Source: Sphaerodactylus townsendi
Lineage: Eukaryota
DNA length: 64,000 bases
Reading direction: 5' to 3'
Assembly: GCF_021028975.2 (NCBI RefSeq)
Contig: NC_059439.1
Coordinates: 10,974,001 to 11,038,000 of the forward strand
In this document: positions 1 through 64,000 of the stretch, piece after piece
Position numbering within the stretch: position 1 is the first letter of the stretch
Layout: the number at the start of each line of letters is the position of its first letter
Translations under genes and position numbers: made by a program
The notes under the pieces: generated by a model
Told to the model about the DNA's origin: nothing
Seen by the model: the letters and a program-made list of their open reading frames with translations, nothing else
Database searches by the model: none

Positions 1-3000
1 CCAGAGCATCATCCCAAAGTGACAGCATATTCTCCAATACTCCACCCATAGCCGCCCTGAGCCCTGCAGTGATAGGGCAGGGTATAAATTGAATTACAAA
101 TACAAAATACAATACCACATCCTCCATAATGCTCTTGGAATTTCTCCAATATCCCTTGTCTTTAATATCTTGGTGTTTGCTGGTGCAGGGCTGGCAATTC
201 TATCCACTAACAACAACAATTTTTCTCCCCATCCACACTGTGAAGAACCTTCCATCAAACCCTCCTGTCCATCAAACACACAGGTGTCTCTATGTGTGCA
301 ATGCACGTAGCTCATATGTACTAATTAAATTGCAGGCTCCAACTCCTAACAGAGACCAGATGTTAAGAAGGTATCCTCGGTTGAGGACCAGAAAGAGCAT
401 CCGCTTAAGCAGATGAAGGCCAAGCTGCTTTGGAGATCATAACCAGGAGACAGCAGGAAACAAAGCTAGTGAATTCATCTTGCTCTGTCTCAGAGAGATC
501 CTGTTATATGACCTTACAATCGAAGTATTTTTGAAGCCTAGTCTTGGAGCTTCCTTTCCCTCGAATCTGTGCAGCAAGATTCCACACCTTATGGAGCCCC
601 ATCCTGGACAGCCTCCTAAGCTTTGTTGACAGCTCAGGGGAGGACTACTTGATCGAATGGCACATTATGAAATGGATCATCCCAGGCTCAGTTCCAGCTG
701 TTTTGTCTAGAGTGCCTCTCCAGCAGTCCAAGCACGCATTCTGAATTTACCTTAGGATATTTAACAGAGCAGAATGTGTCCCTTGGACATGAAAGGACAA
801 TTGGAAAATAATAACAGCCACAATGATAAATATTAATAATCAATAGTTAAAGCCTAACAGCTAATGGGCCATTCACTCAGTGTACCAATAAAAGTGGCGA
901 CGGTGCCATTAACTCAAATTACACCTGCTATAAATATATCCAGCGTTCCTGTTCAAATGTTGGGAGGGAAGAAACCCGATATGGAATTTCAGTGCAGCTT
1001 TAATTAAGAAAAACTGTTCTTCTACGAGAGGACAATCTACAGCAGGTTAATTAAAATGTTATATGTTAAAAAGGCCCATTCATGGGCTCCTCCTGAAATG
1101 GTTGGGCTCCCTTCCTTTCCCTTGCAAGAGAATGCACAGCCAGTTATTTCTTCAAATGGAGCCCATTCTAGAAAACAAAATAAAATCCTTCCACACTTTC
1201 AATGGCTGAGTGAGCATCACATAGAATAAAGCTGTATGTCTAAACAATGCTGAATAAGACCAACCCGAGATGCTTATGGAGGCAGAGATAATTGGGCAGC
1301 GTTCATTCAGTACACAGGTACAACATTCACACAAGCAGTCCATAGTAGCCAACCAAGAATTCATACAGTTGACCGACAAGCCCTACTTCCTTCTCAGTCG
1401 AACCCCTTTCCACCAAAAGCACATGCTCTCCTCTGCCCCTAGCCCTTGACAGCTGATACATTTTGTAAAGCTTCTGAGCACTTGGAATGATCATAAACAT
1501 TCCACAACACCAAATATAGTGGCTGAAGGGGTTTAATTTCCATCACCAAGAACCAAACTCAAGGGGTTTAATTTCTGTCAGCAAGAACCAAACTCACACC
1601 AAGAAAGCAGTCTGATTTTTTAAAATTTTGTTTTCTTACCCTTTTTATCTGATTTGGGGAAACAAACCAGCAAAACTACTGTTTTCCTGCAAGACCACAC
1701 TTTCTGTGCACTAACTTGATCCCACCTTCTAGTACTCTTATCCAAAGCTGGTTTTGATTTTTCAAAAGAGGCAAAAACAGGAACTTGTAACTAGTTCATT
1801 GGGATAAGCATCCTCCCACATGCCCCTCTTCACAGCTGAAGGGATGTGGGGAATATTTTCTGAAAAGAGCAATCCCTCTCCCCAGTACTTTCAATTCCAA
1901 AGAAACAGTTTCCTTTGCTACTGAAAAGAGTCTTGGGGGGGGGGGGGGCAGGATTCACACCACAAGTCCCATCCTCAACATTTCATTTCCTCTCTACTTT
2001 TGTGCTCCAGAATCAAATGAAGCATCAGGCTACTTGTTTCCTTCAGCCAGAGGTCTTTGTGTGAAAAAAGAAAACATGCACAAATTCTTGGCTGTTGCTC
2101 AGGTCTAGGCTCTGGGTGGAGCTGTGGGCATGTCATAATATTTTTTTCTACAAGGCTAGAAGTCTCTACCAGCAACACAAATCCTCTTCTGTTATGTCTC
2201 AGGGAGTCCACGTATTTTACAACGAGGGACAGATGTGGGGGATGAAATGGGAAACCAGAAGAGGAGTGCCAAAAACAAAGGGAGCTTTAATTTCTAAGTC
2301 TTGACCAGATGTGGAAGAGAAACACCTTCATTCTTCTTTCTAGTTACATCCCAAGTACTGAATAGTATGATGGAGTGTATGAACAAGGCCCATAAATAAA
2401 TAAGCAGACAAGTCCTAATAGTACTTTTATTTCTGTTTGAACAACTAATTATCTGGCGGTGGAAGGAATCATCTTTGGTCTTCCATTGTGCAAGCAACAC
2501 ACTTTAATGAATCTCTCTTTGTTTCCCTAGCATTAATAATTTAAAATGTGGATACTCAGTTGTGGACTAAAAGAAGGAGGCAGGTCTCAGAGGAGGGGGC
2601 TGGGGGCTGGGATGCAGCTACAATAGGCTACAGGTCAGGAACAACCATCTTGCCTTTAATCAGCTCCTATTCTGCGAACCCTGTTGTGCTTCGCAACAGT
2701 GACAGTCTCTGGAACGGATCTTGGCTTCTGGTGCCGTCTGTTGGCACAGTACCAGGATTTTAGATGCCTTTGGGCCAGGAGTCTCCACTGGGCCCTGTAA
2801 TCCAGGAAAAGACAGAGTTGCAAGCCAAGAACACTCTCCCAATGCATCTCCGAGTGCTCCCTGCAATATGGGGAGAGGGTGCTGTGGTTGAAGCTGGAGC
2901 CACAGCAAATGGCCAACCTTGCCAGCTTTCTGAGCTGGTCCTGCTGCCTGCTGTAATCTTTCCCTAAGCTGCATCCTGTCTCAATTCCAAGAGCAAAAGA

Positions 3001-5562
3001 AGAGGGAAAGACAGAGAGAGCTGAGTGATCAAAGACACAAAAGGCTGAAAGCAAGGGATAGAGAGACTCTTTGGCCATTTCTGCAAGGCACTATTATACC
3101 GGGTTACAATAGGAGTCTTAAAATTCTGGTCTATTTTATCCCAGTTTTTCCCTTAGCATGGCTGCCCATTTCTGTGAAGGAATCAAGTGGTGACCAGGAG
3201 GAAATACTCCAGTTTGTTTTGCATGAGATGGGGTCTTTTGTATTTACACCACAAGTGTATCTGCACATGTGCAAACATTGCTGGTGTCCCATGTTCTAAT
3301 TGGCTGTTGTTTTGGGGTGGCAGCTTTGCCCTGCCTTTTGAATTGCTGGCACCCGCCTTTACATCTGCTTTACACATTACATTCCCACCCACTTTATCAT
3401 ATTTTTGTGGAAAACGAGAGACACCCCCCCCCCCCGTGATATGCCCACTAACATTCGGCCCAAAGTGCACATCTCCCTAGCACTCCAAGCAACCAGTGCA
3501 TATATAGAAAAGAAAACGGGGACATTTTGGGACTCCACTCCTGATTAACCCAGGCGAAATGGCACCCAGTCGATACCATGAGTAGAAAACATGCTTGGGA
3601 ACACATTTTGGGAAGGGCAGGCTGAAATGGTCAGCAGCTCAGCTGAGTTGAAAACTGACATGACGTCAGGTGGGGAGATCAGAGGGGCAGGAAGCAGGGC
3701 AAGGAGATCAGGCTACTGGGCAGGAAAAATAAACTGGTTCTGCTCCCATGGTGTTTGCATGGTAGCGGCTTCACCATAGGATTTTTGAAAAGAATTGCCA
3801 AATTGGCGATTTTTGAAAATCCCGGGATGAGGGAAATATTGCAGGACAAATCCACTTTAGGACGGGGAACCATGCAAACCTCCTGGCCAGACCGGGATAT
3901 TTCCCTTGCTTAACCCGCGATATTTGGACTGTGCAGAAACTACCTTAGGGTGCTAACCCGTTATGTCAATTTTTCTCCAAGGAACTCAGAGCAGCATTGA
4001 AGCATCATAATTTCCTTGTGAGGATGATTAAATCAGTGGTTGGGAAATGATCTGTTAAATATGGTTACAACAAGAGCCTGCAGAACATGCCACAAACATT
4101 TGAGACCATCACACCCATTTCCTGTACAAGTAAACAGAACCCAACCAATGTGTTTGGCTGACACATCAAAAGTCCTAGTGGCCACAGGCGGACCCCTAGG
4201 CCACCTCGGAGACACTCTGAGAGATCTAGGGCCAAATGATGTGACCGCTTCAGCCCAGAAGTGACAACCAGTCTGATCTCTTGCCCCTGATGGTAGAGGG
4301 GAGCCAGGTGGGGAGGAAAATGTCCGAAGTGGCAGAATGCTGGAAATAAGGCTAAGATGCTGGGGGAAGACTACATGGAACTGCCTTATCCTATGTTGGA
4401 CCCTGAGTCTATCAAAGTCTATTCTGATAGGAACAGGCCTCCAAGGTTTCAGGTAGAGTCTTTACCTACTGCCTGATCCTTTTTTACTGGAGATGCTAGG
4501 GATCAAACCTGTGACCTTCTAAATGCCAAGCAGGTGCTCTACTACTGAACTCTGGTCCCTCCTCAATAATGTAGGTGAGCCAGACTGAGAGAATGTAACT
4601 CCTTCCCCAAGCACAATGTTGAGGTTAAAAAAAAAAAATTTGAAGCAAAGAAAGCAGATCTATAAACTAACAAAGATGGCTGCCCTAACATGTCTGGTTG
4701 AGAGAGGGTCATTTTGTCAAGGCAAGGAAATCAAAACAAACAGATGTCAAACAAATCCAACAAATCAAAACTTTTCTCAAGGTCAGAAGGCATCTGGTAT
4801 GAAAACTCAGACTGAGTTCAAAAGGAAGGCAAAAGAAGCTAGGCCGGAAGCACGCTGGGGAGCAAAGCAGAGGTAACTTTTGACCTGAGGAAGTTTCTAT
4901 GGACTTACAAAGAGAGCAGAGGTGCATGGAGAATCATGGCAATGCTCACAAAGCAAGCAGCACTGGCGCACTAAGGAGCAATCTATCAGCAACCATAACC
5001 TGGCGATCCTTCCCCACCTAGTGATCTTTCCCCACCTGGCGATCCTTCCCCACTGTGCAATCACTGTCACTGTGCATGGGAGTATCCTCCATGCTTTCCT
5101 TGGTCAACCATTTTCTCCCATGCCAAAAGAGTGATTTTTTTTGCTTTCCTAAAGAAACAATAGTAGTTGCGCATCTCCAGCCAAAAGCCCTCCAGATGCA
5201 GGAGAGTGGAGGCTCAAGAAAATGACAGCAGCGAATTAGTGCCAACGTGGGCAGGAGGTTCAAAAATACATACCTTCTCATCCTAAGAAAACCTGCTTTG
5301 ATAGCAATGTTTCAGGAAAGATCAAAGCTGGTTTGATCAAGATTGGTGCAAAGCAGAGGAAACCATGGAAAGGGGATGACTGGAGGATTCACACATCATA
5401 GTCCTCCCAAAAACACTGTTCCATTTTTGAATGGAAAGATGGAGCAAAACAGCAAGATGGATGCAACCTTGAATGTTTATCACAGAGCCTTAGGGGAGGT
5501 GTTGGGAGGAGACTCACAGTGCTGTGCTCTGCAGAGCTATTACAGTCTAAAAAGGAAAACAT

Positions 5563-5842
5563 GATCCCTTGGGCAAGCACTGAGTCCTTACTGACCCACT
5601 GGATGATGTCACGTCATGACAACATTTACTGGACAGACTATGTTTACAGAGTAGTTTGCCATTGCCTTCCCCAGTCATCTACACTTTATCCCCAGCAAGC
5701 TGGGTACTCATTTCACCAGCCTCAGAAGGAAGAAAGGCTGAGCCAACCTTGAGCCAGTTGCCTGAACCTAACTTCTGTTGGGATTGAACTCAGAGCTTTG
5801 ACTGCAGTACTGCAACTTTACTACATTGTGCCACAGGACTCC
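5563..5842 (-). mobile_element. Sauria-type SINE
   Basis: Reverse complement matches the Sauria SINE body (aagctgcagtactgcagtc...ggttggctcagccttc...agtacccagcttgctgggg...ggggaaggcaatggcaaac). Confidence 0.7.
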
Positions 5843-5844
5843 TA

Positions 5845-6125
5845 GGGCCTTTCCCCACTCACTGTTTGCTGCGCGCTACTCTTGCCAAGCAATGCGGGGT
5901 CCAGCAGCACTCCCCACTACAGGGGCGGCGACAACGCAGCCGCCCCGACTCTGCCGCTCTCGCGCCCCTCAGCGCGCGTCATTTCTGGTGCTGCTGAAAA
6001 TGGCACCTTTTGATGACCCTGCGCTCTGCGTAGGGCAGTGGGGAAGCCGGGGAACACAATCCCCGCGCTGAAAAGGTCCACGCTGGATGGAACCGACGTC
6101 ATTTTTAAAAGTGGGGAAACGGCCC
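5845..6125. mobile_element. MITE with terminal inverted repeats (TIRs) GGGCC(T/G)TTTCCCCACT (PIF/Harbinger- or Tc1-like)
   Basis: Inverted termini flanked by TA; GC/CpG-rich interior suggests a young copy. Confidence 0.6.
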
Positions 6126-6969
6126 TAGTCTAATGTATTGTTGAAGGCTTTCACAGCTGGATTAATTGAAATCAGACTGGAGTGACTCTGCATAGGATAG
6201 CAGTGGGCTTTGCTCCAGGGTAAATGTGTGTAGAACCACAGCTTTAGGCACAACCTACACATTGATCCTGGAGCAAAGCCCACGAACAAAGTAGGATTTA
6301 CTCCTGATCAGACAAGTGCAAAATTGCACTGTAAATCTCCAAAAAGGACACTGTGCCTTTTCAACAAGGACTTTACTAGAGATGCCCCACACCTTATGTA
6401 TAGATACACCACAGGTCTGAAACTCTGAAATTCAGTCCTGCCCAGCAGCCCCACCCACACAGTTCCAAATGCTGGGCTTTTCAGGCTCTTAAACGACTTC
6501 AAGTATAACATTATCCCATTGCAGGATCTATTTACCCTGTGCTCATAAAAGCTGATTAACTCAATGGGCAAGAACCACTCCAAGCTCCCCAGCAAGGATA
6601 ATGTCCATAAATTGGGGGACATAATAGAGAGAGAGCGCCTTTTCTCCAGGCTGCACGGTTAGGTGGTGATTAACTTGATGGTCCATTAGCCATGAATAAA
6701 GACCTCACCGGGACAGATAGGGCCACAGAAAAGTTGCAAGTAAATACCAGAGGGCTGGAAACCTGGATTAAAGCGAGCAGGGACTCACAGGCAATAGTTA
6801 TTTTCCAATAATGACAGGCAACAAGGTTCAAACCACAGCCCACAACCTGGAAAGTTTTTCCTTAAATTCATCCCAGATATGTAAGGGAGTGACATTCTGC
6901 ACAATCTCTGCAGCCGCCCCAATCCAGGATGTAGGTAAGGGGGGGGGGGGTATTCCCAGTTTTAAACCC

Positions 6970-7250
6970 CTCCCATTACATGTCTGAAGCTCTGCACTGT
7001 TTGTGGGGTTTTTTTGTAATTTTAAGTGTTTTTTCAATTTTTGGCCTGCAGGGAACGCAGTTTTTAGACTAGCAGCACCAACATTTCATGGATTTGATGG
7101 GAGTCTCTCCTGATGATACCACCCAGGTTAGGTGAGGTTTGGTTCAGGGGGTCCAAAATTATGGACTCCCAAAGGGGGTCCTCCCATCTCCCATTGTTTC
7201 CAATGGGAGCTAATAGAAGATGGGGCTACACCTTTGAGGGTCCATAACTT
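6970..7250 (+). mobile_element. Fragment of the same non-autonomous hAT family as 47391-50048
   Basis: Shares ttttggcctgcaggg...ctagcagcacc...tttggttcaggggg...gagggtccataactt with 47570-47785. Confidence 0.65.
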
Positions 7251-7357
7251 AGGTGCTGCTAAGAGAAGAAATGTGGCTCCTGATGAGAACAGTTAAAACA
7301 TCCTTCTTTGGTCTCAGCCTGCAATTTGGAGTAAAGATGCATTTCGCTGGCTGCCTG

Positions 7358-7893
7358 TGTAACCTCTAACTGTGGGTTCTGTGGGGCAGAACTTGGAAGG
7401 AGTTGCAAAGAACTAAATTTTAAAACAAAATGGTTTACTTAACAAATAACACTTTGAACATTTACATTTAACATTAACAATTTACAGTCCTTCTAGGATG
7501 CATTTCAAGTCCTTATCTTGACAATTTACTGATAAATGCCAAGTCCAATTCTTCCTGCTGGTGGTTGGCTTATGAAGACTTCAGAGGCTTGGTGAATGGG
7601 ATCCAAGATGATGAAGGTCCCCAAACGAACTCCCATCAATTACATACATAGCAAGCCCTGAAACAATAAATTCTAACATTTACAATTATAGCAAAAATAA
7701 CCAACTCCCTTCCCACTAGTTCCCAACAATCTTTGCAGTTACCTTAAACAAGGTGTTAAGAGCTTATAACGGATTAAATCAAGGTCCCAGCCTGGTAGCC
7801 TTGCTTCCTCCAACTTCACCAGTTTTTGCAGCCTCTGCTGCTTTGAGTCTCCACCCCTTTCTGGGTCAACTCATTCTGATCATAGGGGTTACA
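7358..7893. mobile_element. Probable solo LTR
   Basis: TGTAACC...GGTTACA termini with 4-bp direct repeat CCTG (7354-7357 and 7894-7897). Confidence 0.55.
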
Positions 7894-9129
7894 CCTGCAT
7901 TCTGCTCCGAGGCCCCCCTGGCCACCCACCCATCATCTCTCCACATGAGCTACATCAGAATGTCTTTCTCTCGTCCTCTCCTGCCTCCAACCACGACACA
8001 CAAAGAACCAGAGAGAACTTAATAGATAGCAAATTACAGATAGGATAACGATGCAATTGAGATGAAGGGTAACTGCTGTATATTGATCTGGTTAATGAGT
8101 TGGAAATGCAAAATTACGGCATTTGGAACTTTTAAACATTAAGAACGGGCAGACCTGAAGGGAGCCTCGTTTCACCTGCAATTCACCCTTGCCATGCTCT
8201 TCAAACTGGCAGGACTTCTCTGTCAAGTTTCAGGTCTGCTGATTTTACTAGCGTGCATGAAGATCAGGAAGGCTTTCCCCTGTATAGGATGATGTATCCT
8301 CCCAGGACCAAAACTTAGTTCATGGTGGGGAAAAGGTAAACTACAGTCATTTTGTGGTGCAAGATAAACACTATGTACAAGCACAAAAACCTTCCTTGCA
8401 TTAGTATTTTACCTTCCAGTCCAAAGCACCAGCGCATAAAACTGCAAGTAGCAGAGTGCTGGACTAGATGGACTCTGATCTGATCCAGCAGGCTCTTTCT
8501 CCGATCCAGATTGGTGCTCCATAAAGGAGCTGAGGTCCGCATTTAGTATTTAATACTTTCAGTGCGCAGAACACATGTTCTCATGTTCTTAGTAATTGAG
8601 CTCCTGAACCTAGCCTAATCTTATCTTACCTTTCATCATTGGATAACTTCTTGGTGTTGCTCACTTTGCACCTTGCTTCAGTGGTATTAGCAGTGGGACA
8701 GCATGCAGTCCTCATGGTGTTTAAGGTTGGCTGCTGATTTACCATCCCATACCCTGAATTCACACAGTATGTAGGGAGACAGCCTCATCATCTGTTCCAT
8801 GATTATGTGATTCCCTTCTTTTAAAGGTTACCAAAGTTCATCTGGATGTTTCCAGAACAGGGGTGAAAATAAGCCAGAACAGGTCAGTACAGAATACTGG
8901 TAAGAAAGTGGGGGAAGAGCTATACCTCCCATATTTTGCTTCAAGCCCTCAGAAAGAAACAGTACCCAGCAAGAAATTTAGGTTACTTGTTCCAGAATAG
9001 CCGTAACATTTCCTTGTTGGGCCTGGGTAAATGGCTCACTTGTCTCTTAAGGGATTCTATTGATTACCTGGGATCTTGCCCAAATTCTTCCCAGGAACCC
9101 GGTCTAGTCCGGCAGCATACATGAGTAAT

Positions 9130-9352
9130 GTATTGTCAAAGGCTTTCATGGCCGGATTCACCTGGTTGTTGTGGGTTTTCCGGGCTGTGGGGCTGTGGTC
9201 TGGTAGATCTTGTTCCTAACGTTTCCTAACGTGTGTAACAGACGTCTCTCTGTGATACACCTCTGAAGATGCCGGCCACAGATGCAGGCGAAACATTAGG
9301 AACAAGATCCACTAGACCACAGCCACACAGCCCGGAAAACCCACAACAACCA
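9130..9352. mobile_element. Penelope-like element remnant (inverted pseudo-LTRs) with a degenerate hammerhead
   Basis: Palindromic arms; ctctgaagatgccggccacagatgcaggcgaaacattagg. Confidence 0.7.
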
Positions 9353-10467
9353 ATGTATGAATAGCATTACTCTATTGTACTCTCACAGCAACCTTGTGCA
9401 GTGGGTGATGCTGAGAGATCGTAGCTTCTCCAATGTAATTCTATGACGTTCATGACTGAGCAGACATTTCGACCCAAATTTACTCAAAGTCTACAGTAAC
9501 ACTCCACCCACCCACACCCCTCGATATTTCATGGTATTGGCCTGATTTTTCTCCTTGAGTTTTTAAATAATGGTGAATGAGCTTTAAACCAGAACAGAAA
9601 TTTAGATAGAAAAGGACATATTCTAGAGCTAAGCCTAGCACCTATTTTTCCCTGTGCTTTGAACAGCATCAAGCAATGCAGTTGATTAATTTTTTCCCCC
9701 CAGCCTCTTTGCCCTAGGAAAAGAGTCAAACCTGAATGGCAACTTATAGTTTACTGAAAGTATCAAACAGAGGCTCAGGAATGGTTTTGAAGGAACCATT
9801 TGATACAATCCTAGCTTATATCATTCATGTGCACAAAGGCTGTGAAGTAACATTTTCATCTGCTGGCAGCAAAATAAATTCATGATTGTGTGTGTATTGC
9901 ATCGCCTTCAGATGTAGGCTTGTGGTATTGCTGTGAACTCAGCAATCTCATCTGAGGCAAGAACTCATTAGGCAGTGATAGGCAGGCTTCAACAAATAAA
10001 AAATATGAACAAAAAAAACCACATCAACAAAGTATCCAAAGGACATCAGATAGTTCAGGTCATGAGGCTGTAAATTATTTTGGCTCAGCCTTTGGTAATA
10101 AATACTAGCTCCTGGTGAGGTTCGCCTCGCTTTTCTGTAATTTGCTCTGGTGCTCTTCTTCTCCACAATTTTCCTGACTTTTATGTGGACTGCTATCTCG
10201 CACCCTTCTCCTTGCCTACACCCCTTAGAGAAAGAAAGAGGCAAAAAGAAGTCAGAAAAGGAAATTGGATCTCATCAGACAAGAGGACTGGAAGGTGGAA
10301 GCCTTACCTGGTACTTTGGAGAGCCAGTCAGCACAGAACACGCGCTCTTCATGGACCAACAATTCATAGGGCAGATTTGTTTGTTCGTATATTCTTAATC
10401 TAACTGAAGGCTTCACTTCAAATGAGGATATTTACTGTGCAAGCCTCAGTGGAAAGAATGAGAAGGT

Positions 10468-10742
10468 GCAGCAGTGGCGTAGTGGTTAACAGCAGGTGTA
10501 CTCTAATCTGGTGGAACCGGATTTGATTCCCCGCTCTGCCACCTGAGCTGTGGAGGTTTATCTGGGGAATTCAGATTAGTCTGTACACTCCCACACACGC
10601 CAGCTGGGCTAGTCACAGTTCTTCTGAGCTCTCTCAGCCCCACCTACCTCACTTGTGAGGGGAGAAGGGAAAGGAGTTTGTAAGCCCCTTTGAGTCTCCT
10701 ATAGGAGAGAAAGGGGGGATATAAATCAAAACTCTTCTTCTC
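10468..10742 (+). mobile_element. tRNA-derived squamate SINE (Squam3-like, L2-type tail)
   Basis: A/B-box-like head (gtggcgtagtggttaa...gattcccc) and tail gtaagcccctttgagtctcc...ggatataaat; further copies at about 23788-24012, 29478-29676 and 47303-50268. Confidence 0.75.
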
Positions 10743-11679
10743 CTTGTTCTTGTGTAGGAATGTTTCTGGAGAGATTGTGCCCCATTTTTCTTAGCAAGAG
10801 ACGATGCCTTTTGGATTTTAGGCTCAAGCCCCAGACTTATGGGGAGGTGCCCTTTCCAAAATGAACAACCCCTTTAAGTCTTGGCTGAATGATGCTGCCT
10901 GATCATTCACCTTGTGTGCTTTCCCCGCTGAACTGCAGGATTCCCACTGAAATCAACTCCTTTTAAAGCATTCAGGTAGCACCCTCATGTGGCTGAAACG
11001 AACTAGACAGAAACCCAGCAATTCTTGCTAAATAGTGCCTGCAACAAGCTCAACTGTGCGGCTCTGCTGACAATTCTGTATGCCCTCTCCAATCCCTGAC
11101 AGAGAGTTCAATTTGTGAAATTTTCAAGGCGTGGGAACAGTTCTACTAAGCATAAAACCCAACATGTTTGGGGATGCTTAGTGTAGAGAGGTGGTGACTA
11201 AGGAGAATGTGAGGCAGGTAGATAAAATTTAGAGTATGGGAAAGCTTTATCCCTTTCCAAACTTTGGGTGTTTCACAAGAGAACAAAGAGAATTCCTCCT
11301 AGGTCATTTCTAAAGCAGAACATGGCACAGGGGGAAACTTAAAGGCCCCCACTCCCTATGCCACCTTCCTGATTTGAACCGATACATTGTTTATCAGATC
11401 AGTGTTTTTTTCAAGTGCAAGGGGTTCTATATGCAGAGTCCCTGGCATATCAGAATTCCACCCAATGAAAGCGATTGATGCTATGTTCCAGTTTTGGACA
11501 GACAAGGAGGATGTGCTTCTGACACAATCCCTAACTAACTGCTGATGGCTGACCATTTGAGTTGGTGGTGCACCAGAAGGACACCTCCTGCCAAAAGCAA
11601 AAATTCCTCAGTTAATCAATAAAATGTAATTTCTTAGAAGGACGCCAGTGTCCCCACTGATTATTATTACCAGCACTGG

Positions 11680-12170
11680 GAGAAGGCTTTTTAGTTCAGG
11701 GTGGGGTTTAGGTACAGAGTGCGGCATCAAGCACAGAGACAGTACTGCTAAACACACGGCCCCCTGGTTTCCAGCTTGAATAGTCCATCCATCTTCACCA
11801 GATAGTCTATGTGGGGCCAGCCTTGATCCCAGAAGCAGTGGCAAAAATCTGTGCTGCCGGCAGGTACTAGCTTGGACATGGCCGGACAGGAAGGCAGCAA
11901 GCAAGATGTAGTCAAGGCAGGCCGGAGTCATGGCAAGCAGCAGGCAAAAGCGTAGTTCGAAACAGTCTAGTGTCAGAACAGGCAATGCACAGGTAGGAGA
12001 TCAGGTAGGCAGGTTGGGAGTTGGAGGTCAGAGGAAGACCACACGTGGAGCTTACCAGTATCTGAACACATTGATGGTGAGGCAGGCAGGCAGGCAGAGT
12101 TTTTATATACTCCTGTCACCCACTTTTCCTCCTTATAGCTCTCATGATCCTCATCAGACCTTTTCTGGAT
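11680..12170 (-). mobile_element. Degenerate Gypsy-type LTR upstream of copy A
   Basis: Repetitive gtagtc..gcaggc-type units typical of vertebrate Gypsy LTR R/U5 read antisense; TATATAAAA on the minus strand at 12100-12109; termini not resolved. Confidence 0.45.
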
Positions 12171-12534
12171 AGAGTAAGAGGACCTCTCCTTCCTTTCTCA
12201 GCAGCAGAAAAGCTGGTTGGATCCCAACTGGATGGGTCCTTCACCTCAAACCTGAGGGGAAAAGGTGCTTCTATGGCCATTTCAAGAAGTAGGAACTGAG
12301 ATCCAAAGACTGCAAAGTGCCCAAAGTGGCTGCAAAGAGCCCACAGTAAGATGGTCCATGGAAATCACATACATACAAGGCCTCCATCTGGCAGTCCAGG
12401 ATCTAGACGACTTCTGAGGTACATCATCTTGCCCCGCTCTTCCCATGCTGTGATATACTTAAGCAATAAGGGGATCACAAGCAAAGCAGGGGAAAGGATT
12501 TGGGCAAGCACCTTGCATTGTGAAATCCCTGCAC

Positions 12535-12795
12535 TGTAGTGTGCTCATGAGATTTTGCTACCAAGTCTTTCTCACCAGACACAAGGTTAGAAAAGTGTGC
12601 TGACTCCAAAGCACTGTTTTGCTTTTGGGCAAGCCGAGTCCCCCTACCCTCAATTTCACAACCTGCAAAATGGCTGCACCACATGTAGGCCAAGAGTGAT
12701 GTCATAAAACACTTCTGATGTGGCAACACATGGAGTGGGTTTTGAATCTGAGAGGCCAGGCCACACCAGTCATTGAGTACAGAGGTCACCTGTGG
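12535..12795 (+). promoter_or_regulatory. Putative promoter and 5' UTR exon of copy A (CRE-like TGATGTCA overlapping TATA-like CATAAAA)
   Basis: TGATGTCATAAAA at 12697-12709, donor TGG|gtgagt at 12795/12796; the motif is kept in all three paralogous promoter copies. Confidence 0.55.
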
Positions 12796-12999
12796 GTGAG
12801 TGACATGGGGGACTAAAAACCTAGAAAGGAAGAGGTTCTGGGGCTCAAAATCTAACCAGAGGCCACAATAACAGACCCTCCCCCAGTACCAGGCATCTGG
12901 AATCCAAAAACCAGCATTTGGGCCAAATTTCCAAATATATCTGCTTTTATTAACCTCCCTCTCTCCTCAGCTACAGTGAGGACAAGGTCTTTTGGAGCT

Positions 13000-21804
<8,805 letters not shown>

Positions 21805-22499
21805 TGATATAAAAAGAGGAGCAACCTCTACCCCAAATGCCGGCTACAATAAACATGTTTATCAGACTTTTAAAATGTATTTATTTAGGTAATGAAAATG
21901 CTGCACTCCAGAGACCAGAGCGAGATGTCCCACAAGTACAAACAATATAATAAAACTCCAAGAAAACAGAAACATTATCAGAGCTAAACAGAAACCATTG
22001 GTGTTAAACCATGGGCAAAAAGCAGCCACTAAGCAGATAGGGAAAAATCCATAAAATAGTCATCAGGGTAGAAGCAGGGCATCAAACAACTGCAGAAAAA
22101 TGTAAAAACCATCAGCTTGAGTAAAATATATACAAACACAATCCCTGCCTCCACTGTCTCAAATTTTAGATAGTAACTTCCATGAGACAGGGAGCACACC
22201 TTGTAATATCTGTAAAGATAATAAATACATTGATGGTGGAATAGAGGGAGGGAGGAGGGATGGATGGATAGATCCCTCATGTATTCCTTTCATTGCCAGA
22301 AGGCAAGCCAACGCGGTGATAATCATTCCCCAACTGTGACCACCAAAAGCCCTGTGGATGCTTTCTGTTGGGAACGGAAACTGAGACTAGATGAGCCACA
22401 GCCTAATCCAGCAAAGCCATTTTTCTCTGGGTTGTATCCAGGCAGCCTTTCATCCACGCTTGCCCACTCTGCCTCCTTGCATAATACCCATCAGAAGGG

Positions 22500-24644
22500 T
22501 GGTGTAAGAGGAACTCTCCTTCCTTTTTCAGCAGCAGAAAAGCTGGTTGGATCCACTCTGGATGGGCCCTTCACCTCAAACCCTAAGGAACAAGGCACCT
22601 CTAGCGCCATCTCAAGATGGAGGAAATGATCCCCAAGACTGGAAGGTGCCAAAAGAGATTGAATGAATCCCTTTCTCACTTCACAGTAAGATGGTCCATG
22701 GAAATCAAATACACACAAAGCCTCCATCCCGCAGTCCACGATCTAGAAGGCTTCTGTGGTACATTGTCTTGTCCCACTATTATTGTATATCTATGTTGAT
22801 TATGTTTATTATCAGTATTTCTGCCTTATAACTTATGATGTTACAATTATTGATGTTCTTATTGTTTATAATGCTATATTTACAATGCTATGTTTGTTGT
22901 TGTTTATAATGATATGTTATAATGCTATGCTTATTGATGCTATGTCTATTGAAGCTGTGTTTGTTGATGTTTTGTTGAAGTTATGATTACTGATGTTTGT
23001 CATTATGCAGTTGTTGTTCACTGCCCTGAGCCCTTCAGGGGAGGGCAGTATATAAATCGAATAATATAGTACACTATTCCCACGATAAGGAAGCCACAAG
23101 GCAGGTGGGGAGAGGATTTGGACAAGCATCCAGAGTGAAATCCCTGCACTGCAGTTTGCTCATGGGACTTTGCTGCCAAGGCTCAACAGACAGGAGGCTG
23201 AAAAGGGTGCTGAGTCCAAAACCTAGTTTTGCTATTGGACAGGGTCCAATTTCACAACCTGTACAGTTGTTGCCCCAGAAACAGGCCAAGAGTGATGTCA
23301 TAAAACACCTTCTGATATGGCCGTAGAGGTGGTGGGTTCTGATGAGCCAGGAGCTTGACAGCCAGGCCACTTCAGTCATTGAGCACACAGGTCACTCTGA
23401 TACCTGCAGGTGAGTAATGCAGGAGAGTAGGAACAAAAAAAGGAATGGGTTCTGGGGCTCAAAGTCTAACTAGAAACCACATCCACAGACCTTGATGACT
23501 CCCGCCCCCACCCCGGTTGTGATTAATCAGTGACCAGCAGTGGTTGTGCCTTCTCAGAGAGATTGACTCTTTTGAGGTATACTTTAAAGCAGTGGTTCTC
23601 AACCTTCCTAATGCCGCGACCCTTTAATACAGTTCCTCATGTTGTGGTCACTGACCCCCAACCCTAACATTTATCCATTTTACAGATGGCGAACACTGAT
23701 GCAGAGTCTTAAGCGACCCCTGTGAAAGGGTCGTTCAACCCCCAAAGGGGTCCTGACCCCCAGGTTGAGAACCACTGCTTTAAAGGAAGCCAGAGTGGTA
23801 TAGTAGTTAAGAGCAGTGGACTCCAATCTGATGAACTGGATTTGCTTTCCTGCTCCTCCACATGAAGTCTGCTGGCTGACCTTGGGCTAGTCCCAGTTCT
23901 CTCAGCTCCACCTACCTCGCAAAGTGTCTGTTGTGGGGAGGGGAAGGGAGGGAGTTTATAAGCCGCTTTGAGACTCTATAAAAAAAGCAGAGTACAAAAT
24001 CTCACTACTTCTTCATGTGTTCCACGTCTGAGATTGGGCATTGAAAGTACAGGGACAAATCTGCAACCTGTTGAGTATTCTCTTCAATTTAAATAGAAGC
24101 AAATGGATGTGCTGGTCAGCAGGAGTAACTACATTTAAGACGGGAGACCAAAATGGGCAAGAAGCCTTCTTAATAAAATGCAGCGCGTATTTGGTTTCTG
24201 AACAATACAAAGCCCCACACAAAAGGAAGAGTTTTGTTGTGCTTATGCATGGTGTTTTCAGAGAGCTAAAGCCAGCTCCTAGGCTGTGCCATTTTGCTAA
24301 GCCAAAATGGTCCTGGGGAGTGACTATTCGCCTCGGGGTAATTTACCAACAGGCATGGGGCAAATAGCATCTCCTTAATTTCAGGGTTGAAACTGAGCTT
24401 ACCACCTTCTAGGTGGGGTCTGCAGCCCCTCCCTCCACCCTACAGAACACCTTTTAAGGCTAAAGAGTTGTCAACAGTTCCACAAAACTTTGTAGGTAAA
24501 AGCATTAATCCAAAATCCAGCATCTGGAATTTAGGAATATCTCCGTTTTTATTAATCTCCCCCTCTCTCCAGCTCTAGTGACAATTCCCAAATGCCTTTG
24601 GAGACATGGAAGCCGGTTTAGGGAAAATTTTCATACCACAAGAG
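22500..24644 (+). pseudogene. Relic 5' end of an older GARIN paralogue: upstream region, promoter, UTR exon (donor 23409/23410) and truncated, frameshifted first coding exon (24573-24644)
   Basis: Diverged homology to 12170-13040; TGATGTCATAAAA at 23293; acceptor ctctccag at 24572; ATG GAA GCC at 24606, then a 1-nt shift into FRENFHTTR (homologous to FTKDFDVAR); cut off at 24644. Confidence 0.7.
23590..23777. mobile_element. SPIN/URR1-like non-autonomous hAT element
   Basis: CAGTGGTTCTCAACCTTCCTAATGCCGCGACCCTTTAATACAGTTCCTCATG...AGGTTGAGAACCACTG, with perfect 8-bp TSD CTTTAAAG. Confidence 0.8.
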
Positions 24645-24645
24645 T

Positions 24646-24908
24646 TGTAGTGTGCTCATGGGACTTTGCTACCAAGTCTTTCTCACCAGACACAAGGTTA
24701 GAAAAACGTGCTGACTCCAAAACACTGTTTTGCTTTTGGGCAAGCCAAGAGTCCCCCTACCCTCAATTTCACAACCTGCAAAATGGCTGCACCACATGTA
24801 GGCCAAGAGTGATGTCATAAAACACTTCTGATGTGGCAACACATGGAGTGGGTTTTGAATCTGACAGGCCAGGCCACACCAGTCATTGAGTACAGAGGTC
24901 ACTTGCGG
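24646..24908 (+). promoter_or_regulatory. Putative promoter and 5' UTR exon now attached to copy B (recent copy of 12535-12795)
   Basis: Near-identical to copy A block; TGATGTCATAAAA at 24810; donor CGG|gtgagt at 24908/24909. Confidence 0.55.
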
Positions 24909-25109
24909 GTGAGTGACACGGGGGACTAAAAACCTAGAAAGGAAGATGTTCAAAATCTAACCAGAGGCCACAATAACAGACCCTCCCCCAGTACCAGGCA
25001 TCTGGAATCCAAAAACCAGCATTTGGGCCAAATTTCCAAATATATCTGCTTTTATTAACCTCACTCTCTCCTCAGCTACTATGACAATTCCAAGGTGTCT
25101 TTTGGAGCT

Positions 25110-25232
25110 ATGAAAGCCATTTTCACAAAAGATTTTGGTGTTACAAGAAGTGGACCCCTTCAGCGGCAGCTGAGAAAGGGGGAATATGGGTTCTTCAAAT
25201 ATTCCCCCATGCTCGAAAGTGATTTTGTTCAG
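25110..25232 (+). CDS. GARIN-like copy B, coding exon 1
   Basis: Acceptor ends 25075, ATG at 25110, donor CAG|gtaagc; 119/123 nt identical to copy A exon. Confidence 0.85.
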
Positions 25233-28200
25233 GTAAGCAGCTGGGAGAGAGAAGAAATGAACCATTTATTGGGATCAAATCAGCTTGCAAGCTGTACATA
25301 CAGATCTGAGGAACAGTCCAAACATATATGCACATTGGAGGGTTGCAGTCAGCACACTCCTGCACAACCTATGAACCACCAAGCCAGCACAGCCCAGAAT
25401 TTCCTGAAAATAACATTAAATATCAATGACAGATTTGAAAACAACAACAAAACATACACATTTTTTTTCTTGTAATCTTCTTTGCCGCCATTCTCTTTCA
25501 GTGAAAATCCTTTGAAGATTCACTGGACTTACTCCAGTCTAAGTCGATTGACTTAGTCATCCCCCCCCCCCGCCCCTGCTCACATTTGATTCCAGATCAT
25601 TGAACAGTGAAATGTAACCGTAATGTCCAACCCTTTTGAGACCCCACCGCTCACTTCCTTCCATTGCAAGAGCTGTCCGTTCACTCCAAACCTGTTTCTC
25701 ATTTTTTAACCATTTACTCAAGACAGAATCTGTCCTTTTACCCTCTGACTGTTGAGTTTAATCAGGAATCTTCAGTGAAAGTCTTTTAGCAAAAGGTTAT
25801 TGGAAGTCTGTTATCTCTCAGATCACTCTCCCCCCCCCCCCACAAATGCTTGTTGAAAGGAATAACTGCAAAATCTTTGAGACAGGACTTCCCCTAGCAG
25901 AAGCCATGCCTGCAACATATCATGGCCTTTTCTGCATGCACAGCATGCCCAATGCAGATTTTCCCAGTGGTCAAATCTTGCATTTTGGAAATTATTCTGC
26001 ACACCTCCTTTCCCCCTCAGTCGTTTTGGGGTTCCCCCCGAAGTCGTTTTGAGGTTTTCCATGTCTTTTCATAGGCATTTGTTCCACATGCTGCTGAAAA
26101 TGTATTATTTTTGATGGTGATGAGATGTCCATGACACAAAAGAACAACCTTCCCCCTTTTTTCTCTTTTGTGTTGGCGCTCTAGCGTCACGGGACAGTTA
26201 TATTTTGAAGCTGAAATTCAAAAATGTCTCAGCCTCCATTTCTACTATTGAGAACTACCAGCCCAAAATGGAAGCCAGAACAACTACTGGAGCAGGCGCC
26301 ATTACCTGAAGGAACAGAAACACATAGCCCCCACCCCAAGGAACCACATTTTCTGACTTAATTTCATCTGCAGGAGTCCCTTTATTGTTACTGCAGGAGT
26401 CCCTTGTCAGTTTCCTCCTCCAAAAGCAATTTCCCTTCTCAATTTCACTTGTTCCTAACTGCTAATGCAAGATGAAATTGACAACGCTGATATAATCGAC
26501 CTGGCTTGTGCCTGTGCCCTAAGATACATTTGCTAATGTTACAAAGAGGGGGGGAAATTAAACATTCCTTTGGAAAATGGAGAAGGGTGGGGGATGGGTG
26601 CTGCAGGGTGGGGGATGGGTGATTACATGGGTGCGAGGATAGGGGTCAGGTTTTTGATGGGGTGGAGAACTAAGGACTATTTCAACTTGACTGTGCGCTC
26701 AAGGGAAGCCTGTTCGGAAATAGATTTTTTTAAAAAAACATTGTAGTAAAAGTGCTTGAGAAAACAACAGCAGGGACATGAGGGTGAAATGTTTCTGCAG
26801 CCAAACGGAGGACAAAACATGTAGAATTAAAAGAATAAACAGAGCATTTGGTGCCAAGACGCGATCTGCATTACTTGTGCGAAAAGGCCCATGTTCTGCA
26901 GAAGGCCCATGTTCTGAAGAATTCAATAAGTGCTATTGAAACGAATGGCACCTAACTTGGAGGAAACCTGAATAGAACTGAGCTTTCAGGCTGAAAGGCA
27001 GTGTAGTGCAATGGTTAACAAAGATCCAGGAGAACCAGGTTCAAATTCCCAATTTTGCCGTGGAAGTTTGCTGGGTGACTATGTCAATCACACACTCTAA
27101 GCCTTAAACTTTATATAATAAAATGGATGAGAGGAGAGCAATATAAGTCACTTTGGGTCCACATTGGGATGACAATTGGAATATAATTGAAATAGAAGGA
27201 GCCCCGTGGTGCAGAGTGGTAAGCTGCAGTACTGTAGTCAAAGCTCTGTGTTCACAACCTGCGTGTGATTATGACTGAGGTCAGTTTCAGGTACCAGGAT
27301 CAAGGTTGACTCAGCCTTCATCCTTCCAAGGTACTTAGCTTGCTGAGCTTAAAGTGTAGGTGACTGGGGAAGGCCACGGAGAACACTCTGCAAACAACAC
27401 CTGCCTAGTGTGGGGCCAGGACCACGTTACTGGTCCTACACAGCTGAATTAGTTTAAGAAATAAAAAGCAAAAGACATAGTTAGAAATAAAAGCAAAAGA
27501 CATCTGCCATTAGAAACAAACAGTTTTTACTTCGCAGAATATAGATAAGATTACAGAATGTGAACTCTCCCGAGGGAGAGACACGCCCCCTTCCGGGTGG
27601 CTCTCGAGTGAGAGTCACACCCAGCATATGAAAGACCCCAGTCTTTATAGATACAGAATACAGACGTCACACAATCATCCCCTTACGTTTCACGTATTAA
27701 TCCACACCTCTTTCACGTGCTACAAGCATGTACCTTAAATCTCATTGGTCAGAATCTGTCTCCTGGTCACATGAAGACAGCCTCTATTCTAAGTATATTC
27801 TCATTCCTTCTGTTACTCAAACGCTGCTAGCGCATGCCCTCTCTGTCTGCCCATATGCAAAAGGGGCAGCCATAAAACTAGCTTGCTGTCTCCAAGAAAA
27901 AACCATTTTGCTAAGTTTCTCCCAGAGAGAGAGATGTCCTTAGGCAATGCAGGATTCCTTAGGATCATAAAACTTCCTTCTCCCAACATGATTCTAACAA
28001 CAATTATACCTTTGATTCTAAGACAATAGAATTATGATCAAATACTAATAAATGTGAATCACTCATTATCATTTCTGTGTTCATTTAACTATATAGAAAA
28101 ACACTTTGTAATTTAACTAATCACATTCATTTCTAACCCAAAAACCAAAGTTATAAAATGCATATGTCTGATGTCACGTTGGCCCTCTTGGTGACAAGAT

Positions 28201-31200
28201 CTCAAAGATGTTAACTTGCTTGCCTGCATCTTCACTGACAAGCTGGTAACATTCCTTTGACCTGCTGCAAAAATGCAGGCTTCTGCTGGTCACTATACAG
28301 AAGCTTCCATTTTGATTCTTCAAATCCTTGGTTCAGGCCCTTCCATGTTTCTTGATTAAATACAATTTATAGACATTCTGATCCATCTCCACACTAGGAA
28401 ATGTTGTGATGTGATATCACCCCATGGGTCAGTGAGGACCTGGTGGTTGGCCAGGGGACTACCTTTATCTTTCAACCCTATGTACCCTTTCTTAGGAGTA
28501 AGCTCCATTGAAACCGGTGGAACTTACTTCTGAGTAGGCACACCTAGATGGACTCATCTCAGCTGCCAATGCAGAAGCAGACACATTGGCCAGGCAATGG
28601 GGTTTCCATGTAAGAGTTTTCTGTGCCCCCCCCCCCAATGACTTCCCTTTTCCCTGTTTTTTGTCCTGCTGCACTACCAGAAGCTGTGCTGACGGGGGCT
28701 TTCTTACCCCAAAATGGTAATTGCCATAGAACTACAGCATTTGAAGAAAAAAAAACCTCAAAAAGTTATTCGGTGACATGGCAGGGAAAAGGGCACCTGT
28801 GTGTGGCTGAAAGCAGGAAAATGGCATCCATACGGGCAGGAACTTTGCAACACAAGGTGCCCTTTTCCATCCAAATGCTCTGCTAACGAACTTGATTGGC
28901 AGCCTTTCCAAACCTATTGGAACACAGCAGGGTTGAGAAAGTGCATAGTGGGAAAAGTCCGATTAGGGCTTGATGACACACAGATGCCTCACAAGAGGAG
29001 CTGCAGTTTGGAAGCCAAAAGCAGATTCCTCATGGAATCATCTGGAGAAGGCAGCCTCAGCTTGCTCACCTCCCTGGTAATGGAAAGTCACAACCAACTT
29101 ATGGCAACACTGTAGGGTTTTCAAGGCAAGAGACATTCAGAGGTTCAGACATTCAAAGGCTTTCACGGCCGGATTCAACTGGTTGTTGTGGGTTTTCCGG
29201 GCTGTGTGGCCGTGGTCTGGTAGATCTTGTTCCTAACGTTTGACCTGCATCTGTGGCTGGCATCTTCAGAGGTGTATCACAGAGGGAAGTCTGTTGCACA
29301 CTGTGTCTAGTGAGAAGGGAAAGTTTAGTGGGGTATATTGTCCATGTCCCAGGGTGGGGAACCAATCAGTAAGTATTTGGGTGGAATTTACTATGCAAAG
29401 GTGTGACTGATTGCATTGTATTGCGAGTGGGGTTATCAGTCCAGTCACTAGACACAGTGTGTAACAGACTTCCCTCTGGTGAACTAAATTAGTCTGTGCA
29501 CTCCAGCATATGCCAGGTGGGTGATCTTGGGCTAGTCACAGCTCTTTGGAGCTCTCTCAGCTCCACCTACCTCACAGGGTGTTTGTTGTGAGGGGGGAAG
29601 GGAAAGAAGATTGTAAGCCCCTTTGAATCTCCTACAGGAGAGAAAGGGAAGTTATAAATCCAAACTCTTCTTCTTCCACAGAGGAAGCTGCCACATGGAT
29701 CCCCACTAAAGTCTTGCTGTGCTCACAGAATAAAAAGGCAGGCAGAACATTTTCAGGCATAAACCCAGCAAACAGCTGGGTAAAAACAAGAACATTATTC
29801 CTTCCGCACTAATTGTAGTACTTGCCAAGGCTGAACCAAAACAAAAACAAAGAGAGATGGAGAAAATGCATAACTAATGTGCTTGATTTTTCATAATTAA
29901 TAATTTGCATAATATGCATGTTAGTCTGGCTGGACTTTGGAATCTGGGACACAGAAGTCCCGAGTTATACGATTATGTTGTTTCTATATATGCAAATCTT
30001 CCTTAGTGTGTTGTATGCTGATCAAAGCTAATTAAATTGGCTGAGATTATCCAGTGTGTGTGCATGCGTGCATCACGTTTTCTTTTCTCTGCAGCATGTG
30101 AATGGAAGGGCAGTGCTTTAGGCTTGGAGGGGGGTAGGAAGCTGAACTATAACCCACCCTCCACACAGGGCCGGAGCGAGGGGGAACTGCGCCTGGGGCA
30201 AGCATGTGCCCTGCGCCCCTGCCATGCCCCCGCCCCGCCCCACCCCACTCCCTTGGTGCTACGCCACTATCTCCACATATGGTACCTGACCCACTTGGCT
30301 GCTGCTCTTGAAACAACATCTGAGTTATTCAGGCATGATTTGGGCCAGGACAACACTTGCAAGAAATCATTAAAAAGCACCCTTCTGATAACTGCTGCCT
30401 AAGGAAGCAAACAACTTAAACCTGGCCCAACTGACATGGATCTGAACGGATCATTTCAAAGCAGCAAGAATAGGAGCGCAAGCAACTTGTAGGTTAAGGA
30501 GAAGTAACGTTTTGAGCAACAGAACAGCTGACTGGAAAGCATCCTCACTGCATTGTGTCTAGACCACAGGTGTCAAACTTGCGGCCCTCCTGATGTTATG
30601 GACTACAGTTCCCATCATCCCCTGCCATCAGGAGGGCTGCAAGTTTGACACCTATGGCAAGTCAGTCCTGCCAGTTAGCTGCAGGGGCTGGTTGGGGTTA
30701 CCTTCCACTTGCCATACCCCCACAAAACCTCTCCGCCAATCACTTGAAAAGTTTTCCACCTTTAAACTGAAGATTCGACATTTTGAAAGTAATAAGGCAA
30801 CAAACTAGTGAATTGAGAGCTAAACACATGCTGCCACTTATGAATAAACAAATGATCGCCAAGGGCACCGGGGGGAGGAATGGGTGCTAACCAGCCATCA
30901 AGGACACACAACACTCACACCCCTTCAGCCCACAGCACGGGGGTCCTGCTGGAAGCTGGGACTCGCCTCCTCTTTCCCTCCCCTGTGGTGGGACAAGCAG
31001 AGCAAGCAGCAGACTCACCTCCCACAGCCCCAGTTCACTGCGGTGGCGGGTGAGTGGCAGCTTTGGTGCCTAGGACACCCCCAATCCTTGGAGTGGGAAT
31101 TAGTAAGGAAACCTCATCCGTCTGAAGTACTGGGGAAGGACAAGACTGACAGTCAGTGCAGTTCTCAGTAGCATAAAATGCTGGGAGTGAAGGACTCTAC

Positions 31201-34200
31201 ATTGTTTCCTACCTCAATGACAGAGAAGGGTTTATCAGTGAGTCAGATAGCTAGAGGGGGTCAAGACACTGGGCACCTTCTCTCTACTGCTCTGACACTA
31301 GCCTTTTGATGTGTAGATTGATATTCTCAGGGAACGTCCTTCCTCCTGCTTCTCCTCCTCTCTCCCACCATTCTTACACACACCTTCCATCCCGCACTAT
31401 GTGTGCAGAGAGATGGAGACAGTATCTCTCACCATCCAGCTAGTCAGATTATAACAGAGAACCTCTCTCTCCACTTTTCTATCCAGAATGGAGTTCACTA
31501 ATAAAGACTTTTGAAGGAGGACATTGATATAGTAGGCATCGCAGAGACATGGTGGAATGAGGAGAACCAGTGGGATGCTGTTATCCCAGGTTACAAGCTG
31601 TACAGGAAGGTTAGGACAGGGTGTATTGGGGGTGGTGTTGCCCTCTACATCAAAGAGAGCATAGTGTCACATAAAATGCAAGGGGAGCTGATTTCCCTAC
31701 AGAATCACTGTGGATATCAATACCAGGTGTGAAGGATGGTCTAATATTAGGAATATATTATCATCCCCCTGACCAAAGTGCACAAGAGGATTCTGAGATG
31801 GAAAAATAAATTAGAGAGGCCAACAAAAGCAAAAACGTAGTGGTAATGGGTGATTTCAACTATCCCCATATAAACTGGAAAAATGCATGTTTTTGTCATA
31901 GTAAGGAGAGAGGATTCTTGGATATGCTAAAGAGCAGATGGTTGTGGAACCAACCAGTGGAGAGGTGATCCTAGATCTAATTCTATGTGGGACCTAGGAA
32001 CTGGTATGGGAAGTCAGTGTTGTTGAGCTGATAGGGAACAGCGACCACAACGCTGTCAGATTCAGTATCTCTGCATGCGAATAAGTGACAAATACTAATG
32101 TATTTATCAAAAATGAGGGGGATAGTGTGCAGGAAGCTGAAAGGGAAAAACAAGAGAGTCAAAACTGTCCAAGATGCTTGGAGGTTATTTAAAAACACAG
32201 TAATAAAAGCTCAGCCGGAATGTGTTCCGCAGGTTAGGAAAGGCAGCACCCAGTCCAAAAGAAAGCCACCATGGTTAACAAGGGAGGCTGAGGAAATTAT
32301 TAGAAAAAAGAAGATGTCTTTTAGAAAATGGAAGTCCAGCTTGACTGATGAACAATACGAGAAGGAACACAAATGGTGGCAAAAGAGAAGCAAGTTAGCT
32401 GTAAGGAAGGCAAAAAAGGGTTATGAGGAACGCATGGCTGTGAACATCAAGACCAGCAACAAGCAGTTCTTCAAGTATATCAAAAGTAGGAAGTCAGCTA
32501 GGGAAGCGGTAGGCCCGTTAGATGATGAAGGAACAAAAGGTGTGCTAAAGGATGACAGGGAGATTGCAGAGAAGCTGAATGAATTCTTTGCATTTGTCTT
32601 CACCCAAGAGGAGGTGAGGAAAATTCCTGCACCTGAACCATGCTTCCTAGGAGGTGTATCCTAGGAGGTGTAAATTAGTAGAATCTATCGTTAAAGATAA
32701 AATTATAAAACATGTAGAAAAGCAAGACCTGCTGAGGGAGAGACAGCATAGTTTTTGTAGAGGGAAGTCCTGTCTTACAAACTTACTAGAGTTCTTTGAG
32801 GGTGTAAACAGACATGTGGATAAGGGGGAACCAGTGGACATTGTCTACTTGGATTTCCAAAAGGCTTTTGACAAAGTTCCTCACCAGAGACTGTTGAGAA
32901 AACTCAGCAATCAAGGAATAAGAGAGGAAGTCCTATGGATTCAAAACTGGTTGAGGAACAGGAAACAAAGGGTGGGTGTAAATGGGAAGTTCTCACAATG
33001 GAGAGATGTAGGGAGTGGTAGCCTCGTCCACTTGCTCTTGCAGTTGGAGGAAGGCCATGCTTCGGCTGAGCCGAGGCCTGGAGAGGGCCACCAGGGAAAT
33101 GGATTCCGCCAGCTCCTCTGGTTCAGCAGATGCCGGGAGAGAAGAGACGAAGCCCTCTTTGGGGGCTACTGTACCCTCCTCATACTCCGAATTCAACGGA
33201 CCCCGGAATCTCAACTTCTGCATGCCGAAAGACATCAGAGTCCAACAGGATCGGATAGCGTGGCTGGTTGAAGACCACGTTTACTCCGAGGAAATGTAGA
33301 GAGTCTGCATAATGTAAGGAACCTGAAAGGACCAGACTTAAAGTAACTGGAACAGTTCTTTATTTCTTAAACTTCCAAGATGCACAATACAGGAAATGCA
33401 GACTCTGACCTTTCCCCACCAGACCGCTGCTTTTACGAGCTTCTCTGGCCCCCGCCCACAGCACAAAGTAAAGTCCCCCAGAACTCCAACCTCCAAAGTA
33501 GGTTCTCACGCAAACAGAAAGTAAGACTCCACACGCATACAGTAAGCACAGATAGGCAGCAAGGTTAACAGCAATCCTGGGCACGCAGCCCAGTCCAAGG
33601 AATGTTACCAAGGCCAGGCTGGTGGACAGAAAACAGAAATCAACCCACAACCTTACAATATGTTAAGTCCGTAACTATGCTAAATGTTTTACAAGTTGTT
33701 CAGGTTATATCTTTGGATTTAGACAGATTACTTATCAACCTCTGTCAAACAGCAATATTTATAACTGTAACATCTGTTGGTATCTAAATATGTTCCTATA
33801 GGACTAGGTATGTCAGAGTTTCTCTTCGCCTGGAAACCCTCATTCAGCCAATGCAAAAAATGACACCTACAATATTTGTTTATAAATACTTGATACTGAT
33901 ATTTAATAAATATGGCAGGCAAAGTCTCAGTAAATCATAGAATGATAGAATCATAGAGTTAGAAGAGACCACAAGGGCCATCAAATCCAACCCCCTGCAA
34001 TACAGGAACACACAATCAAAGCACTCCCGACATATGCTGATCCAGCCTTTGTTTAAAAACCTCCAAAGAAGGAGACTCCACCACTTTCTGAGGCAGCGAA
34101 TTCCATTGTCAAACAGCCCTGACGGTCAGGAAGTTCTTCCAAATGTTTAGGTGGAATCTCTTTTCCTTCACCTTGAATCCATTACTCCGTGTCCTAGTCT

Positions 34201-37200
34201 CTGAGGCAGCAGAAAACAAGCTTGCTCCCTATTCGACATGACATCCCTTCAAATATTTAAACATGGTTATCATGTCACCCCTTAACCTATGCTTCTACAG
34301 ACTAAACATCCTCAGCTCCCTAAGCCTCTCTTCGTAGGGCATGGACTTCAGACCCTTTACCATTTTGGTTGCCCTCCTCTGGACCCGCTCCAGCCAGTCA
34401 ATATCCCTCCTGTACTGCAGTGCCCAGAACTGTACACAATATTCCAGGTGAGGTCTAACCAATGCAGAATAGAGAGGTACAATTACATCCCTCGATCTTG
34501 ACACTATACTCCTATTGATACAGCCCAGAATCACATTGGCTTTCTTGGCTGCCGCATCACACTGCTGACTCATGTTTAGTTTATGGTCTACTAAGACTCC
34601 CAGATCTCTTTTGCATGTAGTGTTGTCAAGCCAGGTGTCACCCATCCTATATCTGTGCATTTCATTTTTTCTGCCTATGGAATGTGGAATCAGATTGCCC
34701 TATTTTAACAAAGCAATATGATACGGCCCTAAATTTTATATCTGTTACCTCTAAGGAACAAGCTGTAATTTAATCAGCAAAAATTACATGTAAGATACAC
34801 TGGACACCATAGCACCTGGTAAAAGGCTAAGTAAAGTCTCTAATTGCTGTAATTATTTTTTAAGAAGCTGTTTGGCACTCAGAGAAAGAAAGACAGGGGG
34901 GTGAGGGGGGATAGCTGGATGGCTTAGACATATTCCATGTTGAAAAGCTGGTCAACCGTGCATTCCTTCTCCTCTGTCCCTCAGATCACCAAGCAAGGAG
35001 GTCCAATAGAGGTCACCAACGAAGACACACGTATGACTGTTGGGATTAGCTTTACAAGCCCAGCTCTCCTGATGCCAGATGTCCTGCTTGTGGCGCGGCC
35101 CATTTACATCTCAGAAGATCCCACTCAGCCGGATGATACCAAGTACCACCCTGATCGCCAAGTCAAATATGAACTAAGCAGGTGAGTCTTTCTACCTGTT
35201 TCCACAACAAGTTCAGACAGCATCCTCAGAACAGTTCACCACGGGAAGCAAGAGAAGCAGGACTCACGGGAAGTTCCTGGAATGATGCCACCATTGCTGT
35301 GTTACCATTATTAGGTTTTTGTGGTAATTATCAGATCTGTTAAAAAGGGACACAGGGTAAGAAGTATCATGTTTTCCAAGCACTGAGATTGATATCAACT
35401 CTAAAAGCACCCTTAGGGCTCAGCTAGACAATACATGTGACATGGGGATGTCTGTGGGTGACATGAGGATGTTTGGAGGTCCACATAGAGAGTCAAAGCA
35501 AGCACGTTTCCATGGCAGAGTAGGCATTCAAACCTGGGTTTCCCAAATTCCAGTCTCACGCCTCAACCACTATACCAGACTAGCTCTGTGGGAACTGTGG
35601 GCCTACTGCAAAAGTTTTTTTTAAAGCACCAGGCATTTGTAGAAGAGACTCCCTTCAGGTCTATAGGACATTCATTCTTCAGCCTTTGGTCTAGTACCAT
35701 GTTACACATTCTCTTGGTAGTTGGTAACTTTCTCAGAGCATTGTTGTTGTGAGAAAATTGTGTGTGTGTTTATTTGGGGTCTTTCTTGAGAAGAAAAACA
35801 AAATATAAATACATACAGTATAAGCCTTGAGGTCCAATTCAAACTCTTTAGCATCTGAGGAAGCCTCCAAGGAGACTTGCACAATTTCTGCAGCACTACC
35901 CAATTCTCCTTGAGATTTCACACTGCCCTTTAAAAAAATAAATAAAGGAAGTGATCAAGATTAAAACGAGAATGTCAAGCCAGCGGTCTTCATGATCATC
36001 CACCTTCAGAACTGAACTACAAATGAGTAGATTCACTTGAACTGGTAATAAAAACAGGGATTTCAAAAAACTGTGACCACTTCAAACCCCACCTAATAGC
36101 ACAGAGTACTAAGTGGCAGCTGAAAAGCTTACATGAGCTCATGCCCCGTCTCTGAAATTACACCCTGGCAGGTTGTTCCCTTTATGCTTAGTGAAGCTGT
36201 CCATCCTCGATGCAGAAAAGCAGCAGCTGAGAGTCAAACTGGCAAACGGCCGCATCTTCTACCTCCAGCTGTGCCCTGAATCCTACAGAAAAGAACACGT
36301 CTTTGACTCCTGGATCAGGACCATCCAATTACTGTGGCCGCCCTCAGATAAAATATCTGAGATAAAGGAGGAGGTGGCCATCAAGTCCAGCCAAATCCGG
36401 AGATCTCCACCAAAAGTGAGTCCTCCATGAAGGCCAGCCACTTGGGAGAGCGGGTAGGGAACCAAACAGGAAGAACAAGAAATGAGGAGAACGGAGTGGA
36501 GGTGCTTGCATTTGCTGACAGAGAAAGCATCTAATACCAGAGTCAACAACTAATTTCTGAAAGGGTTACAGAATAAACAAAATTGGCACCACACTTTCAC
36601 CACACCCAAACTAAGATACAGGCAAAGGGATCTAGGTTTCTTTCCTCCCCAGGCTGAGCAACAGCAAGGGGCCAGTGTGGTATAATGGTTACAGTGTCTA
36701 CCTAGGATCTGGGAGAACCAGGATCAATCCTCACCCGACAATGAAGGTTACTGGGTGGCCTTTGACCACTCACTTTCCAAGCACAGCCTACTTTCCAGGG
36801 AATAAATCAGATAATGGGGCTGTGTAACATACCTACTGGACAGGCTGGCTTTGGAAGATTGCATTGGTGCACTCACCAGCTTGGACTACTCATGAAAATA
36901 GCATTCTAGATCATATGACCTTGTATCTGGAGGTAGACTTGGAACCCCTGCACTTAGCAGAGATGGAGAGGCCTGCTATATCCAAGAGAATTCAGCCCCA
37001 CCCTGTTGGTCAACACAGCAGTTTGCCTTCCAGGTGGTAGGTCCCTTGAAGCAGCACCTGCCTGAAAGGCCTGTGGCAAACCCATTCCAACAGGTTCCGG
37101 TAAGAGGGGAACACCTACAGCCATGGGTGGCTCAGAGACTGAAGGTTAACACCAGCTTGGCTGGGTAGAGGCAGGGCAGTCTCAGAAAGAAGTTGGAGGG

Positions 37201-40200
37201 CAAGTCCCGAGGCTGGCCAGTATCAGTCACACCCCGAGGTGTAGCTCCAAGGGGGGGGGGGTGCGACGCACTGGGTGCGTGCCTCTGTGGAGGCGTGGGG
37301 GTGTGTGGCATAGTGGGACGGGGGCGTTCCGGGGCGGGACGGGGCAGGGCAGAGGACGCAACAGTGCACCAGGCACTTTCCCCCCTTGCCACGCCTCTGG
37401 TCACACCTGATTGGTAATAGCTCCTATCAGTCAACCCACAAAGGTGAGGCAACGCTCAGGGAGGCAGGAAGAGGAAAGGGTGGTCATATCCCTGGGAGTC
37501 TCCCTCATAAGGTCAGGGACGCAGGTCTGGGAAGACAGGTTTGCCTTCCTTTTAGTTACTTGGTTACACAGGAAGACAATAGAAAGTCAGCAAGAAGATG
37601 ACTTTGAGTATTATTAACCTCTTCTCCTCTCTATAAGGCCTGTGGAGGGACTCTGGAGGATGTGTTGGCCCCATCCAACCATTACAGTGTGGCAGACACT
37701 CATACCTTTCACAGTAGACAGGGAATATCATTTCTAAATATTTCCTATCCTCAAGGCAAAAACAAACATATCAGAGAAAAGTTCTAAATGTACCCCAGCT
37801 ACGCTAACTTTCTACTTGCAGAGGGTTTTCATAATGTACTCAAAATGGAGGGATATGTGGGTCTCCTTCAAAGGACTTGTTAAGCAGGGACAGACTGATT
37901 ATTTGACTGATCAGGTAAGTTAACAGAGGGCTGTGGCTTTCGAGGGTTGCTAGCAGTCAGAAGAGAGCTGAGCCAAAGCCAAGCAACCGCTCTTGGACTG
38001 CAGGACTCACTTGGCCCAGACTCTTCCACAGGAGCAATGCTCAGTATCAGCTCACTGGTGGCTTCCCGCCACATGGCCACCGGAGGCAACAGGTGAGTCA
38101 ATGCCCATCATCAGTCCTGCTGCTGTGGTCTGAGTATCCCCCACAAAGCAAGCTTGCAGTATCAAAGGGGTCACTCAGTTTGCCTGTTTCCTGAACCGTT
38201 TAAACATCCCAGTCCACAGAAACAACCGTGGCTTTCCTTCTTTTATGTAATATATACACTTATGTTTGCTGATGATCTTGGTCTTGCACCCAGAAACCAG
38301 GTAAATCAAGGGATGGAACCTCTGTTCCAGCCCATACTGAAGGAGAAAGCATTACAGAGGTCTTTCCTGCATCTCCAATTGAGAAAAAAGTGACTGAGGT
38401 CAGTGGCAGTCTTGGACAGAACCTTTGTTACAGTCTTCACTGGGAAAGAAAGGGTTAAAGAGCCCTTTGGTGGATCTCAGCTTGGGCACAAGTGGCAAAG
38501 GTCAATAGAGACCTTGGAGAGAAACTTTGCTGCCATCCACATGAGGGAGAAAGCATCAGAGAGCCCTTTCATTGGTCTTAGGTTGGAAAAAGGTAACGGA
38601 GGTATAACTCAGTACCTTGGGTGCAGGGGCTGTGTTGGGGACCCCAGACCTTCAGTTAATTAACCTCAGATCAAGAGATTAGGGCAGGGAGACAGAAATC
38701 TGCTTTCTTGGCATCCCACCGTGCTGATTGCCGTGTGATCTATTCTCTCCCTCCCAGACTCTGTCTCCCAAGAGCCCAACCAAGAGAGCAACTGCTGGGA
38801 ATGAGCAAACCACCACCACAAATCTCAGGGGCGGGAAACGTAAGAAAAAACCAAGCAAGGCCAAGTCTCCTGAGAGCCCGGGCAAAGCCCCAGATCCAAC
38901 CCTACCTCCCAAGGCAGAGCAAGGCGCTGAGCTTGTCAGTCCCGTGCCTCCGCAGACCAGGGAGATGACAGAAGTGTTGGAGGAGAAGCTGGGAGAGAGA
39001 AAACCCTCTGGCAGGAATCCCACTGGCGAGAAAGGGAGGCAACAGAGGAGCTACCCCACCAGCAGGTACCAGTAGAGCACTCTGTGTGGGGGAGATCATG
39101 GACACGTGCGAGGTTTCCAAGAAAAGACTGGCCAACACATGAAACTGCCTTGCGCTGAGTCTACCAAGAACAGCATTATCTTCTCTGACTAGCAGTCACT
39201 CTCCAGGGTCTCAGGAAGAGGTGCTTCACATCACCTGCTGTGCGATCGTTTTAACTTGAGATGTCTGGGATTGAACCCATGACCTTCTGCAGCTGATGCT
39301 CTGCTAGTGATCCTTTCCCCCTGATAAATAAGGCACACTGCTGTTGAAACTGGGCTGTGGCCAAAACTGGTTAACCCGAGTAGTATAATCCCTACTGCCT
39401 TGTGCAATGTTTAGGCATCTTTTCACATGTTGTGACACAGCAGTGTGATGTTGCTGACTGTCCTTGGCAGGGATAGGTGAGAAACCACAGAATGTAACAA
39501 CAACACAGGTAAGCATACCACAACACTATGAGGGAGAGAGGCAGAAGATTCTGCTCCTTTTCAATGGTAGTCCAGGGTGAAATGCAAGATGCTGGCGCAG
39601 TTATTAAATCTGTTTTGACTTCAATCAGCCCTCAGTGCAAACACAAAAGCCAGCAAAAGGTTTTGTGTTTCCTTTGCAGTCCTGTATTAAGGTGTGTGAC
39701 ACTCACATGTGACACAAATAATAAGAAGCATCACAAAGGAAAATTATCTTCAGTTAAACTGATAAAACATTGGACTAGCAGAGTGCTCAAGGCAATGGCA
39801 CAGAACAATTTACCAGGTGTGTGTGCTGCTGAGAAATAAAGTTACACACTGAGCCTTTTTATCTTGGCAAACAAATATGAGTCCGTTATTGTAAGATATA
39901 CTATGGTGTTACCCCTGCTATATTTCACTGTCTTCTGTGTCTCCTTCTTTATTTGGTGTGTTATTTGGAATAAAATTCCAAAAACCCTTTTATTTCCCCT
40001 TTTATTCTATTCTTTTCTTGGTAGCATGTATGAGAGGTAAGGCAAATGGATGGCATTTATGGAACTAAGGAAAATCAGGTGGAAGTCCCAATATTTAATT
40101 GAACCAAAATAAATTTTTATTTATAACTGGTAGGTAACTTCAAGGTTCCAAACAAATTATTTTCAAAAATTAAAATAAAATATAACTGAGGGGCCAACTA

Positions 40201-40484
40201 CTTTAAATCACTTCCAAACAGCATAAAGTCATTCTGAACCTTTTCACTCTTTCAGTGAAACTATGTCACCCTTTGTCATACAGCTTCTGTCCTTTTCTAA
40301 CAGAGTCCAATTTTTTCCTGAGAGAGAGATTTGACACTTTAACTCTGACAGGTTCTATATTTTTCACAGATTAATACATCTCAAAAGGACTTCAATTTCT
40401 CCCTCTCTCCTTGTAAAAACCCACAGCCCAGATTCCTCTCACACAGATCTCTCACTGTCACACAAACCTCTCTCACACCCAGAG

Positions 40485-40523
<39 letters not shown>

Positions 40524-43258
40524 CAGCACAGATTCTCAATCTGACACACTCTGTCTCCCCCCCCCCCTTTTCTTTCTTCCTCTGCTCATAAAGCCCAATC
40601 ACAGCTCTCCTGCCTTTTATGGCCACTCCCTCTCGCTCTTCAATCCAACCATAAGATTGTTACATATGCCATTTTAGGCAAGGCAGAGATAGGATTCTAA
40701 CCTAGTCTAACTAGCTAGGACGGAGGGATTGGCAGGGTCCATGTCTATGTCTTAAAAGGAGAGGAGAGAAGCTGCCAGTAAAAAGGAAGGAAGATTCCTT
40801 GGCAGAAGCAATCAGCACATCAAAGGGTTCCCCTTTCAAGTCTGAGGCTAACAGGCAGCGCAAAGTCCTTCACTTCCAACACAATCAGTCCTCAGTGCAA
40901 ACTTCAAATCCAGCAAAAGTTTTTTTGGTTTCCTTTCCAGTCTGGGATTTACTTCTACATGCACTTACCTTTCCTGTGATTAGGTTCAATTGTAAATAAC
41001 AAAAATACATGTAAACCAACCCAACCAAACACAATTTGGCTGGGAGGCCATCCTCAAGTGGTTTAAATCAGTACAATTCACATCGTACAAGGTTTTTGTT
41101 AAAATTACAACATGCCTGACTAAAGCACTGAACATCCCAATGTAAACACTGTTAGATGGACTAGATCTCTCTCTCTGCTCTTAATTAGGACCATTCAAGA
41201 TAACTGTCAAGATGGTTGAAGTTAGTGATTCAAATTTCTCTATAAGCCAGGTCAGGGAGGAGCACTGCCCAAGGGTGTGTATATCCACAAAGAGGCAAAG
41301 TGGGGACATGTCCATGATGTCCACGTGAACAAGGGCAGTTTTATTAAATGGGTTTTTATATATGTAACTAAAGCTTGTATTTTGATGCACAGTGATTAAT
41401 ATTTATAATTTGATTAAAGTTTTTGGAATATAATTTGAGCTTTTCTTAACTGACAGTGACAATTCCATATACAAGGTGTTATACCCCTTTTAACCTTTTT
41501 GGAGGTACTGGGTTGAAAGTTCCCCCCCCCCTCCTTTTTTGGTTCATTTTCACCTTTACATGTGACACAAATAACAAGTGTCACATAGGAAAATGATCTT
41601 CAGGTAAACGCCAATGAAACAATGCAGACATGAGTTTGAGGATATGTGTATAAAGTCTGTGGCTGTTCAGACATATTAAGAGAGGAGGATTATGGGTTCA
41701 AAAATGACTGATTCTCCCCCACCCCATTTCAGAAGATCCATGAAGGAAAGCCATTCTAGGCGAAGCAGGTCTGAACAGAGAGGTAAGAGCTGCCCAGAGC
41801 AATTTATTTGATATCAATAAAAGAAAAGCTGGTGATTCTGTGAAATCCTACAGTAGACCATAATCAGTAGGCCATAAACACCACATACAGTCAGAGATTA
41901 AATGAAATTTAATTGAATTTTTTTTAAAAAATGAAATTTTAATTGAAATTTCAAACTCTGAACATCCCTTCATTTAGGGCAGCATTGTTCAGTTACTGCT
42001 TCCTGTAAAAGGAAGACAAACAGTCTCATTGGCCAAGGAACAATATGCTGGAAAGCGTCATATGTGGTGAACAATACATCATCTTAGCAATAAGAAAATA
42101 CCAGTGCCGTCTTGCCTGGTGATTTTTCCTTGAACACATTTTGGAAAGAAAGATCTCTGGCTAGGTCCAGCTGTCCATCTCCATTAACAGAAGACATTTC
42201 CATCAGCAAAATGGGACTTCCTCACCTCTAAGCTCCCTCAGCAGCCCAAAATACTTCCTAAAATGCTATTCCAGGCAGTAGCCCTTCAGAAATGGCATGA
42301 AGGCTGAATATATTTCATTTACAGCTGAAATTACTGGCGGATGAAGACGACCTTGACAGTTCCATAGTCCAGAATTTGCCTCTGCCTGCAACGCGGGGCA
42401 TCCAATTCTGGTTTTGCAACAATTTGATTAGTGGAGTTGTATCTTCATCTTCCCTTTCCTCCCTTTATTCTTAATTGTCAACCTGCCACGAGGGATGCCA
42501 TTCCTCCCTTTTCATCAGAGACAATCCAGGGTATGCCAGCACCCGAGGCAGACAAACCAAATGGCACCACTCCATGACAGAAACGGCTGCCAACTTTTTT
42601 TCCCCTCCAAAATCTGAAGCCTGAGATGGGTTGCCCTACCTGGTCTACTGCTTTGGTTGGCCCAGATTTAGAGCTATCTGTTTCTCCTGTGTGCAACCAA
42701 GCCTCCACAAACTTACTTGAAATATATTGAATTTCAACCCTTTTTTTTTTGCTTGATTTGTTTATTCAGACATTTATACTTCGCTTTTCTCCTCAATGGG
42801 GACTGAAATTGGCTTATAACATTGTTCTCCCCTCCACCATTTTATCCTCATAACAACAACCCTATGGGAAAGCAGACTAAGCTTCAGTGATTGGCCCATA
42901 CCAAGCTTTTGTCGGAGGGAGGGGATTCAAACTGGGCTTCCCAGATCCCAGACCCTACACCGTGTTGGATTTCTGTTTTCTTTTTATTCCTCTGTCCTCA
43001 GCACAATCCTTTCACCTCTTACATTCATTGATCCATTCATATTCCACACAACTCCTCCCTACCACTGATTTCACTCCTCCATTGAAATCACAATCCTCTC
43101 TTCCTGGTCATTAATTCTCACTCTCTTTTTCTCTCTCAACTTTTTCAGGTGCTGTCTGGCAACCCAGCAAATTTGTTTCTCTCATGAGATCCTGTGTCTG
43201 GGGCAACTCCAGGCAGAATAAACAAGGTGTCAGATCTCGGTCCAAAGAGAAGAAATAG
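25110..43258 (+). CDS. FAM71/GARIN-family gene, copy B; join(25110-25232,34985-35181,36172-36415,38758-39065,41733-41782,43149-43258), 343 aa
   Basis: Same exon layout and phases as copy A (123, 197, 244, 308, 50, 110 nt). FAM71 motifs [23 protein letters not shown] and [38 protein letters not shown] at 43256-43258; AATAAA cluster at about 43320. Confidence 0.88.
25924..26890. mobile_element. Non-autonomous DNA transposon (TIR ggccttttc..gcac); the 3' part recurs at about 45280-45470
   Basis: Inverted termini and an in-window second copy of the 3' segment. Confidence 0.45.
27198..28470 (+). mobile_element. Sauria-type SINE split by a solo LTR
   Basis: 5' part 27198-27408 and 3' part 28394-28470, ending in an accttt tail. 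Confidence 0.7.
27409..28393 (-). mobile_element. Solo LTR (ERV or Gypsy)
   Basis: TGTGG...CCACA termini, 4-bp TSD CTAG, inserted in a SINE. Confidence 0.75.
29150..29478. mobile_element. Penelope-like element remnant
   Basis: Same terminal sequence as the 9130 and 60975 copies; minus-strand hammerhead with core GAAA changed to CAAA. Confidence 0.7.
30166..30269. mobile_element. GC-rich hAT MITE
   Basis: CAGGGCCGGAGC...GCTACGCCACTA; 7/8 TSD (c/t)CTCCACA. Confidence 0.55.
30567..30656. mobile_element. Short hAT-type MITE
   Basis: caggtgtcaaacttgcggccctcctgatg ... catcaggagggctgcaagtttgacacct inverted arms. Confidence 0.6.
31495..33015 (+). mobile_element. CR1 LINE ORF2 fragment (AP endonuclease and partial RT), internally deleted
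   Basis: [38 protein letters not shown] and [14 protein letters not shown] motifs. Confidence 0.9.
33016..33657 (-). mobile_element. Tf1/sushi-like LTR retrotransposon 5' end: LTR 33313-33657, self-priming site 33300-33310, start of a putative gag ORF
   Basis: TGTAAGG/CCTTACA termini; minus-strand AATAAA about 33358; an 11-nt PBS complementary to the LTR sequence at 33396-33406. Confidence 0.7.
33935..34675 (-). mobile_element. CR1 LINE 3' end
   Basis: [17 protein letters not shown]...[17 protein letters not shown]; (ATTCTATG)-type tail. Confidence 0.9.
34985..35181 (+). CDS. GARIN-like copy B, coding exon 2
   Basis: Acceptor ccctcag|ATC, donor AG|gtgagt; within ORF 34937-35185. Confidence 0.9.
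36172..36415 (+). CDS. GARIN-like copy B, coding exon 3
   Basis: Acceptor ctggcag|G, donor AAA|gtgagt; ORF 36173-36430. Confidence 0.9.
37234..37399. mobile_element. GC-rich hAT MITE, nested in LTR-like sequence (about 36920-37712)
   Basis: C(C/A)GAGG(T/C)GT(A/G)GC TIRs; perfect 8-bp TSD GTCACACC. Confidence 0.7.
38758..39065 (+). CDS. GARIN-like copy B, coding exon 4 (K/P/S/E-rich, includes KRKKKPSK)
   Basis: Acceptor ctcccag|ACT, donor AG|gtacca; ORF 38728-39075. Confidence 0.78.
40486..40522. repeat. (TG)n microsatellite
   Basis: Direct reading. Confidence 0.95.
41733..41782 (+). CDS. GARIN-like copy B, coding exon 5
   Basis: Acceptor tttcag|A, donor AG|gtaaga; 50 nt as in copy A. Confidence 0.8.
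43149..43258 (+). CDS. GARIN-like copy B, terminal coding exon ([23 protein letters not shown]...)
   Basis: Acceptor tttttcag|GT, TAG stop, AATAAA about 43320. Confidence 0.8.
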
Positions 43259-43349
43259 TCAGCAGAGTACAGGGAAGATATACAAAGAGGAGTAGCATCT
43301 ACTCTGGCTGCAATATGTGAAATAAAATAAATAAATAGAGGTGTTTGTT

Positions 43350-43840
43350 GGAACTTTTAACATTTATTTATATACATAGCTCCCACCTCTCCAGAGCTCC
43401 CACCTCTCCAGAGACCTGATCAAGATGTCTCACAACTTAAAACGATACAGTGAAACCATAGAAACAATAACATGCATGATAATTGTTAAAAACAAGCCTT
43501 TCAGAAAAAGACATACAAGTGAAAACAGCATTAAGCAACCACTGCCAAAAAAACTCTCCATAAAATAATTCTCAGTCCAGGGGTAGGGCATATAATAGCT
43601 AAAAAAAGATTAAAACGCCTTAGTTAAAAAGCCTTGGTAAAATGACACGTTTTCATCTTGTGCCTCTCAATCTGCAAGGTGGGCATCAAAACAGCCTCAA
43701 GGGGAAAAGGCATTCCAAAGGCAAGGGGTCACCACTGAAAAAGTCCTGGCTCTAGTCACTACCTGTCTTGCCTTTGCGAGGGCTTAAGAAGTATCTCTTA
43801 ACTGGCGGGCTGGACATAACAGCAGCAGGCAGTCCTTCAG
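43350..43840 (-). mobile_element. L2 LINE 3' remnant just after the copy B polyA signal
   Basis: Reverse complement of ggactttttcagtggtgacc..ctttggaatgcc...gtgtcatttt L2 3' motif. Confidence 0.6.
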
Positions 43841-46112
43841 GCAGAGTGGACAGCCCTCCATTTGCAAACCCTTGGGAACTTTGAGGGGAGCAGAGTGGGC
43901 AGGAGTTTCACATATGCTACAATCACATCTGGATAATTACCCAGAAGTGAAAACATGGACACAGTTTGACTCTTAAGAATTCCCTCTATCTCTATGGTAA
44001 AGATCATGGCAATTGTGAGCATTCCTGGAGAATCACATGCATGTCTCTCCCCCCCCACTCCCCACGCACTTTTCCACTGCTCTCTTGATTCAGCACAAGT
44101 GAACGAGGGCAAAGTAGGGCTGCCAAACAAAGCCTGAAAACTGGCAGGAGGGTTGGGGGCAGGTATTTGGTGGAGAGCAGCATCGTGGCAATGAGAACCA
44201 AAGAGTTTCCAGCAATTCCCAGAGCTACCTACCTACCACTAATTTCAGATGGGACATCATCATACCCACAATACTGTGGGGCTTGGGGGAACAATAATAT
44301 TTTCCCCATGTTGTTACCATGTTGTGAGGTTGTTTCGGTTTGCTAGCAGCCTGACTCAACCTTGGGTCTACATTCCTCCATCTGGGCGTTGTGCCCAGAC
44401 CCATCGTTATCTCTTCCCTAACCTTGCTGCGTGCTTGCCATCACTGGCTTCTGTTCTGTGTGAATCTCTTTCTTGGTGGGAATAGTGGGATGGGAAAACC
44501 GGGTTGTTTTGGGTTGGGATTTTCCACGGGAAAACGTTTGCCCATAAAAGCGGCTGCTGGGGGAGAGTCTGGTCAGATTCCGCATTGTCTGTAGAAGATC
44601 ATGATTGCCAGTCAATAAAGAGCTTTTAGAAGTTACTGTTGTTCTGGACTTTGCTGATTCCTTACAGTGCAGTGGGGGCAATGGGAATTTGGAGAATGGG
44701 GGATCCTCCACCCCATGGGGAGGATGGCAGAGTTCGCAGTTGAGGCAGCCAATTCTCCACCTCCCCCCCAGGACCATGCCCAACCAAGTCACATTTACAT
44801 CATATCCGGCCTTTGTAACAAATCAGTTTGACACCCCTAATGTTACCCACCCACGCCCAAATACAAACACAAAGGACCACATTTTCCAGCCAAATTTGAT
44901 CAGCATGATTGATCTGATTAATGCACGGTTGTTACTGCAGCAGTCCCTGATCACAGGCGGTTCTGACTGCCCCCTGCTACAAAATCACTCTCCAAGCATT
45001 ACCACTAGTTTAATATAAAACTGATAAAGCTAATGCAATTGACCCAGTGATAATATCCCAAGTTCTCTGTGAAATTGACAAAGCTCATTCAATTGATCCT
45101 GCTTCTTTGTTACCTCTGTCTCATTGTTACATTGCTAGTTCTATATAACAAAGAGAATTTTTAAATACAAAAAATCCTTTTAAAAATGCAGCAGGGAAGG
45201 AGAAAAAGATTGAAAGGGAAATTGGAGAACTATCTAGGACCTGGATAACTGTCAGGTGTTGGTTGGGTTGGTTAGAGATCACACGCTCAAGGGAAGCTGG
45301 CTCAGAAACAGATCAGAAAAAACAACAACATTATGGTTAAAATGCTCCAGAAAACAACAGAGGAAAAAGGAAAACATTTCCAGAACCAAACAGAGGAAAA
45401 CATGTCACATTCAAGGGGGGAAAAGGTAGAATTTGGCAACAAGATATGTTGCATATGTGCAGAAAAGGCCTATAACTTATATACAAGTGTCAGATGACTC
45501 CCTCAGTTTGTTGCTGTTACACATAAAACATGCTAGTGATTCAGCAAATAGAGCAGTGGAGCCTAACTCAGATGCATCCAAAAGCTTCCTGAAATGGAAC
45601 CACCTTTATAGAGCATCTGATGAACAAATTATGATACATAAGAAGTCTGTATAGTTAGCTGTCCCATTCTTTAATTTTAAAAAGGCAATAGCCAAGTTAT
45701 TTCAATTGAGTATTCTAAAACTCTAAAATAACCTGGTCTGAACATGTACAGTCCCAGTGTGGGACTGCACAGAAGACTGAAGATCAATCCAAAAATCTTT
45801 GTAATAAACATGGAAGTAAATGTAATATAGCCCTGATCTAAATAGCTCAGGCCAATCCAATTTTGCACCAGGCTCCTTTTGCCCTAGCTATGCCTCTGCC
45901 CAGAGGGGAGGGCAGAAGGAGCTGCTGGCTGGGAGCCCAGCTGGTGGGGGGGGGACTGGGGAGGGCAGGGCAGGGGAGTCTACTGTCCCTGGCCTCAGAG
46001 AGCTGCTTTTATCAGCACTGGGGGTGGGGCTTAGGGAGGCATGGCCATGCTCCAGGGGCGGGTGGGAGCATGGCGCTGCCCCTGAACCCCCTCCCCATTA
46101 AAAATCTATACC

Positions 46113-46762
46113 TACATCCCTGTCCTATCATTTTTCTTCCTTTTGCTATGGACATAACCAAAAAAGGCTTTTTGGTTGTTTTTAACCTCTCTGGCAAGCC
46201 TCAGCTCACAGTGAGCTTTAGCTTTTCTGACTTTCTCTCTACACATCCTGCTTGTTTGTTTGAATTCCTCTTTGGGGATTTCCCCCCTTTTCCATTTCTT
46301 GTACATGTCCTTTTTAAATCTTATCTCAGTTGAAAGCTCTTTAGACAGCCATCCTGGTTTCCTTAGACACCTCCCATTTTTCTTCCTCATCGGAACTGTT
46401 TGAAATTGTGCCCTCAAGATCTCACTTTTAAGAAACTCCCAGCCATCATGCACTCCTTTCTCTTTTAGTATTTTTGACCACGGGATCGCACCCAGTAGAT
46501 TCCTAAGCTTACTGAAATCTGCTTTCTTAAAATCTAGAATGTGTGTATGACTATGCTTAGCATCCCCTTTCCACTGTATAACAAACTCCAGAAGAACATG
46601 ATCACTCCCACCTAAGGATCCGACCACTTTCACTCCACTAATCAGGTCATCATTATTGGCTAGGAGCAGATCTACAATAGCAGTTCCCCTTGTTGCTTAT
46701 TCCACCTGCTGGACCATGAAATCGTCTGCAAGGCAAGTGAGAAATTTGTTGGACCTGACTGT
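46113..46762 (-). mobile_element. CR1 LINE ORF2 fragment (endonuclease/tether region)
   Basis: GSLGGSDHVLLEF, LDFKKADFSKLR and LAREVKNNQKAFFGYV motifs. Confidence 0.9.
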
Positions 46763-47390
46763 CATGGAAGACTCCCAGCAAATATCTGGATAATTGAAAT
46801 CTCCCAGTGGGTTTTTTTCTCTTGAAGAGGAAAATACATGATAGCCAGACCTTCCTGCCACAGGTGTAAAAGCAGCTGGGGGAGGCCAATTTTTGGCTGA
46901 AACATGACAAAAGTGGAAACCTGAAGGTGCCTCTGCTCAGCTGCCTTGGCTTTTCTTGTCCTCAAATAAAGCCACAGGGTCCTGCTCTGTGTTTAAGTAA
47001 GAATTTTATTACAGGGACTCACAACCCAGCAATGGGGTTCTGCAATGGCTGTGAGTGTTAAAGGCTGTGAGCATTATTATCGGCTGGTAACTCTTCTCTG
47101 ACTGTGCTCTCCATGGGGACAGACAACCTCTATTTTGAGCAACTTGCTTCTACAGAATGAATGTTAATGCATAAACACCAGCTATCTTTCTAGCAGGGCC
47201 AGATTAACATTTTTGAAGGGCGGGAGGAGGACAGAGTGGTGCCCCAATATATTATATATATTTTTCTTTAAATAAATGTATATAATGAACATGTGTAATG
47301 TAGGAGCAGCAATGGCGTAGTGGTGATGAGCAGGTGTACTCTAATCTGGAGGAACCGGGTTTGACTCCCCACTGTCGCTTGAGCTGTGGA

Positions 47391-50048
47391 TAGGGTTGGT
47401 CAATACTAAAAAAATTCGGTAAAATTCGGATTTGGGTATTTTGGCGCATAAAATGATATGTATACCCGAATCCGAATCATAGCCAATTCGGATATGCCCA
47501 AAAATTCGGGTAAATCCGAAAAATTCGGGTCCGTTTTATTATTTTTTTTGAATTTTTGGTGTTTTTACACGTTTTGGCCTGCAGGGGGCGCAATTTTAAA
47601 GCTAGCAGCACTAATCTTTCAGGATATCATCCGGAGACTGTCCTGATGATTCTCCTCAAGTTTAAGGAAGTTTGGTTCAGGGGAGACAAAGTTATTGACC
47701 CTCAAAAGGGGTGCCCCATCCCCCCATTGTTTCCAAAGGAAGCTAACAGGAGATGGGGGCTACACTTTTGAGGGTCCATAACTTTGGTCCCCCTGAACCA
47801 AACTCCACCAAACTTGGGGAGTATCATAAGGATAGTACTTGTATGATACCTCCTACAGAAATTTTGGTGTTTGAAGTAGCTCTAAAAGTGCACCCCTCAC
47901 AGTCACCCAAAGAAATTTCCCCAGATTCTGTGCTCTGTAGTGGCTGGCTGGCTGGCTCCATTGCAGCCAATGGGAAATTTCTGTGGGAGGGCTGTGGAGT
48001 GCACATTTCTCATGGTAAACCCACAAACCCGTTGCTTCAAGGGGTTCGATGTTATGGGTAGGGTCCATCTCCCACTGCCCCCATAAGCAAAGTTCCTCAA
48101 ACCTGGATGGTGTCATTCAGAGACTCTCCTGAAGATACCCTGAACGTTTTGTGACTGTACCTTGCAGTAAATGTGCACCCCACAGCCCTCCACCAGAAAT
48201 TCCCCATTGACAGCAATGCAAGGAAGTCACTGCAGAAAAAAAAGAATATTGGGCAAATTTTTGGAGAGCCTGCAGTAGGGCGCATTTTTTAGACATATCA
48301 GCACCAAAATATCAGGGTATCATCGAGGTGACTGTCCTATTGACATGACACTCCCAAGCTTTGGTGCAGTTTGGTTTAAGGGGCCAAAGCTATGGACTGG
48401 CCACCTCAAACATGGTAGCCACCATCTCCTTAGCTCCCATTGGAAACAATGGGGATAAGGGAGCCCCTTTGGAGGGTCCATAATCCTTTGCCCCCCTAGT
48501 CTGAACCATAACTGCACCAAACTTGGGGGGTGTCATCAAGGACAGTCTCCCTGATGATACCCCTGTGAAATTCGGTGCCACTAGCTTTAAAAATTCCGGT
48601 TTTCATGTTCTCCACCGCTCCTGCTGCACATGAAGCCTGCTGGAGGTGAGTGAGCTGATTGAGAGTTCATGCAAAACTCCAGCATTTTAAAGCTAAGGTG
48701 ACACCAAACTTTCAGGGGAGTGGATCATCAGGAGATTCTGTCCTGATGGATGACCCCCACCAAGTTTGAAGTGCAGAAGTTTGGTCTCAGGGGAGCCAAA
48801 GTTATGGACTCTCAAAGGTGTAGCCCCCATCCCCTATCAGCTCCCACAATTGGAAAAAACAATGGGGGGATAGATTACAACCCCTTTTGAGGGTCCATGA
48901 CCTGAACCAAACTGCACCAAACTGATGAGTAACTGGAGGCAACATCAGGACCTTGAGTCACCTGATGATTACCCCTAGATGTTAATTTGAATTGCCGATA
49001 GCATCTCAAAATGCGTCCCCTGCAGAGCACCCCCCAGAAATTTGCCCAAGATTCTTTGTTCTGCAGTGACTTAGCTGTATTGCAATGTCAATGAGGAATC
49101 TTCTGAGTAGAGAGGGCTGTGAGGTGCACACATCTTCTGAAGGTATGGTCCTACAAAACTTTCAGAGGTATCTTCAGGGAGATGGCTCTCCTGGATGACA
49201 CCATCCAGGTTTGAGGGAATTTTGCTTCAGGGGGTTTAATTCTATGGGACCCCAAAAGGGTGAGGAGCCCATCTCCCACCTGCCCTGAAGTAAAGTTCCC
49301 CAAACCCTAGACGATAGCTCATCCGCCAAGAGGACCTCTCTGAAGGCCACCCTGAGAGACTGATGAGTTCCCTACATGAAAATGTGCACTCCACAGCCTC
49401 CTCTCACTCCCAGAAATTCCCTATTGACAGCACTGTGGCAGCTAAGTCACTGCAGAAACAAAAAGAAATCTCTATTACCAATTTCTGGTGCCTGCAAAGA
49501 ATACATTTAATGCAGATGTATCAGTACTAATTATTACCAGTGTATTATCAGGAGACTGTCCCTGATGATGCCCTCAAGATTATGGTGCAGTTTGGTTCTC
49601 AGGGGGGGGCCAAAGCTTATGGACCCTCAAAGGGTAGCCTCATTCCTTTCTTAGTCTCCCACATTGGAAAGAATGGGGGGATAGGGACACCCCTTGCTGG
49701 GGGGTCCCATAACTTTGGCCCCTCAAAACCTAAACTGCACCAAACTTGGGTTCTGAGGGTATCACTCAGGACAGTCTCCCTGATGATACCCTGAAAATTT
49801 TGGTGTCCGATATAAGTTTAAAATGCGCCCCCTGCAAGGGCCGTAGAAACGTGAAAAACACACACAAAAAATAAAACACGCAATTCGGCTGGTGATCCGA
49901 ATCCCATAGATTCCTGGACTCTGTTAGAAAATTCGGACAGCTTCAGATTCCTGGACCCTTGCTAAAGAGCGTCCGAATCCCGTCCCTGGAAGATCAGTGC
50001 AGATTCGGTAAAAAATCCAGATTCGGACTGTCCGAATCTCCAACCCTA
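47391..50048. mobile_element. 2.66-kb non-autonomous hAT element with internal direct and inverted repeats, nested in a SINE
   Basis: TAGGGTTG...CAACCCTA TIR; perfect 8-bp TSD GCTGTGGA (47383-47390 and 50049-50056); subterminal ATTCGG/CCGAAT motif arrays. Confidence 0.85.
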
Positions 50049-50399
50049 GCTGTGGAGGCTTATCTGGAGAATTCAGATTAGCCTGTGCACTCCCACACAC
50101 GCCAGCTGGGTGACCTTGGGCTAGTCACAGTTCTTCAGAGCTCTCTCAGCCCCACCTACCTCATAGGGTGTTTGTTGTGTGGGGCGGGGAAGGAAAGGAG
50201 ATTGTATGCCCCTTTGAGTCTCCTACAGGAATGAAAGGGGGGATATAAATCCAAACTCTTCTTCTTCTACATATATAACCAATAACTCTTCTAAACCACA
50301 GAATAAATTGTGTTGATCTCTATGAATTAATAAATTAGACATTTGCATTATAGTATCAATCTAATTATCGATGAATTTCTTCTAGAATTCCTTTTGTTG

Positions 50400-50862
50400 T
50401 TAGGAGACAAGGCAGTTCCTAGCCAGACCTGTATGTTAAATATTAGGAAGACAGACTTTAATGAACTCAGAGGAATTATGAGAGTAATTCTATGGCAGGA
50501 GTGCTGGAAGGGGGAGGGGCAAGTGAAGGGTGGGCTCTCCTGAACAAGAGGTCTTGAGAGTTGAAGCCATCAGCATTCCAGTAAGATTTGTTTTCTGCTG
50601 CTCCAGAGACTGGGACCAGGAGTAATGAATTCAAGGTGAAGGAAAAGAGATTCTACCTAAGCATCAGGAAAAACCTCCTGACTGTAAGGGCTGTTCGATG
50701 GTGAAATGCACTACCTCGGAGTGTGGTGGAGTCTTCTTCTTGGGAGGTTTTTAAAGAGAGGCTGGATGGCCATCTGTCAGGAGTGCTTTGATTGGATGTT
50801 CCTGCATTGCTGGGGGTTGGACTTGATGGCCCTTGGGGTCTCTTTCCAACTCTATGATTCTC
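50400..50862 (+). mobile_element. Fragmented CR1 LINE (tether piece joined to the 3' end)
   Basis: LNIRKTDFNELRGI motif; 3' UTR ggttggacttgatggcc...ccaactctatgattc. Confidence 0.7.
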
Positions 50863-53800
50863 AGGCAGAAATGTGGTAAAGAGTTCACTATGATGGGGGA
50901 AATTTAAACTCTAATGCAGGGAGCAGTGGCATCCCCCCTCTGCCCTCTGTCTACTGCCCAGGGCAGCTGCCCCCCTCTTCCCAATAGAGCTTGCCCAGCC
51001 TGCTAGTTAGATGGGTAGGAGGAGACATCATTAGAACATAGCTAGTGATTCTCCCAGTGACATCCGCATCTCCAGGGATGTTACAGAGACTGAATATGTG
51101 CTAGAGGAAGAACCCTTCCATGGCAATACTGGTTTCCCTTAAACAGCACCTTCCATGTTCCAGACCTTCCACTCTTTCAACTTTATTCATTCTGGCACTA
51201 AAATTCCTCTAGCAACCCTCTTCAAGTAATCTCTGGTCCCTTCCTACCATCTAGTGGAGAACGGGAATAAGGCAGCAGACTAATTGTGTGCCATCAAGTT
51301 GCAACGCAAGGCAACCCCATGAAGTTTCACCTCATGAAGTTTTTGAGGGATAAGTGGAGATGCTTTGCCACTGCATTCTGTGCATATCAGCCCGTCTCTC
51401 CTGGTGGTCTCCCACCTAAGTATTAATTGTGGCCAACCCTCCTTAGCTTCTGACAAGTTAGAAGAGATTTGGGCAATTAGGGCTGCCACATTCGAATCTT
51501 CCCTCCCCAAAATAGGCCTATTGATTTGCTGCTCATAAATCCAAGGATTTAACTCCCACCCCACCCCACCTCTCATCCAGCACCAAGAAAGGACCAGGAA
51601 TGATGAATCTTGACAGCCAGCGCATGCCTGAAAAGGAACTGCCGGGTTGGGCAGGAAGGCTTGTCATGCGATAAAGTGCACTGGAGCCTCTGTCATGCTT
51701 TTTGGTTTAATTTATGACAAGAAAGATCCTGGAGATAAAAAGCAACAACATGAATTCAAAACAATGCTATTTTTAGGTTGCGAATTTCATGTCCTAACAT
51801 CTGGATTTGGATTTTGAACAGAGGTGAGAGGGCTTTTTGCAGAAGATACATTGAGACACAACTCAAAAGCTGACACCAGATTAGGAATTTTGTTAGCTAC
51901 TTTTAATTTTTCCATAATTTAACTGTGGAAGGTTCAGACTTCAAAAATTCATTCAATGTTGATGAGTTTTTTTAATCTTTATATAAAACTGATATTAAAT
52001 TTCCACCTTTGCACTGGATTTGAATGGGGTAGAAAAGTGGATCAATGCGCAAACAGAAAAAACTGGGTAAGTGGGTCTTATAAACGTTTGTCCCATCAAT
52101 TTCTCCAGTAGGATATTTCCAGATGTCATTTCCTGGTGATGCCATCATTCTCTTGGGAGCCAGGTCCTTCTTAATGACTGCACTTCAACTGCTTTGCTTC
52201 CTGGTTTCTCTTCCACAATGGCCCTGAAATGACAGGCCCATAACTCAGTGGAAGCTAAAAGTAAATTGAGAGCAAGGATAAGAATCCCTAGATATTTAAA
52301 GGTTCTTGATTAACCCATTCATCTTTGAAAGTAAGCCATTGAAACCGTTATTTTGGGGAGATGGAAAAAGTTTCCAACTGCACAAAGTCCTTTGAGAATT
52401 ATCCACATCAGGAGATGTAGCTAAAATACTACAAGATAGAAAGAGGAATTCTGGAGGGAGGGAAAGAGAAAATGATGTGGGGGAGGGGAATACATTAAGG
52501 TGCCATCTGGTGCTAGAAGTGGTCTCGCCTGCCACAGAGAGAATAAAAAGTGAAAGCAGGACGAGAGGAAATACAACCATACAAGAAATCTTGCCACAAT
52601 GACATTTACCCCATCGCACACCAGACACCTTGTGCATAATCAACCTATGATTAAGTGGTAGACACATGCTTTACCCACAGACGGTCTCAGTTTCAGTACC
52701 AGCCCCATCCAGTTTCAAAGGATCAAGAGCTTCTGCCAATCAGATTACACAACAATAACCTTGTTAGATCAAAAATCTCTATCAGCATAAGACAGCTTCC
52801 AGTGTCTTTTTGGGATAGACCTAATTTTTTTTTAACAAGGATAAGTGGATTATGTAAGGACGCAGAGTCAGATTAAGACATGCTGAGACCTTAAGCTATG
52901 TGGTCTGATGGCAGGAACCCCGGCAAATGATAACTTAAACATTTTAGCCATTTTTTAAAATTAGAAGCTGCTTATCATCTAAGGCCCTAAACTGTTGCTT
53001 CCTTAGTTTGTAGATAAATCCAGCTGTTTTAGAATGAAACCTCCTTCCCCCTCCCACCAAGAAGCATGCTGTTTTCCAATTGGCCAGCCAGTGGCACAAA
53101 TGGGGTGGGATGGAGAGATGGGGCACATTGAATCTATAGAAGGCACTGGGACTGTCATGTTTCCTCAGCATGACACATTAATTGTACCACGGGCAAGCAA
53201 GCAGGGCTGTCACTACAGATCACCATCATCCGTACTTCACAGATGTGCACGATTGTCGCAGCTGCTGACCCCCAAACCACCCAGTGTACAAGACAATCAT
53301 CCCCTCCCCCCAATTCTTTTCAGGCTTCAAGATCTTGAACTATCCCACCTGCTTGGGCACATCTGCTATCGCTTTCTCTACTGAACTGTGCCCCTCCTCC
53401 ACAAACACTTCCTTCAGCATGACTGAGTCTTTCTGATGATGTTGTCATGAATATATGCTAGGGCTGGCAACCCCAGTTTGGAAAATTTCTGGAGATTTGG
53501 GGTAGAGTTTGGGAGGGAGCTCAGCAGGGCTACAATGTCATGGGAGGACTTCTGTTTCTCAAAAGGTGTATGATATATCATAAAGTCCACCCTCCATAGC
53601 TGCCATTTCCTCTAGGCCCTAGGGGAACTGATCACTGTGGTCTGAAGAGTAGTTATATTTCCACAAGAATCCCAAGCATCACTTGAAGGTTGGTAATCCT
53701 AGCACCCACACATATACAAGGTGGCGGTACCTTGTCCAACCTGCTGATTCCTACAGCTTCCTACCTACTCTTTTCCCCTCTGCCCCAGGTCAGAGTAATC

Positions 53801-54232
53801 TAGGTGGGGCCTTGAGTGAAATATAGCCAAATAATTGTGCTGTTATTGACATCAACAAAGTCTCTGCTCTTTTTCTATTGAGTCACGATGCACTGTTAGG
53901 TCACCAGTTCTCCAGAGTCAAATTCTGTCATCCTCTGCCATTCTGACATAAAGGTAATCCTCTTGCAAGTACAGTAATCCTTTCCCCTAGGAACAGAGAT
54001 GCTGAGTTCCAGACTTATGAAGTCAGCATTAAGTGGGGAAGCAGGGCTGCACGTGTGTGTTGCAGAGAATTTATTGTTTTATTGATTTGTTTAGGGAATT
54101 TTTAGGCCATCTCTCCGGGGCAATTGCCCAAGGCGGCTTACAAAATAACCCAATAAAACACCAAACCAAAAGTTATACATTTAAACCCAGCATGCAAAAA
54201 ACCCAAGAGTAGAAGCCAACTTTTGAGATGAT

Positions 54233-54410
54233 GTATTGTTGAAGACTTTCACAGCCGGATTCAATTGGTTGTTGTGAGTTTTCCGGGCTGTGTGTATAAC
54301 AGACTTCTCTCTGTGATACACCTCTGAAGATGCCAGCCACAAATGCAGGCGAACATTAGGAACAAGATCTGCCAGACCACGGCCACACAGCTCGGAAAAC
54401 TCACAACAAC
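54233..54410. mobile_element. Penelope-like element remnant
   Basis: Same palindromic family; hammerhead core degenerate (gcgaacatt). Confidence 0.65.
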
Positions 54411-55934
54411 TTTTTGAGCTGATGTTTGGCCCCTTTAAATCCAACAGGATGCAATGCCTACAGCAAGATTGATCATCCCAATGGCTTCAGCAAACAAGCC
54501 AAGTTGTGATGGAAAAGGTGGATTCAATCTTCCTCTTCCTCTTTCTTTAACACAAAACTATCAGGGCAAGGGGAAACTTTTCTGAGTGTATCATTCATCA
54601 GATGTGGAGCACTTAAAGAAAACTCCTGTACCAGTGAAAATTATAGTGTGGAAAAGATCGACATGCATGTGTGGATCCAAAGACATCATAGAGTCAGGAC
54701 TGGGTGCAGCACATTTTCCAACATACACTCAGTCACAAACCTGAGTCTGCTGACATCTAATGTAAAGAAAGGAACTTAAGATGGAGCTGTTCCAACAGGA
54801 CTTTGGTTGAGGGCAGTAACAGAATTGCAACTAGCTGGCCTCCCTTCCCTTCCCTTCCTCCTTTCCTTTTTTTTTTGTTATTGTTCGAGGTCTTCTGTTT
54901 ATATTGTTAATTTCATCCTTAATGACATATATTTAGGGTGCCATGATTTTTGCAATTGATTATGGGAGTGTGTTGAATTGTTCTGCTGGAAGACGCCCTG
55001 AAACCAGAAAGGAAGGGCAGCCTAGAAATTAAATAAGTTGTTTGTTTGTTTATAAGAAACAAAATCCACTCAGAGGCTTTTGAGTATGGGAAGTTTCTGG
55101 TTTTGTGAGATAGGGGCACAAATTTCCATGTAGAACCTGGTTCTAGAGCATCCAGTTTTGCAGAATTTGCAGTAATTTAGCGAATCCTGTTTTCAATCAA
55201 ACCCTGTTGTTAACCCAATCCAATTCTGCATGTGCCTCAGTCAGCATCCTTGATCTATCACCATGGAAACCAAGCTTCTTTGCATCCAAGCCAGCAACAC
55301 ATATTCCATGCTTAGACTTAAAAGTAGGGAGGGATGTGTTGGGGGAGGACCTTTTCTTAACTCACTCGATCCTCCTATCCATTTAACATCAAATAAAATA
55401 TTTTCTCAGCTCCCAGTTTTTACTCCTGGCTTTGATCGTACACTTGGAATTAAAACTAATCACCTTTTTATGCCCAATAGACACATGTTTAAATCACAAA
55501 TGTGGATTTGTGAAACATAAGAAGGCCTAAATAACAGAAATAAAGGAAATAACTTGGTGTAGGGGTTACAGACTAGAATCTGAGAGACCCAGGTATAAAT
55601 CGCCACTCTGCCGCAAAGGTTGCTGGGATAGTTTGGGCAAATCACACACATACCCTAACCTACCTAGCAGGGTAGTTGTTCTCAGGATAAAATAGAGGAG
55701 GAAAAAATGATATTGCAACCTTCCTAAAGGTCTTGCCTAGATGACCTAACAAGGTTTTTGTTGTGCAGATAAATAGGAGGAGAACACAATTTCACAAGTC
55801 ATTATCGACATATCTATTTCTGAAGATTTTTCTGCAGGCTTGGGATCCTGTCATCTGGAGATCAGTTGAAAGTCTATGAAATCTCCAGCCCTCACATGGG
55901 GGTTGCCAACCCTCCCCAAAATAGTAGATGAAAC

Positions 55935-56803
55935 CCCTGGCAACTCTAAAGCCCAACCAATTAGTAAATCTGAGTTACAGACACATGATGAGAACAAATA
56001 GGTGGAAGGACCAAATTTCTCCCATACTAGCTCTCTATGAAATTCCTGACCTGGAAACTATTCATATATGGGACGTCAGCAAAATTCGTGACTGGCTCTA
56101 TAGTAAAGATGCTCTACAAGACAACCAACTTGCTGCCATCCAGAAATACTCCCCATGGTTCTCTCGTGTTAAAAAGAACAAATGTTATGCACAATATCTA
56201 TCAAATCTCAAGGAAGCAAACCTAAGAAAATCATTCACTTCCTAAAGGATATCAGATGTTTTACAAATCAGAACGATTTTACTGGGGAGATTTGCTAAAA
56301 TACCAAGAGAGCTACGAGTATGTAGATGTAGCTTAAATCAGTGTGAGGAGCATAATAACACTACACACTTCATTGTCCATTTTATTCTGCTATCCGTAAC
56401 AAAATATATAACAACAATCGATATCCCTGTCGTCAGGCCTGACAGGCAGTGAGGAGGAGAAAGTTTGCTTTCTGATGGCTGATGTGTATGCTGAGGTTAC
56501 ATCCAAAGTAGCAATATTTATGTTTCTAGCAGCAAAAATCAGAGAAAGTTCAACTGATGTTCAAACCACAAAAGCTAAGTTGTAATAAAGGTGGTTAAAG
56601 ATTCCTAAAATTATAATCCTGTTTTAACTAAATTTATGATATTCTGTTAAATGTTATATAACTGCATTGCTTCTGTACTCTAATGCTTGAAAAACTCTCA
56701 TAACATGTTTTATACTTTTGTAATCTGAGGGGAGGAGGGCTTTGGCTGATGTACCTTTGTATGTGTAAATGGCCTAAGGCTAATAAACACTGATTTGATT
56801 ATT
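55935..56803 (+). mobile_element. 5'-truncated non-LTR retrotransposon (RTE-X/L1-like C-terminal Cys/His motif)
   Basis: GRFAKIPRELRVCRCS...HCPFY motif; AATAAA and TGATT tail; 14-bp TSD ATAGTAGATGAAAC (55921 and 56804). Confidence 0.75.
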
Positions 56804-57062
56804 ATAGTAGATGAAACACCTGTACCTTTAAGAAACAAATAACCTCTGTGGTTGTTTCTAAGCCATCACAACATTATTACCAGCCCTCACGCCTTGTTTA
56901 CTGTCAGCAAAGGACATGAGAAGGGGCAGGGTCTTCCCAGGGGTCTTTTGGCCTTTTGAAGGAGGACTTGTCAGAGTCAGGCCAGCAGCAAGTGCTCAGT
57001 AACTTGCTACTACCCAACTTGCATGGCTCACCCAAGCCCAGTTGCTTGCTATGGTTCAACAG

Positions 57063-57739
57063 CAGGGGTCCCCAAACTACGGCCCTGGGGCCAAATGTGG
57101 CCCCCTGAGAGGTAGCATCAAAAAAAGATCCCGACCCGCCAGGCATGGCATGATACTGCCTCCAGTTCATGTGCAGTGGGGGCTCAGGAGGAGGAGGAGA
57201 AACCGGCCCCAACGGCTGTTAGATTACAGTTACAGTGTGATGGCACCCCCAAATCTCCATGAATTTTCTGACCCAGAGTTGGAAACTTTACATGTGGCAA
57301 CGCCTGCTCCCATGCCTCATTACCTCTCGGCTGTACCCCATGTGTTGCTCTCAGGCTTTCTGTTCCGCCTCACTCCCATTGGCATCAGCCAGGCTGGCAA
57401 ATCGCTCGTACTGCTAGGGAGGAAGTGATACACTATCCCTGGGTTAGATGGAATGCTTCATTGGGAAAGTTCTGCTTTTTTTTTTTACAGGGGAGGGTAT
57501 TCCACAGCCTCCCCAACCAATATTTCTGGAGCTCCAACCCTGCTTACTTGCTGACATATGCACTTTGAGTCACTGCTCTAAAATAGATCTCATGATGCAG
57601 AAAAGGCATGAAAGGTGAAATCAAACATTTTACAATCATTTGTGCATAGGAATTTGTTCATAGTTTTTTTTAGTCCGGCCCTCCAACAGTCTGAGGGACA
57701 GTGAACTGGCCCCCTGTTTAAAAAGTTTGGGGACCCCTG
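57063..57739 (+). mobile_element. OposCharlie1 (OC1)-like non-autonomous hAT element
   Basis: CAGGGGTCCCCAAACT TIRs; 3' end ATAGGAATTTGTTCATAG...CCGGCCCTCCAACAGTCTGAGGGACAGTGAACTGGCCCCCTG; perfect 8-bp TSD TTCAACAG. Confidence 0.8.
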
Positions 57740-60700
57740 TTCAACAGCAACCACCCCACAAAAGCCAATATGGTCTACTGGAAACCAGGATCTGAGAGAA
57801 CCAGGGTCATATTCCCACCCTGTCATGGAAGCTTTCTGGGTGACCTTGGGCCATTCACACACTGTTAGCCTAACAAACCTCACAGTGTTATTTTGAGAAT
57901 AATATGGAGAACACGGGAATGTACTAAACTGTTTTGGACCCCCATTATTAAGAGATGTAGGGCATAAATGAAGCACATACCAATGCAGTCAATGGCCCAT
58001 TATGAATGGAACACTTACCTCAGGGTACTTCACTGCACAGTGGGGTTACAGCGGGGTCTCCTCTCATTTCTCTGTTTACACATGAAGAGGCATCACTGAG
58101 CAGCTTATCTGCTGAACTATCCCAGATCTGCTTTTCCTATTTCCCTGAATTCCACCCATCAACTCACTGTTAGAGGCACAGATCTCATCATACCCCCTGT
58201 AGTGTGTGGAGAGGGGATAGATTCACATAATCTCTGGAAAAGAGGGGTTGAGTGCATGGAAATAATGGGTGGGTCCAAGAACTCTCTGTTATTTTAACAA
58301 GATATCAATATGAGAATTTAGAAGTCAGTGTGTTTTGGCTAAGCCCATGTGATTGAATTTTTTTCCCTTTGATTTCCACTTGCTGGCTACCAAAAGATGC
58401 CGGCAGGACAAATAGGAAGCAGGAAGTAGCTGGCAACATGGGTGAGGGGGAAGGCGTGGACAGTAGTGCAAAGGAATGGGAATGGTGAAGCTAGGCAGGC
58501 TGGCCATAGGCAGAGGGAAAATGTCCAGACAAAGTTGTGCTCATTGACAAATCTGCCCCGCTCTGACAGTAAAGCAAATTAAAGTCATGCTAGGTGTCAT
58601 TTGTCATAGAGAGACTGGACAGTGAAAGCACGGCTCAAGGAAATACATCCGTACAAGAACTCTTGTTGCAACAGACATTTGCCCCTGCAGCTCAGCAGAC
58701 ACCTTGTGCATAATCAGCCAACGATTTGGGGGCAGATAAAAATTTGTTTGGTGGGTGGGAAGGGTGGGAAGCAGGGAAATGGGAGGATATGGGGTTTGCC
58801 AGGAGGAAGTGCAAAGGAAATAATGTGGAGAGGGGAATACATGGGGGGAAAATGTACCCCCTGCAAACCTTTGCAGGTTGCCCACTATGTAACTTGGCCC
58901 AGGGGTCATCACTGTGCAACTTGAACATAATTTTCCCAGACAGAACCTGCCAGAGAGCGGGAAAGAGGGAAAGATGAAGATGTGGGCAGATTAGGGTTGC
59001 CAGGAAGTGATGTCACCATGTGGGGATGCAGATCACTCCCCTTCCTTCAGATCAATGGAGATCGCATTCCCACTTTTTCTGCCAAACTGCTTCTGCCTGC
59101 TGAACATCTGAGTGTTGGCAGGTAACAGCAGGAATCCGTGGGAGACTGTCTACCATTAGTGGGGACCTGGGAACCCCAGGGATCATAAAGGCAAGCTTGC
59201 TAGTGGGTGCAAAGGACGGAAGGAACCAGGAAAAGGAGAGAGGCTATGAGGGATGCCAAGGAAGGGAAAGAGGATACAGTGGGGGAGGGCTAAATTAGAT
59301 GCCCCCCCAAGTCCTTCTGGGTTCCTCACTTGTAAATACCCCCTTTATAGGGACAGAAGCTGAGAATCTTCAGAACATCTCCTGCTCATTTGAATGACTG
59401 CAATTGGCTGAGGCTTTTTTCTGTACACCAGAAGAAGAAAACCCCTCTGAGCATGTACACAGAGCACTCCCTTCCCATCCAACTCCCAAGTCCCCACCTA
59501 ACTCAAATCAAGGGTCAGAAGAGGAGATGCCCCCACAGAAGAGTCCAAGCACGTCCAGGTCGCTCGCTGCATCTCTTGCTTTTCTTAACTGCTTCCAAAC
59601 GGTTTCCTGTGATGTGCCGATTTCAAAGTGCTGCTCCCGCTATTAATCTGCAGTGGCAACAGCATTACAACCCACCGTCATCTCGCCTGGGTTATCCCTC
59701 AGAGAAAGATGCACTGGATAATTGCTGCCCTCATCGATCAATGTAGAGTTCTTTAAATATGCAGAAGGTTAGTTTTTGCTTTCAGACTTCAATTTCTTCA
59801 AAGCGCAGGGATAATAAAAAAGAAAATAGCCCCTGAAGGAGACTTTGCCATGCATGAAGCTCTCTGCCATGTTCGCAGGCTTGCAGCCAATGGCTCTGCA
59901 AATAAACCCCAGGTGTTTTTGATGGGACTTTTCTCAGGACAGTCTTGTCTGAAATCACACCCCTGTTTCAGCTCCTTTGGGTATTCAACTGGGAGTGTGT
60001 ACATTTTAGGCTCCCACTGGTCCTATCAAAAGCAAATATGAGCTAGGAGTTCTTTGTTTGGGATTACCAGTGACTCTTTAAACTTAATTCTATGGCGGAT
60101 GGGAAATGGTTGAGGATCAGAGCCGTGGCCAACACACTATTCTCCTGACCTTAAATGGCTCCAAGGAACAATTTGTTCCACAGAGGTAACCTACATGTCT
60201 GAACATTCAGGTGCAAAATCCTTATTCAGGCAAAGGAGGAAATGGGGTTTTACAATACCGGCTCCTAATCTAATCTAAGAGAGCTGTTCTTAGGAGTCAG
60301 GCATCTGGCCCATAGTTTAGCCAGTATGGTGTCAGATCCGGTACTGGATCTGATAGAGCTGGGAGTGGTTCAGATTCCCACTCTGCTGGGTGATTGAGCC
60401 AATCACAAACTTTACAACTAACCTACCTTACAGCGTTGTTGTTAAAATCAAATAGAAAATGGAAGAGTGTTATAAGCCATCAGGTTCCCACTGAGGAGAA
60501 AATGGGATGTTAATGAGGTAAATAATTTTTTTAGCGTCTGCAGTAACATACTGAATAACCATAGATGTTCCCCTCATAATTGAGACCATTCCAGAGATCT
60601 TCAAATGTGGTGTTCACCAACATGATTCTTGGCACTCACTTTTTTCTTCCCCCAAGCAGTTAATCCAATCAGTAAAATAATCCTGGCTTTCTTCCACTTA

Positions 60701-61056
60701 GCAGAAGGTGCTTCAGAAGTGGACTAGAAGCATCACCTCTTCAACTGTGTGCAGCAGCCATCTGGAAACAGCCCCTGCTTGGCTTGGAACCTCTTGAGGT
60801 TCTGTGGAACCTTCTATTCTGTGACTGCCCCAGATATTTTGTGATTGGCCATGCCCCTCTCATGGCAGCCATTTTGTGGTGGTGTTCTCAAAATGCCCAA
60901 AGCTTTAACAAGGTTGGGGAATCCTGTGCTCAAACAATTGAGCTTGGGGATACCATAAGCAAAGCAAGCTTTGTATTGTCGAAGGCTTTCACAGCCGGAA
61001 TCACTGGGGTGCTGTGTGGTTTCCGGGCTGTATGGCCGTGTTCTAGCAGCATTCTC

Positions 61057-61099
61057 TCCTGACGTTTCGCCTGCATCTGTGGCTGGCATCTTCAGAGGA
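61057..61099 (-). ncRNA. Minimal type I hammerhead ribozyme (antisense twin)
   Basis: Exact reverse complement of 61202-61244. Confidence 0.7.
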
Positions 61100-61201
61100 T
61101 CTGATAGTAGGAAAGGAAAGCCAGTGGGGTGTGTATACACACACACACACACACACACACAGGTATATATACTCCACTTGCTTTCCTTTTCTACTATCAG
61201 A

Positions 61202-61244
61202 TCCTCTGAAGATGCCAGCCACAGATGCAGGCGAAACGTCAGGA
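61202..61244 (+). ncRNA. Minimal type I hammerhead ribozyme (Penelope-type)
   Basis: TCCT-CTGAAGA-TGCC..GGC-GAAAC-GTC^AGGA: stem I TCCT/AGGA, stem II GCC/GGC, palindromic ACGT stem III. Confidence 0.7.
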
Positions 61245-64000
61245 GAGAATGCTGCTAGAACACGGCCATACAGCCCAGAAACCACACAGCACCCCAAAGC
61301 AAGCTTTGTTTTTTCTTGGTGTGGTACACACCTGTGACACACACACACTAGTCCCACCCGCACGCAGAATGCCTCCTGAAAATTTTTAAATTATTAAACA
61401 AACCATATCATGGTAATGGGCTCACTGCCCCGTCGAAGTGAACCACAGCTCCTGCCTCAAAAACACCTAAGCACTGCATGTTATCTCTTATCCGCTGGTA
61501 CAGTTGTATCTTAGCCCCATTGGGCTTTTAGAGCATACTGAGAAGCACTAGAAAGATGCTGCTTGAGAATGGCTGTGCACCATGGGGAAACCAACATGGA
61601 CCGTCTGTTTCCTACAGCTGTCATGTGCCCAGTGTGGTGTTGTAATTAAGACCAGACTAAGAGCCAGGTTCAGATCCCCATGAAACTCACTGGATGACCA
61701 TGGGTTGGACCCTCTCTTAACCTAACCTACTTCATAAACTGAAAACAAAATATGGAAGGGACAGCCCTATGTTCACTGGAGGAAAGGTAGAATGGAAAAG
61801 TACTAGCTAGATACAGCTTCTACAGCAGACTGGGGATCTGAACTTAAATCTCCCAAAATGCTAGTCTGACACCCGTGACAGTGATTGTTCAGATCAAGTA
61901 GGAGTGTCTAAAAAACAGACTTGCAATTTTTTTTGGCTGTACGGGAGCGGAGAGAAGTCTGCTTTTTCCAAGAGAGTCTTCTTGCCAGAGCGGGGATTAA
62001 GACTTGGAATGAACGTAAGGGTGCCTTTAGAGGTGGATACAAATTGTAATTCCCGGGAAACACATTGCTCCTTAATTTCTATAGGGATTGAATGCTCCCC
62101 TGTCCTCTTTTTTCAGTCACAGATTTCACTATTCCCACTAAAATATAACAATGGTTAACACAGTATTTTTGCCATCATTCCAGTTTTAAGACTGAAGAAT
62201 TTCCTATGAGCCCTGATTCTTTTGCATCCAGTGGCACACTGTTCCGAGGATGCTACCTGAACACGCTGAGGAACCCATGCTGAACTATTCACCTGGTGCT
62301 TCTGCAGACAGAGAGTGAATCCAACATGTACCCAATACACCTCTGTGGCTTTGCATTCCAAGAGAATAATAGCAATGACCAAGTGGGCTGCTGGGAAAAG
62401 TTTACCAAGGGAGAAACTTTGAGAAACACCCCCCCCCCATTGGAAAATCTACCCAATTAGGGTCACCAACCTCCAGTTGAATGCCCTCCCTAGACACCAC
62501 CCCCAGATCTCCAGCAATTTTCCCAAGGCAGGGTTGGCAACCTTACCCAACAAACTCATTTGCTCTCCAACTCTCTGTTCATTCCAGTCGGGCCTCCTGC
62601 TGGAACTAGACTGAAAGCAGAACAGACTCCTCTCTGTGCAAAGCCCCAATAATCTTTATTGTTATTTAAATCAGCATCAAATCGGCTTTGGCCTCCCCCT
62701 TTGTCTGCCCTGCTGCCGGAGCGTGGCTAATGGCATTACGACAGATCGGGCAGCCCAGTGAAAGCAGCAGCAGCCACAGCAGAGAAGCAGCTGGAAGCAA
62801 GCAGAGGAGGGAATGTCAAACGGAATAATGCAATTTTCTAGTAGGAATGCACTCGGGATTCTTCTTCTTTGGGTGACTCTCCTAGAAAAGGTGGCAGTGG
62901 GGCCAGGGGGTCACCAACACAGCACCTGATGGAATCCCAGCATCAAGGTTGGCATTTAGGCTATTTCCTGCCCTGTGGGTCTTTTATTTCGGGAGATTTC
63001 AGCATTTAACTCACTGCATAGCATTCTGGTTTTATTAAACAAAGCACTGTTTGCAAACGTAAACCCCCCACATGCAAGTATCTCTCTGCACTTCATTATG
63101 TACACTTAGCGTCATTATTCTGTATATCTTAGTCAGCTCCCATTGCTCCGTTTGCTAATTTCATAGCCTGGCATGATTTTGTTGTTTATTGTATATAATG
63201 AAACGTTTCACTGCATTGTTCTCCAGTCTTGTAATTCCTGCTTTATGATGTGTATTATTCTGTATTAGTGTATTATGCTCCAGTCCTGCTGTTTAGATTG
63301 TCATTCTGTTCTTACTGACTTGTTTGTAGCTGTAATCTGCTTTGAATCTCAGCAAGAAAGGAAGATCACAAATGAATGAATGAATTAAAAGTGGGAGTCC
63401 CAGGCTCAGATCCCTTGGGCCAGCCAATTTCTCTCAGCCTAACCTATATCAGAGGGTTGTTGTTGTGAAGATAAAATGGAGAACAGGAGAACTGTGCAAA
63501 TCACTCCAAGCTCCTTGGAGGAAGGGTAGAATAAAAAAATATTAAATACATCCATATGTATATATTACAAAATCCTTGTCTTGTCAATGAGACATGTACA
63601 AGGACTCCAATGCTGGAGACTTAATTCCCATGAATGTGCATGAATTATTAGGAGTGTGACCGCAGAACTGGGAGATCAAGTCGTAAGCTGTCCCCCTTGC
63701 CATTTTGCCAGTCTGAGATGGCAGATCTTACTTGTATGGATGGCTACATCAACTTTCCTAAAGGCTCTTCGAAGAGGGAGGCTAAGATTCCTTTTCTGTG
63801 GACACTGTGGTCCCAATCTTGATCGGGTCCAAGTGCACCTGGAAAATAATTTCCCAGCATGGAACTTTCAGATCTTATCTGTTGACTCAAGACATGAGGC
63901 CTTTGTAAGGTATGGACTGGTCCTTAGGCCCAGTTCACATGTATGTATTCATTCCTTGAGGGATGTAACATGTGCAAATGGGCCATTACAGGTACCAGAA

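Follow-up and report, generated by a model that had tools for sequence, protein, structure and literature searches.

How does a gene come to carry a near-copy of its neighbour's promoter and first exons directly downstream of a second, older version of the same 5′ end? The window studied here, a stretch of 64,000 nucleotides from Sphaerodactylus townsendi, raises this question. It contains two intact GARIN/FAM71 genes, here called A and B, and the 5′ end of gene B is double.

Genes A and B

Coding exon 1 spans 12971–13122 in gene A (ATG at 13000) and 25076–25232 in gene B (ATG at 25110). The remaining features are listed in Table 1. The open frame of gene B from 25110 has 343 codons, or 378 with the optional exon. 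The domain PF12480 was found in exon 3 of gene A (E = 2.9e-18) and in gene B (E = 1.1e-18), with scores of 66.2 and 67.6 bits against a curated cut-off of 22, and 2 of the 7 exon pieces gave a match. The protein record P0003 fits gene A and P0001 fits gene B; the deposited gene B model (P0001) lacks exon 1 entirely. The gecko GARIN genes form one gecko clade in the tree. Mammalian GARIN/FAM71 genes are described, for mice only, as expressed in testis with roles in the sperm head, and PF12480, their RAB2-binding domain, is shared by gecko A and B (PMC11236154). A match at 62120–62297 was set aside; no GARIN exon adjoins it.

Table 1. Features of genes A and B and of the relic 5′ end in window coordinates
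Feature	Position	Strand	Remark
Gene A upstream flank	12174..12534	+	colinear with relic flank at old divergence
Gene A 5′ module, likely donor	12535..13355	+	self-BLAST, alignment
Gene A coding exons 2–6	15297-15493, 16196-16439, 18216-18313, 19345-19394, 21680-21804	+	278-codon open frame
Relic upstream flank	22504..23149	+	interrupted by 297-nt insertion 22775-23071
Relic promoter and first exon	23150..23491	+	20% from A and from young B
Relic first intron	23492..24506	+	about 1 kb without match in A, high-copy repeats included
Relic acceptor and truncated coding exon 1	24507..24645	+	AG ends 24572, ATG 24606
Non-homologous junction	24645..24647	.	codon 14 joined to promoter position
Young A-type module in B	24646..25431	+	26/766 substitutions vs A
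Right edge of young block	25389..25444	+	identity to A fades, apparently in register
Gene B coding exons 2–6	34985-35181, 36172-36415, 38758-39065, 41733-41782, 43149-43258	+	within 34985..43258
Gene B optional predicted exon	38294-38398	+	
Possible second A/B conversion patch, exon 3	36208..36289 vs 16232-16313	+	5/82 differences

A young A-type module in gene B

The 5′ module of gene A comprises a promoter motif (12688–12712), a first exon ending at 12795, a short intron, coding exon 1 and the start of intron 1. Gene B has the same arrangement, with the motif at 24801, the first exon ending at 24908, and then the intron, coding exon 1 and the start of intron 1. An upstream ATG at 25081 is private to gene B, and its stop overlaps the main start.

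Self-BLAST aligned 12535–13368 with 24646–25444 over 841 columns (1165 bits). The substitution rate was 3.4% (26/766) in the young block; six intron segments compared between A and B gave 17.4% (185/1064; Fisher p = 1e-22). Divergence is not uniform along the two genes and steps from 3.4% to about 17%, which confirms the near-identity of 24646–25430 to 12535–13350 described in an earlier note on this DNA. Its figures for coding exon 1 (119/123 nt) and exon 2 (37/66 aa identical) were also reproduced. The word fresh, which the note applied to the copy, is too strong: the block is about 96–97% identical to A and also differs by 4 indels and a non-aligning patch (13133–13179 vs 25243–25255). A retrocopy or transposon insertion was rejected as its source; the promoter and an intron are both included, so a block of genomic sequence was copied.

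At the right edge, differences to A numbered 3 in 133 positions before and 8 in 56 after a boundary picked post hoc in low-complexity, A/T-rich sequence (p = 0.003). Homology between A and B beyond this edge resumes only at 15230/34918, and alignment found no leftover A/B homology between 13370–15229 and 25445–34917. Because of the A/T-rich edge and this gap, an in-register right end is only suggested.

An older 5′ end upstream

Self-BLAST found three older blocks shared by gene A and a relic 5′ end upstream of the young module: 12174–12441/22504–22781, 12489–12877/23107–23491 and 12901–13008/24507–24614. The first is the upstream homology that had been noted at 22500–22770. Substitutions between the A flank and the relic flank were 17.8% (47/264) against 22504–22778 and 11.6% (5/43) against 23107–23149. 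The insertion that interrupts the relic flank has a 7-nt target-site duplication, and the insertion-free form was seen in 3 of 4 runs.

The promoter at 23293 (12697 in A, 24810 in young B), the donor at 23409, the acceptor at 24572 and the ATG at 24606 were all located where they had been proposed. The 25-nt promoter motif (23284 in the relic) is identical in A, the relic and young B; little decay is expected at the relic's age, so this identity is not evidence of present function. The relic first exon has an ATG at 23342, and the phase of its donor after 23409 fits that of the exon at 25076. The intron that follows has no match to A's short intron, and depth is very high at 23472–24023.

Relic coding exon 1 ends at 24645 in codon 14 and has no donor. 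The young block begins at 24646, so the relic is cut exactly at the start of this block, as had been claimed. The frameshift ascribed to the relic is present; it is not the single 1-nt event proposed, as there are two 1-nt deletions, one on each side of the ATG.

The relic differs from A by 19.8%, compared with 17.4% for the A/B introns (p = 0.20). An age equal to that of the A/B split suits the native 5′ end of gene B, and the relic is probably gene B's own. In relatives, the relic pieces differ by 2.0–3.3% and the intron pieces by 1.6–3.6%.

The junction

The junction was looked for in the contigs of 4 of 13 runs (X3, X4, X6 and X8). One contig each in X3, X4 and X6 spans it, reaching 49 letters beyond it on the right-hand side and 290 or more on the left-hand side; the three organisms come from two studies, and each has substitutions of its own. 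The junction 24645/24646 is therefore crossed in 3 of the 4 runs, by assembled contigs instead of the long reads suggested earlier. Near-identical repeats are prone to misjoins, and run X8 did not display the junction. Its cover is patchy, parts of the relic are uncovered and the X8 contig aligns no further left than 24646, so that X8 was not counted as an absence. Misassembly is very unlikely as the source of the junction, given single contigs from three organisms, and we give it almost no weight.

A 2-nt microhomology (24646–24647) exists only on the assumption that the native exon went on as the young one does, and its calculated frequency by chance is about 16%. A 9-nt repeat across the junction (24463, 24640) was rejected as a signal, as 7.7% of random positions have one.

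Exon trees and a third copy

The exon trees conflict. In exon 1, the Sphaerodactylus copies group together (98/91). In exon 2, an A-type clade (85/82) and a B-type clade (80/84) each include gekkonid orthologues, and a Sphaerodactylus-only clade was rejected (AU p = 0.0018). For exons 2–4, this clade reached p = 0.0499 only after removal of a suspected patch in exon 3, and inclusion of the deposited last exons left it unrejected (AU p = 0.19). A and B clades older than the split from gekkonid geckos are supported by exon 2 and, less strongly, by exons 2–4, in agreement with the old split that had been predicted. Together with the step in divergence, this conflict upholds the view that gene B is a chimera, and gecko GARIN exon 1 is unfit for orthology inference.

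Exon 3 of A and B diverges by 12.5%, compared with 26.9% in exon 2. The suspected patch may mark a second conversion: two of its residues are common to 3/3 Sphaerodactylus A/B copies and 0/8 other gecko rows. A third-position permutation test of the patch was not significant (p = 0.42).

A third copy, P0002, sits outside the window. Its segments match B at 66/66, 50/50, 25/31 and 98/102 aa, and its exon 1, at 40/41 against B and 38/41 against A, is nearer to B. The P0002 first exon retains 8 nt that are missing from both A and young B, which implies at least two events; the 3.4% then dates the last conversion and not the junction. The discordant sites indicate several later conversions, and one fresh copy of A, as the earlier note had it, is too simple.

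P0002 shows that the array grew in Sphaerodactylus. A three-gene array (A, C, B) could have lost the segment from C codon 14 to the B promoter by a simple microhomology deletion, the 5′ end of B being separately homogenised with A. C would have to match the A/B split in age, and no exon remnants of a third gene were found within the window. Protein searches, of limited sensitivity, found a single A-type and a single B-type protein in both Gekko kuhli and Heteronotia, a single A-type protein in Paroedura, and no third type in these geckos. A search with exon 1 yielded 3 proteins, none of them an additional orthologue, and the 50% representative search gave no further full-length A- or B-type protein among the top matches and the 6 unnamed ones examined. 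We regard such a deletion as improbable.

Origin of the chimeric 5′ end

We lean, with reserve, towards the reading that the A-like promoter and first exons of B were written in during repair of a break in exon 1, with A as the template. The break would have occurred at codon 14 of B's first coding exon. Strand invasion from the downstream end would have targeted A's homologous exon, some 10 kb off in the same orientation, with about 505 nt copied backwards through A's intron, first exon and promoter; in the other direction, about 280 nt of B would have been converted into intron 1. The left end, where the copy had no homologous partner, would then have been end-joined at the 2-nt microhomology, stranding the B promoter and 13 codons upstream. 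Such one-sided invasion reportedly combines homologous copying from one end with end-joining at the other, with a net gain of DNA. Later, B may have been duplicated with its junction to give P0002, as depth hints suggest, and further conversions may have reshuffled the module. An A-type promoter would now drive B, and transcription might also start further upstream at the old promoter. The sequences themselves display the anatomy, the junction in three organisms and the conflict between exon trees; we infer the donor, the single event, the order of events and the expression. The lack of exon 1 in the deposited B model and B's private upstream ATG count against this reading.

The copied block is contiguous and in the same orientation, with promoter, exon, intron and exon in order and a net gain of about 505 nt. 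At its left end, codon 14 meets a promoter position and the old module is kept, which is not replacement in register at both ends. A join between non-homologous positions is not plain in-register conversion. The truncation of the relic is the junction itself, so the proposal that B was broken first and then rescued is left unsupported; the exon 1 break may be the event itself.

Colinearity of the flanks favours A as the donor. A also looks unreplaced, because its distance from the relic is alike inside (20.4%) and outside (17.8%) the block. The protein evidence on direction is split 1:1. A derived Phe of the young exon 1 is A-type, being present in 2/2 A-type gekkonid proteins and absent from the sole B-type protein and 7/7 outgroup rows; the Leu of its P-M-x-E-S motif is shared with the B-type Heteronotia protein and not with the two A-type ones. 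This Leu, the P0002 exon 1 and two private deletions that A carries before its ATG would fit a young module of B-lineage origin with A as the recipient. We judge this decidedly improbable, as the distance of A from the relic is no smaller within the block than beyond it, the Phe is A-type, and the two modules of B would be left unexplained.

The B segment from 23150 to codon 14 could also have been duplicated head to tail, with the downstream copy later overwritten in register from A. Such a duplication with later conversion would yield an identical junction, which counts against repair from A, and an in-register right end is predicted as well. Repeated conversion is evident anyway from the P0002 segments and the possible exon 3 patch, and two deletions in the 73-nt relic exon fit a longer-dead relic. 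The basic anatomy would take two events, however, and the 1-kb insertion in the relic's intron would have to be later than the duplication or have been removed from the second copy. Counted from the junction, the 3rd and 7th base of young B are those of A and not those of the relic. At sites where A and young B differ, the relic is matched by young B at 11, by A at 9 and by neither at 3, which is no relic-like excess; A and young B jointly differ from the relic at 94/447 sites. From these counts, no relic-like residue is left in the young block. We consider an internal duplication unlikely, though a serious candidate beside repair from A.

Comparison with known systems

Gene B is an unusual form of the known 5′ conversion chimeras and not a new class. 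The chimeric beta-globin genes of HBB/HBD are described as having arisen when homologous segments underwent crossover or conversion; there too, a tandem paralogue gains its sister's 5′ flank and promoter and keeps its own 3′ coding part (PMC4041002). In gecko B, by contrast, non-homologous positions meet at the left end, about 505 nt were added and the old promoter is retained upstream. For HBB/HBD, the effects on expression have been measured (PMC4041002).

SIGLEC11/SIGLEC16 are neighbouring primate paralogues in which one region was converted repeatedly, and paired receptors were proposed as the reason (PMC5701461). Repeated conversion of one region and region-specific trees are shared with the gecko genes; a stranded native 5′ end, as in gecko B, is not mentioned for the SIGLEC pair in the text available (PMC5701461). 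Long conversion tracts without homology at their end were terminated by microhomology end-joining, as described for induced breaks in cell reporters with the sister chromatid as template (PMC5104497). The likeness lies in a net gain of DNA and would extend to homologous copying at one end and microhomology end-joining at the other, both of which are only suggested for gecko B (PMC5104497). The gecko case differs in that it would be germline, between paralogues about 17–20% apart, and inherited by several organisms. Among the matches listed, we found no reptile study of GARIN/FAM71 gene conversion, subscription journals and supplements lying outside the search.

A possible two-promoter gene

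Splicing of the relic first exon to 25076 would keep the frame and add 34 residues. It is conceivable, though rather doubtful, that both promoters are used, so that one repair event added a sister-derived promoter to a testis gene, kept the old one and gave two isoforms. The long form would join the relic first exon to the new exon 1 and bypass B's private upstream ATG, and the A-type promoter would give the short form.

If true, this would be a natural, inherited case in which one-sided recombination made a dual-promoter, two-isoform gene common to several dwarf geckos, with the arrangement also passed on to a further paralogue. Recombination between old paralogues would here have added a promoter instead of swapping one, and left a readable fossil of how it did so. 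As the displaced 5′ end is still present, the donor, age and junction are open to study in living relatives.

Gene Structure and Deposited Models

Genes A and B of the GARIN/FAM71 family each comprise six coding exons with open frames, of 278 codons in A and 343 in B (378 with one predicted extra exon). For the GARIN RAB2-binding domain, exon 3 of both genes exceeded the Pfam cut-off. The named Sphaerodactylus townsendi records P0003 and P0001 correspond to A and B. The deposited B model, a prediction, omits exon 1 and begins within the last part of intron 1; two predicted Gekko kuhli models do likewise. Mouse GARINs have testis-biased expression and a role in shaping the sperm head (PMC11236154).

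Compared with its counterpart in B, exon 4 of A (18216-18313) is some 210 nt shorter; a stretch found in the gekkonid proteins that group with A (A-type) is missing from it, probably through an in-frame deletion in A. The long intron 1 of B contains broken reading frames at 31505-33270, which we take to resemble LINE endonuclease and reverse transcriptase. At 62120-62297 on the minus strand lies a match of about 70% to the first part of intron 2 of both genes, without any adjacent exon recognisable as GARIN. At 47540-49880, divergent copies of a single repeat, some direct and some inverted, are tangled together; the repeat also matches 7009-7254.

Anatomy of the 5′ Module

Self-comparison of the window recovered the young block of B with its counterpart in A. 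It also recovered an older version of this module (the relic), split in three pieces, upstream of the young block. Coding exon 1 is identical between A and B at 119/123 nt and exon 2 at 37/66 aa, which reproduces the figures of the earlier note. The young block differed from A by 26 substitutions in 766 columns (3.4%), compared with 185 in 1064 columns (17.4%) over six segments of the introns. The A/B difference was 26.9% in exon 2 and 12.5% in exon 3. The donor, acceptor and ATG proposed for the relic were confirmed, and its coding exon 1 breaks off within codon 14 at 24645, where the young block starts. The relic exon carries two 1-nt deletions, where the earlier note counted a single 1-nt frameshift.

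Features of the 5′ modules of A and B (window positions)
Feature	A	Relic	Young B	Remarks
Block pair from self-comparison	12535-13368		24646-25444	
25-nt promoter motif	12688	23284	24801	common to all three modules
Insertion upstream of promoter		22775-23071		297 nt, 7-nt target-site duplication
Donor		after 23409		
Acceptor		ending 24572		
ATG		24606		

Phylogenetic Analysis

The exon trees disagreed as the earlier note had anticipated: exon 1 unites the Sphaerodactylus copies, whereas exon 2 splits A from B anciently. In the exon 2 tree (11 selected gecko rows), A grouped with A-type proteins of Gekko, Heteronotia and Paroedura (support 85/82) and B with B-type proteins of Gekko and Heteronotia (80/84); a Sphaerodactylus-only clade was rejected (AU p=0.0018). 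For exons 2-4 with a suspected patch taken out, supports were 88/86 and 94/93, and p=0.0499 was obtained for that clade, which was not rejected (p=0.19) when the deposited last exons, read in mixed frames, were included. In the exon 1 tree, the Sphaerodactylus copies formed one clade (98/91) among 13 rows, three models without exon 1 being left out and the B exon of the window added. On sequence grounds, this conflict indicates that A and B are an old gene pair with a young 5′ end in common.

The suspected patch lies in the RAB2-binding domain exon (36208-36289 in B, 16232-16313 in A), where two residues are confined to the Sphaerodactylus A and B copies. It is a possible second conversion patch; a permutation test of this exon 3 patch was not significant.

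Verification of the Junction

Contigs of four of the 13 listed sequencing runs were aligned to 22000-27500. The junction 24645/24646, questioned as a possible misassembly, was bridged by single contigs of X3 (23947-24694, 5 differences), X4 (24354-24694, 8 differences, 1 gap) and X6 (24354-24694, 8 differences, 2 gaps). These runs represent three organisms and two studies; one sample of organism A may be the source of the assembly, and organisms B and C are different organisms. We consider the chance of an assembly error here negligible. The fourth run, X8, covers the region unevenly. Its contig can be placed only from 24646 onwards, leaving 86 letters unaligned, which is what the A locus would give; this run is uninformative on the junction in either direction. 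Outside the young block, the listed X4 and X6 contigs lie 1.6-3.6% from the window (setting aside two records that look like repeats or paralogues), a divergence indicating that the junction is older than the splits between the window and these organisms. At 24947 and 22461-22496, all X3, X4 and X6 cover differs from the window, whose bases there may be private alleles or errors.

Probable Direction of Transfer

The relic differs from A in 151/761 columns (19.8%), which is not distinguishable from the divergence of the A/B introns (p=0.20). Relic-like sites are not in excess in young B (11 vs 9), and A and young B agree against the relic in 94/447 columns, a few sites in both counts being alignment-dependent. 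The simplest reading of these alignments is that the relic is the native 5′ end of B and the young block is A-derived. The reverse transfer, with a B-lineage module received by A, should have left A nearer to the relic inside the block; the distance is the same there (20.4%) as in the flank (17.8%), and we regard this reading as very improbable. The diagnostic protein sites of exon 1 split 1:1, with a derived Phe of A type and a Leu of B type.

A relic ATG at 24589-24591, five codons before the one at 24606, aligns with the starting Met of several related gecko models. The young module has GTG at this place, so the transfer may have shortened the N-terminus of B.

The earlier note proposed that the transfer rescued or re-wired B, whose native 5′ end was broken. 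The truncation of the relic is the junction itself and thus cannot reveal earlier damage. Compared with the window, the junction contig of X4 is one base longer and that of X6, though of the same length, contains two gap letters (gap positions not listed), so one relic deletion may be younger than the junction. The rescue is unproven.

Mechanism

The left end of the young block links codon 14 with a position in the promoter. The two sides would share 2 bases, provided that the native exon ran on like the young exon (calculated chance about 16%). At the right end, identity fades in register, with 3/133 and then 8/56 differences, the boundary being picked after looking. The net gain is about 505 nt. 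We propose that homologous copying from one broken end, completed by end-joining, would explain this anatomy, and we lean modestly towards it. The pattern resembles that reported for long conversion tracts in mouse cell reporters, in which homologous copying is finished by end-joining (PMC5104497). A head-to-tail duplication within B followed by ordinary conversion would give an identical junction and seems rather unlikely. A deletion in a three-gene array requires a third equally old paralogue, and none appeared in gecko protein searches; we think it quite improbable.

Third Copy and Repeated Conversion

The third copy, P0002, is located outside the window. Its exon 1 matches B at 40/41 aa and A at 38/41. 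Its agreement with B is complete in exon 2 (66/66 aa) and over a first stretch of exon 3 (50/50), falls to 25/31 farther along that exon, and stands at 98/102 in exon 4. Relative to B, the conserved end of exon 3 is altered and the last exon differs in frame, and P0002 may be decaying.

The X3 depth was 28.7 in the 3′ flank of A and 28-32 in B intron 1, rising to about 59-62 across much of the relic and to 93 in exon 1 (three contigs); such depth does not equal copy number. In three of the four runs, the relic occurred with an empty site in place of the 297-nt insertion. This hints that the relic is present in the third copy as well; an allele or a sex-linked copy could also account for the extra relic depth and form.

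The predicted first exon of P0002 is of young type, yet it keeps 8 nt that are present in the relic and absent in A and young B. Position 25415 differs from A as well as from B in one of the X3 versions and throughout the X6 cover. These discordant sites imply more than one conversion, so that 3.4% dates the latest exchange and not necessarily the junction.

In X6 (organism C), two equal-length relic-promoter versions with identical ends cover 23197-23492, one with 7 differences and the other with 38 as well as 6 gap letters; the latter is too colinear for an A-type module. A 2359-nt X4 contig ends at about 22255-22267, where an X8 contig also stops fitting. This is possibly the edge of the duplicated B unit, although a microsatellite lies at the same place.

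Acquisition of a sister gene's promoter is well known from HBB/HBD chimeras (PMC4041002), and regional, repeated conversion is described for SIGLEC11/16 (PMC5701461). B is similar in both respects. It lacks one feature that defines such chimeras, replacement in register, since its old module is still there. Among the papers listed by a search of openly accessible articles, none dealt with gecko GARIN genes.

Predicted Transcripts

An ATG is present at 23342 in the first exon of the relic. A splice from this exon to 25076 is predicted to keep the frame and to add 34 residues; via the relic acceptor, the predicted frame from this exon stops after 38 codons. In the predicted young transcript of B, an ATG at 25081 that A does not have opens an out-of-frame stretch of 10 codons (25081-25113), which ends over the main start. 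This upstream ATG would probably lower translation of B. The window alleles that create it (two changes) were found in part of the X3 and X4 cover and not in X6.
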